Part shown: positions 1 to 64,000 of the stretch, piece by piece
Layout: every line of letters starts with the position of its first letter
Position numbering within the stretch: the first letter of the stretch is position 1
Assembly (NCBI GenBank): GCA_963663805.2
Contig: CAXXMR010000019.1
Coordinates: forward strand, 96,001 to 160,000
Length of the DNA stretch: 64,000 bases
Source of the DNA: Sedimentisphaerales bacterium
GTDB taxonomy: Bacteria; Planctomycetota; Phycisphaerae; Sedimentisphaerales; SM23-30
Reading direction: 5' to 3'
Notes under the pieces: model-generated
Told to the model about the DNA's origin: nothing
Database searches by the model: none
Seen by the model: the letters and a program-made list of their open reading frames with translations, nothing else
Translations under genes and position numbers: made by a program

Positions 1-22
1 AGAAAAAACGCTAAAAAGCCGA

Positions 23-50
23 TTGACTATACTAGATGTAGTGGTAAGAT
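23..50 (+). promoter_or_regulatory. sigma70-type promoter with an NrdR box between -35 and -10
   Basis: TTGACT (23-28), 16 bp spacer, extended -10 TGG-TAAGAT (42-50). ATACTAGATGTAGTGG (29-44) matches the NrdR consensus acaCwAtATaTwGtg and lies upstream of a ribonucleotide reductase. Confidence 0.7.
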
Positions 51-268
51 GAATGCCTTGATCGTGAGACTTTGTTGATCAAACTGTTAGTAGTATTTTT
101 TTACTGTTGTAATTAGGTTAGCACTCCGGGCGACGTAATCGTCTGTCCCAAAAAACCACGGGGAACTTGCCTCTATAGGCTGGCTTCCCAGAGCGACCAG
201 CTCAAGTGAAAAACTACATCCCGGCAAATGGAACCCCGCTATTTTGACAGGGATTTTGCGCGCCTATT

Positions 269-315
269 GTGCCACATATTGGGAATAAGGTTGATTGGCC
301 TACTAGCAGTTGGGG
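269..315 (+). promoter_or_regulatory. tandem NrdR boxes
   Basis: GTGCCACATATTGGGA (269-284) and a weaker CTACTAGCAGTTGGGG (300-315), 31 bp apart, which is the usual tandem NrdR spacing; directly upstream of nrdJ. Confidence 0.6.
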
Positions 316-365
316 TTATTATAGTATATAATATATAGATAGAGAGCAAGTAAGGAGTATACATC

Positions 366-3300
366 ATGACAGCCAATTCGGAAAAGACGCATTCTGTGAG
401 TAAAGAGTCCACCAGCAAACTTCGCGACGGTGCCAAAGAGGTTCTCAAATCTCGGCAGATGCGAATTCAGAGATATTTCAGTCAGGCGGGCATACATCCT
501 TTTGAGCAGTTGGAATGGGAGATTCGGACGGCGAAAATATCAGGGGAAAAGGGGGAAATCGTATTTGAGCAGAACGATGTGGAAGTACCAGCCGGTATGT
601 CGCAGTTGGCTACTCAGGTGATAGCCAGCAAATATTTTTATGGTGAGATTGGTACGTCTGAGCGTGAGCGTTCTTTTAAGGAACTGGTTCACCGGGTCAG
701 CCGTACTATTGCTGACTGGGGTTTTGAGGATGGTTTGTTCGGCAGTGAGGAGCAACGCGAACTGTTTTATGAGGAATTGACCTGGCTGACGGTCAATCAG
801 TACGCGGCGTTTAATTCGCCGGTGTGGTTTAATGTTGGGCTGCATCATGTCAAGGGTGTCTCCGGCAGCAAGCATAATTATCACTGGGCGCCGGAAACCG
901 AGACCATCGAGCCTTGCGAAAACAGTTATGAATTTCCGCAGGCTTCGGCGTGCTTTATCCAAAAAGTCGGGGACACTATGGAAGACATCATGAGCCTCGC
1001 GACCAGCGAAGCGATGCTCTTCAAACATGGCAGCGGGACAGGTACTGATTTATCGACCTTGCGTTCCAGTCGCGAAAAACTAAGCGGGGGCGGTCGTCCT
1101 TCGGGGCCTTTGAGTTTCATGAGAGTTTTTGACCAAATCGCAGCGGTTGTTAAAAGCGGCGGCAAGACTCGTCGGGCTGCCAAGATGCAGTCGCTGAAGA
1201 TTCATCACCCCGACATTCGCGAGTTTATTTGCTGCAAGATGGACGAAGAGAAAAAAGCCTGGGCCCTTATCGAGCAGGGGTATGACGGCAATTATAATGG
1301 GGACGCTTACGGCAGTGTAATGTTCCAGAACGCCAATCTTTCCGTAAGGATAACGGATGAGTTCATGGAAGCCGTAGAAAAAGGCGGAACATTTGAAACT
1401 ATAGCTGTAACGACCAACAAGGTGGTCGAGAAGATTGATGCTGGCGAAATAATGGATTTGATAGCCGAGGGCACGCGGATTTGCGGCGACCCGGGCTTGC
1501 AGTATGACACGACCATCAACAACTGGCACACCTGTCCTAACAGTGGTCGTATCAACGCCAGTAATCCTTGCAGCGAATATATGTTCGTTGATAATTCGGC
1601 GTGCAATCTAGCGAGTTTGAATTTGATGAAATTTCGTCGTGAAGACGGCAGTATAGATGTTGAAAGTTTGCGTAAGGCGGTTCGCGTGATTATTATCGCT
1701 CAGGAGCTGCTGGTTGATCGCGGCAGCTATCCGACCGCGGAGATTGCCAAGAATTCGCATGATTTTCGGCCTTTGGGTCTGGGTTACGCGAATCTGGGAT
1801 GTTTGTTGATGTCTTTGGGTTTGCCTTATGACAGTGATCAGGGTCGGGCTTTGGCTGCATCGATTACGGCGGTTATGACGGGTACGGCTTATCGTGTCAG
1901 CGCCGAGCTGGCGGAGGCTTTGGGGACATTCAACGAATTTGAACAGAATCGCAAGCCCATGCTGAAAGTGATTCGTCGGCATCGTGATGCGGTAAACGAA
2001 ATCAATGAGCTGTGCTGTTCGGAAGATTTATACGCGGCGGCTGGTCAGGCCTGGCAGGAGGCTCTCTCTGTGGGTGAGAAGTTTGGCTATCGCAATAGTC
2101 AGGTGACGGTTCTGGCGCCGACTGGCACGATTGGTTTTATGATGGACTGCGACACAACCGGTATTGAGCCTGACATCGCGTTGGTGAAGTATAAACTTCT
2201 GGCGGGCGGGGGCATGTTGAAGATTGTGAATAATACGGTAAAAATGGCTTTGGAGCGTCTGGGTTATGACCAGAAGCAGATAGCTAATATCGTAGCGGCC
2301 ATCGAAGAAGACGATACCATCGAAACCGCCGCGGATTTGGAGCCGGAACATTTGCCGGTTTTTGACTGTGCGTTCAAGGCGGCCAAGGGCAAGCGTTCGA
2401 TTCATTATCTTGCCCATGTTAAGATGATGGCAGCGACTCAGCCTTTCCTTTCGGGTGCGATAAGCAAGACGGTTAATATGCCGACCGAAAGTACGGCAGA
2501 TGATATTCGCGAAGTATACATGACGGCTTGGCGGCTGGGACTGAAGGCTGTGGCGATTTATCGTGACGGTTCGAAGCGTTCTCAGCCGGTCTCCAGTAAG
2601 AAAGGCAATAACACACTCGGCAAAGAGCAGGCTTCAGAAGCCGCGGTCGAGACCAAAGTAAAAATAGTGACGGAAAACCGGCCCTTCAGAAAGCGTCTTC
2701 CCCAGACGCGGCAAAGTCTCACGCATAAATTTGATGTGGCCGGCCATGAGGGTTACCTGACGGTGGGGTTGTACGAGGACGGACAGCCTGGTGAGTTGTT
2801 TATCACCATGGCCAAGGAGGGCAGCACCGTTGGGGGCCTGATGGACGCTTTTGGGACATGTATCTCGATGGCATTGCAATATGGCGTTCCGCTGGATACT
2901 CTGATTAAGAAGTTCAGTCACTCTCGGTTTGAGCCGGCAGGCATGACGACCAACCGCGAAATACCTTTCGCCAAGAGTCTGATTGATTATATCTCACGCT
3001 GGCTGGGCATGACGTTCCTGCCGGGCTACTATGAAGCCAACGCACCCAAGCGCGGCGACGGCAAGGATAGCAAACCCGTCACGCCTCGGGTAAGTATTCC
3101 GGTACGCAAGACCGAAACAAAAGCTGAAGGCTCGACAGAAAACAACGATGCCAATAAGGGGACAGTTAAATCAGTTCAGCAATCGGCTGGAAGCCCCTGA
3201 TTGGTATGGTAAACAAATCCGCGGGGGAAGGTGGGATGCAGCTTCAGGAAAGTGAAGTGCTGGGCATCTTCAATCAGCAGTTCAGCCATTTTCAGTCGGA

Positions 3301-3395
3301 CGCTCCGGCCTGTGATGTCTGCGGTTCGATTACCGTGCGGAACGGCAACTGCTACCGCTGTCACAACTGCGGCTTCGTCGATGGGTTGCAGCTAA
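366..3395 (+). CDS. nrdJ: adenosylcobalamin-dependent (class II) ribonucleotide reductase with TSCPD domain and C-terminal zinc ribbon; two apparent frameshifts
   Basis: FNSPVWFN, PQASACFI, NASNPCSEY, APTGTI and AISKTVN motifs. The main ORF stops at 3200. The zinc ribbon (DAPACDVCGSITVRNGNCYRCHNCG) is in another frame, and removing one T near 3374 restores the typical end GSSMGCS* (TAA 3393-3395). Confidence 0.93.
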
Positions 3396-3422
3396 ACTGT
3401 GTTTATAATTTCGCTCTTTTCG

Positions 3423-3459
3423 CGGTGCGTTGGAAAGGATTCCTTCGCACCGTTTTTTT
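3423..3459 (+). terminator. rho-independent terminator of nrdJ
   Basis: CGGTGCG..GGAA / TTCC..CGCACCG stem followed by T7. Confidence 0.75.
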
Positions 3460-3465
3460 ACGCGC

Positions 3466-3501
3466 AAAAAAAAGACTGACGTCGATTTGACGCCAGTCTT
3501 T
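3466..3501 (-). terminator. rho-independent terminator for the convergent minus-strand gene
   Basis: On the minus strand AAAGACTGGCGTC-loop-GACGTCAGTCTTT followed by a T run. Confidence 0.7.
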
Positions 3502-3529
3502 GTGGTAATAATATGGTTTAATAGTTTCC

Positions 3530-5202
3530 TTACGGCGAGGTCATTAGCCATTCCGAAGCCAGTATCGCAAAGTCTATCAGGTCAACTTTGCAGCTGCCGT
3601 CCAGGTCAGCGGTCAGACCCGGACATTTAGGCGCATTGGTGGTAAGCTCAAATGCCAGGTCAAACCATTCGCCTTGCGGATACATTTCCGGGTTCGGCAG
3701 CAGCAGAGGGAAGAAATTCGCGACAAAGGTGTCATGCACCGCGAACGGCGGTAAGGCACCGTCTAGCGACGTAATCACAACGGCTGCATCGGGGGCCTTT
3801 TCTGGATTATAAGGTTTGGTCTTCCAGCCCCAGGGATGTAGAACCTCTGTTACCGTCCAGATACACCGCGGCAATACTCAGCCAGTAGACATTGCCCACT
3901 TTCGGGGTCTGCCATGGGTTGCTGATAGAAATAGTCTTCCTCGTCCAGCAGTTGATTGAACTGGAAGCAGGCTTCGTTTTCCTGGGGCAGTCCCCAGCAG
4001 CTGGCGATTGTATTCGACAATGTCAATGTATTCAAATCTGGGGTCGAGGTCATAGCCGGCGAAGTTGGAAACCCACTTATAGCAACGGTGCTGCCAAAGC
4101 AATTTGTCCGGCCGACTGGGAATCCCGTTTGCAGGGTCGCCGGGAATATCCGACCAGATGCACATCTGGAAATAATCCGGCACCTGGGGTGGTAGATGGG
4201 GCTGGTCCCAGCCGACAAATGAACCCCACCAATGTAAATCGGTGATGGGTCTTTCATCCATGCATACCCAATCGTCAGCGGCCATGGTAATGGAGACACC
4301 CTGGTCAGGATTTTCCGGAATCACCGAACGGACATCCCAGCCGTAAATCAACGGCGTTGCTTCTTCAATCGCAACAAAAGGCGGCTGACTGTATTTTACA
4401 TGAATGCCTTTATAGGCTTTGATGTTTTTTTTGACTACCATGACATCCCTGCCAGTAGTTCCAGATTCTTTGAATTTGTATCGGCATAGCTCCACCCGGC
4501 GGAATCGGAGTAGGGCCGCCGACCCAGGCCGAGTTTTCGTCCCGCCAGAAAGCTCATTGCCTGAGTGATGTCAAAGGCAGGGTTATTCATAAATCCGGAA
4601 GCCATTGGTGTTGTTGCGCCAATCCCCAATACGGAGGTGTCAATAGTGACGGTTGTGGGGAGATTGTAAGGGATATTCATGGGCACCTGCCACCACCAGG
4701 ACCGGATATTGCCATTGATATCCTTGATACCAAACGAAATTGCGTTGATACCGCTGACCTGGGGCGGAATTACTGTCACGGTGATAATGCAATTGCTGAT
4801 ATCCGGGTCCACGCCGTATTCCATAATAAACGCCACTGGAGAAATTACCTGCTGACATCCAGTCGTCTCCCCAGGCCATGACCAGTCCGGCTTCTTCGGG
4901 TGGATCGGCTCCGCCACCTTCCAGGCCTTCGTAGACATAAAGTTCCGGTTCGTAAAATACTGTTGGCTGGCCCAGGTTATAAGGTTCGCCGTCCTTAAGG
5001 AAGCTGCCCCCACTGCTGTAATGTAACTGCATGGGTCGGGTGAGTCCCATTCGAGCGGAGACATTGGTCGCGTGAATGGTCCATCGCCTATCCAACTTAG
5101 GGAGTTGTCCCAATGGGTGTAGCTATCGATGAGGAAATATGGTGAGCCCAACGCAGGCAAAGCCAACAATCCGACGATGAAGAGAATTATAGTTTTCTTC
5201 AT
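3530..5202 (-). CDS. secreted planctomycete-type extracellular protein with C-terminal dockerin-like motif; split over several frames
   Basis: GGAGG RBS then MKKTIILFIVGLLALPALG signal peptide at 5202. Coding sense passes through ORFs 4435-5421, 4640-5113, 3878-4495 and 3530-3874 (AADDWVC..PITDLHWWGSF; ADLDGSCKVDLIDFAILASEWL). At least four frameshifts. Confidence 0.7.
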
Positions 5203-5439
5203 GATACAACCTCCAAAAAGAGTGTTAGAAAGGGGTTCGAGCAGACGACACTCAACCCGTGATTGATTACCAGGTACAATCGATACAACAACTTGGCTGG
5301 GGATAAAGAAATCATTCCCAGACCACACAGAATCATAACAGAATAAATGCTGGTTGTCAACCCAATGAGACAAATAACTGGGAATTAATAAACTTATAAT
5401 CCCCGCCCGGCCCCTTAACATTTGCGTAACTCACAGTTA

Positions 5440-6138
5440 TTACTCGCTGCCAAAAGCGCAATGTTGCCTTAATACGCACTCTAAGCAGTGTGGACGACGG
5501 GCAAATACAGGTTTTTCGACCGTGCCAAATCAGTAGATGGCTCAGGTCGGCCCAATCTGCCTCCGGGAAAAGCTCCATCAAATCGTATTCGAGTTTTACC
5601 GGGTCATTATTTTTCGACAGGCCCAGCAGGCGTGACAGGCGAATCACGTGCGTATCGGTCACGACCGCGGGGATGCCGTAGGCGTTGGCCAGCACGACGT
5701 TTGCGGTTTTACGACCTACGCCGGGCAGGTCGGTCAGTTCTTCTCTGGTTTGGGGGACTTTGCCTTTGTGTTTGCCGACAATGTCACCACAGGCAGCGAT
5801 TATATTTTTCGTTTTGTTGCGAAAGAATCCCGTTGAGCGAATATCGTTTTCCAGTTCGCTTTGCTCAGCTTCAGCGAAGGCGCGAGCGGAACGATATTTT
5901 TTTGAACAGGTCTTTAGTGACCATGTTGACACGCTGGTCAGTACACTGAGCCGAAAGAATTGTACTAATGAGAAGTTGCAGCGGGTTTTTGTGGACAAGC
6001 TCGGCAATGAGCGTCGGGGAATTCTTTTTTGAGAAGTTTTAGTATTTCAATTGCCCGGTCGGGAGCGGTTTTAAGCTGCGCTGCTGTCGGTTTAAACTTA
6101 ACCGAGTTAGGGATTTTGCCGGCGTCTTTTTTTGCCAT
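5440..6138 (-). CDS. nth: endonuclease III (frameshifted)
   Basis: HhH motif LPGVGRKTANVVL, then DTHVIRLS and HGRKTC. Changing frame recovers the N-terminal NPLQLLISTILSAQCTDQRVN and the C-terminal Fe-S motif C..RRPHCLECVLRQHC. Confidence 0.9.
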
Positions 6139-7027
6139 TAGTAATTACCTTGTTTTGGCGGTCCCAGGCTTTCTTGCCGACAGGGACAGGTTGACACTGG
6201 GGGCAAAAATGAGTTGAGCGTCCGCCCAGCACAAATTTCTCGATAGGTGTTTTACATTTTTTGCAAGGCTGTCCCTGTCGCTGATATACCTTGAGCATTT
6301 TGAGGAAGCGGCCCATCTGGCCGTAAGCGTTACGGTAGTCACTGAAACTTGTCCCGCCCTGCTCGATGGATTTTTTCAGGATACGACCGATAGCTTTGCG
6401 AAGTTTTTCCGCGGTTTGTGGTGAAATCGTTTCGCTTACGGTAATCGGATGGATGCCCGCAGCGAAAAGCGATTCATCGACATAAATATTGCCCAGCCCC
6501 GCGATTTTTTGCTGGTCCAGCAGTAAAGTCTTAACTGCTCTCAGTCCCTGAAGCGTTGTTAGGAAATTTGCCTTGGAAATCGCCAACGGCTCCGGCCCCA
6601 TCTTCGACATGCCGACTGCTTCCATCGCCGGGTCGGGATTGGCAATGTCCAGTGCTTCGATAAAACACACCCGGCCGAACCGCCGCACATCGACGAAACG
6701 AAGTTGTTTGCCGTTGTCCAGGTTGACCAGCATATGAGTATGCTTTGCCGACTCATCGCTCGGCTCATGAATAACAAACCGTCCGGTCATGCCCAGTTGG
6801 ATAATAATGTCGAGAGGTGAATCGGTAATAATAATAAGCCGTTTGCCGCGTCGGGTAATTTTGGTGATTTTACTGTTGGTGAGAGTCTGGACGGCTTTTT
6901 GGGCTTTGCTTTTGAAAGGCCCGCGCAAAACCAGCGGCTGAATGACCTTGATAGATTCAATCCGACAGCCAAGTATTTCCTGTCGCAAACCAATAGCGAT
7001 ATTTTCAACTTCGGGCAGTTCCGGCAC
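6107..7027 (-). CDS. mutM: formamidopyrimidine-DNA glycosylase
   Basis: MPELPEVE N-terminus, LGMTG, DVRRFG, AGLGNIYVDESLF and the C-terminal zinc finger CKKC..RSTHFCPQCQ. Confidence 0.96.
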   Translation of the reverse strand: MPELPEVENIAIGLRQEILGCRIESIKVIQPLVLRGPFKSKAQKAVQTLTNSKITKITRRGKRLIIITDSPLDIIIQLGMTGRFVIHEPSDESAKHTHMLVNLDNGKQLRFVDVRRFGRVCFIEALDIANPDPAMEAVGMSKMGPEPLAISKANFLTTLQGLRAVKTLLLDQQKIAGLGNIYVDESLFAAGIHPITVSETISPQTAEKLRKAIGRILKKSIEQGGTSFSDYRNAYGQMGRFLKMLKVYQRQGQPCKKCKTPIEKFVLGGRSTHFCPQCQPVPVGKKAWDRQNKVITNGKKRRRQNP

Positions 7028-7119
7028 CAGGCGTTCCTTTCATCATTTTCTGATTCTAGGCCCGCTAATCCCGCCAGGCAACTTAAAATAGTAGGGCATT
7101 TTTATGGGTCAGGGAGTAT

Positions 7120-8031
7120 TCAGGGACGGGGGTGGTATTTCTTATGTATCCCTCTGAGGTGTTCCTGGTCAACGTGGGTGTAGATTTGGGTGGTGGTGAC
7201 ATTTACATGGCCGAGCATTTCCTGAACCGAGCGGAGGTCGGCTCCGCCCTGAAGCAAGTGGGTTCCGAAGCAGTGTCGCAGGGTGTGGGGTGTGACCTTT
7301 CCTATCATTCCTGCGTTTCGGGCGGTTCGTTTGACGATGCGCCAGATTTCGATACGGTCCAGCGGTCGGCCGGTACGCGAAACAAAAAGGTTCTGAGTAG
7401 TTTTAGTGCCGACAAGTATAGGCCGTAATTCTTTAAGGTAAGTGGTGACCAGATTTAGAGCGTGTTGATGGACGGGGACGACTCTTTCTTTTCGGCCTTT
7501 ACCGAAGCAGCGTAGGAATCCTATCTGGAAATTTATATTTTCAATTTGCAGGTCCGCTATTTCCGAAGCCCTCATTCCGGTGGCATAGAGTAGTTCCAGA
7601 AGAGCCCGGTCGCGCATCGCTAGTGAACTTTCCGGGTCAACCGCGGCGAGCAGTTCGTTGGTCCGCTGTTTGGTGAGGACGCGGGGCAGACGCTGCCAGG
7701 TTTTGGGTGATTCGATGACCTGACAGATGTCGGTTTTAATCTGAGAGGTCAGCAGATGAAAGCGCAGGAACATTTTTACCGCGGAAAGATGCCGGGCGAT
7801 GGTAGCGGTGGAAAGTTTCAGATTGAAAAGTTCGCGGGCGAAGTTCTGAACATCCAGCGGTTTAATGATGTTGGGGTCGCGTAGCTGTTTTTCGGTGCAG
7901 AATTCCGCGAAACGCCGGATGTCTCGATGGTAGGCCAGGACGGTATTTTCGGTCAGGCCACATTCGGCATCGAGATAACCGAGAAATGGTTTAATCTGAT
8001 TTTGGGGCCAATTTCCCTGGGGTGGAGTCAT
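7120..8031 (-). CDS. xerD: site-specific tyrosine recombinase XerD
   Basis: LELLYATGMRASE, GKGRKERVVP, TPHTLRHCFGTHLLQGGADLRSVQEMLGH, TTQIYTHV..HPR. Confidence 0.93.
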   Translation of the reverse strand: MTPPQGNWPQNQIKPFLGYLDAECGLTENTVLAYHRDIRRFAEFCTEKQLRDPNIIKPLDVQNFARELFNLKLSTATIARHLSAVKMFLRFHLLTSQIKTDICQVIESPKTWQRLPRVLTKQRTNELLAAVDPESSLAMRDRALLELLYATGMRASEIADLQIENINFQIGFLRCFGKGRKERVVPVHQHALNLVTTYLKELRPILVGTKTTQNLFVSRTGRPLDRIEIWRIVKRTARNAGMIGKVTPHTLRHCFGTHLLQGGADLRSVQEMLGHVNVTTTQIYTHVDQEHLRGIHKKYHPRP

Positions 8032-8052
8032 TACGACAGTCCTTTGCGGCGA

Positions 8053-8256
8053 TCAAAGGAAAAAACTTATTAGTAATGTGTTTCCGGGGGTGACGGCAAC
8101 TAACTCAAGCTGTTGGGGTTGCTGCTGGCTGAGTTCGAGATATAGTGGGCAGAACATATATTTGTCAGTGCAATGCTCGAACGCTTCGGAAAGATGGCTG
8201 AGATTAAGGGTCTCACTACAGCGGGGGTAGTTAAGGTCAATATATGGACAACTCAT
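8053..8256 (-). CDS. small Cys-containing hypothetical protein
   Basis: GAGGA RBS; MSCPY..RC..HC..FCPLY, with four spaced cysteines. Confidence 0.55.
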   Translation of the reverse strand: MSCPYIDLNYPRCSETLNLSHLSEAFEHCTDKYMFCPLYLELSQQQPQQLELVAVTPGNTLLISFFL

Positions 8257-8350
8257 CTTTAATCCTCAAAAAATCACGTTACCAATACTGATTATCGTCT
8301 TTTTAACGCGATTTGGTTGAATAACGTTAGGTGAGTTGTGCGATTGCCGG

Positions 8351-9146
8351 CTAAATATTGTCCGAGTATCTCAGCGGCCCATCGGCAGGCCCAAAATATT
8401 CGGCATAAGTCCGCGGCGTTTCCCAGACCGCGATTCGCCCCAGTCGAGGCTCAGCGAAATGAGGAGCCAGAATATCCCAGAAGACGCGAACCATATTTTC
8501 CACCGTGGGGATAAGATTTTGGAACTGGGGCAGGTCATGGCTGAGGTTTTTGTGATCGAACGGTTCGATGATATGCTGATTGACTGTCTCGTCCAGCTTT
8601 TCCAGACTGATAAGCTGCTGCGACCCTTCAGGCAAGACCGGGGCTTCTACGGTTACTTCCAGCAGATAATTATGACCATGCCCCGCGGCGTTGGAGCATT
8701 TACCGAATTCCTGAAAATTACGCTGGGTATCCCATTCGGCGTTCCAGAGCTGATGGGCAGCGGCAAGTTCATATTTAGCAGTAACTTGTATCACTTGAGG
8801 CTCCTTTGCATAATTCCGGCTAACTCTTAGCGAGGGGTTGAGTTCCAGTGCGGTTTTCAGGCAGATAAAATCCGGAAAATTCTCACTGACAATCTGGCGG
8901 GCCCATTCGAGGATATGGAAATTATCATGCGGCTTGAAGGGTTTTCTGGCAAAGCGTTCGGCGAAAAGCGTCTTTAATACAGGCGACATTAACAAGCAGT
9001 CCGGTCTGAGCATCGGGCTTGCCGCCCAGCGTTACCCAAAGGGTCAGGTATGGTTGAGGAGTAGATAGATCACGGCTGGGGCCGAGCGTGAGCAGGTTGG
9101 TTTCATTATTGAAAGTCAGTTCGAGTCCGCGGGTTAGTCTAATCAT
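8351..9146 (-). CDS. two-domain 6-pyruvoyl-tetrahydropterin synthase / QueD-family protein (frameshifted)
   Basis: The N-domain (LWVTLGGKPDAQTGLLVNV) is in ORF 8925-9146. The C-domain (AAAHQLW..FGKCSN..GHGHNYLLEVTV, FDHKNL, PTVEN, ETP) is in ORF 8351-9013. Confidence 0.8.
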
Positions 9147-9155
9147 GATTCCATC

Positions 9156-9930
9156 TTATTGGAGAAGGGGCATAAGAGTAAAGTGGATTTGGCCCTCGGT
9201 GATTTTAATATCGGTGATGAGGGCGCTTTTGGTGTCGTTTAGTGGGAACCAGGGGTCAACAGTGAAGGTGTTTTTCTCGATGATGTCGAGTAGGGCGGTT
9301 TGGACCTGCTCACGGTCGATGGGGCTGTCGATTAGTAGTGCGTCCTGGATTTTAGGGCCGTTAGGGCCGAGCGGGGCTAATCGCTGGGCGAGATTGGTGA
9401 GGATTTCGCGCAAAATAGTACGCGGAATAGCGACAGCACCCGCTTGGGGTGGGTTGATGGTGATTTCCAGCAGGTTGTCGGGGGTTATGCGGGGCTGGGC
9501 AGTCAGGGTTATTACCGTTTGGGTGGATTGATAGTTGACCAGGCCCATTAGCTGAAAAGTGTCAGATGTAAGGTGGATTTGAGGGCGGCAAAAATGTGTA
9601 AATATTTCCGGCGACGTGTTAGGCAGAAAACTGGTGTCCTGAGCCAGGACGAGCAGGTCGTTTAAACGGATTTTCGTCGAGAGTGATGGTGAAAGGCGCC
9701 ATTTCGTTGACGTTGTTGTAGATTTCCTGAACTTTTCGGTCACGGTAGATTTCGACTTCACGCTGTCGCTGGGCGGAGAGAGGGGCGGGATGGTAATTTT
9801 GGGGCTTGTAAACCAGAGCGAGATAGCCAGCCAGGAGGATTGATGTTACCAGAATCACAGCGATTAGCAGGCCGACGCAGATTCTGGTGACGGATTTTTT
9901 CCAGCGTTGTGAACCGCTCAAGGGAGTCAT
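9156..9930 (-). CDS. membrane-anchored hypothetical protein (frameshifted)
   Basis: ORF 9619-9930 has an N-terminal TM helix; the sense continues in ORF 9156-9761. Confidence 0.6.
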
Positions 9931-10106
9931 GGTCTATGTATCCTGTTTATAATCAGTTACGAACCGCTGTAAATTTGGTTCGCTATCTTGCGTAATCGTT
10001 ATAGGCCGTAAATGGCAGCCCGGGCAGGGTGATTATAGCGTTTTTGGTGCCAAAAAACATTCTGTCGGCCGCGGCCATTGTGTTATCATGTTGGAGAGGC
10101 TTATTT

Positions 10107-10788
10107 ATGTCCAGCGATTATTTGACAATTCTACAACTGAACGCACCAGCCGATGGTAGGGCTTTGGATTCGGCCTATCGGCGGAGCCGGGGCGCGGTAT
10201 GAGCGTTTGTGCTCAGCGGGGCCCCTGAAATATTATCGTGTTGATTTGCTGGCGGCGGCGGAGCGGGCCTACTCAATGCTGAAACGCAGTAAGGTTATTA
10301 GGGCGGAGCGGGAACATGACAGCGGTTCGGTGGTTAGTCGCCGGGCGGCGGTACTGAGGCAGGAGGAAGCCCGGCGAGTGAATGGGAGTTACGGCGAGAA
10401 TATGTCGGTGGTGTCTGGCCGAAAGATAGGGAATATTCGTACACTAGGTCAAAACACCGAGCAGCGGCAGCGTGAGCGAGAAGACGAATTCTGTCGGCAG
10501 GTAATTTATCGGCTGGAGGGTGATTTGATTCGCTATGACAGTCGGCAGGAATTACTGAGAATGGCGGGCGAGCTTGAGATTAACCAGTTTCGCTCAAGCC
10601 TGCTCATTGCCCAGATCGTAGAGTCGGTGAGACGGCACGGAGTGTTCGAGCCCACAACCGAGGAACGCAAGCTCTACCAGAAAAAGCAACGCAAAACAAA
10701 CAGCAAACTGAAATGGCTGATAGGTGGACTGATACTGACAGTAGCGGCATTGGTGGACCTGTTAGCGATCAAACTGCTGGGTAGCTAA
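10107..10788 (+). CDS. hypothetical protein with degenerate J-domain-like N-terminus and C-terminal TM helix (frameshift near 10190)
   Basis: GGAGAGG RBS, then ATG 10107 MSSDYLTILQLNAPADGRALDSAYRR, joining ARYERL..AAERAYSML; ends in a hydrophobic WLIGGLILTVAALVDLLAI tail. Confidence 0.55.
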
Positions 10789-10840
10789 CGAAAAACCTGT
10801 CTAAATTCTTCGCCGTTAAAAATTTTCGTTTTATCTTTGG

Positions 10841-11755
10841 CTAAGTTTGACTCGTATGTTCCGGAACGTTTTCTGTATGTTGACGCCGCCAGTTTTTTTG
10901 ATAATGCCACGCCCACTGAAACGCACCGCTGAACGCGAAAGTCATACTTCCGATAGCAAGTGTCAGCTGAAGTTTCCAGATTAGCAGCAACATTATAATT
11001 ACCGAAGCAACGATGGAACCGAAAGGTTTACGACCGCGTACGTATTGGTTGGCGATGTGCGGGTAACGTATACGACTGACCATAAGCAGACCCATGCCTA
11101 CCGTGATAAACGGCAGGATATATGTAATTACGTCGGCGAAAAACGTAGCGATTTTTGATGCACCGCTGTCGCGAAGTTCTGGCACGAGGTCGCCGTGGAG
11201 CAATACCAGTGAAGCCAGTACCGCCGCTGCCGCGGGCGAGGGCAGGCCTTGGAAGGTCAGGTGGGCGGATTCTTCGTGGTCGTCATTTTCGACGTTGAAT
11301 CGTGCCAATCGAAGAGCGGCACAGCAGACGTACAATACCGACCCGAGCCAGAGTAGTCGGCCCGGCAACGAACCAAAAACAGGGGACACTGGACCAATGT
11401 TCTGTAAACTGCTTTCGACAACCCGAAGCGACAGAAAAGCAGGAGCCACCCCAAAGGAAACAATATCAGCCAGCGAATCCAACTGCCCGCCAAAACTGCT
11501 GGTATTGCGGGACAGACGAGCGATTCTGCCGTCGAGCGCATCAGCGACCATACCCAGGAAAATCATATAGGCAGCAGCGGCGAAAAAGGTCAGTTCGGGT
11601 TTTTGCAGCCACAATCTTTCGGGGTCATTCATGCCGCGGGCGGTGAAATGGATAGCCGCGAACCCGGCGATCAAATTAAGCAGTGTCACCATCGAAGGCA
11701 AAACCGCGATTGTCAAGCGCCGCCGGCGTTTGCGTCTGTGATTTTTTGAACTCAT
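10841..11755 (-). CDS. pssA: CDP-diacylglycerol--serine O-phosphatidyltransferase
   Basis: CDP-alcohol phosphotransferase motif DALDGRIAR..FGGQLDSLADIVSFGVAPA, plus LRLARFN and FQGLPSP; adjacent to psd. Confidence 0.93.
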   Translation of the reverse strand: MSSKNHRRKRRRRLTIAVLPSMVTLLNLIAGFAAIHFTARGMNDPERLWLQKPELTFFAAAAYMIFLGMVADALDGRIARLSRNTSSFGGQLDSLADIVSFGVAPAFLSLRVVESSLQNIGPVSPVFGSLPGRLLWLGSVLYVCCAALRLARFNVENDDHEESAHLTFQGLPSPAAAAVLASLVLLHGDLVPELRDSGASKIATFFADVITYILPFITVGMGLLMVSRIRYPHIANQYVRGRKPFGSIVASVIIMLLLIWKLQLTLAIGSMTFAFSGAFQWAWHYQKNWRRQHTENVPEHTSQT

Positions 11756-11783
11756 AGGTTTGTCCTGTTCCCCGAAACATTTT

Positions 11784-12461
11784 TTACTTTTTACACTGGG
11801 CCATTACGGTCAGGCCAGCTCGGACGGTGTCGCCCACTTTTATGAATACTTCGGTGTTGACCTCGGCTGGGACGAACAACTCGGTGCGCGAGCCAAATTT
11901 GATCATACCATATTTTTCGCCGGAGGTCACCTTGTCGCCGACCTCTACGCCGCAGACGATGCGGCGGGCGATGGCTCCGGTGATTTGCTTGACCATGATT
12001 TTTCCTGCGGGGTGTTCGGGGCATTCCATGCCGAGGCAGTTAGCGGTGTTTTGGGCCGAGGCCGCTTCCGATCGTAGTGCGTTAAGGCATTTGCCCGGAT
12101 GGTACTGCACATATTTAACTTGACCCGCACAGGGGGCACGGTTGATGTGGACATCTAATACGCTCAGGAATATGCCGATACGCAAGGCGGGGCCTTTGAT
12201 GAATTCGGCTTCCTCGACCTGGCAAATGTCGGTTATTTTACCGTCGGCAGGTGACAGCAGGCCGCCTTCCACGACGGGAGCGGTGCGTTTGGGGTCACGG
12301 AAGAAAAGTGCCGCTGCGACCATCAGGATTAGAATAACTATATGAATCCAGGGGAACGCGATTTTGGGCCAACCAGCAGCTAAAAGCAACAGGGCGACGG
12401 CGGCGATTATCGCGATAACAAGGAGTTCACGACGTCCGTAAGTTGTAAAAGGTAGAGTCAT
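11784..12461 (-). CDS. psd: phosphatidylserine decarboxylase proenzyme
   Basis: FFRDP, SPADG, IFLSVLDVHINRAP, GAIARRI and the KFGSRT autocleavage motif. Confidence 0.95.
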   Translation of the reverse strand: MTLPFTTYGRRELLVIAIIAAVALLLLAAGWPKIAFPWIHIVILILMVAAALFFRDPKRTAPVVEGGLLSPADGKITDICQVEEAEFIKGPALRIGIFLSVLDVHINRAPCAGQVKYVQYHPGKCLNALRSEAASAQNTANCLGMECPEHPAGKIMVKQITGAIARRIVCGVEVGDKVTSGEKYGMIKFGSRTELFVPAEVNTEVFIKVGDTVRAGLTVMAQCKK

Positions 12462-12628
12462 AAGCAAAATTTTCCGGGTTTCCGTTGCAAAATCAACTAT
12501 CTTGGCCTATTATCGCGCCCTTGTCGGATGCAATCAAGCGCCGTCTGACAATATTATCCCGATGGATGTAGTTGGGGCCGGTGAGATTAGTAAAGTCGCC
12601 CGGCCTTATGGACCGATAACTAACTTAG

Positions 12629-13948
<1,320 letters not shown>

Positions 13949-13967
13949 TTAAACAGAAAGTAAGTTA

Positions 13968-14471
13968 ATGACTCAGGGCACCCCTGACAGCACAGGCAGT
14001 ACCACCCAGATTTCTCTGCGGTATTTCTGCTTTGTGCTGTTAGCGGGTGCTGGTCTTTTTGCCTTGGCGATAGCTTTTCTGGCGGGGCCTCTGAACACCT
14101 ATTACGCTGACCAGGCGGCTTTGAACGTTCAGCAAAAGCGGCTGGACAAACTCAACGAGCTGATTGAGCAGCAGAATGAGCTTATCGCTAATGCCAATGT
14201 CCCTTCCGTGCTGGAACGGGTGGCTATTACGAACCTGAACTATCAGCCTGCCTCTGAGATTCCCGATGCCAAAAGGCCGCCCCTGCCCAGAGCCTGGCCT
14301 AATCTGGAAAACGCTCTAAAAAAACTTGAAGCGTCCGATTCTCAGCCGCCAAAGCCTTTAGAGAAATGGGCCGCTATCTTCGCCAAACGCCCTCAGACAT
14401 TGTTAATTCTAACTATTCTGGGTTCGGCACTACTGCTGACCAGCGTCACTTTTTTCTATCGTCAGAGTTAG
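13968..14471 (+). CDS. membrane protein with N-terminal TM plus coiled coil (FtsB/DivIC-like topology) and a second C-terminal TM
   Basis: TM helix, then a heptad QQKRLDKLNELIEQQNELI segment and LERVAITNLNY; directly downstream of eno. Confidence 0.55.
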   Translation: MTQGTPDSTGSTTQISLRYFCFVLLAGAGLFALAIAFLAGPLNTYYADQAALNVQQKRLDKLNELIEQQNELIANANVPSVLERVAITNLNYQPASEIPDAKRPPLPRAWPNLENALKKLEASDSQPPKPLEKWAAIFAKRPQTLLILTILGSALLLTSVTFFYRQS

Positions 14472-14503
14472 AGGCCTTGGGTTATTCGGTTCTCTAGCAA
14501 CAA

Positions 14504-16216
14504 TCAGGGTATATACAAGGTTTGGGTTGATGACGGGGCGACGGTGGTCTTGCTGGATTTGGAATCTTCCACACGCCAATATACGGTACTGTCGCCGTCG
14601 TCTTTTTTCTGAAGTTTCGAGATATATTTGTCGGTTAGTTCAGCCTGTGTCTGGCCCTTCTTGACCTTGAGGGTTACGAGGCTTTTCTTGTCGCTGAAAT
14701 CGCCGGTGGTTGAAAAAACAACCACAGGTTTTTGGGCCAGGGTTGGGGCCGTGAAGGAAAATACCAGTGATTCGCCCGCTACGGCGGTGGCTGAGTCTTC
14801 CGGAGTAAGGGCAGTCATTTCCAGCGGACTCCAGTAGAGGTCGTGGCCGGTTGATGATACATCTGATTTTTTGCTGCTGCCGACTACGCGCCAGGTTAGG
14901 TGCTGGTCGTCGTTATCTCTAACGAGAACCTTGAGCCAGTCTTTGGCGGAAACCTGGGTGGTGTTGTTTTTGGTGCGGATTTTGACGGCCACAACGTGGT
15001 CGTCGTCATTGAAGTCGCCGGTGAGGGCAAACTCCAGCTGGAGTTTTTCGGTGATGTCAGGCAGGGGCAGCCAGCGGAAAGTAAGCTCGGTAAGGTCGTC
15101 CGTGACAGCCGAATCTGCCGGAGCAAAAAGGGCAACCTGATCCACTTGGTCGGCTAAAGCCGCGAGAGTTGTCAGGACGCTTTCTTCTTTGTCGGCGATG
15201 TCGTCCAGCAGGGCCGGGATTTGCGACCAGTCGGTCTGGGAGTATTGCAAGATGTCGGCCCAGTTGGTGCATGACTGACGCCAGAGGACAGCCAGTTCGT
15301 CGAGTTCGAGATTTTCGAGATAGTCGGCGAAATAGGGTCGCTGATTGTCGAAGACGGGTCGCATGGTGCTGTCGAGTGCGTATTCGGGATTTTCGCCGTC
15401 ACGGAGAGCGGCGGCCAGGGCGCGAATAGCGTCAGGACCGATGGTTTCTTTGGGGGTGCCGACCAGGGCATCCAAAGCTAGCCACGCCAGCGTCCAGGAG
15501 TCATCGGCCAGTGAGGGGGTGTCGGTAATGTGTATCATTATATATGGCGGAGCGGGATTTTGGGGGTTCAGATTGGGGGTCAATCTCCAGCCAGTGAGAA
15601 AATCCTGCCAAGCCAGTGCGATGTTTTCTTTGGTGCCGGCCTCGCCGTTGTCGGTGTAGTAAATGTAATCGGTGTCGTAACCGTGAACAACGACACGGTG
15701 GTCAGCGTGGGGGTAAATGTTATCCAGATAGTACATGTCAACGTGAACCTGAACCGGCAGGCCCGAAGCGATGAGGGTTTTGAGTTCGGTAATCGCTTCC
15801 TGTTCGGATTGGAAAATGGTCAATGTTTCGGCAACTTCGGATTCCGCGAGAGGGTCGCAGTCACTGTCGCCATATCCGACGTGAAGACCTACTCCGCAAA
15901 GTCGCGACATATCAACTAAAGGTCCGGCCTGAAGCCAGCGGGGGTGACTGTAAATGCGGTCGCCGCTGATGCCGGACATCCAGGCGGCCTGGGTCATGTC
16001 GCTGGAGCGAACCGCTAACTGATATGAGGGCAGGTTAGGCTCGTCAATGAAATAGGCCAGCAGGTTGCCAAAACTGGCGACGTGACACATCCCCTGTTCC
16101 CAACCGATATTATGCACACCTTCGATATAATATGAGTCGGGCAGTTGGGCTGATAAGCTAGCGGTGAAAGAGAGAAAAAGGATTAAAGCAAGTTTGAGAG
16201 ATGATGGTTTAGTCAT
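14504..16216 (-). CDS. secreted BtrH/C39-like cysteine peptidase-fold protein with two C-terminal beta-rich repeats
   Basis: Signal peptide; GMCHVAS, GLPVQVHVDMYYL and HRVVVHGYD..YYTD (Cys/His/Asp); duplicated P.D....L.F..TGDF.D...WRV unit. Confidence 0.6.
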   Translation of the reverse strand: MTKPSSLKLALILFLSFTASLSAQLPDSYYIEGVHNIGWEQGMCHVASFGNLLAYFIDEPNLPSYQLAVRSSDMTQAAWMSGISGDRIYSHPRWLQAGPLVDMSRLCGVGLHVGYGDSDCDPLAESEVAETLTIFQSEQEAITELKTLIASGLPVQVHVDMYYLDNIYPHADHRVVVHGYDTDYIYYTDNGEAGTKENIALAWQDFLTGWRLTPNLNPQNPAPPYIMIHITDTPSLADDSWTLAWLALDALVGTPKETIGPDAIRALAAALRDGENPEYALDSTMRPVFDNQRPYFADYLENLELDELAVLWRQSCTNWADILQYSQTDWSQIPALLDDIADKEESVLTTLAALADQVDQVALFAPADSAVTDDLTELTFRWLPLPDITEKLQLEFALTGDFNDDDHVVAVKIRTKNNTTQVSAKDWLKVLVRDNDDQHLTWRVVGSSKKSDVSSTGHDLYWSPLEMTALTPEDSATAVAGESLVFSFTAPTLAQKPVVVFSTTGDFSDKKSLVTLKVKKGQTQAELTDKYISKLQKKDDGDSTVYWRVEDSKSSKTTVAPSSTQTLYIP

Positions 16217-16349
16217 AATATATTTTCCTTTCACATGAGAGTTGTTAGGAACCTGTATATACTCCTGACGTGATGCACAGAGTAATAAACCGGGCGCAGA
16301 CTAACTCTCAGAGGAGGTTTTGGCAAGTTAATTTCTCGCTAACGCCCAT

Positions 16350-16376
16350 AAAAAACCCCACGGCAAGCGCGGGGTC
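16350..16376 (-). terminator. rho-independent terminator of rhaA
   Basis: Minus strand ACCCCGCG-CTTGC-CGTGGGGT followed by a T run. Confidence 0.7.
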
Positions 16377-16406
16377 GATAGTGTTGATAGAAAAAGTTCA
16401 GTTTTC

Positions 16407-17669
16407 TCAGCGTTTACTGAGTACCTGACTTTCATAGTTTTTGATTTCGGTAATAAGTTCAGGCCCGGTGGGGATATTATTCTTGTGACAGTAATAATCC
16501 CAGACACTGCCGAATGGTAAGGTGCGACCTTGCTCCTGAAGGGCCAGCCGGGTGAAGCCGTCATTGTTTCTTTCGGCTTCGAGCAATTGTTTGTAAGGCT
16601 GCAAGAAGGCCAAGAGCAGGCATTTGAGCATGGCTTGAGTGCCGACCACCCACGCGCCGATACGGTTGATACTGGCGTCAAAGAAGTCCAGGCCGATATG
16701 AATATTGTCGAGACGATTCGAGCGGATGATTTCTTCGGCGAGAATTTTTATTTCGTCGCTCATAATAACCACGTGGTCGCTGTCCCAGCGGACGGGGCGG
16801 CTGACGTGCAGCAAAACTTCATCACAGAAAAGCAGGGTGCTGGAAAGTTTATCCGCGACAAGTTCGGTAGGATGGAAATGGCCGGTGTCGAGACAGACCA
16901 TAAGGTCATTTTTGAGGGCATAGCCCATATAAAATTCGTGGCTGCCGACGACAAAAGACTCCGAGCCGATACCGAAAAGTTTTGATTCGACGGCATCTTT
17001 CATATGGCCTTTATCGTGACGGGTTTGATAGATGGTGTCGAGTGATTGTTTGAGGAACTGCCGCAGGCCCATGCGGTCCACGGGCACATCTTTAGTGCCG
17101 TCGGGAATCCAGAGATTATGGACGGCGGGGCTGTAGAGTTGTTTGCCCATTTCGGCGGCGATTTTTCGGGCTCGGCTGACGTGCTCGATCCAGAAATCGC
17201 GGATGGCGGCGTTGGGGCTGCTGAGTGTCAGGCCGTCGTCGGCTTTGGGGTGGGAAAAACAGGTGGCGTTGAAATCGAGTTTGAAATTCTGAGCCTTTGC
17301 CCAGTCGATCCAGCCTTGATAGTGGGCGGGTTCGATCTGGTCGCGGTCGATTTTTTTGCCCTGAAATTCACCGTAAATCGCATGGAGGTTGAGGCGATGA
17401 TGGCCGGGGATTAAGGATGCGGCCTTTTCCAGGTCGGTGCGTAACTGTTGATGGGATGTGGCTTTACCGGGATAGTTGCCAGTGACCTGAATGCCGCCGC
17501 CGGCGAGTTCGGAATCGGGCGTTTCAAAACCGCCGACGTCGTCGCCCTGCCAGCAGTGGATGGAAATGGCGATTTTTTCGAGCTGTTCCAGAGCGGCGGC
17601 AGGGTCGATGCCATATTGGGCGTAAACGTCCTGCGCGGCCTGATAGGCCTTTTCAATGGAATTAGTCAT
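16407..17669 (-). CDS. rhaA: L-rhamnose isomerase
   Basis: SIHCWQGDDVGGFE, TGNYPGKA, AVESKLFGIGSES, LDTGHFHPTE, HVSRPVRWDSDH, DFFDASINR. Confidence 0.97.
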   Translation of the reverse strand: MTNSIEKAYQAAQDVYAQYGIDPAAALEQLEKIAISIHCWQGDDVGGFETPDSELAGGGIQVTGNYPGKATSHQQLRTDLEKAASLIPGHHRLNLHAIYGEFQGKKIDRDQIEPAHYQGWIDWAKAQNFKLDFNATCFSHPKADDGLTLSSPNAAIRDFWIEHVSRARKIAAEMGKQLYSPAVHNLWIPDGTKDVPVDRMGLRQFLKQSLDTIYQTRHDKGHMKDAVESKLFGIGSESFVVGSHEFYMGYALKNDLMVCLDTGHFHPTELVADKLSSTLLFCDEVLLHVSRPVRWDSDHVVIMSDEIKILAEEIIRSNRLDNIHIGLDFFDASINRIGAWVVGTQAMLKCLLLAFLQPYKQLLEAERNNDGFTRLALQEQGRTLPFGSVWDYYCHKNNIPTGPELITEIKNYESQVLSKR

Positions 17670-17985
17670 TTTTGTACTCCTACTTCAATGATTAACTAAT
17701 TTGCAATTCGTAATGATGATGGAATTGAGGGGCATTTTCAAGAGGGTTTTTGGACCGTTTTTTTAGGTTTTTTGGGATTTTCGGAGCGTTTTTTTTAGAT
17801 TTTTTCTTGTTTTTTACGTTTTTGGCGAAAGGGAACTATACTATATTACCTTTTTTTGGTGATTTCTGGCGAAAAAGTGCCATATAGTACAGTTTTTGTG
17901 AAGATACCTTGAAGGCAACTGCAACGGTATTTTTGTTGGCCGAGATGGGCGGGATTTTCGCAAAATGTTTTTTTGGAAAAAAAAT

Positions 17986-18033
17986 TTGACGGGGTGGTTG
18001 TTTGGTGGTATATTGTATATATATAAACAATAT
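17986..18033 (+). promoter_or_regulatory. marR promoter with an overlapping palindromic operator
   Basis: TTGACG (17986), 17 bp spacer, TATATT (18009). Inverted repeat ATATTGT-N10-ACAATAT (18010-18033) covers the -10 and start site. Confidence 0.65.
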
Positions 18034-18056
18034 GGATATTAACAAGGTGGTTTTTT

Positions 18057-18521
18057 ATGTCGCTGGATGTTGAGTTGGGATTGCGGGGCGAGATACGTCC
18101 TTTGGGGCGGGAGGCTTTGATGAATGTTTATTATACTGCCTTGTGTATTCGGAAGCGGGCGGAGGATTTACTTCGGCCTATGGGTCTTAGTGATGTTCAG
18201 TTGAATGTGCTTTTGATGCTGGCGGAGCAGGGTGGTGAGGATGGTTTGAGTCAGTCGCGGATAAGTGAGATGCTGCTGGTGAACCGGGCGAATGTTACTA
18301 GTCTGGTTGATAGAATGGAGCGGGATGGGCTGGTTGAGCGGCGAAAGGCGTCTGACCGTCGGGTTAAGATGGTTTGTCTGACGGAGCTGGGCAGGGGGGT
18401 TCTGGAGCGGGTTCGGCCTGTTTATATGCGTGAAATCAGCGAATCGGCGACGCTGGATGAGGATGAACAGCGGGAGTTGATACGGTTGTTGGAGAAGGTT
18501 CGGGCGGGAATCAGACATTAG
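18057..18521 (+). CDS. MarR family transcriptional regulator
   Basis: LSDVQLNVL, SQSRIS..VNRANVTSLVDRMERDGLVER..DRRVKMVCLTELG. Confidence 0.93.
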   Translation: MSLDVELGLRGEIRPLGREALMNVYYTALCIRKRAEDLLRPMGLSDVQLNVLLMLAEQGGEDGLSQSRISEMLLVNRANVTSLVDRMERDGLVERRKASDRRVKMVCLTELGRGVLERVRPVYMREISESATLDEDEQRELIRLLEKVRAGIRH

Positions 18522-18760
18522 GAAGAAGGCATGAGGCAAGAGGCAGTAGTGAACGGCGTGGTTTCGGCCTTTGGCCGAGGGTTTTTATTTTAACGTCAAC
18601 GGCAAGGTGCCTGCCTTCGGCAGGGGTTGTTTTTATTTTCAAACAAGAAAAGAAGAGATTTGCCCCCTTTTTTGTCCTTTTTTTTGTTTTAAGAAGGCAA
18701 GAGGGATGAAGCAAGAGGCAGTAGTGAACGGCGAGGGGCGGCCTTTTGGCGGCAGGAGTC
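18522..18760 (+). repeat. two copies of an AAGGCA(A/T)GAGGCA-GTAGTGAACGGCG element with GGCC hairpins
   Basis: GCAAGAGGCAGTAGTGAACGGCG occurs near 18536 and 18711; it is related to AGGCAAGAGGCAAGAGTGAAGG..GGCCTCCGGCC near 35588 and 53930. Confidence 0.7.
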
Positions 18761-18935
18761 GTCGTATTTACAGGTGTGTAAGTTATTGCTATAAATAGGT
18801 TTTTGTTTTATTTAGTTTGTTGATGTTGAATAAAATGATATTGAGGATATAATATCGGGATTGCTGTTTCAGGGCATTTGGCCCGTGGAGGTTCAGCTAT
18901 TTTCTGGATATTGTCGCGAAAGGAAATGTTCAGCT

Positions 18936-21900
18936 ATGACCAGAATAGATGGTAGCGAGTTATTGCGTTCGGCAGGGTTTGAGGGTTTGGGGCTGGAGCT
19001 GCCGGGTGAAGGCGTACTTCATTTGGGTATTGATATTGGTTCGGTTAGCTGCAAGCTGGCTTTGCTGGACGATAATTTTCGGGTTCATTACGCTTGTTAT
19101 CAGCGCACCCAGGGTCGGCCTTTGGTTACGGCCCAGAAACTTTTGGGTGCTTTGTTTAATGAAATACCGGCGGACCGGATAGGTACGATAGTAGGGACGG
19201 GCAGCGCGGGTCGTTCGCTGTGTGAGCTGCTGGGCATTGATTTTGTCAATGAGCTGATATGTCAGGCGGCGGCGATACGTCATTTGCATCCAGAGGTGCG
19301 GACTTTGATTGAGATGGGCGGTCAGGACAGCAAGGTTGTTTTTCTGAGTGACCCATCGGAGCCGGGTGACGATACGCGTGATATGGTTGACTTCAGTGTC
19401 AATACGAACTGCGCGGCGGGGACGGGTAGTTTTCTGGACCAGCAGGCATCTCGGCTGGGTGTTAGTATCGAAGGTGAGTTTGGCGATTTGGCTTTGCAGA
19501 GTGAGGTTCCGCCGCGGGTGGCGGGTCGTTGCAGTGTGTTCGCTAAAAGTGATATGATACATTTGCAGCAGGTTGCTACGCCGGTGCATGATATTGTGGC
19601 GGGTTTGTGTCTGGGGCTGGCCCGGAATTTGAAGAGCAGTCTGTGTCAGGGCAAGGAAGTTATTCGGCCCATAGGTTTTTGCGGCGGGGTGGCAAGTAAC
19701 GCGGGGGTTATCCGGGCGTTGGAAGAAGTGTTTGAGTTGGGTCAGGGCGGTTTGATTGTTCCTCGGCAGCACGCGGTGACGGGTGCTATCGGTGCGGTAT
19801 TGATACAATTGAAGCAGGGTGCGGGTCAGGGCAGTATGCAGGAGCCACGGGTGCTGATGTCGCGGCTGGACGATTTTCTGGGTGAGGACCACGCGGTTGG
19901 CTATCGTTTGAAACCTCTGGGGCGTCCCTCTATTGATGCACCGGCGAGTAAGGTGCATGACGATGTAGTTGCGAAGGCCCGTGCGAGGGGGGTAAAGATT
20001 CCGGCGTATTTGGGTATTGATGTAGGTTCGATAAGTACGAACGTGGTGGTTATGGACGCTGAGCAGCAGGTTTTGAGCAAGGCGTATCTGATGACGGCGA
20101 GTCGTCCTTTGGAAGCGGTGCGTCAGGGGTTGGATATGGTGGGTAAGGAAGTTGCGGACGTGGTGGAGATTGTGGGTGCGGCGACGACGGGTTCGGGTCG
20201 GTATCTGACGGGTGATTTTGTGGGTGCTGATTTGGTAATCAATGAGATTACGGCGCAGGCGAACGGGGCGGCGATTGTTGATTCGGAAGTTGATACGATA
20301 TTTGAAATTGGGGGGCAGGACAGCAAATATATTTCGCTGGACCATGGGGTGGTAGTTGATTTTGAGATGAATCATGCTTGTGCGGCGGGGACGGGCAGTT
20401 TTATTGAGGAGCAGGCGGAGCGGCTTGATATTAGTATCAAAGGTGAGTTTGCGGCGGAGGCGTTCAAGTCTGATGCTCCGATTCGGCTGGGCGAGCGTTG
20501 CACGGTGTTTATGGAATCTGATTTGCTGAGTTATCAGCAGCAGGGTGCGGAGCGGCCTGATTTGGTGGCGGGTCTTTCGTATTCGATTGTGACTAATTAT
20601 CTGAACCGGGTGGTGGCTCATCGCAAGATAGGTCGGAAGATTTTCTTCCAGGGTGGTACGGCGTTTAACCGGGCGGTGGTGGCGGCATTTGAGACGGTGA
20701 CGGGCAAGCCGATTGTGGTGCCGGACCATCATGAGGTTACGGGTGCTTTGGGTGCGGCGGAGCTGGCGCGTCGGCACATGGTGGCTTTGCGGGAGGGGAA
20801 TGGTCACGGGCTGGAAAGCAAATTCAGAGGTTTTGATTTATCGCAGCTTGAATATGAGATTCGCTCGTTTGAATGTGAGAAGTGTTCGAACAACTGCGAG
20901 ATAAAAGAAGTTAAGATGCCGGGCAGCGATCCGCTGTTTTATGGTTCGCGTTGTGATATTTATAATGTGAAGAAGGACGATAAGAAGGGAGCGGATTTAC
21001 CGGACCTGTTCCGGGAGCGTCAGGAGCTGCTGGAGAGTTTTGGCGGTTTGCGGGGCGGGGAAAAACAAGGGTCATTTAAAAAAGGCAAGACGGTAGGGAT
21101 ACCGATGTGTTTGAGTAACTATCAGTTTTTGCCTTTGTGGAGCACGTTTTTTCAGAAGCTGGGTTATGAGGTTGTGTCTTCGGGTCGGTCGAGCAAGAAG
21201 GTTATTCGGGAGGGGGTGGAAGCGGTTTTGTCGCAGATGTGTTTCCCGATTAAGGTGGCTCATGGTCATGTTCTGGAGCTGGTTCATAAGGAGGTTGATT
21301 TTATCTGGCTGCCGAGCATTGTTTCGATGGCGGCGGATTTCAAGGAGAACAAGCATAATCAGCTTTGTCCTTATGTGCAGACGATACCTTATCAGATTCG
21401 GGTGGCTTTGGCGGCCAAGGGAATTGAGTTGAAGGGTGAACGCAATCATTTGCTGGATATTCATGTGCGGTTCCAGGAAGGGGAGAAGGTTTTATTGCGG
21501 ACGCTGTGCGCTCTGGTTGACAAGCTGGGGGTTAGCAAAGCCGAGATCAAGTCGGCGTTGGCAAGTGGTCTGGCGGCCCAGAAGGGTTTTGAGGATGCTT
21601 GTCGGGCGCGGGGGCGTGAAGTGCTGGATAATCTGGGTACGGGTAAGAAGGCATGCGTACTGGTGTCCCGGCCTTACAACGGTTGTGATCCGGGAATCAG
21701 TCTGGATTTGCCGCGCAAGCTGCGGAAGATGGATGTTTTGGCGTTGCCGATGGATTTTCTGGATTTTCGTGAGGCTAATATTACGGAGCCGGAGTTGCAG
21801 GAGTTAATGTACTGGAAGTATGGTCAGCGGATAATGCGGGCGGCCCATATTATTCGGGACGATGCGCGGTTGTACGCGATTTATGTGAGCAATTTCAGTT

Positions 21901-23381
21901 GTGGGCCGGACAGCTTTATTATTACGCTGTTTAAGGAACTGATGGTGCGAACTGACGGGGCGGGTGATGAGATTCGCAAGCCGGCGTTGGTATTGGAGAT
22001 TGATGAGCATAGTGCGGACGCGGGCGTGGTGACTCGGCTGGAAGCGTTCCATGAAAGTTTGAAGTCGGTTGAAGGTCGTCTGAAAAAAGCTGACAGTGGT
22101 AAGCGGGCAGTTCAGGATGAGGGCAGTCCGTGGAAGTGTGACTGGACTGATTGCAGTAATCGTACTCTTTATGTGCCGTGGATGGGTGACCAGGCTTATG
22201 GGGTGGCGGCGGCATTTCGTCATTGCGGTCAGAAGGCCCAGGTACTGCCGGTGGGCGACGAGGAGTCATTGCGTTGGGGTCGTCAGTACACGACGGGTAA
22301 GGAATGTCTGCCTTGTATTATTACGACGGGTGATATGCTGAAGGTCGTTAAGGCGGAAGGTTTTGATGCTGACAAGGCGGCGTTTTTCATGCCGGGCAGC
22401 AGTGGTCCTTGCCGGTTTGGTCAATATAGTTGTTTGCAGAGGCTGGTATTGAAGCAGGTGGGGATGCCGCAGTCGCTACCGGTGATTTCGCCCAACCAGG
22501 ACAGTAATTTCTATCAAACCTTCAAGCGGTTCGGGAAGGATCCGACTCGACTGGCGTTTGATGGTATCGCGGCGATAGATTTGCTTTATAAGATTCTGCT
22601 GAAAGTTCGGCCTTACGAAATAAGTAAGGGACAGGCAGATAAGGTTTATGAAGAATCGCTGCGGCGGGTGGAGCAGGAGATTGAGCGGGGGATAAGTGAA
22701 CGGGAGCTGGCGGGTGTATTGGGGGAATGTGCGCGTCGGTTTAAGGCGATAGAAGTTGAGGTGGGGACCAGGCGGCCTCTGGTGAGTGTGGTGGGTGAAA
22801 TTTATGTTCGTAGTCACCGGATGGCCAATGATAATATCGTGCGTAAGCTGGAGGCTTTGGGTGCTGAAGTTAATCTGGCGTCTTTGAGTGAGTGGTTGTA
22901 TTACACGAACTTTACGCGGATGGAGATGGCTAAGCGTTGGCGGAGTCTGGGGTTGTTTGGTCAGAATTATCTGAAGAATTCGGTGCAGCGTCAGATTGAG
23001 CGGCGGTTGTCGGCGGTTGTGGAGAAATATTATCCGGGTTTGCAGGAGCGGCCTGTTAAGGAAGTGATTGCCGAGGCTGAGCCTTATATGCACGTTTCTT
23101 TTGAGGGTGAGGCGATTTTGAGTATTGGCAAGATTATGGAGATGTGGCGTTGTCACGGGGCGGCGGGCGGTGTTAATGTTATGCCGTTTAGTTGTATGCC
23201 TTCGACGGTGGTCAGTTCGATTACGCGGCAGATGTCTGAGGATGCGGGCGGGTTGCCGATAATCAGTATTAATTATGACGGCCAGCAGGATCCGACTTTG
23301 CAGACTCGGTTGGAAGCGTTTATACATCAGGTTCAGGGATTTGCTCAGCAGCAGTCGAGCGCTCCGGCGGCGGTTCATTGA
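18936..23381 (+). CDS. acyl-CoA dehydratase activase fusion (two BcrA/BadF-type ASKHA ATPase domains, DUF2229, 2-hydroxyacyl-CoA dehydratase-like region)
   Basis: Two GID(I/V)GS..E(M/I)GGQDSK..CAAGTGSF..RC(S/T)VF units, followed by CFPIKVAHGH, SNFSCGPDSF, DEHSADAG, GPCRFGQY and PFSCMP. Confidence 0.92.
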   Translation: MTRIDGSELLRSAGFEGLGLELPGEGVLHLGIDIGSVSCKLALLDDNFRVHYACYQRTQGRPLVTAQKLLGALFNEIPADRIGTIVGTGSAGRSLCELLGIDFVNELICQAAAIRHLHPEVRTLIEMGGQDSKVVFLSDPSEPGDDTRDMVDFSVNTNCAAGTGSFLDQQASRLGVSIEGEFGDLALQSEVPPRVAGRCSVFAKSDMIHLQQVATPVHDIVAGLCLGLARNLKSSLCQGKEVIRPIGFCGGVASNAGVIRALEEVFELGQGGLIVPRQHAVTGAIGAVLIQLKQGAGQGSMQEPRVLMSRLDDFLGEDHAVGYRLKPLGRPSIDAPASKVHDDVVAKARARGVKIPAYLGIDVGSISTNVVVMDAEQQVLSKAYLMTASRPLEAVRQGLDMVGKEVADVVEIVGAATTGSGRYLTGDFVGADLVINEITAQANGAAIVDSEVDTIFEIGGQDSKYISLDHGVVVDFEMNHACAAGTGSFIEEQAERLDISIKGEFAAEAFKSDAPIRLGERCTVFMESDLLSYQQQGAERPDLVAGLSYSIVTNYLNRVVAHRKIGRKIFFQGGTAFNRAVVAAFETVTGKPIVVPDHHEVTGALGAAELARRHMVALREGNGHGLESKFRGFDLSQLEYEIRSFECEKCSNNCEIKEVKMPGSDPLFYGSRCDIYNVKKDDKKGADLPDLFRERQELLESFGGLRGGEKQGSFKKGKTVGIPMCLSNYQFLPLWSTFFQKLGYEVVSSGRSSKKVIREGVEAVLSQMCFPIKVAHGHVLELVHKEVDFIWLPSIVSMAADFKENKHNQLCPYVQTIPYQIRVALAAKGIELKGERNHLLDIHVRFQEGEKVLLRTLCALVDKLGVSKAEIKSALASGLAAQKGFEDACRARGREVLDNLGTGKKACVLVSRPYNGCDPGISLDLPRKLRKMDVLALPMDFLDFREANITEPELQELMYWKYGQRIMRAAHIIRDDARLYAIYVSNFSCGPDSFIITLFKELMVRTDGAGDEIRKPALVLEIDEHSADAGVVTRLEAFHESLKSVEGRLKKADSGKRAVQDEGSPWKCDWTDCSNRTLYVPWMGDQAYGVAAAFRHCGQKAQVLPVGDEESLRWGRQYTTGKECLPCIITTGDMLKVVKAEGFDADKAAFFMPGSSGPCRFGQYSCLQRLVLKQVGMPQSLPVISPNQDSNFYQTFKRFGKDPTRLAFDGIAAIDLLYKILLKVRPYEISKGQADKVYEESLRRVEQEIERGISERELAGVLGECARRFKAIEVEVGTRRPLVSVVGEIYVRSHRMANDNIVRKLEALGAEVNLASLSEWLYYTNFTRMEMAKRWRSLGLFGQNYLKNSVQRQIERRLSAVVEKYYPGLQERPVKEVIAEAEPYMHVSFEGEAILSIGKIMEMWRCHGAAGGVNVMPFSCMPSTVVSSITRQMSEDAGGLPIISINYDGQQDPTLQTRLEAFIHQVQGFAQQQSSAPAAVH

Positions 23382-23389
23382 GGTCGGCG

Positions 23390-23977
23390 ATGGTTCGGAA
23401 GCTGATACTTGCTTCGGGTTCGCCGCGTCGGGCGGATTTGATGCGGGCGGCGGGCTATGATTTTGAGATAGTGCGTTGTCCGCTGGCAGAGCCTTCGCTG
23501 GATGGCGGTCTGGCTGAGCAGGGTTTGACGGCTGGTGAGTGGGCGGAGTCTTTGGCGTTGTTCAAGGCGGCGGCGGTGGCGCAGGATTATCCTGACGCAC
23601 TGGTTGTGGGAGCTGATACTATTGTGGTGCACGGCGAGACGGTTTTGGGTAAGGCGGCGGCTGAGGCTGAGGCGCGGCGGATACTTAGTAACATGTTCGC
23701 GGGTGAGAATCTGGCAATCACGGGGGTGGCGGTTTTGGGTGAAGCGGCTGAAGTGCGGGTGGTTGAGCATGTGGTGACTCGGCTGGTGATGCGGGCGATG
23801 AGCGGGCGTGAACTGGACGATTATCTAGCGAGCGGGGCGTGGCGTGATAAGGCGGGTGCTTATGCTTTGCAGGAGGGGGGCGATAAGTTTGTGGCGCTGA
23901 TGGAAGGCAGTGAAAGCAATGTGGTGGGTTTGCCGATGGAGAGGCTGGGGGAGATTCTGGGAGGTTTGGGATACTGA
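23390..23977 (+). CDS. maf: Maf family nucleotide pyrophosphatase
   Basis: LILASGSPRR, GADTIV, DKAGAYALQ, SNVVGLP. Confidence 0.95.
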   Translation: MVRKLILASGSPRRADLMRAAGYDFEIVRCPLAEPSLDGGLAEQGLTAGEWAESLALFKAAAVAQDYPDALVVGADTIVVHGETVLGKAAAEAEARRILSNMFAGENLAITGVAVLGEAAEVRVVEHVVTRLVMRAMSGRELDDYLASGAWRDKAGAYALQEGGDKFVALMEGSESNVVGLPMERLGEILGGLGY

Positions 23978-24453
23978 TGGTTCAACGTTTATTTTTTTGC
24001 TTTGCTTGCGGGGTGATGCTGATGGGGCTGGGCTCGTGCGGTGAAAGCGAAGTGCCGGAGCGGGTGGTGGTTTCGGTGGATGGTCAGGATTTTCAGGTGG
24101 AGTTGGCGTATACGCGGGCGAAGCGAGGGCAGGGTTTGATGTATCGGGGGAAGCTGGGAGCGGATGAGGGGATGCTTTTTTTGTTTGCGGATGAGGGGCA
24201 GCGTAGTTTTTATATGAAGAACTGCTGGATTGATTTAGACGCTCTGTTTATTCGGGCGGATGGTACGATTGCTAATATTCATACGATGCGGGTGCCGAAA
24301 GAGGGACAGGAGACGGGGTATTATGACAGTGACGGGCCGGTGAAGTATGTACTGGAGGTGCGGGCGGGTACGGCGAAGAAGTTGGGGATTAGGGCGGAGG
24401 CTAAGGTTGTGATTCCGAAGGTGGTGGGGCGGTTGATGGTTGAAGGGGATTAG
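23977..24453 (+). CDS. DUF192 domain lipoprotein
   Basis: LGSC lipobox; VELA..RGQGLMYR..GMLF..FYMKN..LD..YVLEV. Confidence 0.9.
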   Translation: MVQRLFFCFACGVMLMGLGSCGESEVPERVVVSVDGQDFQVELAYTRAKRGQGLMYRGKLGADEGMLFLFADEGQRSFYMKNCWIDLDALFIRADGTIANIHTMRVPKEGQETGYYDSDGPVKYVLEVRAGTAKKLGIRAEAKVVIPKVVGRLMVEGD

Positions 24454-24580
24454 GTGCGTATCGCACCGATAGATCGCCGCGGTCGTTTGGCGTATTTGGC
24501 GTTTCCGTTGGTCGCTTACTTGGTTGGCAATTACCTTTTGCGTTTTTGCGAGAGCTTTGGTTTGGGGATTGGGGTAAGGT

Positions 24581-25285
24581 TTAGTTTGTGAATCGGAATC
24601 GGATGATGGTGAAGAGTGCCTGTAGGCCGTCTTTCCAGCCGATTTTTTTGCCTTCGGCGTAGGTACGGCCATTGTAGGAGATACCGACTTCGTAGATTCT
24701 CCAGCCGGCTTTGGCGACTTTGGCGGTGATTTCGGGTTCGACTCCGAACCGGTCGCTCTTGATGTTAATTCTTTCGATGACGGGTCGGCGGAAGACTTTG
24801 TAGCAGGTTTCCATGTCGGTGAGGTTAAGGTTGGTACACATATTACTGAGGAGAGTAAGGAATTTGTTGCCGATCATGTGCCAGAAGAACAGCACGCGTT
24901 TTTCGGCTGAGCCGATGAATCTGGAACCGTAGACGACGTCGGCTCGTCCGTCGAGTATTGGTTTTAGCAGTCGGTGGTAGTCGTTGGGGTCGTATTCGAG
25001 GTCGGCGTCCTGGACCAGGGCGATGTCGCCAGTGACGGCTGCGAAGCCGCTGCGAAGGGCGGCCCCTTTTCCCTGATTGTTCAGGTGGTGGATGGCCTGG
25101 AAGGAGGCATCGGGATGGTCGGCGACGATTTGGTCGATGACCTTTTCGGAACCGTCGGTGCTGGCGTCGTTTACGATGATGATTTCCTTGGCGAGGGGCA
25201 GTTCGACGGCGAGGACGCGTTTGACGATTTCGGCGAGGGTGTTTTGTTCATTGTAGACGGGAATGATGATTGATATTTTTTCCAT
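24581..25285 (-). CDS. glycosyltransferase family 2 (polyprenol-phosphate mannosyltransferase-like)
   Basis: IIPVYNE, NQGKGAAL, QDADLEYDP, VYGSRF, TDMETCYK, GKKIGWKDG. Confidence 0.93.
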   Translation of the reverse strand: MEKISIIIPVYNEQNTLAEIVKRVLAVELPLAKEIIIVNDASTDGSEKVIDQIVADHPDASFQAIHHLNNQGKGAALRSGFAAVTGDIALVQDADLEYDPNDYHRLLKPILDGRADVVYGSRFIGSAEKRVLFFWHMIGNKFLTLLSNMCTNLNLTDMETCYKVFRRPVIERINIKSDRFGVEPEITAKVAKAGWRIYEVGISYNGRTYAEGKKIGWKDGLQALFTIIRFRFTN

Positions 25286-25492
25286 GGGTGTATATTAGTG
25301 TATTTGGGGCGGGTGGCAAGGTTTTTTTGGAGGTGGTGGGCTTCCAATAACTTCAACGGCGTGGTGCCGTCTTGGGCGGGATTGTTCTTAGGGTGCTAAA
25401 GGTTTGAAAGGCAGAATAGACATTTTGGGCTTGATGGACAGGGTGGATTTTTTGCTGGATTTTTGAGTGGGAATTGTCTATTCTTCGAGGCT

Positions 25493-26770
25493 ATGATAGA
25501 TATAAAAGACTTACGCGAAAATCCGGATATTTACAGAACTGCTGTCCAGGCAAAGGGTTCCAGAGTTGACGTTGAGAAGCTGATACGTCTGGAGGCCCAG
25601 CTTCGGCAGGCGAAAACCGAGCTTCAGGAGCTGGTAACTGAGAAGAATCAGGCCAGTAAAGCCATTGCCCAGCTAAAAGACGCTGCTGAGCGTCAGCAGG
25701 CGATAGGTCGGGTGGGCGAACTGAAGGAAAAGGAAAAGGAGCTCAGTGGAGAAGTCGCTGAGCTGGAGCCGGCGGTTGAAGAGCTTATGCTGCTGATGCC
25801 TCAACCGGCGCACCCTGACAGCCCTGTTGCCCCTGACGAGTCGGGTAATGTTGAGGTTCGGAGGTGGGGGCAGGTGCGTGAGTTTGATTTTGAGGTTAAG
25901 GACCATGTGTCGCTGGGGCTTGATCTGGGTATTGTTGACCTGGAGCGGGGGGTAAAGCTGAGCGGGGCGCGGAATTATGTCCTGCGTGGGGCGGGGTGTC
26001 TTTTGCATCAGGCGGTTTTGCGGCTGGCGCATGATACGCTGGTGGCTAAGGGTTATGAACCTTTGACGGTGCCGGTTTTGACGCGGGAAGCTACTTTTAT
26101 GGGGACGGGCTGGTTCCCGGAAGGCAAGCCGCAGGTTTATCAGGTGCCGGAAGACGAGCTGTTTCTGGTAGGGACGGCGGAAGTTCCGGCGACTTCGTTT
26201 TATATGGATGAGATTCTGGATGAAGCGATGCTGCCGCAGAAGTTTGTGGCTCAGTCGCTGTGTTTCCGGCGGGAAGCTGGGGCGGCGGGTAAGGATACGC
26301 ACGGTCTTTACCGGATTCATCAGTTTGAGAAGGTGGAGCAGGTGATTGTATTGCCGGCGGATAAGGCACTGTCGGAAAAGTTTCATCAGGAGATTACCAA
26401 TAACGCTGAGGAAGTCTTGCAGCAGCTGAATCTGCCGCATCGGGTCATTGAAATTTGTACGGGCGATATGGGGACTGGTAAGTATCGGATGTATGATATT
26501 GAGACGTGGATGCCTTCACGGGGCGGGTATTGCGAGACGCATTCATCGAGTAATCTGCTGGATTTCCAGTCCCGGCGGCTTAATCTGCGTTATCGGGATG
26601 CTCAGGGCAAGGTGCGGTACTGCTATACGATGAACAATACAGTGGTCGCTTCGCCGCGGATTCTGATTGCTCTGATGGAGCTGAACCAGAACGCCGACGG
26701 CAGTATCAATGTACCGGAAGCTCTTCGCCCCTATATGATGGGAATGGAACAGATTATTAAGAAGGCATAA
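25493..26770 (+). CDS. serS: serine--tRNA ligase
   Basis: LVGTAEV, CFRREAG, GLYRIHQFEKVEQ, YDIETWMP, ETHSSSN, DFQSRRL. Confidence 0.97.
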   Translation: MIDIKDLRENPDIYRTAVQAKGSRVDVEKLIRLEAQLRQAKTELQELVTEKNQASKAIAQLKDAAERQQAIGRVGELKEKEKELSGEVAELEPAVEELMLLMPQPAHPDSPVAPDESGNVEVRRWGQVREFDFEVKDHVSLGLDLGIVDLERGVKLSGARNYVLRGAGCLLHQAVLRLAHDTLVAKGYEPLTVPVLTREATFMGTGWFPEGKPQVYQVPEDELFLVGTAEVPATSFYMDEILDEAMLPQKFVAQSLCFRREAGAAGKDTHGLYRIHQFEKVEQVIVLPADKALSEKFHQEITNNAEEVLQQLNLPHRVIEICTGDMGTGKYRMYDIETWMPSRGGYCETHSSSNLLDFQSRRLNLRYRDAQGKVRYCYTMNNTVVASPRILIALMELNQNADGSINVPEALRPYMMGMEQIIKKA

Positions 26771-26780
26771 GTGGAACGGC

Positions 26781-26806
26781 ACCACTTACTTACGTGCGTG
26801 GCTCCG
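26781..26806. repeat. single REP-like imperfect palindrome between serS and aroF
   Basis: ACCACTTACTTACGTGCGTGGCTCC forms a CCAC..GTGG hairpin; only one copy was seen in the window. Confidence 0.35.
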
Positions 26807-26830
26807 ATGATAGAATTGTGAGGTTTTGAG

Positions 26831-27850
26831 ATGATAGTTGTAATGACGCCGAGCTTTACGGAGAGTCAGCTGGAACATGTGGTGCAACTGGTTGAGGAGA
26901 TGGGGCTGACGAGTCATATAATTCGTGGTACCGACCGCACGGTTGTGGCGGCGGTTGGTGATAAACGGATGGTTGACAAGGGTGCGTTGGAGAATGCCGA
27001 GGGGGTGGAAAAGATCGTACCGATTCTTTCGCCTTTTAAGGTTGCCAGTAAGGAAGTCAAACAGGAAAAGACTGTCATTCATTTGCAGCCCAACGGCCCG
27101 GCGGTGGGCGGTAAGCGTTTGGGGGTTATCGCGGGGCCTTGTTCGGTGGAGGACCGGGCGCAGTTATTGGATGTGGCGGCTGCGATTAAAGAGGCTGGTG
27201 CGATTGGTTTGCGGGGTGGGGCGTTCAAGCCTCGGACCAGCCCGTATAGTTTTCAGGGTCTGGCGGAGAAGGGTCTGGAATATCTGTCCGAAGCGCGGGA
27301 GCGTACGGGTCTGGCGGTGGTGACGGAAGTTTTGACGGTTACGCATGTTGATTTGGTGGCTAAGTATGCTGATGTTTTGCAGGTGGGGGCGCGGAATATG
27401 CAGAACTTCATGCTGCTCAAGGCCGTAGGCGAACAGCCCAAGCCCGTGCTGCTGAAACGCGGAATGAGCGCGACGATGGAAGAATTTTTGTTGGCGGCGG
27501 AATATATTATCGCCGCGGGTAATAAGAACGTGATTTTGTGTGAACGCGGGATTCGTACCTTCGAGGAATATTGCCGGAACACATTCTCATTGAATTTGAT
27601 ACCGGCGATTCAGCGGGTCAGTCATCTGCCGATTATGGCGGACCCGACCCATGCCACCGGTCATGCTTATATGGTCGAGCCGATGAGCAAGGCGGCGATC
27701 GCGGCGGGTGCTGATGGTCTTTTAATAGAAGTCCATGCCGACCCGGAACATGCCTTTACCGACGCGGCCCAGCAGATAAGGCCGGAGCAGTTCGCCGAAC
27801 TAATGCACAAATGCCGTCGAGTCGCGACAGCGGTTGACAGGGAATTATAA
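26831..27850 (+). CDS. aroF: 3-deoxy-7-phosphoheptulonate synthase, class I-beta with N-terminal ferredoxin-like regulatory domain
   Basis: [47 protein letters not shown]. Confidence 0.96.
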
Positions 27851-30395
27851 GGTTTTGGCTCGGTCGGCGTCTTACTATCAACAGTTTGACTCCGATTCAC
27901 TGGCAGCAGACTGGCTGATTCGTGCCGGGCCGGTCCCGGCGCTGGCGGGGGCAGTGGCAGCGGGGATAATAATCAGTCGATATGAAGTGATGGGGGCGTG
28001 GGGTTTTGGTCTGATTTGTTTGGGTGCTTTGGCGACGGCATTGTTATTTCGTGGGCGGGGCGTTAAGGAAATCTGGTTCTGGTTTTTTCTGCTGACGGCC
28101 TGGGCGGCGCTGGGGGCGTTGCGGTATCAGCAGGTCTATAATAATTATCCGGTAAATCATATTGCCCGACTGGCTGGTGCCGAGCCGCGTCTGGCGACTA
28201 TCGAAGGGGTGATTATAAGTGAGCCTTATATTTCGCAGTCACGAGGTGCGCTGGCAGCATTTGACCGGATGCATCAGCCGCTGACGATTTTTACGTTGGA
28301 AGCAAGGCGGGCCCTGACGTGTGATGGGTTCGCGGAGATTTGCGGGGTTACTCAGGTGGTGATAGCTGAGCCGGCCTTGAATTTGGGGCAGGGTCAGCGG
28401 GTGCGGCTGGATTGCTGGCTGGTGCGGTACGGCGGGGTAAAAAATCCGGGGCAGTTTGATTATGAGGATACCCGCCGGGCCCAGAAGAATCTGACAACCT
28501 GTCGGGTAGAAAATTCCGAGGCGATTGAGATACTTTCGGGGGCGGGTTTGTCTCTGTTTGAGCGGGTGCGTAATTCGCTGCGGTATTATGCCGGTGAAGC
28601 TTTACGGGATGAGTATGGTTCGCAACGGGAAATGAGCGACACCGAAGCGTTTCTGGGGGCTTTGGTGCTGGGGCAGCGTTATGGTTTGCCGGAAGAACTA
28701 AACGAGAAATTTGTCAAGACCGGCACGATACATTTTTTGAGTGTATCGGGTTTGCACGTGGGGATTCTGGTGTGGTTTGTTTTGGCTTTGTGTCGGCTGG
28801 GGCGGGTGCAGCACCGAAACGAAGCGTTGCTGGTGCTGGCGACGCTGGCGGTTTATCTGCTAATAGTTCCGCCGCGGGCTCCGGTATTGCGGGCGAGTAT
28901 AATGGCGGTGGTGTTCTGTTTGTTTCTTTTGAGTCGGTATCCGTGGTCCGGTCCGGGCGGGGTGACGCAGCTGGCGGTGGCGGCGGTGGTTCTGCTTTTA
29001 GGGCGGCCGCTCGATTTGTTTAACGCGGGGTTTCAGCTTTCGTTTGTGGTGGTGCTGGCTTTGCTGGTTTTTGTGGGGCCGTTCCTGCGGGGGCGGATTC
29101 ACTGGTCCACAACGGACCCGCTGGCGGATAAACTCGCCCAGGCGGCGCGGGAATATTACGACTCTGATTTGCCCTGGTATCGCTATGCCGGGAAAGTTTT
29201 ATTTGTGTGGGTTAAGGGGATTGTCGTGGTGGCTCTGGTAGCGTGGCTGGTGAGTATGCCGCTGACGGCTTATCATTTTCATCGGGTTTCGCTGGTGGCG
29301 GGATTGGGTTCGATTCTTCTGGCCCCGTTGATTTTCGTTACTTTGATAATGGCGTTTATTAAAATCATCGTGGGCGTGGTGCTGGGCAGCGGGATTGGTA
29401 TTCTGACCGGGGCGGTGGATGGTTTGGCAGGGGCCAATATTTTTGTTATTGATAAGCTGGCGGGGGTTCCGTTTGCTTCGATTAATACGGCGGCACCGTC
29501 GATATATTTCATTTGGGTTTATTACGCGATTCTGGCGAGTATGGCTTATACCATTATGCGGTGGGGCCGGGTTTATGTTTTGCAGGTTCGGGCGGCGGTT
29601 CTGGGGCTGATACTTTTCGCGGTGCTGCTGCCGATACGCGGGCACGAGAAAGGTACGCTGGAGGTTCATTGTCTGGCGGTGGGGCCGGGATTGGCGACGG
29701 TTGTCGAGATGCCGGATGGGAAGACGCTGGTATATGATGCGGGCAGTTTGATGAATTTCGATGTGGGCAATAAAATCATAGCACCGTTTATCCGACAGCG
29801 GGGGATTAACCGTATTGACGGGCTGTTTATTTCGCACGCTAATATCGATCACTATAACGGAGTGTTAGATTTAGCGGATTTAATTCCGGTTGATAAGGTT
29901 TATGTGACGGAATATTTCATAAGGGCCGGGGAATCGTCATCGGCGGTTAGATTTCTGCTGGAAGGTTTAGCGATACGAGGGATTGCGGTTGAGGCCATTG
30001 GTCGCGGTGCGGAGGTTATGGGAGACGTGGAGGTGCTTTGGCCGCGGGCGGGGTTGGAATATGGATGTGACGATAATGATACTTCGCTGGTGCTGCGGGT
30101 GGCGGAGAAGGTGCTGTTGACCGGTGATGTTGAACTTGCCGGGCAGGTAGAGTTGATGCGGGAGACGGCAGCGGATAAATTACGGGCGGAAGTTATGGTC
30201 CTGCCGCATCACGGCGCGACGCCGGATTCTCTGCGGGCCTTGCTGGCTAAGGTGAATGCTGATATTATGATTTGTTCGTCTGGTAAGCTCTCGGAGTCGC
30301 GGCAGGCGAAACTGGCTGAGATTATTCAGGGGACGCGGTTTTGGCATACGTACCGGGATGGTGCGGTTAGTTGTAAAGTGCAAATGCAAAAATAA
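27834..30395 (+). CDS. comEC: ComEC/Rec2 DNA-uptake competence protein
   Basis: [34 protein letters not shown], then an MBL domain ([26 protein letters not shown]). Confidence 0.95.
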
Positions 30396-31638
30396 ATACA
30401 CAAGGGAGTAAATGTTATGCGAAATAATTATACGACACTCAGCCTGCTGTTGACATTGATTTTTTGCGGGGATTTATGGACTGGTCAGGAATCCGACGGT
30501 AAAGCCGCAACGGGTGAGCGGGTATACTGGGTAGGGAATTTTCTGGCTGATGAAGGATACTGGAATACGCATGTCTTGATGTCTGATTATATTTCGGATG
30601 AAGATAGAGAGTCGATAATTCAGCGATGTAAAGATCACGGTCTCAATCGAATTCATATTTATGGTGTTAATGACGACAACTATTCCGAAAGGCGCGGCGG
30701 TGATGTCTGGAAAGGTGTAGCCAATCGGGCCCTGGAATATGCTCCGGAAAAGTTTGACCATTGGTTTCACTGGTTTGTAATGTGCCGTCGGGCAGGCATG
30801 AATATTACTTTATGGCTGTGGCCCAACGATGCTCGCCAGACTTATAACCATGAAAAGGTCTGGGATGATGACCGGGTGGTCGCCAAGATGAAGGAGCTGA
30901 TAGATTTTTCACAGACGCCTTATAAATCGCCCGATGGAGAAAAAGATTTGCTGGTCGATGAACTGGTTTTGAAGTTGGAGGCGGACGATGAATGGAACTC
31001 GGACCGGATTAACCGGATAGCCCGCCGGGTGCGTCCGCTGCTAAAGCAGGGGCAGACTTTTTGGTATCACAATCAGATTATCGCAGATACCCGGGGAGTT
31101 GACTGGAGCCTCTTTGACGGGATTCGGATTCAAAGCGGCCATCGTCGCGGAATATGGGAAAGCGCAACCGGCGGCTGGAGTGAAGAAGGGTTACAATGTG
31201 CCATGCGTGAGATTATAGATGTCCTTCCCGATACATTGCAGATTTATTTTAGCGAGTTTACCTTTAATGGTTTTAAGGAGTCCAATCTGGGCGATGCACT
31301 ATTGCGTAATTTACCTAAAGAGTATCCGAACCGTATATGTGGTTCGGATAATGGCGGAGTTATGAGGTGATTGAAATTCTGTCCGGTGCATTTTTTATTG
31401 GGAGCTTGCCTGGCAGGTAGAGTTGATGCGGGAGACGGCGGCGGAGAAGTTGCGGGCGGAAGTTATGGTCCTGTCGCATCACGGCGCGACGCCGGATTCT
31501 TTGCGGGCCTTGCTGGCTAAGGTGAAGGCCGATACTTCGATTTGTTCATCGGGTAAGCTCTCGGAGGCGCGGCAGGCGAAACTGGCTGAGATTATTCAGG
31601 GGACGCGGTTTTGGCATACGTACCGGGATGGCGCAGTT
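30135..31638 (+). repeat. 234-bp direct repeat of the comEC 3' end (30135-30368 and 31405-31638)
   Basis: Manual alignment gives 17 mismatches, no indels and an offset of 1270 bp. Confidence 0.97.
30417..31370 (+). CDS. secreted hypothetical protein, possible TIM-barrel glycoside-hydrolase-like fold
   Basis: GGGAG RBS and signal-like N-terminus; GLNRIHIY, GMNITLWLW, LKLEADDEW, IRIQSGH and YFSEF follow a beta/alpha pattern. Confidence 0.55.
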   Translation: MRNNYTTLSLLLTLIFCGDLWTGQESDGKAATGERVYWVGNFLADEGYWNTHVLMSDYISDEDRESIIQRCKDHGLNRIHIYGVNDDNYSERRGGDVWKGVANRALEYAPEKFDHWFHWFVMCRRAGMNITLWLWPNDARQTYNHEKVWDDDRVVAKMKELIDFSQTPYKSPDGEKDLLVDELVLKLEADDEWNSDRINRIARRVRPLLKQGQTFWYHNQIIADTRGVDWSLFDGIRIQSGHRRGIWESATGGWSEEGLQCAMREIIDVLPDTLQIYFSEFTFNGFKESNLGDALLRNLPKEYPNRICGSDNGGVMR

Positions 31639-31671
31639 GGTGTTCGGGTTGATTTGTCGAGTTGGGAATAA
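31402..31671 (+). pseudogene. orphan comEC 3' fragment with an alternative C-terminus
   Basis: In-frame copy of the last ~80 ComEC codons with no 5' part; ends GAVGVRVDLSSWE* instead of [11 protein letters not shown]. Confidence 0.9.
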
Positions 31672-31712
31672 AAAATGATCAATGTACCGGATACGTTCCA
31701 GAGGAGTGCCTG

Positions 31713-32243
31713 ATGAAAAAGATCGTGATAATCGGCTGCTGCGGAGGGGGCAAGACTACCCTGGCATATACTCTTTCCCAAAAGCTGTCGATCGCGGCTT
31801 ATGATCTCGATGATTATTTCTGGCACGCCGGTTGGGTTGGCACTCCAGATGGCCGCTGGCAGCAGGTTCAGCGTGAACTTGTCGATCGAGACAGCTGGAT
31901 CATCAGCGGTACTTACGTTTCGACATTGGATATTCGCACCGCTGCCGCCGACACCATCATTTTCCTCGATTTACCGCTTTGGCTGTGTTTTTGGCGGGTG
32001 ATCAAACGCAAGGCAAAGAATTATTGCGGCCTGGAGCGAAATCTGCCCCGGAGGGTTCAGGGCAGCCATAAATTCGGCTTTAAAGCCATCCGAAGTGACC
32101 TTGGCTTCCTGTGGTATGTTTTGATGTTCAAGAAAAATTTGAATGCTCCCATCCGCACCGCATTAAAAAATATCAAGCCCGGCAAAAGAATCATCGAGCT
32201 GAGTTCCCCGCAAGCGGTCGCGGAATTTGCCGGCAGTATATAA
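31713..32243 (+). CDS. adenylate-kinase-like P-loop protein (FlaR / topology modulation protein family)
   Basis: GAGGAG RBS; MKKIVIIGCCGGGKTTLA, LDDYFW..GW, WIISGTY, ADTIIFLDLP..C.WRVIKR. Confidence 0.88.
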   Translation: MKKIVIIGCCGGGKTTLAYTLSQKLSIAAYDLDDYFWHAGWVGTPDGRWQQVQRELVDRDSWIISGTYVSTLDIRTAAADTIIFLDLPLWLCFWRVIKRKAKNYCGLERNLPRRVQGSHKFGFKAIRSDLGFLWYVLMFKKNLNAPIRTALKNIKPGKRIIELSSPQAVAEFAGSI

Positions 32244-32539
32244 CGGGGGGGGGCAAAAAGGTGTAAGGTGCATTTCTCTGAAGCCCCTGATTTGGCGAAA
32301 CTTCGTAGGTCCACCGCCGGGGGGAGTTTTTTTTGATTATTCTTGCAATTTCCGGGTTTTTATAATAGATTCACCGTAGATTTCATTGTCGCGGTGCTTT
32401 TTGGGCCGTGGCGGATGTTTAATTTAGTAGAAGGGGCCTGTCGTTTTAAGCCCGGTTGCGGATTGTTGGTGGATGATGATCTTGAAATATCTTTATGTTG
32501 CGCGGGGCACGTCAGCTATTAGCTTCTTAGGAAAACTTA

Positions 32540-34144
32540 ATGTCTGATATCTACAAACTTATTCTGGCATTACACTCATCAAAGCCATGGTCTAGCTGGC
32601 GGAGCCAGCCAAATAAAGTTCAGACACTTAGGTCAATCTCTGAAATCGGTACGCCTTTTACGATATCGTCAATATTCCAATTTGTTTTTTCTGGCAATAA
32701 GAGTATTTCTCTTGAGGCAGCTATTGCTGTTCGTGATCTGATTTCAAAAACAAAACTCTCTCAATGGACAAAACTTTATCCTTCATTCCAATATATTAAC
32801 ATTTCCGAAAGTCAATTACGAAAACTCCGTCAATTTCCTAGTTCTTTACAAATTCATCTTTTGGGGATTGCATCCCTGAACGGAAATGGGTATATCCGGC
32901 AAGAAGCTGTTCAAGCGTTGCAGAGTTTCACTTCACCCGAGAAGATTCCATACATTATGCTGCGGCTCAGCGATTGGGTATCTCAAGTTCGAAACGTTGC
33001 CGAGTTTGCTTTTAGCGAATGCTTGAAAAAGGAATACGCCGAAGCATTCTTGTCTTATGTTTGCATCATAGATAGTATGACTCGTGTTGAAAGATTTGAT
33101 CTTTCTTTAATTGAAGATCAAATAACTTTGTTTTTAACATCTGAGGATTCAGTCGAACATTTGCAAAAGGCGTTAGGTCACTCCGATACAAGAGTTCGTT
33201 TATTTTGTTACAGATTATTGCTTCGCAAGTCTTTAGGTGACCTCTGTCTGATTGAGAAAGGGGCCAGAGACACAGATTCTAAAGTTCGCTCATTAGTATT
33301 ACAAAAGCTACAGGATACTCCAATTGAACATAAGATAAAGTATTTTTACATTTTCCTGCGAGATCCTTCACCGAAAATATGTTCAGCAGTAATGATGTCA
33401 ATTCCTGAGGCTTACTGGCAAGAATTTCGCAATATAATTGTCGACAATATTTTCAATAAATCCGCCTCAATCAGAAATACGGCAAGATTTCTTTTGCAAA
33501 AACATGAAGATTTTGACTTTGCTGTCCAATATCGAAAGCGTATTAAAGCTGGGCTTGTTTCGCAAGGCACGCTGTCGGGTTTGGCTGAAACCGGCAGTGA
33601 GGAAGATTTTGATGTTCTCATAAGATTTACAGACTATTCACGTTCCAAAGCCAGAGCAGCCGCACTGGCTGGTTTGCATAGACTTAACCCGAAATTATCA
33701 ATCCCTCTGCTAATTAAAGCTTTGAGAGATCCTGCGGCAAGAGTTAGGCGTGCAAGTTGTAAGATACTCTGCAAATATCGCCATTACGACAGAAACTTAG
33801 TAAGACAAATTTTCAAAGATGGTGCAGCTAATAGCAAGATTACTGCTTTGAGAGTATTGTGTGATTCTTTGGATTGGGATTCTCTGGAAGATATTTTTCT
33901 AATGATAGCTGACAAAGAAGAGTGTGTCCGAAATGCTGCGTGGAGCATATATGTAAAATGGTTCCAGAGGCGCAGCGTTAATAATTGGGTAAAACCTTCT
34001 CGGCAAGTTTTGTATTCGTTGGAGGCCAAACTCAAGGAGTTTGACTCAATGCCAGTAAATATCCCGGATTTGGTCGCGGAGGAATGGAGGGGACTACCGG
34101 TCTTACTTGAATCTGGTAAAAAAATATGGAAGCTAGGGAAGTGA
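32540..34144 (+). CDS. HEAT-repeat protein (AT-rich accessory gene)
   Basis: NGYIRQEAV, LRLSDWVSQVR, DTRVR, DPAARVRRA helical repeats; codon usage is visibly more AT-rich than the flanking genes. Confidence 0.85.
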   Translation: MSDIYKLILALHSSKPWSSWRSQPNKVQTLRSISEIGTPFTISSIFQFVFSGNKSISLEAAIAVRDLISKTKLSQWTKLYPSFQYINISESQLRKLRQFPSSLQIHLLGIASLNGNGYIRQEAVQALQSFTSPEKIPYIMLRLSDWVSQVRNVAEFAFSECLKKEYAEAFLSYVCIIDSMTRVERFDLSLIEDQITLFLTSEDSVEHLQKALGHSDTRVRLFCYRLLLRKSLGDLCLIEKGARDTDSKVRSLVLQKLQDTPIEHKIKYFYIFLRDPSPKICSAVMMSIPEAYWQEFRNIIVDNIFNKSASIRNTARFLLQKHEDFDFAVQYRKRIKAGLVSQGTLSGLAETGSEEDFDVLIRFTDYSRSKARAAALAGLHRLNPKLSIPLLIKALRDPAARVRRASCKILCKYRHYDRNLVRQIFKDGAANSKITALRVLCDSLDWDSLEDIFLMIADKEECVRNAAWSIYVKWFQRRSVNNWVKPSRQVLYSLEAKLKEFDSMPVNIPDLVAEEWRGLPVLLESGKKIWKLGK

Positions 34145-34403
34145 CGGTGTCCGGGGGAAGTGACGGTGTCCGGTACATTTATTTTTCCTTTTGCGGTAAA
34201 GACTTGTGAAATAATTGGTTCCGGGGAATTTCTTTTTCTTGAGAAGGGCCGCCGGGTGAAAAATACCGGAAAAACACTTGTGTTTGCCGAGCAATTCCCT
34301 TATTATTATAATTGTTAAAAGGCTCAGCCCCTTACAGTTGGTTCCGTGCGTGATGAGGGAGCGGAGGCATTTCAAGGCAGTTTCTTTGGGCAAGGAGAAA
34401 ATA

Positions 34404-35285
34404 ATGTTCAAGGCAATCCTGGTTTCATTGGTGTTTTTGACCTCTTTTACTTTTACTTTTACTTTTGCTTTTGCTGATTGCCCGGCGGCTGACATAAACG
34501 GCGACTGCCGGGTTGATCTGGAAGATTTAGCTATTCTGGCCTCGGAATGGCTGACGTATGGATTTCCCGAAGGACCGGCGGGCATGGTCTGGGTGTCTAT
34601 CAACGATCCGGGTGTTTCCGGCCACGAAGGCTTCAATGGTCAGATGAGCCGATACGAAACGACCAATGCCCAATATGCTCAGTATCTCAATGCCGCCCGG
34701 GTTTCCGGTGATATTACAGTCAGCGGCAATTATGTTGTAGGCAACAGCGGTCCTTATTCCGGTGAGAATTATTATCGACTTGATGGTTCCGGCTATACTA
34801 CCGATGGGGTCACCAACGGCGGTGCGGCCCGAGTCAACTGGACGGGCAGTTCGTTCACGGTTGACAGCGGTTTTGAGAATCACCCGGTAACTTATGTGAG
34901 CTGGTATGGTGCCACGGCCTTTGCGAGCTACTACGGCTGGCGTCTGCCGACGGAGTGGGAATGGCAGGCGGTGGCAGATTACGACGGCAGCTATACCTAT
35001 GGCTGCGGGACGAGCATCAATACCAGCATTGCCAACTATCTGGGCGCCATCCATCCATACGGCACCACGGCAGTTGGTGCCTTCGGAACATCTGGCTACG
35101 GGATGACGGATATGACAGGCAATGTTTGGGAGTGGACCAGCGGCTTATATGATCCCGCAGATAGCTACCGCGTTCTGCGCGGCGGCGGCTGGAGCAGCAG
35201 CGACGTCAGCTGTTCGTTCTCGTACCGCAACGGCAGCTTCCCGTACGGCCTGTACCGCAGCTACGGCTTCCGGGTGTGTCGTTGA
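34404..35285 (+). CDS. secreted FGE-sulfatase (SUMF1/C-type lectin fold) domain protein with N-terminal dockerin-like motif; probable DGR target
   Basis: AAGGAG RBS, signal peptide, ADINGDCRVDLEDLAILASEWL, YETTNAQY, HPVTYVSWYGA, RLPTEWEWQ, DMTGNVWEW, RVLRGGGW...GFRVCR. Confidence 0.9.
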   Translation: MFKAILVSLVFLTSFTFTFTFAFADCPAADINGDCRVDLEDLAILASEWLTYGFPEGPAGMVWVSINDPGVSGHEGFNGQMSRYETTNAQYAQYLNAARVSGDITVSGNYVVGNSGPYSGENYYRLDGSGYTTDGVTNGGAARVNWTGSSFTVDSGFENHPVTYVSWYGATAFASYYGWRLPTEWEWQAVADYDGSYTYGCGTSINTSIANYLGAIHPYGTTAVGAFGTSGYGMTDMTGNVWEWTSGLYDPADSYRVLRGGGWSSSDVSCSFSYRNGSFPYGLYRSYGFRVCR

Positions 35286-35490
35286 GTGCTCCTGCTCCTG
35301 GATTTATTTATCCTTTGCTCTTTGTTCTTTTACCCTTTGCGGGGTCCAGGGGCGCAGCCTCTAGGAAACGAATTGCTGTCTGGTACATTTGTTTTTCCGT
35401 AATTCAGATGTCAGAAATCAGCAGAAAAAACATGAACCACGAAGTTCACGAAGAAATATTATTGAAATCTTAAAACTTCGTGTCCTTCGC

Positions 35491-36255
35491 GGGAAACGAA
35501 CGGTGTCCGGTACATTTATTCCTCCCGGCCCCGGATAATAAAAACCGACTGAACCCCACCACCTCGGGTTTATCGTTCTTAAGAGGAAGGCAAGAGGCAA
35601 GAGTGAAGGTTTGGCCTCCGGCCAGTTGAAACCTTATCAATGCCGTATTCAGCAGAAAAAATCTGGACCACGAAGGCACGAAGGACACGAAGTTAAAAGA
35701 ATTCTTAATATTTTCTTCGTGAACTTCGTGTCCTTCGTGGTGACAAATCAGAAATCAGAGATCAGATGTCAGTTGTCAGCCGAAAAACGGCTTAATAATG
35801 CTGATAATCCCGAAAACTTAACCTTGCCGACCGAAGGGGCAGGTTATCACAGATTTACCGTCCCATAAAAACCCCGGCGGCGTAACGGCGCTTTTAGCGC
35901 AGCGGCTGCGACTAAGTCGTAAGAGCTGCGCTTAAAGCGCAGGAGCTACGACTAAAGGAATCAGAGCTGCGCTAAAGTCGCAGGGGCTGCGACGAACTGC
36001 ATCGTCTCTGCGCTAAAGTCGCCAGAGCTGCGACAAAAGCGCAGAAGCTGCGACTAAAGGAATTATCTCTGCGACAAAGTCGCGGGAGCTGCGCTTAAAG
36101 CGCAGAGGCTGCGACAAAAGAATAATCCCGCCGATCTAAGCGCAGCTCCCCCGACAAAAGCGCCATCTCCCCGATTTAATCCTCGGCCCGCCGCCAAAAT
36201 CGCAGCTTCGCTGCTTTAGTCGCCAGTCAGCCGGTTAAAGGAAAACTCCTCCGCT
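35491..36255 (+). repeat. composite non-coding trailer element, copy 1
   Basis: Homologous to 53834-54675. Order: motif, ~140 bp near-identical block, long hairpin (35667-35741), heptamer run, 20-21 bp array, conserved 70 bp tail. Confidence 0.9.
35888..36180. repeat. tandem array of ~14 degenerate mini-hairpin units, period 20-21 bp
   Basis: Units start at 35905, 35925, 35945, 35966, 35986, 36007, 36027, 36047, 36068, 36088 and 36108, e.g. CTGCGC-TTAAA-GCGCAG and GCGAC-AAA-GTCGC. Confidence 0.9.
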
Positions 36256-36448
36256 CAAGCGGTCGCATTGCGGCAAAAACGCCGGGTGTCCGGGCGGATG
36301 AACTGATTTAACTAACTGGGCGGCAGGGAGTTGTTGTATTATTGGCTGAGGCGGGGGAGTTTTTGGTTTTTTGTTTGGCTGAGGCGAGCTTTGGACTAAA
36401 ATCTAATAGGTACGGATATGAATGTAAATATTTATTCGAGTGAGATGT

Positions 36449-39343
36449 ATGGATAGACAACAGCAGCGTGAGGCGTTGGGGGCTGAGCTGGGCCGGGCGG
36501 TCAGGGGGCAGGTTCGTATTGATGCTATGGCTTTGGCGTTGTATAGCACTGACGCGAGTATCTATCAGATTGAGCCGCTGGCGGTGGTGCTGCCGGTCGA
36601 TAGCGATGATGTGGCGGCGGCGGTGGCTTATGCCGCTCGGAACAAGCTCAGCATCGTGCCGCGCGGGGGCGGCAGTGGTTTGGCGGGCGAAGCGGTTGGG
36701 CCGGGGATTGTCATCGATATGAGCCGGTTTATGAACCGCATTGGGCGGGTCGATGCCGAAGCTAATGAAGTTGTGGTTGGTCCGGGGGTGATATTGGCGG
36801 AACTTAATCAACAATTGGCGGCGGTCGGTAAGCAGTTTGGGCCGGACCCGGCCAGCGGGAATCGGGCGACTATCGGCGGGATGACGGGTAATAACGCTAC
36901 CGGTGCCCATTCTTTGAAATTTGGTTATACCGGTGCGCATATTCGCTCGGCGAAAATCGTGGCTGCTGATGGTGAACTGCTGGAAGTGGGACGCTATGCT
37001 AACGCCGCCGGTCAGGTCGGTCGGGTGGGTAAGTGGGCTGAGCAGATTGATGGACTGATTAAAGAACATCGGGATGCCCTTATCAAGGCGCGGCCGGAAC
37101 CGGAGCGGAACGGCAGCGGGTATAATCTGTATCCTTTTATTGACCATGATGATTTTCCGCTGGTGGAGCTGCTGGCCGGCTCGGAGGGTACGCTGGCGGT
37201 TGTTACCGAGGCGACGTTGGGGCTGGTGGATTTGCCGCCGGTTAAGATGCTGCTCCAGGTTAATTTTGATTCTCTGTCGAAAATGGGTCAGGCTGTCCCT
37301 GAAATACTCAAGCTCGACCCGTCGGCCTGTGAGTTGATGGATGGGAAGCTGCTCAAGATGGCGCGTGATGCCTATCCGCGTTATCATGATGTATTGCCGG
37401 ACAAGATCGCGGCTTCGCTGCTGGTGGAATTTGATGGGGCTACGGAATCCGAAGTAAATCAAAAACTCACTAAGGCCCGCCAATTTGTCGAACAGTTCGC
37501 TTCTAACATGAAACCAGTGTTCATCAAAGAAGTAACCAGTCCGGCGGTTCAGGCTCGGATATGGGCGGCTCGGAAGGCGGCGGTTCCTTTGCTGTTTCGT
37601 ACCGACGGGGAGACTCAGCCGATCCCGGTGATAGAAGATATCGCGGTGCCGCCAGCGCGGCTTGATGAATATCTCTGCAAACTCGACGAAATTACTAAGC
37701 GTATGGGTGTGCCGATGGCTTATTACGCTCACGCGGGGCACGGCGAGCTGCATACGCGGCCTTATCTGAACCTGCGACTTAAAGAAGATGTTCAGAAAAT
37801 GAAAGACCTGGCCGAGGAAGTTTTTGAGATGGTCTGGCAGTTGGGTGGGACTATCAGCGGAGAGCATGGCGAGGGGATTGTGCGGGCTTCGTTTATCAAG
37901 AGGCAGTACGGCGAAGAAGTTTATAATCTGTTCAAGTCGGTCAAGGGTGTTTTCGACCCGGATAATGTGATGAACCCCGGCAAGATAATCAATGAAGACC
38001 CGGAAGCCATGACCAGTAATCTGCGTTTGCAAAATCGTCCGGTGATGAACTATAAGACCAATCTTATTTTTCGGCCCGGCGAGTTTGTTAATGAGATGGA
38101 AAAGTGCAGCGGTGACGGTCTTTGCCGGTCGAAGGATGTGCTGCTGAGTATGTGCCCGATTTTTCGGGCGTTAGGTGATGAAGAATCAAGTCCTCGTGGT
38201 AAGATTAACCTCATGCGCAATTGGCTAATCGGCAAGCTGGACCCGGAGATTCTAGGGACCGATGAGTTCAAGGCTGTCGCGGATCTTTGCGTAAATTGCA
38301 AGATGTGCGTCCGCGAATGCCCGTCGCTGGTTAATACACCGAAGCTAATGATGGAGGCCCGGGTTGAATATGTGCGTCGTCACGGGTTGACCCGTCCTCA
38401 GTTCGCGCTGGTCAACAGTGAATGGATGAGCCGACTGAGTTCGACTTTTGGGCCGTTGGCAAACTTCTTTTTACAGACCGGCTGGTTCCGGGCGATTATG
38501 CAGACAGTGCTTGGCCTTGATAAACGTCGTCCCATGCCGCCTTTTGAGATGGGCAGTAACCTTCATAAGCTGCGCAAGCATATCGCGTCGCTGCCTGAAT
38601 TGGCCGCTCCGCAGGCGAAGGTGGCTTATTTTGTTGACCTCTACGCGAACTTCAATGACCATCAGCTCGGTCGTGCTGTTGTCGATATTCTTCACCATAA
38701 TAATATTGAAGTAACCGTCCCGCCGCAGATGGGGGTCTCTATGCCGGCGATAACTTATGGTGCGATCAAGACTGCTAAAAAAGCCATTGCTTATAATGTG
38801 GATTATCTCGCGCGGGCAGTGAAGGAAGGTTATACTGTTGTTTGCAGCGAACCGACCGCGGCTTTGGCATTGCAGGAAGAATATCTTGATTTGGTGGATG
38901 ACGAGCAAGCCAGACTTGTTGCCGAAAATACCGTTGAGCTGACCGACTTCCTCAGCTCGCTGCATAAAGACGGCAAACTCAAAACTGATTTTCGGGCCCA
39001 GAAAATGACGCTGGCTTATCATGTGCCGTGTCATTACAAAGCACTGAATATTGAAGGCGGGACGCTTGAGCTTCTGTCGCTTATTCCTGGTCTGGAAATT
39101 GAACGCTTGCCTAACAGCTGCTGTGGGATAGCGGGGACGTTCGGGTTTCAGAAAAAGAATTTCGATTTATCCATGAAGGCGGGCGAACCGATGCTGGCGG
39201 TTTACTCCCAAAGCAAAGCTGATTACGGGCTGACCGAATGCGGGACATGTAAAATGCAGATGGAGCTGGCGGGCGATAAAAAGGTGCTGCATCCGGCGAA
39301 AATTCTCGCCCACGCTTATGGCCTGGGACAGTATATAATCTAA
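36449..39343 (+). CDS. FAD-linked oxidase / Fe-S cluster (GlcD-GlpC-type) oxidoreductase fusion
   Basis: YSTDASIY, PRGGGSGLAG, GPDPAS, GSEGTLA, AHAGHGELH, ISGEHGEG, CVNCKMCVRECPS and CCGIAGTFG CCG domains. Confidence 0.92.
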   Translation: MDRQQQREALGAELGRAVRGQVRIDAMALALYSTDASIYQIEPLAVVLPVDSDDVAAAVAYAARNKLSIVPRGGGSGLAGEAVGPGIVIDMSRFMNRIGRVDAEANEVVVGPGVILAELNQQLAAVGKQFGPDPASGNRATIGGMTGNNATGAHSLKFGYTGAHIRSAKIVAADGELLEVGRYANAAGQVGRVGKWAEQIDGLIKEHRDALIKARPEPERNGSGYNLYPFIDHDDFPLVELLAGSEGTLAVVTEATLGLVDLPPVKMLLQVNFDSLSKMGQAVPEILKLDPSACELMDGKLLKMARDAYPRYHDVLPDKIAASLLVEFDGATESEVNQKLTKARQFVEQFASNMKPVFIKEVTSPAVQARIWAARKAAVPLLFRTDGETQPIPVIEDIAVPPARLDEYLCKLDEITKRMGVPMAYYAHAGHGELHTRPYLNLRLKEDVQKMKDLAEEVFEMVWQLGGTISGEHGEGIVRASFIKRQYGEEVYNLFKSVKGVFDPDNVMNPGKIINEDPEAMTSNLRLQNRPVMNYKTNLIFRPGEFVNEMEKCSGDGLCRSKDVLLSMCPIFRALGDEESSPRGKINLMRNWLIGKLDPEILGTDEFKAVADLCVNCKMCVRECPSLVNTPKLMMEARVEYVRRHGLTRPQFALVNSEWMSRLSSTFGPLANFFLQTGWFRAIMQTVLGLDKRRPMPPFEMGSNLHKLRKHIASLPELAAPQAKVAYFVDLYANFNDHQLGRAVVDILHHNNIEVTVPPQMGVSMPAITYGAIKTAKKAIAYNVDYLARAVKEGYTVVCSEPTAALALQEEYLDLVDDEQARLVAENTVELTDFLSSLHKDGKLKTDFRAQKMTLAYHVPCHYKALNIEGGTLELLSLIPGLEIERLPNSCCGIAGTFGFQKKNFDLSMKAGEPMLAVYSQSKADYGLTECGTCKMQMELAGDKKVLHPAKILAHAYGLGQYII

Positions 39344-39361
39344 ATTAATCGGAGAGTTGAG

Positions 39362-40387
39362 GTGTCGGAACAAATTGTCGAAGCGGTGTTGTGGGAATCG
39401 GCTGAGAATAATAATGTTCGCTGCAAGCTCTGTAATTTTCGCTGCGAAATCAAGCCGGGACACCGAGGTATCTGCAAGGTGCGTCAGAATCTTGAGGGCA
39501 GGCTCTATTCGCTCAATGCCCGTGCTGTCTGCTCGGCCGCAGTGGACCCGATTGAGAAAAAACCTTTGTTTCACTTTTTGCCCGGCAGTCATGCATTTTC
39601 CATCGCTGCTGTGGGATGTAATTTTCAGTGTGATTTCTGTCAGAACTGGCAGATAAGTCAATGGCCTCGCATGCGTCAGGGTGTCCCTGGCGAAATGTCT
39701 CAGCCCCAGGCTATCGTTGATGCCGCCCGCCGCAGTGATTGCGGCAGTATAGCTTATACTTATACCGAGCCGACGATTTTTATGGAGCTGGCGGGGGCTT
39801 GTGGAGAGATCGCTCGCGGGGAAGGCATTAGGAATATTTTTGTCAGTAACGGTTATCTAACCGCCGAAGCTCTGGACTATGCCAAAGTTTGGCTTGACGG
39901 GATTAATGTGGACCTGAAGGCTTTTAATGATGATTTTTACAGGCGACATTGCAAGGCATCCCTTAATCCGGTGCTGGATACTTTGGGGCGTATCGCGAAC
40001 GAAACTGATATTTGGCTGGAGGTTACTACGTTGATAATTCCCGGCGAGAACGATTCGGCTGATGAGCTTAAGCAGTTGGCCCGATTTATCGCTGATGAGC
40101 TTGGCGTTGATATACCCTGGCATATAAGCAGGTTTCACCCGCAATACAATTTGAAAGAAATAACAGCGACCAGCCAGGCCACTCTAAAGGCTGCTTACGA
40201 AATCGGTAAAAACGCCGGCCTGCGACATATCTATGTCGGCAATCTGCCTGGTTCGGGATGCGAAAGCACCTACTGTCATCAATGCGGGAATTTGCTCATT
40301 GAGCGAACGGGATATCAGTTAGGGCAGGTCAATCTCGAAGATGGAAAATGTCCCCGATGCCAAATGCCGCTGGCGGGCAAGTTTTAA
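39362..40387 (+). CDS. amrS: AmmeMemoRadiSam system radical SAM enzyme
   Basis: DPIEKKPLFHFLPG, GCNFQCDFCQNWQISQ, YTYTEPTI, HISRFHPQY, YVGN..TYC..CG. Confidence 0.93.
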   Translation: MSEQIVEAVLWESAENNNVRCKLCNFRCEIKPGHRGICKVRQNLEGRLYSLNARAVCSAAVDPIEKKPLFHFLPGSHAFSIAAVGCNFQCDFCQNWQISQWPRMRQGVPGEMSQPQAIVDAARRSDCGSIAYTYTEPTIFMELAGACGEIARGEGIRNIFVSNGYLTAEALDYAKVWLDGINVDLKAFNDDFYRRHCKASLNPVLDTLGRIANETDIWLEVTTLIIPGENDSADELKQLARFIADELGVDIPWHISRFHPQYNLKEITATSQATLKAAYEIGKNAGLRHIYVGNLPGSGCESTYCHQCGNLLIERTGYQLGQVNLEDGKCPRCQMPLAGKF

Positions 40388-42522
40388 TCGGTGACATCAA
40401 CCATAATGTCTGAGTTGACATCCTGCTCGACATAACCCGGCAGTCCGGCAGAGTTCTTGCCCTCGCTGCAGGGGATACTCAAATTGAATTCCGAACCCTG
40501 GTTCAGCACACTATTCAGCCTTATCGAACCGCCCAGAAAATCTACCAGCTGCCGCGTAATCGCCAACCCCAAACCCGTCCCGCCAAAGCGACGTGTAGTG
40601 CTGGTGTCGGCCTGAGAAAACGGAGCGAAAATTTCTTCCTGTTTGTCGGTCGCGATTCCTATCCCGGAATCTGCCACTACAAACTCCAGCCAGGTATCAT
40701 CGTCATCTTCATAGAAATTTACGCTCAGCTTCACAAAGCCACGCTCGGTGAATTTGATTGCGTTATTAAGCAGATTAAGCAAACACTGGCGCAGCCTTAT
40801 CGGGTCGCTGTGAATGGTGCCGGGCAGGGCGGATTTATGAATCACCTTAAACTCCAACCCCTTATCCTCTGCCATTGGCTGCATCAACGTGACCACACTG
40901 TTTATTATTTCTCCGGGGCAAAATTCTATCATCTCGATTTTCATTTTTCCCGCTTCGATCTTGGAAATATCCAGAATGTCATTGATAATCGCCAAAAGAT
41001 TCTGGCCTGCCTCGCTTATCATCTCGACATATTTGAGTTGTGATTCATCCAGTTTTTCCTGACTCAGGACATGGCTGAAACCGAGTATCGCGTTCATGGG
41101 CGTACGGATTTCATGACTCATATTCGCCAGAAAATCGCTCTTGGCACGATTGGCATTCATCGCTTCCTGGGCCAGGAGATTAGCTTTTTCCACTGAAGCT
41201 GCCAGACTGCGATTCGTTTCTTCAATACGCTTATTAGCCTGAAGCAGACGTTCTTCGTTATGGTTACGCTGGTCAACCATTAGATTCGCCGATTCAGCCA
41301 GGTTATCGAAGTCGGTATAAGGCAGCTCAGTCGGGTCGATCTTGGCCGACTCCCGTGCCGCCCGATGGAAGAAATGGCTGAACATATTAATAGCTTTACA
41401 AATGCGATTGCTCATACTGAGAGCGGCGTATAATACAAAGAGCGTTATGCCGATAAATATCAGCACAATCTGAAATATACCCGCGTTGACTTGCTTTTCA
41501 AGCTCAACCCGCTTACCCGCAATCGCGGCCTCCAGAGCGTCAACATAAACCCCCGCACAAACCATCCAGCCCCACGCTTCAAAACCGCGGACAAATGACA
41601 GCTTCTGACTTACCGAGCTCAAATGTGGTCTTTGCCAGGCATACGTGATAAAACTCCCCGCCGGATTATTAACTGCCCGCCGCATTTCCTGAGTGATTTT
41701 TACGCCGTTGACATCCTCAAGGGCCCATAAGTTCTGGCCCACTAGTTCCGGCTGAGCGCCATGTGCCAAAAGCAGGCCTTCATAATTTGCCAGAAATATA
41801 TAACCTTCTTCGCCAAAATTAATTTCGGATACCCAATTCAAGATTTCTGTCTGGATGTCCGACTGAACATCGTCAACATATTCGCCTGTGCCCACAAACC
41901 AGTCGAATGGTTCAAAGTATTTCACAAACGCGATTTTCAGAAAATGCGCCCCGTGAGAGTTTGGTTTGGTCCAGCGATATTCATAAAAATCCTCACCCTT
42001 CGTTGTTACAATTTCTATCATGTCCTGGATTACAAGTTTACCTTCCGGGTCCTTCATGTTGATAAGGTTCTTGCCTTCCAGTTCCGGCTTGTCAGCGAAC
42101 AACTGTTCTACCCCGTCACTCCGCCCGGCGAAATAATATCCCCTTCCGTTATTGAAACGAATCGGGCGCAAGGCGTCTTTGACCATTTTTTCCATTTCCG
42201 CCCGGTCGTGACGACTATGATGTTCCTTATAGATATTCTCCGCAATTGCACAAGCCTCATAAACCCGCTGACGAATATTATCGCGTAAACGGCTTTCTGT
42301 CAGAGACTTCATATAGTCCATATAATCGATTACATTATTCACCTGTTCCTGAACCACGGCTTTTTGAGAATCGATATATTCTGACCGCATCTTTTCAGTC
42401 TCGCGGTCGAAACGCTCGTACTCAGAAGATATCCAGAAATACTGCACCAGCCCCAGCGCCAGCAGGCCCATGACAATCATGTTTAATAGCAAACTATTGC
42501 TGATACTGATTTTTTTTGCCAT
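40384..42522 (-). CDS. membrane sensor histidine kinase with tandem single-Cache domains
   Basis: Two TMs around two Cache-like units (GYYFA..YRWTKP; GYIF..YAWQRP); FLANMSHEIRTPMN, NLLNNAIKFT, DSGIGI, GGTGLGL. No receiver domain. Confidence 0.92.
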   Translation of the reverse strand: MAKKISISNSLLLNMIVMGLLALGLVQYFWISSEYERFDRETEKMRSEYIDSQKAVVQEQVNNVIDYMDYMKSLTESRLRDNIRQRVYEACAIAENIYKEHHSRHDRAEMEKMVKDALRPIRFNNGRGYYFAGRSDGVEQLFADKPELEGKNLINMKDPEGKLVIQDMIEIVTTKGEDFYEYRWTKPNSHGAHFLKIAFVKYFEPFDWFVGTGEYVDDVQSDIQTEILNWVSEINFGEEGYIFLANYEGLLLAHGAQPELVGQNLWALEDVNGVKITQEMRRAVNNPAGSFITYAWQRPHLSSVSQKLSFVRGFEAWGWMVCAGVYVDALEAAIAGKRVELEKQVNAGIFQIVLIFIGITLFVLYAALSMSNRICKAINMFSHFFHRAARESAKIDPTELPYTDFDNLAESANLMVDQRNHNEERLLQANKRIEETNRSLAASVEKANLLAQEAMNANRAKSDFLANMSHEIRTPMNAILGFSHVLSQEKLDESQLKYVEMISEAGQNLLAIINDILDISKIEAGKMKIEMIEFCPGEIINSVVTLMQPMAEDKGLEFKVIHKSALPGTIHSDPIRLRQCLLNLLNNAIKFTERGFVKLSVNFYEDDDDTWLEFVVADSGIGIATDKQEEIFAPFSQADTSTTRRFGGTGLGLAITRQLVDFLGGSIRLNSVLNQGSEFNLSIPCSEGKNSAGLPGYVEQDVNSDIMVDVTD

Positions 42523-42871
42523 TATTTTGTCTCAGCCGCGTCTAAAATCCAATTAACTGGAAATCCCATAACTCTCAATATCTATCGACCCTCAGGGCAC
42601 TTTGGTTAATCAATACTTGATAAACCCCTTATTTAACAATGTTAATAGTGTTAATAATCCCGCTGTTACTGATTATCGCACCTATCGTGCAAAGGAGTTT
42701 TCGGACCCTGATTCAAGAGCGAGATAATATGGATAACTAATTGACAGTAAAGCCAGTTAGGGACAAATCGCCTGAAAAATATCTATATATGATTATTTGC
42801 TGGTCCCCCAGCCTTCTCCGGCTTATACTCACGTGTTGATAGTTACATGGTTTCTTAACGAGGATACCGCT

Positions 42872-45800
42872 TTGCTCAGATACCTTTTAAAATCAAAATG
42901 TGGTCTTGTTCTGCTGCCGATAACCGTCATGATGCTCGCCTCCGGTTGTGGACCTTCTGACTCCCGCCGGCAATTTAGGCTGGCCCACCAGTTTGACCCT
43001 AATCTTACCGAAGACCAGATTCAGCGCATGTGCCTTCCCCTGACCGATGTTCGGCTTCAGGGGCCTAACGACCTGATAATGAACCCCCTGCCCCGGACCG
43101 AATGTGATGTTGAAGCGGGCAAAAAATATCTCAGCGGCCGCTGGCTCATGCGTCATAATGAAACCAAACCCGCGGTATTGACCCTCAAGGCCGCTCTGGA
43201 TAAAGACCCTGATAACGCTTTACTCTGGGAACTGCTGGCTCAGGGGTATTTTGGGGCTGGATATGAAAAAGGCGCGGTCGAAGCCGCCCGCCGGGCGATA
43301 GAACTGGACCAGTATCGCATGACCGCGTTTCAGGTACTGGGTAGTGTCAAGGCTGGCGCGGGAGATTTTCAGGCCGCCGCGTTTTACTTTCAGCAGGCCC
43401 TGAACTGTCCGCAGGCAACTACTGATAATCCTGTAACGCCGGTCATCAATCTCCAGTTTGCTCAGGCGCTCACCAAACTTGGCTACCTCAAGGCCGCGGT
43501 GGAACAATATCACCTGACCCATCAGGGACTGCTCGAACAATTACAGTATGGCCAGACTAACCCTCTCTCATCCCAACTGGTCTCCCAGGCTCACCGGCCG
43601 GTATTGATGCAGGCGGACCTGCTTATCTGTCTGGGCCAAATGGACCAGGCTGTCAAAACACTCGAAAAAGCTCAGGAAGAACTTCAGACCAACACCGACC
43701 TGGTCAATGTCCTGCTCATGGTTATCGCTTCGGGCGAACGTCCTCTTGAGGTCCGTACCCGACAGGTCGAAACCTTTGCTGAATATCTGCTCGACCAGGA
43801 CAGGCAGGCTGAAGATGTTATCGAATATTGCTATCAGGCTTACCGAGCCTTGCAGAAAACCCGACAATTTTTCGTTCTTATCGATAAATGGACCGGCAAA
43901 CTGATAACCGTTCGCCAGGCTGCCTTTGCTCTGTCAATCAGCGAGCGAGTCGATGATGCCCAAACCATTCTCCAAAGCCTTGTCGATACCGGCAGCGAGG
44001 ACCCGCTCGTCTTCCGCGATCTGGCCCGCATCTACGCCCACAAAAAAGATTCCCGTCCCATGATTCTTGCCTACGGGGAATATATCAGCCGTGCCCCCGA
44101 CAGCAATACTCAAGCTGTAATTGATACCGTACTGCGAATATGCAAAGATATTGAATCGCTAAGTGAAAAAATTCCCGATTGGGCTGATGATTTCCTGAAC
44201 AACACAAATTATGCCCAATGCTTTCTGCTGGCCCAGGTCGCCGACCAGAAAGAAATGCCCGACTTCGCTGAGAATCTGCTCCGAAGCTGTCTGAAAAAAA
44301 ATCCCGAGTTCGCACCCGCCCGCAAAGAGCTTGTCGAACTCCTGCTCCGCCGCCAAAGCTACCAGCAGGTTCTGAACTGGATAAAGGGTAACGGTTCCGA
44401 AACCGACCCCGAAATGCTCTGGTATGCCGGACATGCCTATGCCGGACTGGAAGATTTGACCAAGGCTGCTCAGACTTATCGCAAAGTCATCTCGCTTCAG
44501 CAGGATGAAGTCCGGGCCTATCTTGCTCTGGGCGAAATACTCGCCCGCCAGAGTAATTTCGCCGATGCCGAAGATATTCTCATCCGCGCTTCAGCCAACT
44601 GGCCCAACGAAGACCAGGGCTACGCCCAGCTAACTCAGCTTTACGCCCGCTGGGCGGCACAGGATGGTTTGGATGAGTCCTTTGCCGAAACCATCAGCCA
44701 GAGGGCCTGGGAGATGTACCGCCGCTGGTTTGAAGATGCCACTGAAGACCAGTTCAACCAACGCCGACTCGAAGCCCTGTCCGCTTTTGAAAAGCTCGCT
44801 CAGGAATATCCCCGCGGCAAAGTCATCAATATTATCCTCAGTCAGTTTTACGCCGCCCTTAATCGTAATGATGATGCCCTCGCCGTCATTGAAAAACTCG
44901 CCGAACATTACCCCGAAGAGCGACAGGTTCTCAGTGTGGCTGCCCGGCTCAATACCCGTGCTGACAATTTCACCCGCGCCGCCGAACTCCGCCGCCAAAG
45001 CTGGGAAACCGACCCCAACGATACCATCGGATTAGCTGTTACATTACGAGCTTACCAAAAGGCCGAGAACACCGATACCGCCTATCAAATTCTCGACGAT
45101 TTTCTCCAGAATCACAAATATAACTGGAAGGACATTGGCCGAATCCAAAACCAGACTCGCTGGATTTTCATGGTCAACCGTCAGTATGAAACTGCCGTGG
45201 ATTTGTTTGGCTCCTGGCTCTGGAAAATCTCTGATACCGCGGCTGATACCGAAAAAGACCAGAAACTCCTCGATAATGTCCGCCGGGCACTCTACGAAAA
45301 TCTTGTCTGGTCACTAACCCAGTCCCGCCAGTTCAAACGTGCTGCGATTTACACTATCGACTGGTTCAACCGCTATAAACCCGAAGAAGCAGCCCTGGCC
45401 CACTGGCTCATCAACAGCATAAACATCTGGCAGCACCACGACCTCAGCCTAAATCTTATCGACCAGTTACTCATCCTCGACCCGCAGAGAATCAGCTTCA
45501 CCGTTGAAAAATTTATCACTCTCATTGACGCCGACCGCACCGATGAAGGCCTCGAGCTTGCCCAAAAATGGGTCGATGAGGAACCCGAAGACCTGCGCCG
45601 TCAGCAAGCCTATGTTTTACTGCTGCGCGGCGCGGATAAATTTGCCCCGGCCGCTCAATATCTAAGACAACTGTTCCAGATAAACCCCGGCAATGAAAGT
45701 ATCCGAATGCAGCTGGCTGAAATGCTCCTGCTGGCCGAAGATTACCCTGCTGCCCAGGAAGTACTCGATAAGTGGAACCCCACTGAGCAATTCGGCGGCA

Positions 45801-46528
45801 TGAAAATTGACGCCCTCATTCGGTTGGCCACCGCCCGCGGTGACTGCTCCGCCGCCGTGGCCCTGCTCGACAAAATGCTCGGCAAACTCGACAGCGAAAT
45901 CATCAATGAATGGCGTGAACAGCTCTGGTTCAATTGTGGCCAAGTCAATCAGGCACTCGAACTCCGCCTGGAAAAATTCCAGAGCCATACCGAACCGGAA
46001 GACCAGAAAAATGACCTGCTCCGACTTAGCGTTTACTATGAAAAACTCGGCCAAATCGACAAATCCATCGAATCCCTGGAAAAACTTCTGGCTTTCGATG
46101 AAAACGACCCCGGCGTCATGAACAATCTGGGCTATACCCTCACCGTCGCAGGCCAACAAACCGACCGGGCCCAGGAGTTGCTCGAACGCTCACTCCGACT
46201 CGACCCCGAATCCGGGCCGACACTTGATAGTCTCGGCTGGTTACGGTATAAATGTGGTGATTTTGAACAGGCCCTGGTTTATATTCGCCAGGCCGCCGCC
46301 CGACTGGGGTCGGTCGATGCCGAAATACTCGACCATCTCGGCGACGTGCTGTACCGCCTGGGACAGGTTCCGCAGGCCCAAAAATGCTACCAGAGGGCCC
46401 GGCAGGATCTGATTACCAGAACCAAAACCGAAAAATACCTCGGCGAAGACCTGGACAGAATCGAGAGAAAATTGACACAACTAGAACAAAATCAAGAAGT
46501 TACCACTGCGGAACTTTTTGCGAAGTGA
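42872..46528 (+). CDS. large TPR-repeat lipoprotein
   Basis: LASGC lipobox, many TPR-like helices, C-terminal MNNLGY..LDSLGWL..ILDHLGDV. The start codon is uncertain. Confidence 0.85.
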   Translation: MLRYLLKSKCGLVLLPITVMMLASGCGPSDSRRQFRLAHQFDPNLTEDQIQRMCLPLTDVRLQGPNDLIMNPLPRTECDVEAGKKYLSGRWLMRHNETKPAVLTLKAALDKDPDNALLWELLAQGYFGAGYEKGAVEAARRAIELDQYRMTAFQVLGSVKAGAGDFQAAAFYFQQALNCPQATTDNPVTPVINLQFAQALTKLGYLKAAVEQYHLTHQGLLEQLQYGQTNPLSSQLVSQAHRPVLMQADLLICLGQMDQAVKTLEKAQEELQTNTDLVNVLLMVIASGERPLEVRTRQVETFAEYLLDQDRQAEDVIEYCYQAYRALQKTRQFFVLIDKWTGKLITVRQAAFALSISERVDDAQTILQSLVDTGSEDPLVFRDLARIYAHKKDSRPMILAYGEYISRAPDSNTQAVIDTVLRICKDIESLSEKIPDWADDFLNNTNYAQCFLLAQVADQKEMPDFAENLLRSCLKKNPEFAPARKELVELLLRRQSYQQVLNWIKGNGSETDPEMLWYAGHAYAGLEDLTKAAQTYRKVISLQQDEVRAYLALGEILARQSNFADAEDILIRASANWPNEDQGYAQLTQLYARWAAQDGLDESFAETISQRAWEMYRRWFEDATEDQFNQRRLEALSAFEKLAQEYPRGKVINIILSQFYAALNRNDDALAVIEKLAEHYPEERQVLSVAARLNTRADNFTRAAELRRQSWETDPNDTIGLAVTLRAYQKAENTDTAYQILDDFLQNHKYNWKDIGRIQNQTRWIFMVNRQYETAVDLFGSWLWKISDTAADTEKDQKLLDNVRRALYENLVWSLTQSRQFKRAAIYTIDWFNRYKPEEAALAHWLINSINIWQHHDLSLNLIDQLLILDPQRISFTVEKFITLIDADRTDEGLELAQKWVDEEPEDLRRQQAYVLLLRGADKFAPAAQYLRQLFQINPGNESIRMQLAEMLLLAEDYPAAQEVLDKWNPTEQFGGMKIDALIRLATARGDCSAAVALLDKMLGKLDSEIINEWREQLWFNCGQVNQALELRLEKFQSHTEPEDQKNDLLRLSVYYEKLGQIDKSIESLEKLLAFDENDPGVMNNLGYTLTVAGQQTDRAQELLERSLRLDPESGPTLDSLGWLRYKCGDFEQALVYIRQAAARLGSVDAEILDHLGDVLYRLGQVPQAQKCYQRARQDLITRTKTEKYLGEDLDRIERKLTQLEQNQEVTTAELFAK

Positions 46529-46545
46529 AACTTTTGGAGTAATAT

Positions 46546-47295
46546 ATGGCAGGACATTCCCATTGGGCCGGCATTAAGCACAAAAAAGCCGCCATCGACA
46601 AAAAACGTGGCAAACTCTGGTCGAAACTTGCTCGCAATATCATTATGGCAGCTAAAGACGGAGGCGGCGACCCCGCGGCCAATCTGTCGCTCCGATACGC
46701 CATCGACAAGGGCAAAGAGGCCAATATGCCCAAGGACACCATCGAAAAAGCCATCAAACGCGGTACCGGCGAGCTGGATGGTGCCAATTATGAGGAAGTT
46801 CTCTACGAAGGCTATGGCACTAACGGCATCGCTATCATGTGCGAAGTACTGACCGACAACCGCAACCGAACCGCCTCCGAACTACGCAAAATTTTCGATT
46901 CCCGCGGCGGGGCACTCGGTGCCACCGGATGTGTTGCCTGGATTTTCACCAAAAAAGGTCTGTTTACCGTCAAGGCCGACACTACCACCGAAGATGCCCT
47001 TATGGAAATCGCCCTCGAAGCCGGTGCCGAAGATGTTCAGGAAGCCGGAGATATGTTTGAAATCACCTGTAGTGCCGAAGCCTTCACCGCCGTCCGCGAA
47101 GCACTCGAAGCTCAGGGCGTTAAAACTGAAGTCGCTGAACTCTCCCAGATCCCTTCCAACACCATCCAGGTTGAAGATGAAGAAGCCGCCCGAAAAGTAC
47201 TGGCACTCATGGAAGCTATCGAAGACCAGGACGACGTACAGGAAGTCTACGCCAATTTCGACATCCCCGATGAAGTTGCCGCTAAACTGGAATAA
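46546..47295 (+). CDS. yebC: YebC/PmpR family protein
   Basis: MAGHSHWAGIKHKK, ANMPKD, YEGYG, TDNRNRT, DDVQEVYAN. Confidence 0.96.
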   Translation: MAGHSHWAGIKHKKAAIDKKRGKLWSKLARNIIMAAKDGGGDPAANLSLRYAIDKGKEANMPKDTIEKAIKRGTGELDGANYEEVLYEGYGTNGIAIMCEVLTDNRNRTASELRKIFDSRGGALGATGCVAWIFTKKGLFTVKADTTTEDALMEIALEAGAEDVQEAGDMFEITCSAEAFTAVREALEAQGVKTEVAELSQIPSNTIQVEDEEAARKVLALMEAIEDQDDVQEVYANFDIPDEVAAKLE

Positions 47296-47394
47296 CGAAA
47301 GACCCTCACGGTAAATTTGGGGTGGCAGCTTCTTGCCTGGCAAGGGGCGGGCCTTGATTTTAATAAAAACCGGATGCGAAAGGACCGGACATTC

Positions 47395-47769
47395 ATGGAA
47401 GAATTCCGACACTTCAGCCTCGTCAGACCTGAATACCTTAACCATTACGGTTGTGTGTTTGGCGGACACCTGCTCCAGATTATCGACGAAATCGCTTTTA
47501 TCACTTGTACCCGAACCTTCCCCGGCCATAACTTCGTCACTCGTGCCCTCCAGAACGTCGAGTTTCACGCACCGGGTCATCTCGGCGACATCCTCGAAAC
47601 CGTCTCGACCGTCGAATCAGTCGGCAATACCAGTTGTCGTGTCCGTGTGCAGACCTATTTCTGCGATTCGTCCAGCCAGAAAAGACAGATGAGTTTTGAC
47701 GGCACTGTCGTTATGGTAAACATCGACCAGACCGGAACGGCCGCACCTATCAAACACTCAAAAGAATAG
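47395..47769 (+). CDS. hotdog-fold acyl-CoA thioesterase
   Basis: LVRPEYLNHYGCVFGGHLLQIIDE, FVT, VEF, GNTS. Confidence 0.88.
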   Translation: MEEFRHFSLVRPEYLNHYGCVFGGHLLQIIDEIAFITCTRTFPGHNFVTRALQNVEFHAPGHLGDILETVSTVESVGNTSCRVRVQTYFCDSSSQKRQMSFDGTVVMVNIDQTGTAAPIKHSKE

Positions 47770-47779
47770 TCAGAATGTC

Positions 47780-48583
47780 ATGATTAAAACCTGCTCTCTC
47801 CAAAGCGGCTCCAACGGAAACTGCATTTACGTCGAAACCCCCGACACCAAACTGCTCTTCGATGCCGGCATTAGCGGCAAAATCGCCCAGCAACGACTCG
47901 CCGAACACGATCGCAACATCAACGACATTGATGCCCTAATCATCAGCCACGACCACAGCGACCATACCAAAGCCGCCGGAGTTTTCCACCGCAAATTCAA
48001 ACTGCCTATCCACATCACCCCCGGCTCCTGGAATCATTGCCGCGGTAGACAGGGCCAGGTCAAACGCGTACATTTTTTCCACCCCGGTGCCGACATAACC
48101 TTCAACGCCACCACCGTAAAAACCATTCCTACCGCCCACGACGGAAAAGATGGAGTCGCCTTCGTCATTCAGTATGAAAACACCCAACTCGGCATCTTCA
48201 CCGACCTGGGCCATCCCTTCGACGGGCTCGGCGAACACATCGCCCAACTAGATGCACTCTACCTTGAATTCAACTACGACCCCCAAATGCTTGAAAACGG
48301 CGATTACCCCCTCTGGCTCAAAAGACGTATTAGCGGCAGCGGCGGCCATCTTTCCAATGCCGAAGCCGCCCAGCTCATCCGCCAAAACGCACCCGAACTA
48401 AAAACCTTGATTCTTTCTCACCTCAGCGAACATAATAACCACCCTGATCTTGCTCTTAAAAGTGCTCGCCAGGCCCTGGGCTATTCACTCGATATTCAGC
48501 TCGCCCCTCGATATAACGTCAGCAAACTTTTTGACCTTGCCCCGACCCAATTAAATGTCCCTAATATGGCCGCCGTGGTCTAG
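47780..48583 (+). CDS. MBL-fold metallo-hydrolase (YycJ/WalJ-like)
   Basis: SGSNGN, DAGIS, ISHDHSDH, TDLG, GHLSN, HLSEHNN. Confidence 0.9.
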   Translation: MIKTCSLQSGSNGNCIYVETPDTKLLFDAGISGKIAQQRLAEHDRNINDIDALIISHDHSDHTKAAGVFHRKFKLPIHITPGSWNHCRGRQGQVKRVHFFHPGADITFNATTVKTIPTAHDGKDGVAFVIQYENTQLGIFTDLGHPFDGLGEHIAQLDALYLEFNYDPQMLENGDYPLWLKRRISGSGGHLSNAEAAQLIRQNAPELKTLILSHLSEHNNHPDLALKSARQALGYSLDIQLAPRYNVSKLFDLAPTQLNVPNMAAVV

Positions 48584-48622
48584 CGTTTCTTCCGCTCCGA
48601 ATTTGTCGCAAAGGATTTCACC

Positions 48623-50593
48623 TTGTCACTGGTAACTTTCAAAAATCTCACCAAAGACTACCCCAGCCAGTCTGTTCTCAAAGACATTAACTGTGACATC
48701 AACCCTGGCCAGAAAATCGGGCTCATCGGCCCTAACGGCTGCGGCAAAACAACGCTCCTGCGTATTCTCACCGGCAGTGAAACACCCACCACCGGAACCG
48801 TAACTATCGGTCCCGATGTTCGCATCGGCTATGTCCCCCAGCATGTCGAATTCGCCGAACACGAAACCGTCTGGGACTTTATCATCGAAGATCATCGCCG
48901 CCGCACCGACCAGCTTAGATGTATGGAACAAGCCGTCGCCGATGCCGCCGAACACGAAATGGACAAACTTCTGGCCCGCTACCAGCAGGCCCGTGACGAA
49001 TACGACCATCTGGCCGGTGACCATTTCGAGCCACGCGCCCGGGCCATGGTAGATGCCCTCGGACTGGCCGGTCGACTCGAACAGCAGGTATGTCAGCTTT
49101 CCGGCGGTGAACAAAACGTGCTCGCCATGACCCAGGCCCTGCTCGCTGAACCAAATCTGCTCATCCTTGATGAGCCCGGCAACCACCTCGACTATCTCGG
49201 CCTGGCCTGGCTTGAGGAGTTCCTCAGTAAATTTCGCCACGCCGTGCTAATAGTTTCCCACAATCGTTATCTGCTTGACCGCGTAACCGACCACATCTTC
49301 GAAATCGACAAAGGTGCCATCAGCGTCTATCCCGGCAATTATTCTGACTATTGCAAAATCCGCGACGAAAAAATCCAGGCCCAGCAGTCTCAATACGAAC
49401 AGGACCAGAAACAAATCGCCCACCTGACCGCACTCGTCCAGAAATTCGCCGACATCGCTCAGGGGCACGCCTCCGACCAGAGCTGGGGCAAAAGACTCCG
49501 GGCCCGCCGCAGTTCCCTGGAACGGGCCCGTGCCAACGCCACTGAAAAACCTGATGCGCAGCGTCGTGAAGTTGCTGCCTCATTCCAGGCTGAAAAAACT
49601 CGAGCTGATCTCGCCCTGCGTATCACCAACTATAGCAAATCGTTCGATAAACTTGAACTGTTCAAAAATCTTAACTGGGACATCAACGGCTCCGACCGCT
49701 GGGCCCTCATTGGTCCCAACGGTTCCGGCAAGACCACGCTCCTCAAAGACATCGTTCGGCACGGCTCCTGGCAAAGCCAGACCATCCGCCTCGGTCCCAG
49801 TTTCACCCTCGGCTATTGCGCCCAGCAGCAGGAGTCGCTCGATTCCGACAATACCGTCTACGAAGAACTGCTCGATATTCCCGGCACCACCAATAATTCC
49901 GTACTCAGCATCCTGGCCCGTTTCTTATTCCGGGACGAAGAAGTTCACAAACGCATCCGCGACCTTTCCGGCGGCGAAAGAAACCGACTCCAGCTGGCCA
50001 AGCTAATGCTCGAAAAACCCAACTTCCTCATTCTTGACGAGCCCACGAACCATCTTGATATTGCCACTCGCGAAGCCGTAGAAAAAGCCCTCAAAGATTT
50101 CCCCGGTACTATCCTCGTTATTTCCCACGACCGTTACTTTCTTGACAAGATAGTTGATCATGTTGCTGAGGTGAGCGAAAAAACTCTGCGTTTCTATAGC
50201 GGCAACTTTACCACTTTCTGGCAGTCTCGTCTCCAGAATCGCGAAATCTCAACAGAACACGTTACCGGCCGAATCGTCAGTCGGGCCCGCGATCGGGCCG
50301 CGGATAAAAAGCAAAAAGAAAACTCCGGCGGACAAGCCTGGAAAGACCGCAAGGCCCAGGCCGCGCAATTACGCAAAGCCCAGCGCCAGGTGGAAATCAT
50401 CGAAGATAAAATCACCGAGGCCGAAGAACAAAAAATCGAACTCGAACAGAAAATCGCTCACGCCTATACCCAGGGTGACAACGACCTGGGCCAGACGCTC
50501 TCTCGAAAACTCGAAACCACTCTCAAAAATATCACCAGCCTCTACGAACAATGGGAAATCGCCCATCAGGAACTGGAAAACCTAAACTCCTGA
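48623..50593 (+). CDS. ABC-F family ribosome-associated ATPase
   Basis: Two NBDs (GPNGCGKT/LSGGE/LDEP and GPNGSGKT/LSGGE/LDEPTNHLD), no TM segments, C-terminal coiled coil. Confidence 0.95.
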   Translation: MSLVTFKNLTKDYPSQSVLKDINCDINPGQKIGLIGPNGCGKTTLLRILTGSETPTTGTVTIGPDVRIGYVPQHVEFAEHETVWDFIIEDHRRRTDQLRCMEQAVADAAEHEMDKLLARYQQARDEYDHLAGDHFEPRARAMVDALGLAGRLEQQVCQLSGGEQNVLAMTQALLAEPNLLILDEPGNHLDYLGLAWLEEFLSKFRHAVLIVSHNRYLLDRVTDHIFEIDKGAISVYPGNYSDYCKIRDEKIQAQQSQYEQDQKQIAHLTALVQKFADIAQGHASDQSWGKRLRARRSSLERARANATEKPDAQRREVAASFQAEKTRADLALRITNYSKSFDKLELFKNLNWDINGSDRWALIGPNGSGKTTLLKDIVRHGSWQSQTIRLGPSFTLGYCAQQQESLDSDNTVYEELLDIPGTTNNSVLSILARFLFRDEEVHKRIRDLSGGERNRLQLAKLMLEKPNFLILDEPTNHLDIATREAVEKALKDFPGTILVISHDRYFLDKIVDHVAEVSEKTLRFYSGNFTTFWQSRLQNREISTEHVTGRIVSRARDRAADKKQKENSGGQAWKDRKAQAAQLRKAQRQVEIIEDKITEAEEQKIELEQKIAHAYTQGDNDLGQTLSRKLETTLKNITSLYEQWEIAHQELENLNS

Positions 50594-50696
50594 ACCGAAA
50601 TGAAACCGCAGATACGAAGATTAACGCGGATTTTTCATCTGAGCTATCAGCGATTAAAAAAACGTAACGCACATCTGCTCTGAAACCCGGTCAGTA

Positions 50697-51029
50697 TCAA
50701 TGCGTATATTCTAAAATCTTAATATCGGGCCCCACTTTTTTGATAATAGCGTCCCGCATATTGGCATAATGTGGGCAGGGATAGCCGATGGGGTTTCCTT
50801 TTGAAATACACGAAGCAAAAACGATAATTTCTGCTCCTCTGTCAACCATCATTTTTGCTCGGACTATCGCTCTTTTGCCCGGACAGCCGCCACAGGAGAC
50901 AAAGCCGACAACTTCGACCGGCCCTGTTGTTTCAAATGCGAGCTTGCCTTCTTTGGCAACCTTAAAATCGGTATTACCGGGACACATATCCTCGGTTTGC
51001 TGACAACGAATAATTCCAACTTTTTTCAT
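50697..51029 (-). CDS. CGGC domain protein
   Basis: KVGIIRC..CPG..GFVSCGGCPG..ASC..CPH..YTH. Confidence 0.9.
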   Translation of the reverse strand: MKKVGIIRCQQTEDMCPGNTDFKVAKEGKLAFETTGPVEVVGFVSCGGCPGKRAIVRAKMMVDRGAEIIVFASCISKGNPIGYPCPHYANMRDAIIKKVGPDIKILEYTH

Positions 51030-51184
51030 CTATCATTCTCCTGACCGACTCAAACTCTCGAAACCCAAATCCTGACGCAGAATCGAGTATGAGGATAAGT
51101 ATGGTAAAAAAACGAGGATTGACAAGAAAATATTTCCCAGGTCGTTTTTCTGAACTGGCAACCAAACCCAAACCGCTCAGCAAA

Positions 51185-51472
51185 TTAAATACCAGCCTGA
51201 TACGACACTGGCTGGCCTCCAGACTGGCGATGTATTTTTTAGCCGACCAGACCACGCGGCTCCGGGGGGAAAAATCCGAAGACCACTCTGGAACAGGTCG
51301 CCGATGCGGCCAATATGCTGGCCTGGAAGCTATGGAAGTTGTATCCCATTCCTGGAAATACAAAGTGTATGTGTGTCAATACCATCAGGAATGTAATCAA
51401 ACCTCCTATGCCAGCCGAAGAAAAACGGCGAAAGCGAAAAGTGTCGAATTCTTATAGCGCTGTCACACTAAA
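51185..51472 (+). mobile_element. 3' remnant of an IS701-family transposase and probable right end
   Basis: LIRHWLASRLAMYFLADQTTRLRGEK with a GGGGGAAAAA slip into the TLEQVADAAN..YHQ..N..SY..R frame resembles IS701 C-termini; ends at TAGCGCTGTCACACTAA. No catalytic DDE region is present. Confidence 0.6.
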
Positions 51473-51586
51473 GTTATACTCTCACGCCTGCCCATAACGA
51501 AAAGATAACAGAACTGCCAGAAATATCAATTAAAAAATGTACCTGACAACCTCTTATGTAACATAATTCGTCCCGGAGCATCTCCT

Positions 51587-53734
51587 TCATAGTTTCTTTA
51601 ATTCGCCCCAGTGTAAATACTCATAGGCCTTGTCGCTGGAACTTGCCGGCATTTTCTGGTCATGAACAGCCTCCAGGTCGTTAATGCCTACATCAGAAAT
51701 AAACGAAGTGCTAACGGTACTTTCTGAAGCGATAGTCGGAACCGGCAAAGGACGGGCGTGCAGTTCGATATAAGGAATCCAAACAACCATAGGCTGTTTT
51801 CCACGGTGGGCACGGGCATAATATGGTATCATCTTGAAATTTCGTTTGGTTCTTTTAACATCCTGCGATTTTTCCTTTTGCAATTCTATGGCATGGCCCC
51901 GGAGAAGAACCATACCTCCCAGAAATTCCTCATCATAATCTGCCGTCAGTTCAGAGTTGTTCTCTATCATTATATTCAAGGGGTTTCCGCCTTCTAAGTC
52001 CTGCTGCTCAAGGCAGTATACCACCGGGCCGCGCTGTACAGCGATTTTGCCGACATTATCCGCAACTCGTCGGTCACATAACACGCGGCGAACAGGCATT
52101 GAGAATTCCACTTCTACAACATCCCCCTTCTTCCAGCTTTTTTTGAGACAGGCGTAACCTTTTTCCTCTACAACTTCGCATACCTTGCCATTTAACAGTA
52201 TGGTGTAATTATCAGCAAGAGGTTCGACAAATGTATAAAGTGCTGAGGAAGAACGCCAGCCTTGGGCCCAATCGGGGACGCGAATTTTCAGAGTGAACGT
52301 CTTTTCTTCCTGAGGGTCAACGTTAATCAATATTTTTCCGTTCCAGGGATATTGAGTATTCTGGGTAAGTTTTAAAGCGGTGCCGTCTACGTCAAATTCA
52401 GAGCGGCTGCCGATAAAAAGATTAACATAGACCTGGCGGTCACGAACAGCATAAACGTAACCCGGCATAGAATTCAAAAAGCGACAAATATTACTGGGGC
52501 AACAGGCAGTATTGAACCACGGGCTCCGCTCCTGCCCCGCGACAGCCTCCAAAGGATTGGGGTAAAAGAACGTCATGCCGTCCATAGAAACACCACTAAG
52601 AACATTGTTGTATAAGGCCCTTTCCATAATATCAACATACTTTGAATCGCCGTGCAGCAGAAACATACGATGGTTCCAGTACACATTTGCAATCACGGCG
52701 CAAGTTTCGCAATAGGCTGTCTGGTTGGGCAATTCGTATGGATCACCGTAGGATTCGCCGTGATGCCGGGCACCAATTCCACCGGTAATATACAATTTTC
52801 GATTTGCGACATCATCCCATATTTTATCAATGGCCTGAATGAACTTCTGATTGTCGGTCAGGGCTGCAACATCGGCCATGCCGCTATACATATAAGTTCC
52901 GCGTACCGCATGTCCGACAGCCTCAAACTGCTCGGTTACAGGTATATGCGACTGGTCATATTCTCGCTGGTTTTGGGGGTCACTGCCCCGGCAATCCAAA
53001 AAACGTTGGGCCTGGTCCAGATATTTCTTCTCGCCGGTCACACGATAAAGCTTAACCAAACCAATCTCAATTTCCTGATGGCCTGGGAAACCGTCCCTCT
53101 TTCCGGGGCCAAATACATCACAAACCAAATCCGCATTTTTAATTGCCACATTCAAGAAAGTTTTTTTACCAGTGGCAAGATAATGCGCTGCGGCAGCCTC
53201 ATACATGTGCCCGACATTATAAAGTTCGTGCGAGCGGTGCAAATTATCCCACGGCTCTTTTTTGTAGCAACAGCCCATTTTATGATTATTGGCCTCCTGC
53301 GCTCGCGATGTCCAGGCGGTATAGAGGTAGCCGTTTTCTTCCTGGGCAGCGGCTACGTAAGAAATAACCTTATCCAGATAAGCGTCCATTTGCGGGTCCG
53401 GCTTGAGCATCAGTGAATAAGCGGCGGCTTCCATAATTTTATATACGTCTGAATCATTGAAGCCCGTCTTGCCCTGATAAGGCTGATTGGATAACCCCCC
53501 GGCAAGTTTGAAATTTTCGATTCTGCCGGTATCCTCACATTTCTTAAACGCAAACGGTATAGTAACCGTGCGGTTGGTCTCCATTCGTCCCAGCCAGAAA
53601 GAATCATTAAAATGTACCTGCCTGAAAGTGACAGGCTGATAAGGGTAATCTGACAGCTCAGCATTAACCGGCACAACACTTATCAAAGCCAAAGATATAA
53701 AAAACATTTTCTGAAACATTCGTAACCCTTTCAC
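51587..53734 (-). CDS. glycoside hydrolase family 127 (beta-L-arabinofuranosidase-like), apparently C-terminally truncated
   Basis: Signal peptide; FNDSDVYK, HELYNVGH, GHQEIE, GHAVR, YCETCA, ERALYN, CCPSNI, RGPVVYCLE. Confidence 0.92.
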   Translation of the reverse strand: MKGLRMFQKMFFISLALISVVPVNAELSDYPYQPVTFRQVHFNDSFWLGRMETNRTVTIPFAFKKCEDTGRIENFKLAGGLSNQPYQGKTGFNDSDVYKIMEAAAYSLMLKPDPQMDAYLDKVISYVAAAQEENGYLYTAWTSRAQEANNHKMGCCYKKEPWDNLHRSHELYNVGHMYEAAAAHYLATGKKTFLNVAIKNADLVCDVFGPGKRDGFPGHQEIEIGLVKLYRVTGEKKYLDQAQRFLDCRGSDPQNQREYDQSHIPVTEQFEAVGHAVRGTYMYSGMADVAALTDNQKFIQAIDKIWDDVANRKLYITGGIGARHHGESYGDPYELPNQTAYCETCAVIANVYWNHRMFLLHGDSKYVDIMERALYNNVLSGVSMDGMTFFYPNPLEAVAGQERSPWFNTACCPSNICRFLNSMPGYVYAVRDRQVYVNLFIGSRSEFDVDGTALKLTQNTQYPWNGKILINVDPQEEKTFTLKIRVPDWAQGWRSSSALYTFVEPLADNYTILLNGKVCEVVEEKGYACLKKSWKKGDVVEVEFSMPVRRVLCDRRVADNVGKIAVQRGPVVYCLEQQDLEGGNPLNIMIENNSELTADYDEEFLGGMVLLRGHAIELQKEKSQDVKRTKRNFKMIPYYARAHRGKQPMVVWIPYIELHARPLPVPTIASESTVSTSFISDVGINDLEAVHDQKMPASSSDKAYEYLHWGELKKL

Positions 53735-53833
53735 CTGGTATTGAACATCTGCGATTGTACTAAAGTTGCACCTTCCAGTTGTCTTCCTGTCGTATGCTGA
53801 GTTCTTATCAAAAAAAATAGTAATTTGTCAAGG

Positions 53834-54675
53834 GGGAACGAAACGGTGTCCGGTACATTTATGCTTTCCGGCCCCGGATAATAAAAACCGACTGAACCCC
53901 AACACCTCGGGTTTGTCGTTCTCAAGAGGAAGGCAAGAGGCGATAGGCAAGAGTGAAGGTTTGGCCTCCGGCCAGTTGAAAATTTTGTTAATAATCCGGC
54001 TCGGTACGCTGTCTCGTGAGGTTTCCCCCCGGCTGCCGCCGAATCAGTTGTCCGCAGAAATTTGAACCACGAAATACACCAAATACACGAAAGAATTATA
54101 TTTCTTTTTTTTGTGTCGTTCGTGTGTTTCGCGGTTTTAATCTCTTGGCAGTTGCCGTTAATAATCCGCGTAATTCCATTAATCCGCGGTTTCATTTTTT
54201 ATAAGCTGTAATTGTCAGCGGAGAACCGCTGTAATAATACTGATAATCCTGAAAGTTTCGTCTTTCTGACTGATGAATCATGTTATAACAGATTTGACGT
54301 CCCATAAAAACGCATGCGGCGTTATTCCGCTTAAATCAGAGCTCTGCCGCTTAAAGAATCAGAGTTCTGACTTAAGAATCAGAGCAATGACGAAATGATT
54401 TGCTTTGCTGACAAAGTCAGCAGAGCGCCGCACAAAGGAATCGTTCCGCTGACAAAGTCAACAGAGCGCCGACAAAAGAATTCATCCCGCTGACAAAGTC
54501 AGAAGAGTTCTGACCAAAGGAATCATAGCGCCGACTTTGTCAGCAAAGCTCTGATTAAATCAGCAGAGCTATGACAAAAGAATCAGGCCACCGCTTTAAG
54601 AATAGACCCGCCGCCCAAATCGCAGCTTCGCCGCTTTTCTCGCCGGTCAGCCGATTAAAGAAAAACTCCTCCGCT
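53834..54675 (+). repeat. composite non-coding trailer element, copy 2
   Basis: 53834-53980 is nearly identical to 35491-35630 (one extra heptamer). Hairpin at 54066-54137. 54210-54311 and 54607-54675 align to 35770-35873 and 36187-36255. Confidence 0.9.
54325..54605. repeat. tandem array of ~14 degenerate mini-hairpin units, period 20-21 bp
   Basis: Units such as GCTGAC-AAA-GTCAGC, CTGA-TTAAA-TCAG and TGAC-AAAAG-AATCA. Confidence 0.88.
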
Positions 54676-55106
54676 TGAACGAGCGATTCAATGGCGATAT
54701 CTTGATTGGGCAGCATCCAGTTCTGGAATGGCGACATAAATGTCAGGCGGGTAGGCCGGTATTTGTTTGGGGGCCATAATTTATGAGGTTGTTTTCCGGG
54801 GAATTAAAGGGGCGTTAGCTGGGCAGGGCGGCTGCCCAGAATGCCTTGTTTTGCTATTATTACAGGAGTTAGTAATTGGATGTTAATATGGGGAGGGTGT
54901 CGCTGTGCCTATCGCATTGGTGGGATGGGGATATTTAATAATGGGCAGGGGTTACCCTCTGATTTTGGCTGGTTGATTTGCTTTTGGGGCGGGTTGGGGG
55001 TATCATCTTATTGAAGGTTTCGTTATAATCCAGGGGTGCGGTGCGTTTGCGTCTGGGTTTCGGGTGCGGCGGCGGCGAGGAGTCTGTCGGCTCTGGAGAG
55101 AGTTTG

Positions 55107-56372
55107 ATGATGAATGGTCTGGCAAAAGGTAAGCGGATAGGTTTTATATCAACGCGGTTCGCGGGGACGGACGGGGTTTCGCTGGAGGCCCGGAAGTGGG
55201 CGGAGGTTCTGGAGCGGAACGGGCATGCGAATTTCTGGTTCGCGGGCAAGTTAGACACCGACCCGGCAAAGAGTATGCTGGTGCCGGAAGCGTTCTTTGA
55301 AGATCCGGCGAATATGTGGATAAATGAGCAGGTGTTCGGGCATCATAGCCGGACGCGGGCGTGTACTTCGAAGATTCACCAGTTCAAAGAAGAGCTCAAG
55401 GATAAGATCTATGAGTTTCTGGAGAAGTTCAAAATAGACGTTATCGTCTCTCAGAATTGCGTGACGATCCCGATGCATATTCCTTTGGGGCTGGCGGTGG
55501 CGGAAGTTAAGGTTGAGAGTCGGCTGCCGATGATCGCTCATCATCATGATTTCTACTGGGAGCGGGACCGATTTGCGATAAACGCAGTGGCGGATTGTCT
55601 GGAGATGGCATTTCCGCCTCGTTATGAAAATATTCAGCATGTGGTAATCAATACGCCGGCGAAGGAGCAGTTGGCGTTTCGGACGGGGATTAGCTCGCAT
55701 GTTATTCCGAATGTTATCGACTTCAACGCACCGCCGCCGACGTGGGATAATTATAACGCTTCGCTGCGGTCGGATTTGGGGCTGACGGCTGATGATAAGA
55801 TGATATTGCAGCCGACGCGAATCGTGTCGCGTAAAGGGATTGAACATGCTATCGAGCTGGTGCGGCGGCTTAACGATAAAAGATACAAGCTGGTGATTTC
55901 GCATGAGGCGGGCGATGAAGGGTTTGAGTATCAGCAGTTTCTGATGGATTACGCGGCGAGCGTGGGGGTTGATATGCGGATCGCGGCGCGGAAGATTTCT
56001 TCGGAGCGGGCAGACGATAAGGAACTGGGCAAGAAATATACGCTGGCGGATGTTTATCTGCACGCGGATTTGGTGACTTATCCGAGTTTGTATGAGGGAT
56101 TCGGGAACGCTTTTCTGGAAGCGATATATTTTCGCAAACCGCTGCTGGTGAATCGGTATTCGATTTATATCAGGGACATTGAGCCGAAAGGTTTTAATGA
56201 AATTGAGATGAACGGGTATGTGACCGAGGCCGCGGTGGAAGAAGCCCGACGGGTGCTGGAAGATGAGGTGTATCGGGAGGAGATGGTTAATCATAATTTT
56301 GAGCTGGGCCGGAAGTATTATTCTTATGAGGTGCTGGAGCGGTCTTTGAATGGGCTGCTGGCGGAAATGTAA
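55107..56372 (+). CDS. glycosyltransferase family 4 (mannosylglucosylglycerate synthase-like)
   Basis: TRFAGTDGVSLEARKW, HHHDFYWER, QPTRIVSRKGIE, TYPSLYEGFGNAFLEA. Confidence 0.88.
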   Translation: MMNGLAKGKRIGFISTRFAGTDGVSLEARKWAEVLERNGHANFWFAGKLDTDPAKSMLVPEAFFEDPANMWINEQVFGHHSRTRACTSKIHQFKEELKDKIYEFLEKFKIDVIVSQNCVTIPMHIPLGLAVAEVKVESRLPMIAHHHDFYWERDRFAINAVADCLEMAFPPRYENIQHVVINTPAKEQLAFRTGISSHVIPNVIDFNAPPPTWDNYNASLRSDLGLTADDKMILQPTRIVSRKGIEHAIELVRRLNDKRYKLVISHEAGDEGFEYQQFLMDYAASVGVDMRIAARKISSERADDKELGKKYTLADVYLHADLVTYPSLYEGFGNAFLEAIYFRKPLLVNRYSIYIRDIEPKGFNEIEMNGYVTEAAVEEARRVLEDEVYREEMVNHNFELGRKYYSYEVLERSLNGLLAEM

Positions 56373-56377
56373 GGGAA

Positions 56378-56440
56378 TAAATCCTAAACACTAAATCCAA
56401 AATAAATACGAAATTCGAATATCGAAAAACGAAACGATAT
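56378..56440. repeat. degenerate heptamer run (AAATCCT/AAATACG/AAATTCG/AATATCG)
   Basis: AAATCCTAAACACTAAATCC and AAATACGAAATTCGAATATCGAAAAACGAAAC just after the GT4 stop. Confidence 0.6.
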
Positions 56441-56527
56441 GAAAAAGTAAAGGCTGAAGCTTGCGAAGGATGCGCAGGGCAAAATTAACGCCAGGGCGGG
56501 CGTTTGAGATGAGAGGATATTTAGCGG

Positions 56528-59281
56528 ATGCCATTAGTGACATTTTATTTTGAGCTTCATCAGCCTTATCGGCTGCACCCGGATACGAGCAAGTTTTTGT
56601 GGAACGAACAGAACGAGGAAGTGTTCCACAAGGTTGCTAATAAATGTTATCTGCCAGCGACACTGATGTTCGCGGAGCTGATACGGGAGAATCCGAAATT
56701 CAAGGTTACGTTTTCGATGTCGGGTACGTTTCTGGAGCAGGCGGAGAATTATGACCCGAAAGTTATCGAGGCGTTGCGGGAGCTGCTGGACGCGGGCAAA
56801 GAGCATCATCAAGTGGAGTATCTGGAGGAGACTTATTATCATTCTCTGGCGGGGCTTTTTAAGGATCCGCGTAAGCGTGAGTTTAAGGACCAGGTTACGC
56901 TGCATCGTCAGAAGATGAAGGATTTGTTTGGTTTGCGGCCCAGCTCGTTTCGCAATACGGAGCTGATGTACAATAACGAAATCGCTAATATTGTTGCGGA
57001 TATGGGCTATAAAGCGATATTGTGTGAGCAGCGGGATGATATGTTTACGCCGCGGGATGGGAAGGCGATTTCGCCGAACGCGGTTTTTCGGCCTAAAGGT
57101 CGGGGCTCTCGGGCGCGAGAAATGGTTGTTTTGGCACGTAACCGGAATTTAAGCGATGATGTGGCTTTTCGTTTTCGGCATGGCCAGATGACGCCGGATG
57201 ATTATCTGAAATTTCTGGCGCGGGTGGATGGCGAGTCGGTGGTGCTGGGTTATGATTATGAGCATATCGGGGAGCATTTGTGGTCAGATACGGGGATATT
57301 CGATTTTTGGCGGGGGCTGGCGCGTTCGATAGGGAATTATCCGAATGTGGTGGCGTGCAATCCGACGGAGATCGCCGAAAAGCTCAAGGACGCCGAATGT
57401 CCGGTACTGGATATTCATCCGCTGTCGACTTCATCGTGGGCGGATATGGAACGGAATACGCAAGGGTGGCTGGGCTCATCGACGCAGTACGCACTATTTC
57501 AGGATTTGGAGAATCTGGAACAGGAGGTTCATCATGCGGGCAAGACACTGCTGGATAACTGGCGGATGCTGACGACTTCGGACCATTTGTATTATCTGCA
57601 CGAGGGCAAGGGTGCGGACCGGACGGTGCATGATTATTTTAGTCCGTACGGCTCGCATGCGGCGGCGGCTTATGTGCTGACGCGGAACATTGATAATTTG
57701 CGGGCGAATCTGAAGACGTTTTATATCGGCAAGGAAGTTCGCAAGACTCCGGTGGTGATAATTGCGCCGGAGACGAGCAGGCTGCCGGCGGGTATGGGGC
57801 ATATTGCGTCTTTGGTTTCCGGTAAGAGCGGCGGGCTGGGCGAGGTGATCGGTGCGATATGCAAAGGGTTGTCGGAACGGGATATTGCGACGCATCTGGT
57901 GACGCTTAACCTGAAGCGGCGGTTTCGGCAGGAATCGCATGTTAGTGAGGAAGAATGGATTCGTTCGCGGCATCGGCTTGATTCGAAGAATGTGCATCTG
58001 GTGACTTCGTCGGTGTTTGAGAATTACAGCAATGCCTACGAGGGCAATCCGGCATTTACGGCAGCGGAGTTTCAGCGGCAGTTGATTAATACGTACCTAA
58101 AAGAGATTCGCAGTCAATATGAGGGCCGGGCTATAATTCATACGCACGACTGGATGGCGGGCGGGGCGTTCGCGGCGTACGCCAAGATGCGGCAGATACC
58201 GATGCTGCATACGATACATAATACTCATACGGCGTTTATTCCGATGCGGATGCATGAGGGAATAAATGTGGACAGGCTGCGGGATAATTTGTATATCGAG
58301 TGGCAGGGCGACCAGGAAGGGGTGGACGCTCAGGCGACGGCAGTTAAGAACGCTACGCTGGTGAGTTCGGTAGGCAAGCGTTTTCTGGATGAGATTGTGC
58401 ATGATTATTTTCTGGATCGGCCGATTATACCGTGGAGTGTGCGGCAGGAGCTGAAGGTCAAATATAATAATCATAACACGGTGGTGATTCCGAACGGGAT
58501 TTCACCGGAAGTGTTCCCGGAGAATCAGAAGGAAGAGCCGGACGTGGATAAGCCGGGGCTGGCGAAGACTTTTGGCGATTCGTCGAGCGGGATTATCGAG
58601 GCGAAGAAGCTTAATCTGGTGAAGTTTCAGAAGCAGATGGGGCTGAAGGTTGATGCCGAGGCCATCATGCTGTTTTGGCCTTCGCGGCTGGACCCAAGCC
58701 AAAAAGGGGTGGAGCTGCTGGAGGATATGGCGTTGAAGCTGCTGTATAATAATCCTGATACACAAATCGCGGTGGTGGGTAATCCGGTGGGCAATGAGCA
58801 TTATCATCGTGAGGTGATTGGTCGGCTGGCCTGTGCGTCGAATGGTCGGATGGCTTATGCGGAATTCGATAATGATTTGTGTATGCTGGGTTATGCGGCG
58901 GCGAGCGATGTGTTTGGCGCTTCGCTTTATGAACCGTTTGGGCAAATTGATGTGGTGGGGAATCTGTATGGGGCGACGGCGACTAATCGGGATACGGGCG
59001 GGTATCATGACAAGATAAGTCCGCTGAGTTTGAAGGCATGGGGTGCGCCGCAGGATAACGGCAATGGGGTGCTGTTCAAGAATTATGATTCGGGCGGGCT
59101 GCGATGGGCTTTGGAACAGACCATAAATAATCATAGATTTTTCCGCAAGCATCCGGGACAATGGGAACGTCAGGCTTATCGGATTATGCGTGAGGCGCAG
59201 AAGAACTGGTCGCTTCAGCATATGGTGGCGGGCTATCTGGATGTCTATGAGCGGTTAAACCGTGGCAAGCCGCTGAGCTGA
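56528..59281 (+). CDS. GH57 alpha-amylase fused to a GT5 glycogen/starch synthase-like domain
   Basis: N-terminal half: HQPYRL, ETYYHSLA, FRNTELMY, DYEHIGEH, TSDHLYY. C-terminal half: KSGGLGEV, HTHDW, TIHN, PNGI, SRL..QKG, SLYEPFG. Confidence 0.9.
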   Translation: MPLVTFYFELHQPYRLHPDTSKFLWNEQNEEVFHKVANKCYLPATLMFAELIRENPKFKVTFSMSGTFLEQAENYDPKVIEALRELLDAGKEHHQVEYLEETYYHSLAGLFKDPRKREFKDQVTLHRQKMKDLFGLRPSSFRNTELMYNNEIANIVADMGYKAILCEQRDDMFTPRDGKAISPNAVFRPKGRGSRAREMVVLARNRNLSDDVAFRFRHGQMTPDDYLKFLARVDGESVVLGYDYEHIGEHLWSDTGIFDFWRGLARSIGNYPNVVACNPTEIAEKLKDAECPVLDIHPLSTSSWADMERNTQGWLGSSTQYALFQDLENLEQEVHHAGKTLLDNWRMLTTSDHLYYLHEGKGADRTVHDYFSPYGSHAAAAYVLTRNIDNLRANLKTFYIGKEVRKTPVVIIAPETSRLPAGMGHIASLVSGKSGGLGEVIGAICKGLSERDIATHLVTLNLKRRFRQESHVSEEEWIRSRHRLDSKNVHLVTSSVFENYSNAYEGNPAFTAAEFQRQLINTYLKEIRSQYEGRAIIHTHDWMAGGAFAAYAKMRQIPMLHTIHNTHTAFIPMRMHEGINVDRLRDNLYIEWQGDQEGVDAQATAVKNATLVSSVGKRFLDEIVHDYFLDRPIIPWSVRQELKVKYNNHNTVVIPNGISPEVFPENQKEEPDVDKPGLAKTFGDSSSGIIEAKKLNLVKFQKQMGLKVDAEAIMLFWPSRLDPSQKGVELLEDMALKLLYNNPDTQIAVVGNPVGNEHYHREVIGRLACASNGRMAYAEFDNDLCMLGYAAASDVFGASLYEPFGQIDVVGNLYGATATNRDTGGYHDKISPLSLKAWGAPQDNGNGVLFKNYDSGGLRWALEQTINNHRFFRKHPGQWERQAYRIMREAQKNWSLQHMVAGYLDVYERLNRGKPLS

Positions 59282-59383
59282 TGGGATTTGCGGAGGATTG
59301 TTATGCCGGCAGGAATCAACTGGATGTGGGTTGTACTGATGCTGATTGGGGTGATGTTCAGTTATTTACCGGAGTAGTTTATT

Positions 59384-60550
59384 TTGAAATTTGGAAAATT
59401 ATTCTTACGGTTGCTGTTGGTGTTGAGTTTGGGAACGGGGGCGGTCTGGGCGGTTGAGGTTGCCGCACCTGGTCAGGCGGAGTTGGTGGCTAAGTGCGGT
59501 AAGGGGGCACTCTATAATATGCGGGGGCAGAAAGTGCTGGTACTCAAGGGCAATCATTATGAGATGGGGTATCAGCAGGGGAAGCTGTTGACTGATGAGG
59601 TGCGGCAGCTGGTGACGACGGTGCTGATGACTACTTTTGTGGTGCAGACAGCGCGGACGGGTGAGGTGCTGGAGGGTTCGCTGGCTGAGGCGTATCGGCG
59701 GACGGTACCTTATATTGATGAACGCTATCAGCAAGAGATGCGGGGGCTGGCGGATGGTTCGGGGGTTAAGCTGGCTGAGATCCAGTTAGCGAATATTTTT
59801 CCGGAGCTGTTCCATTGCAGCGGGTTTGCGGTCTTCGGCAAGGCCAGCAAGGACGGCGTGCTTTATCACGGCAGGATTCTGGATTATATGACGGGGATTG
59901 GTTTACAGAATCATGCGGTGGTGACTGTTTGTGAGCCGGAAGGGTTTAACGTGTTTGTGACGGTGGGGTACGCGGGGTTTATTGGCTCGGTGACGGGGAT
60001 GAATGAAAAGCAGGTGGCGTTTGGTGAGATGGGCGGTCGGGGCGAAGGCAACTGGGACGGGATGCCGATGTCGTTTCTGATGCGCAAGGGGATGGAAGAA
60101 TCTGATACACTGGCTGAGGCGGTTGAGCTGTTTCGGGAAACGTCGCGGACTTGTGAATATTATTACGTGATAAGCGATGGTAAAGGGCCGGACGCGCGGG
60201 GGCTGGCTTGCAGACCGGGGACTTTTGAGGTTGTCGCTCCGGGTGAGTTTCATGAGCTTCTGCCTCATCCGGCTGAGGACGCGGTTTTGCTTAGTGCGGA
60301 AAAACGTTATGAACTGCTGGCCCAGCGTGTGGCTGATGGGCTGGGTAAGATCGACCTTATGGGGGCGTTGGAGTTGATGGATCGGCCGGTGGCGATGAAG
60401 AGCGCGTTGCATTGTGTTTTGTTTGAGCCGGCGACGTTGAAGTTCTGGGTTGCGAACGCGGCACGTGAGGCGGGTGATAAGCAGGCAGCACCTTATCAGG
60501 TTTATTATGGTTATGATTTGAATGAGCTGCGAGAATTGTTAAACAAATAG
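59384..60550 (+). CDS. C45 family autoproteolytic acyltransferase/hydrolase
   Basis: Signal peptide; YEMGYQQG, EMRGLADG, ELFHCSGFA (nucleophile Cys), HGRILDY, GMNE. Confidence 0.88.
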   Translation: MKFGKLFLRLLLVLSLGTGAVWAVEVAAPGQAELVAKCGKGALYNMRGQKVLVLKGNHYEMGYQQGKLLTDEVRQLVTTVLMTTFVVQTARTGEVLEGSLAEAYRRTVPYIDERYQQEMRGLADGSGVKLAEIQLANIFPELFHCSGFAVFGKASKDGVLYHGRILDYMTGIGLQNHAVVTVCEPEGFNVFVTVGYAGFIGSVTGMNEKQVAFGEMGGRGEGNWDGMPMSFLMRKGMEESDTLAEAVELFRETSRTCEYYYVISDGKGPDARGLACRPGTFEVVAPGEFHELLPHPAEDAVLLSAEKRYELLAQRVADGLGKIDLMGALELMDRPVAMKSALHCVLFEPATLKFWVANAAREAGDKQAAPYQVYYGYDLNELRELLNK

Positions 60551-60936
60551 ATTAGAGGGGTAAAGCAATGGGGCTTTGGCGTGAAGAAAAAATACAGGCT
60601 AAATATAACGAATGGCTGAAATATTCTCTGACCTGGTTTCTGTTAGTCTCTTACAAATGAAATTTTGCGCAAAATGGCAATGAAATCTTCAGCAATTATT
60701 CAAAGCTCCTCTGAGTGCAGGGATTATGAGCAGTTGATGAAGGTTTGGGGGGGTGGTTCTTTCTGGACTAAGTGGACTTTATGGACGGGGTGGATTGGCG
60801 GGGGAGGAATATTGAACAAAGGTGCCCTCTAACGATACGGGGTTTGTATTTTTTCTGGTTCTATGAGGGGGTGAGTGTTATATTGTTCTGATAATTGCAA
60901 ACAGAGCTGTGGAACTAATTGGAAGAATATAACGCT

Positions 60937-62727
60937 ATGTCGAAGAATATTTTACCGGAGATTACTTTGCGATTTGGGTTTGGGCATTTTCAAACTGACG
61001 GCAAGCTGGAAAATACTCTGGAGGCATTGGGTGAGATTGATGCTGAGGAGGTTTGTCTGGCACCGATTTCGGCGGAGCTGGACGGGATTTCGCTGGATGC
61101 GGTGGAGCTGGAAAAGCGTTTGGTGCGGACAGAGAAGGTTGTCGGTAAGCTCAGGCGGAAGAAGATCGCGGTTGATATTTCACTGCCGGGTTTTTGGGCT
61201 GATGCATCGCTGGCCGGCGATGGGGGGTATAATCTTCGGGCTTTGGCGAAGCGAGTGTTGGGCTGGAAAGTTCGCGGGGTTTATCTGGATGATTCGGCTA
61301 GTTGGAGCGAGAGTCAGTATTTCGATAGTGACGAGGTTCGCGGGAAAGTTCTGAGTTTGGCTAAGAGTCTGGGGAAAATATTCGGTAAGAGTGGTAAAGC
61401 GGGTTTGATCGCGGCGGCGGGCGGCAGTTATGAATGGTTTGGGCTGGATGTGGCTCAATTGGCGGGTGAGTTGGCCGGCGGTGGTAAGGTGGTTGTGCTG
61501 CAAAGTCAGCAATATTCGGAGGACTATGGTCGGGCAGCGATTCTGGGGGCTTGTTACGATGCTCAGGAGACGTCGGCCCGTAAGGCGGTTTGGCCTAAGA
61601 TTGGCTGGGGTGCTTTTATTGACCAGGCCGGCGGTTCACCTTTTCATAAGAGTGCCGAGACTACGCAGATGCAGATTACACTGAGTTTGCTGTGTGGCCA
61701 GGAGCGGGTGATGATCGACGCGGCGGATTTGACCGGTACGGCGATGGGGGATGAGAATCCTTATCTGAAGATTATTCAGAAGCGGCGTAAGTTGTGGGGT
61801 AAGCTGGCGGGCTTTAAGGGGCAGGATTATCGCTTTGAAGGTGTTCGGGTTGTGGGCGGTTCGGAATCGGCGGCGGGGTGGGTTAGTTTGCTGGAGCGGC
61901 TGGGTACTACAGTTCGGGTGGTGATGCCGGAGGATGTGGGTAAGTCGGAAGGTGATGGGCCTTATGTACTCAGTGGTGATTTGCCGGCTCGTTTGAGTTT
62001 GGCGCAGCTGAAGCATGTTCTGGGTATGGGAGTGCTGATGGATGGCCGAGCGGCTGAGGTGATTGGAAGGATGGGGCATGCGGGGCTGATTGGGGTTGAG
62101 GTTGCCGGAGCTCTGGATGATGTTCAATCGGAGATATTGTCTGACCAGAGTTTCGGGACGTTTTATTATGGGCATCGCTGTGTTTTCGCGGCTCCGGAAT
62201 TCAATAAGCTGGTGTCGATTCACGAGCGGGCCAAGACTATTACGTCTTTGTTGTGTCGGGGGAAACTGCCGAATCAGTTGGGGATGATGATATATGAGTC
62301 GGAGAAGGGGCGGCAACGTTGTGCGGTTGTCCCTTATAGTTTCAGGCAGCAGGCTCCGCGGGGGTTGTTGACGCTGGAGCGGCAGCGGCATTTAATAGAT
62401 GTTTTGCAGTGGCTGGGTCGGTGTCGGCTGGGTTACGTGGTGGAAAATACACCTGATTTGGTGCCGCTGGCGGTTCGGGTTAATGGGCGTAAGCGGATAA
62501 TTTTGATGTTGGTTAACGTCGGTTTTGACTGGGCGATTGATGCTCGGATTCGATTGGGGCATCTGCCGTTTACGATTAAGAAGGTTCGTGAGTTGGGTGA
62601 GGACGGCAAGGTTGATATTCCTGATGGTCTGGGTGTTTCTATGGCAGGGGATTACTGTTACCTTGAGCTGACGCCTGATACCGCTGTACCTCCTTTGCAG
62701 ACGACGGTTCTTTTGCTTGAGGGGTAA
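60937..62727 (+). CDS. hypothetical protein
   Basis: Long ORF with codon bias matching its neighbours; no confidently recognised family. Confidence 0.75.
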   Translation: MSKNILPEITLRFGFGHFQTDGKLENTLEALGEIDAEEVCLAPISAELDGISLDAVELEKRLVRTEKVVGKLRRKKIAVDISLPGFWADASLAGDGGYNLRALAKRVLGWKVRGVYLDDSASWSESQYFDSDEVRGKVLSLAKSLGKIFGKSGKAGLIAAAGGSYEWFGLDVAQLAGELAGGGKVVVLQSQQYSEDYGRAAILGACYDAQETSARKAVWPKIGWGAFIDQAGGSPFHKSAETTQMQITLSLLCGQERVMIDAADLTGTAMGDENPYLKIIQKRRKLWGKLAGFKGQDYRFEGVRVVGGSESAAGWVSLLERLGTTVRVVMPEDVGKSEGDGPYVLSGDLPARLSLAQLKHVLGMGVLMDGRAAEVIGRMGHAGLIGVEVAGALDDVQSEILSDQSFGTFYYGHRCVFAAPEFNKLVSIHERAKTITSLLCRGKLPNQLGMMIYESEKGRQRCAVVPYSFRQQAPRGLLTLERQRHLIDVLQWLGRCRLGYVVENTPDLVPLAVRVNGRKRIILMLVNVGFDWAIDARIRLGHLPFTIKKVRELGEDGKVDIPDGLGVSMAGDYCYLELTPDTAVPPLQTTVLLLEG

Positions 62728-62823
62728 TCTTGCCGGAAATCCTTTGCCAAGCCGGACCGGAGCAGTTACAATCCCAATTCTTGCGTTGTTTTGGCGATAT
62801 TTCGCCGCATTGGAGTTGTTTAT

Positions 62824-63291
62824 ATGCAGTTGACCGACATTCTCAAGCCCGAATGCGTGGTGGTTCCCCTGAAAGCGATTGAAAAATACCAGGCAATCTC
62901 CGCGATGATCGATGTTTTAGCTGAGCAGGGCTGTATCAGTGATTATAAGGCTGTTTTTAAGGCGGTTACCGAGCGTGAATCGGTGCGGAGTACGGGGGTG
63001 GGCCAGGGCTTTGCTATCCCGCACGGCAAGACCCGGACGGTGAATAATCTGGTCATGGCGATTGGGAGGCTGGCTGAGCCTATCGATTTTGAGAGTATCG
63101 ATGGTCAGCCCGTTACGATAATTGTACTGCTGATTTCGCCAGCGGAGCAGACCGGTCCACATATTCAGGCGTTGGCTCGCATTAGCCGGATGATGACCGA
63201 TAAGCAGTTTCGGGATAGTCTCTGGAGTAGCCAGACTCCGGAAGAGTTTTATGGGCATATCGCCAGCCATGAACAAAAAGCCGTTAGCTGA
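62824..63291 (+). CDS. PTS sugar transporter subunit IIA (fructose/nitrogen-regulatory type)
   Basis: ERESVRSTGVGQGFAIPHGK, DFESIDGQPV, HIQALARISR. Confidence 0.93.
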   Translation: MQLTDILKPECVVVPLKAIEKYQAISAMIDVLAEQGCISDYKAVFKAVTERESVRSTGVGQGFAIPHGKTRTVNNLVMAIGRLAEPIDFESIDGQPVTIIVLLISPAEQTGPHIQALARISRMMTDKQFRDSLWSSQTPEEFYGHIASHEQKAVS

Positions 63292-63616
63292 GCGTTTTTT
63301 TAAATTTTCGCGGGGGTAATCAAAGATTTTGGGTCGAATAATCCGAGATTGGCAAGTTATTTGTTCATAGAAGGTTATCTATCAGAATAATCTATATAAT
63401 CTTAACAATCGCTGTAATCGTTAGATATGGCACACCCACTCTAAGCGGATGGGCGGGTGTTATTGATTAGATTATCTAGTAGAAAAAAGGCAAAAAAACT
63501 AGACTTTAGGTCGAAAAATACCGTATTATATTACAGAAGCGTTTATCTCCTTTCGCGGCGCTTCCGCCGATGGCTCGGTGCGTTCCTAGCTATCGGCGAT
63601 TTTTTTTGCATCGCCA

Positions 63617-64000
63617 TTATACCGACCAGTCGGTTTTTGATTCATGATTGATTAAACTCTGTTTGATTTTTGTTCCTCCCGTACCGGAATATCCACCAAG
63701 TTTTCCGTGGGCGGCAGTGACTCTGTGGCAGGGGATTATGAGAGGCAGCGGGTTGGCGGCCAGGGCATTTCCGACGGCACGGGCAGCGTTTGGTCGATTG
63801 ATTTTTTGGGCAAGTTGGCCGTAGGTTAGAGTTTGGCCGGGCGGGATAGAACGACAGGTATCGAGGACTTCTATCGTAAATTCGCTGAGGTTTTGAAGGT
63901 CGGGCTTGAATGTAAAATCAAAAGATTTTCCCTGGAAATAGGCCTTAATCTGGGCTTGTAGGCAAGGCAGGAAATTTTGGATATTAACTGACCCAGGATA
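63617..64000 (-). CDS. ogt: methylated-DNA--protein-cysteine methyltransferase, 5'-partial (not in the ORF track)
   Basis: Manual translation from the window end gives IPPGQTLTYGQLA..AARAVGNALAANPLPLIIPCHRV..LGGYSG..LINHE..*. Confidence 0.93.
   Translation of the reverse strand, partial: YPGSVNIQNFLPCLQAQIKAYFQGKSFDFTFKPDLQNLSEFTIEVLDTCRSIPPGQTLTYGQLAQKINRPNAARAVGNALAANPLPLIIPCHRVTAAHGKLGGYSGTGGTKIKQSLINHESKTDWSV

Follow-up and report, generated by a model that had tools for sequence, protein, structure and literature searches.

The gene array downstream of comEC

The window, which is the whole 64-kb stretch of DNA analysed here, carries an array of four co-oriented genes downstream of comEC, interspersed with copies of a 14-base motif. 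Family searches agreed with the description of these genes in the sequence-only reading: a first gene of no family, a P-loop kinase-like gene, a HEAT gene and an FGE-sulfatase gene (Pfam). The features of the window are the following.

7120..8031 (-): tyrosine recombinase, XerD-like, 22 kb from the array; scores 145 with the integron-integrase model (cut-off 265)
27834..30395 (+): comEC (853 aa), core gene upstream of the array (Pfam Competence, DUF4131, Lactamase_B); its 3' end is "copy A"
30118..30131 (+): motif-like 14-mer within comEC, 10/14 identical to copy 1; ends exactly at the start of the duplicated comEC segment and encodes the conserved LTGD
30417..31370 (+): gene 1, accessory, 317-aa exported hypothetical; no match to a Pfam or NCBIfam family
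31366..31401 (+): repeat copy 1, core 31380-31393, G variant (nhmmer E 0.039)
31402..31671 (+): displaced, decaying comEC 3' remnant ("copy B"), starting 9 nt past the copy 1 core
31680..31693 (-): degenerate antisense copy (motif match, 2 mismatches), 9 nt past the remnant's stop codon
31713..32243 (+): P-loop kinase-like gene (FlaR or "DNA topology modulation" type), accessory; NCBIfam PRK08118 141 bits (cut-off 215)
32246..32285 (+): repeat copy 2, core 32262-32275, degenerate (nhmmer E 2.5), with a family-like G-run and A-rich 5' flank
32286..32478 (+): dispersed repeat of ~190 nt, starting 11 nt past the copy 2 core; 82-89% identical to C18:118284-118474 and C10:34088-34267
32540..34144 (+): HEAT-repeat gene (Pfam HEAT_2), a low-GC island by composition (37-43% GC)
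34136..34188 (+): repeat copy 3, core 34167-34180, its 19-nt 5' part tandemly doubled (nhmmer E 2e-6)
34405..35285 (+): FGE-sulfatase-domain gene (Pfam FGE-sulfatase); ORF open from 34278; paralogue on contig C15
35364..35398 (+): repeat copy 4, core 35377-35390 (motif, internal repeat and nhmmer matches)
35491..35525 (+): repeat copy 5, core 35504-35517 (motif, internal repeat and nhmmer matches), leading a mosaic made up of further intergenic repeat modules
35403..36255 (no strand): mosaic of short repeats, with hairpins and tandem hairpin units of ~20 nt; also present behind motif copies at three further loci
51465..51548 (-): motif copy (core 51535-51548) fused to a dead remnant of the left end of the transposase unit: a promoter-like stretch and the first ~10 codons, then a stop
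53833..53869 (+): consensus copy, core 53847-53860 (motif, homology and nhmmer matches), at the head of a mosaic shared with copy 5

The array genes are accessory: gene 1, the kinase-like gene and the HEAT gene were found in 0/24, 2/24 (at most 31% identity) and 1/24 (a weak match) family genomes, respectively, and the gene content of the array is not shared by the relatives. The TGA of gene 1 (31368-31370) lies inside the 5' flank of repeat copy 1, and, as had been read from the sequence, the TGA of the HEAT ORF (34142-34144) lies inside the first unit of a 19-nt tandem duplication (34136-34173). The C18 instance of the ~190-nt dispersed repeat comes after an IS66 transposase gene.

The last ~240 nt of comEC (30132-30371) are repeated at 31402-31641 with 92% identity, directly behind copy 1; the sequence-only reading had overlooked this segment. 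The codons of copies A and B show 10 synonymous and 9 non-synonymous differences, and copy A retains the P of LPHHG and a G conserved in relatives, which are changed to S and W, respectively, in copy B. The motif look-alike at 30118-30131 gives no more than a weak hint, found post hoc, because look-alikes of the 10/14 type occur by chance at about one per 1.8 kb per strand.

A dispersed repeat and an associated transposase

The 14-base motif forms the conserved core of an intergenic repeat of ~35 nt and of REP/TIR type, in which a G-run and an A-rich stretch are followed by (C/A)GG-TGTCCGG-TACATTT and then by a T-rich stretch and a C-run. The five array copies, all on the + strand, start where they had been reported, at 31380, 32262 (2 mismatches), 34167, 35377 and 35504. 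With at most 2 mismatches allowed, the window holds 9 matches when 0.79 are expected, a count reached in 0/100 shuffles; the others are at 31680(-), 51535(-), 53847(+) and 56718(+), the last of which, within a GH57 gene, is probably due to chance. Genome-wide, 44 matches were found with at most 1 mismatch, and a 16-mer version of the motif gave 33 matches compared with 0 for the reversed control. The nhmmer search (E <= 0.3) gave ~55 copies in the 4.75-Mb, Sedimentisphaerales-like genome, 50 of which are intergenic, while only 16% of the genome is non-coding.

The hairpin proposed for the motif and its A-rich flank is weak in single copies (mean energy of -2.7 kcal/mol and mean z of -0.25 for 44 copies folded as DNA). 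A permutation search for copy-specific covariation of the flanks found none (p 0.28), and the repeat has neither the GTAG nor the CGTC tag; features of classical REPs are therefore lacking. The 5' half is tandemly duplicated in at least 12 of the 55 copies and also in other genera. The copy number of the motif varies from 0 to 33 across genera, between which copy positions are not conserved.

The genome encodes one intact RAYT-like HUH/Y1 transposase gene (244 aa; G000:C9:558145-558876), which is bracketed by inverted motif copies at C9:558128(+) and C9:558859(-). Its product scores 47 bits with Pfam Y1_Tnp, above the cut-off, and 54 bits with NCBIfam REP_Tyr_transpos, under the cut-off of 80. 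A 12-sequence profile of the transposase gave E. coli TnpA_REP (4ER8) as its best match (E 3e-7), ahead of the IS200-family TnpA 2XM3, and the HUH motif (HWH) and the tyrosine of RYIEANP are invariant in the alignment. The protein has a conserved C-terminal extension of ~90 aa, and the right repeat lies inside the coding end. Dead remnants of the transposase unit occur at four further loci. Among the 14 loci of RAYT homologues examined, the motif flanks five (in five genomes, this one included), on both sides in three and up to the contig end in two; the remaining nine are without it. The C9 arrangement is thereby seen in other genera as well. The motif also occurs as REPIN-like inverted doublets in another Sedimentisphaerales MAG, and in a further MAG, an unclassified one, it flanks a transposase remnant with an internal deletion.

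REPtrons, known for example from Pseudomonas and E. coli (PDB 4ER8), consist of REP/REPIN sequences and their own RAYT (TnpA_REP). Such systems have reportedly been treated by Nunvar in 2010, Bertels and Rainey in 2011 and Ton-Hoang in 2012. The present system resembles them in its single intact HUH/Y1 transposase gene between inverted copies of a short repeat, in the dispersal of this repeat in tens of intergenic copies, in TnpA_REP being the best solved relative of the transposase, and in the inverted doublets of the related genome. It differs from them by the absent GTAG tag, the weak single-copy stem-loop, the modest copy number, the C-terminal extension with the right repeat within the coding end, and the RAYT model score below cut-off. 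TIRtrons (TIRYTs) are RAYT-like genes flanked by repeat families, and their description extends to tandem reiteration together with flanking DNA and to REPs in Planctomycetes, with R. baltica among the repeat-rich genomes (Di Nocera, De Gregorio and Rocco 2013, PMC3733652). The likeness lies in a RAYT-like gene between inverted repeats other than classical REP palindromes, and in a moderately abundant family found as singles, dimers and clusters, with tandem reiteration that takes in flanking DNA. The repeat sequence differs from those of TIRtrons, which PMC3733652 sorts into four TIRYT groups; the parts of that account drawn on here include neither low-GC-gene enrichment nor IS110 targeting, both of which are features of this genome. 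We infer that the repeat belongs to the C9 transposase gene in a system of REPtron/TIRtron type, which therefore supports the earlier guess of a REP-like motif served in trans by a RAYT-type transposase encoded elsewhere.

IS110-family insertions at the repeat

An IS110-family insertion sequence lands specifically in the repeat. All nine intact copies of this element are inserted at one position of the repeat, between ...AATTAA and AGGTGTCCGG..., always upstream of the core and co-oriented with it. The long 3' non-coding region of the element has a 10-nt complement of the target, for which our own rough estimate from the lengths gives a chance expectation of ~0.07, and the element is probably RNA-guided. 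Insertion of IS110/IS1111 elements into REP sequences (Tobes and Pareja 2006, PMC1525189) and the seekRNA and bridge RNA of such elements (PMC11187229, PMC11208160) have been described. The present element is similar in that each copy is at one fixed position and in one orientation, and in its long 3' non-coding region with the complement of the target; it differs in host, which here is a planctomycete and there Pseudomonas or E. coli.

Origin of the array

Genes upstream of the repeat are often low in GC: 9/22 are below 40% GC compared with 3.7% of all genes, and the proportion is 8/19 without the present array and 3/10 for strong copies. The motif is strongly enriched just 3' of low-GC, accessory-looking genes and is unevenly distributed over gene types. 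Co-oriented arrays of genes each followed by the repeat, with low-GC genes within, occur at no fewer than three loci (here, C13:27-30 kb and C19:183-185 kb). Copies also follow core genes (TruD, SMC, LigA, an HslU-like ATPase and thioredoxin), and the earlier statement that the motif is not found between housekeeping genes fails genome-wide.

Three homology breakpoints within the genome, those of the comEC remnant and of two other paralogous segments, lie 9-15 nt from motif cores; the 87%-identical FGE paralogous segment stops at 35362, leaving 2 nt to the extended repeat of copy 4. Other repeats have borders that abut 23/74 copies compared with 4.2 +/- 2.0 for random intergenic sites, and 19 of these 23 are on the 3' side. 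BIMEs are the bacterial interspersed mosaic elements of E. coli. The repeat borders fit a BIME-like mosaic: the repeat heads mosaics of short conserved modules in varying combinations at several loci (C18:119964-120733, C10:38833-39297 and window 53833-54675 besides the array, with 35491-35631 being 90% identical to 53833-53981 of the window), even though these modules are unrelated in sequence to those of BIMEs.

The array resembles an integron (IntI, attI, attC) in that, behind a fixed point, co-oriented accessory genes each precede a single short conserved site. We rejected an integron, since there is no IntI in the window, the site lacks both the structure and, as had been noted from the sequence, the consensus of attC, and it is scattered genome-wide, including after core genes. 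The absence of an integrase from view was confirmed for integron integrases; the window does encode a tyrosine recombinase, the XerD-like protein below the cut-off of the integron model.

An integron-like function might instead be carried out in trans by the Y1 transposase, which would excise single-stranded DNA between co-oriented repeats (or a repeat and a look-alike) and paste it beside another repeat, so that units of upstream DNA, gene and repeat stack behind core genes. We consider this unlikely. It would account for the co-oriented arrays, the enrichment behind low-GC genes, the comEC remnant 9 nt past the copy 1 core with the other comEC breakpoint abutting a look-alike, the end of the FGE homology at copy 4, and the duplicated 5' halves, which look like products of a cut near TCC/GG followed by rejoining. 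Between co-directional genes the sense orientation is the commoner one (20 versus 7), but this bias is fragile (16 versus 7, p 0.09, without the window's copies) and repeat orientation showed no relation to GC skew. The comEC look-alike is of a kind frequent by chance, some low-GC islands have no repeat at the upstream border (e.g. C19:185104-185116), and no motif was found alongside the homologues of one low-GC neighbour gene in seven other genomes (at most 32% identity). The four read runs found, all from one study, showed the same structure, with no presence/absence polymorphism, circle or junction, and a search for a close relative found none. On the refuting conditions set in the sequence-only reading, the cassette idea survives: the motif is unevenly distributed over gene types, the relatives differ in gene content, and three breakpoints fall near motif cores. 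Integron-like units that accumulate sequentially, as earlier proposed, are nevertheless unsupported: core genes also precede the motif, its borders are those of a BIME-like mosaic, and the homologues of the low-GC neighbour gene are without it.

Still less probable is that the repeat is mainly a recombination target for RNA-guided IS110 recombinases, with other elements perhaps also inserting there, so that foreign DNA collects beside pre-existing copies and later decay yields the gene-plus-repeat patterns. The position of all IS110 copies upstream of and co-oriented with the core reproduces the gene-plus-motif geometry, the element carries its guide-like complement, IS110 and transposase remnants adjoin copies, and repeat borders are enriched there; but 0/4 of the array cargo genes adjoin IS110 sequence, the island borders examined showed no split half-site of the kind expected upstream of an IS110-type insertion, and the complement has a chance expectation of ~0.07. 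Host roles at gene 3' ends have been proposed for E. coli REPs. Retention of the present repeat at such ends because it terminates transcription, stabilises mRNA 3' ends or binds a protein is very improbable: many copies sit 6-50 nt past stop codons, convergent gene pairs hold more copies than divergent ones (15 versus 5) and a T-rich tail follows the core, but none of the five array copies had a predicted terminator-like site, single copies fold weakly, and neither position nor number is conserved between genera.

The likely explanation is a REP/TIR repeat family with the C9 transposase, used as a landing site by IS110, and a comEC array of acquired genes with repeat-filled junctions. By analogy with known REP-RAYT systems, the C9 transposase, acting in trans on single-stranded DNA, would have introduced and amplified the repeat in intergenic DNA, chiefly right behind the 3' ends of genes, and would be what spreads it. 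An IS110-family element has come to use the repeat as its landing site, which the analysis shows, as it does the repeat family itself, the association with the transposase and the excess beside low-GC genes. The array downstream of comEC would consist of horizontally acquired accessory genes whose junctions were filled by the repeat and other modules, and at least one rearrangement would have put the displaced comEC 3' end beside a repeat copy. Copies may gather at accessory-gene junctions through a preference for, or tolerance of, AT-rich targets. A purely selfish repeat does not by itself explain the low-GC enrichment and the recurrent co-oriented arrays, and it leaves the breakpoints of the comEC remnant and of the two paralogous segments unexplained. 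The repeat and its transposase are of a type already known in bacteria and do not make up an integron, though this repeat clusters beside foreign-looking genes.

Repeat copies in the window and in the genome

The sequence-only reading had described five copies of a 14-bp motif downstream of comEC, and a check of the sequence together with a motif scan of the window recovered all five where it had put them (cores at 31380, 32262, 34167, 35377 and 35504, all on the forward strand). The window held nine matches at two mismatches or fewer when 0.79 was expected, and none of 100 shuffled sequences reached nine. The tandem duplication at 34136-34173 consists of the 19-nt unit GGGAAGTGACGGTGTCCGG present twice, and it does supply the stop codon of the HEAT gene, the TGA at 34142-34144 in the first unit; the TGA of gene 1 (an exported hypothetical protein) also lies inside the 5' flank of copy 1. 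Domain annotation agreed with the earlier description of the four array genes. These genes are accessory, and the HEAT gene forms an island of 37-43% GC in a genome of about 50% GC.

Array genes matched in the family genomes
Gene 1: 0 of 24
Kinase-like gene: 2 of 24
HEAT gene: 1 of 24, weakly

The FGE-sulfatase protein carries one dockerin-like calcium-loop repeat (DINGDCRVDLEDLAILASEW) after its signal peptide (window 34450-34560).

In the whole genome (4.75 Mb, 35 contigs) the motif was matched 44 times at one mismatch or fewer, the 16-mer GGTGTCCGGTACATTT gave 33 matches while its reversed control gave none, and an nhmmer profile search of the genome returned about 55 repeat copies at E <= 0.3. 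Conservation extends beyond the 14 nt: the unit consists of a G-run with an A-rich stretch, then (C/A)GG, TGTCCGG, TACATTT and a T-rich stretch ending in CC. Palindromic character is loose and is confined to the family consensus, in which A-rich and T-rich arms face each other; the small hairpin proposed earlier is weak in single copies, as DNA folding of 44 of them showed (mean -2.7 kcal/mol, mean z -0.25). We also considered compensatory stems, in a flank covariation test on the 35 copies left after nine with IS or transposase flanks had been removed, and dropped them because flank complementarity within copies was no better than that between copies (p 0.28). Inspection of the repeat found neither a GTAG nor a CGTC tag, and a terminator scan made no call at any of the five window copies. 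An Rfam scan of 29500-37000 had no match at the motif; its only matches, two to microRNAs, were sub-threshold and lay in the hairpin mosaic. The orientation of the repeat relative to GC skew was without replication-strand bias (p 0.38).

The 5' half of the repeat is reiterated two to four times in at least 12 of the approximately 55 copies, with periods of 11-20 nt, and its tandem duplication was seen in other genera as well. The reiterated part is the variable A-rich flank with GGTGTCC or a portion of it, and the duplication junctions lie at short G-runs. The duplications may reflect repeated events of local slippage or re-joining there, possibly begun by a transposase nick near TCC/GG, and the recurrent 5'-half duplication may mark the position at which the enzyme cuts.

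Two copies in this genome (at 29762 and 27774 of contig C13) are degenerate doublets. A second variant of the core, in which GGTCCCCGGTACATTTT replaces GGTGTCCGGTACATTT, has its own type of 5' flank (GGGAGAATTTAA...) and is clustered on contig C15.

Loci of the second core variant in this genome (G000)
C15:116-128 kb
C13:27219
C20:107282
C14:139230

Placement of the repeat relative to genes

Genes were called genome-wide with a crude gene caller of our own, which made 3722 calls (84% coding) and yielded the HEAT gene in a second pass. The upstream gene was co-oriented with the repeat at 38 of 50 intergenic copies. Between co-directional genes the repeat was in sense orientation 23 times and antisense 7 times, a ratio which became 20 to 7 (p 0.02) when three copies after the IS110 transposase gene were taken out and 16 to 7 (p 0.09) after further removal of the window's four copies, while convergent gene pairs surrounded 15 copies and divergent pairs 5.

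The genes upstream of copies include those for TruD, SMC, LigA, an HslU-like ATPase and thioredoxin, so the motif is not restricted to accessory DNA and the earlier statement that it was not seen between housekeeping genes does not extend to the genome. The association of the repeat with foreign-looking genes is nonetheless strong, and the enrichment 3' of accessory genes that the sequence-only reading had proposed to look for was found: genes below 40% GC make up 3.7% of all calls and 9 of the 22 co-oriented genes directly upstream of a copy. A copy was present no more than 1 kb away from 19 of the 137 low-GC genes, compared with 110 of 3722 genes overall. Comparable co-oriented arrays with low-GC genes occur at C13:27-30 kb and C19:183-185 kb.

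Co-oriented genes at most 150 nt upstream of a repeat copy that are below 40% GC
All: 9 of 22
Array of the window left out: 8 of 19
Restricted to copies with E < 1e-3: 3 of 10

At 23 of 74 copies the repeat adjoins the border of some other repeated or paralogous segment of at least 150 nt, where random intergenic positions gave 4.2 +/- 2.0; in 19 of these 23 cases the border is on the 3' side of the motif. Much of this pattern is a BIME-like mosaic, as with the module set of about 750 nt that follows copy 5 and is found again behind repeat copies at three more loci. Three borders in the array are conspicuous: a displaced comEC remnant begins 9 nt past the core of copy 1, a dispersed piece of about 190 nt begins 11 nt past that of copy 2, and a segment of an FGE paralogue (87% identical) stops 2 nt short of the extended repeat at copy 4. 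Each of the three locations of the dispersed piece has a different set of genes after it, and the piece may represent an end of IS66 or a leader common to these loci, since its copy on C18 directly follows an IS66-family transposase gene.

Copies of the dispersed piece of about 190-335 nt
Window 32286-32478
C18:118163-118497 (locus L176)
C10:33956-34290 (locus L177)

We considered that this piece on the left (32286-32478) and the segment 35491-36255 on the right, both of which recur around different genes at two or three other loci, formed a conserved frame with variable cargo; this was set aside because at C18 the left piece comes after the IS66 transposase, and because the right piece behaves like a general mosaic of intergenic DNA. 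A sigma-70-like promoter suspected in the left piece was also rejected, with a spacer of 12 nt and no call made for it.

Several side modules were recorded near the array. Tandem mini-hairpins of about 20 nt (CTGCG-N-AAAG-N-CGCAG type, spacing 20 or 41 nt) occupy 35888-36260, an array which recurs at C10:38833-39297 (91% identity) and, with a looser match, on C18 and at 54212-54675 of the window, and for which there was no Rfam match. A 52-nt inverted repeat pair with an 18-bp perfect hairpin, made up of CACGAAG-type words, lies at 35438-35489 and 35679-35730; this module is dispersed in intergenic DNA, also on C20 and C8, and its only Rfam matches were sub-threshold microRNA look-alikes. Elsewhere, an N-terminal fragment of an IS3-like transposase (C13:27233-27394) is truncated exactly at a motif copy; this multicopy fragment has matches of 99-100% identity at other places in the genome.

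The comEC remnant, overlooked in the sequence-only reading, repeats the last 240 nt or so of comEC (30132-30371, copy A) at 31402-31641 (copy B) with 92% identity. Copy A retains the residues that are conserved in relatives and copy B is changed at them (P to S in LPHHG, and G to W), so copy B is the decaying remnant. Of the 19 codon differences between A and B, 10 are synonymous and 9 non-synonymous, which looks like a mixture of divergence under selection and later decay; given this mixed pattern, one of the 3' copies may come from a related lineage. The duplicated segment begins in comEC right after a look-alike matching 10 of the 14 motif positions, a weak and post hoc hint because such look-alikes have a background of about one per 1.8 kb per strand, and a degenerate antisense motif copy lies 9 nt past the stop codon of copy B. 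A hybrid junction with a crossover inside CCGGTG did not fit, as copy 1 has a complete 3' tail. The duplication shows at least one rearrangement with its breakpoint beside a repeat copy.

A Y1 transposase and an IS110 element at the repeat

Behind the motif, four loci have one and the same sequence, which runs into an ORF starting MGRRKRITLGGYVYHV. The only intact copy of this gene lies outside the window, on contig C9, between inverted motif copies at C9:558128 (+) and C9:558859 (-), the right one inside the coding end; this supports the suggestion of a REP-associated tyrosine transposase (RAYT) that would act in trans.

Intact and decayed copies of the repeat-linked transposase gene
C9:558145-558876, intact Y1 transposase gene, 244 aa, single intact copy
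C9:520283, dead remnant of the transposase unit
C14:139165, dead remnant
C13:7738, dead remnant
Window, about 51465-51548, dead remnant

The 244-aa protein scored 47 bits with Pfam Y1_Tnp (cut-off 23), and its best NCBIfam model was REP_Tyr_transpos (REP-associated tyrosine transposase), at 54 bits under a cut-off of 80. The HUH motif (HWH) and the catalytic tyrosine of RYIEANP were invariant across 12 homologues. A PDB search with the single protein gave no match, whereas a profile search did, with TnpA_REP of E. coli (4ER8, E 3e-7) ranking above IS200-family TnpA. Elements of the IS200/IS605 type are multicopy units that have subterminal hairpins, lack inverted terminal repeats and often carry tnpB. 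The motif-linked gene does not fit this description, being intact only once and having inverted flanks. A separate IS200-type Y1 transposase is present in 13 near-identical copies (177-aa ORF, for example C3:139165 and C13:126004); it is unrelated to the motif, and no motif copy among the genome-wide nhmmer copies lies near any of the 13 genes.

The repeat is also the target of an IS110-family element, the right end of which precedes the motif at nine loci. Each of the nine intact copies occupies the same site within the extended repeat, in the same orientation (...GAATTAA, the element, AGGTGTCCGGTAC...). The element (positions 1031-2627 of the fetched locus L001, on C9) is 1597 nt long with terminal inverted repeats CATCTGGCTT(T)CATAG, and its transposase scored 225 bits with NCBIfam transpos_IS110 (cut-off 140). 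Its 3' non-coding region of about 385 nt holds CGGACACCTT, a 10-nt complement of the target bases across the insertion point, and this stretch is therefore a candidate guide (seekRNA or bridge RNA), although the match is only suggestive. REP-targeting IS110-family elements are already known. Beside the GH127 gene of the window (51440-51600, reverse strand), an IS110 left-end fragment of about 45 nt, a motif copy and the dead left end of the transposase unit are joined together.

Relatives and the nature of the repeat family

In a public genome collection the motif was found mainly in Sedimentisphaerales, Phycisphaerae and Planctomycetota MAGs, and by our own estimate single matches in unrelated taxa are at the level of chance for a 16-mer. 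The 16-mer was present at one mismatch or fewer in 11 of 25 family genomes, with 33 matches in this genome, 16 in one other and one to four in the rest. RAYT-like homologues were found in 19 of the 25. The motif stood at the gene ends in 5 of the 14 homologue loci examined, that of this genome included (three on both sides, two limited by contig ends), and was absent from the remaining 9. In one Sedimentisphaerales MAG it forms close inverted doublets, which are REPIN-like, and in another MAG it flanks an internally deleted transposase remnant. The nearest genomes belong to different genera (DAHP synthase gene at most 77%, ComEC identity 34-38%) and have none of the window's downstream genes behind comEC; a metagenome scan with the C-terminal half of ComEC found no relative. 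Contigs from four sequencing runs of one study match the assembly over the region, a result that is neutral on mobility, and a single joint in them, 32469 to 35541 with 30-nt sides, probably comes from a paralogous repeat locus.

The best reading of these results, and the one that we hold to be probable, is a repeat family of the REPtron/TIRtron type which is also an IS110 target and which collects at the junctions of acquired genes. Like a REPtron, it has a transposase gene between two inverted repeat copies and a repeat that is dispersed and mostly extragenic, with about 55 copies, 50 of them intergenic, for one intact transposase gene. It differs from a classical REP, an imperfect palindrome with a stable stem-loop and a GTAG/CGTC tag, in lacking these features. 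The parts of Di Nocera et al. (2013, PMC3733652) that bear on this point describe RAYT-like genes with flanking inverted repeats that may form dispersed families, and TIRtron repeats that occur as singles, dimers and clusters, with tandem reiteration taking in flanking DNA. A TIRtron/TIRYT in that description combines a RAYT-like gene with terminal inverted repeats which, unlike REPs, are not palindromes of that kind and which sometimes form a dispersed family; this is what was found here, and to this extent the fit is better than that to a REPtron.

The array had been proposed to be an integron-like series of cassettes added sequentially. An integron has an adjacent IntI-type integrase with attI, and its cassettes are bounded by attC sites with a bulged hairpin. 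The sequence-only reading had itself noted that no integrase was in view and that the motif is not an attC site, and both observations were upheld: the genome has 19 Phage_integrase matches, and the single one within the window resembles XerD (329 bits with the XerD model and 145 with the integron integrase model, cut-off 265), and the five sites fold weakly and lack the RYYYAAC ... GTTRRRY consensus. Core genes are also followed by the motif, and an integron-like array of sequentially added cassettes is not shown. Gene capture by other means would have the Y1/HUH transposase, acting in trans, cut out stretches of single-stranded DNA that have a repeat at one end and, at the other, either a second repeat in the same orientation or a look-alike site; these would be pasted beside another repeat, leaving arrays of foreign genes that each end in a repeat. 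We consider this improbable. The homologues of a low-GC neighbour gene in seven other genomes, at most 32% identical, are without the motif.

If gene capture were true, REP/RAYT chemistry would have arrived at an integron-like outcome, which would be of high interest, and a repeat bounding mobile gene units would add a new way of capturing genes. The repeat family of the REPtron/TIRtron type, for its part, adds a REP/TIR-type repeat family to a little-studied, Sedimentisphaerales-like planctomycete order, together with a tyrosine transposase belonging to the family and an IS110 element that targets the repeat. Its notable features are its enrichment directly 3' of low-GC, foreign-looking genes and the recurrent duplication of its 5' half in several genera.
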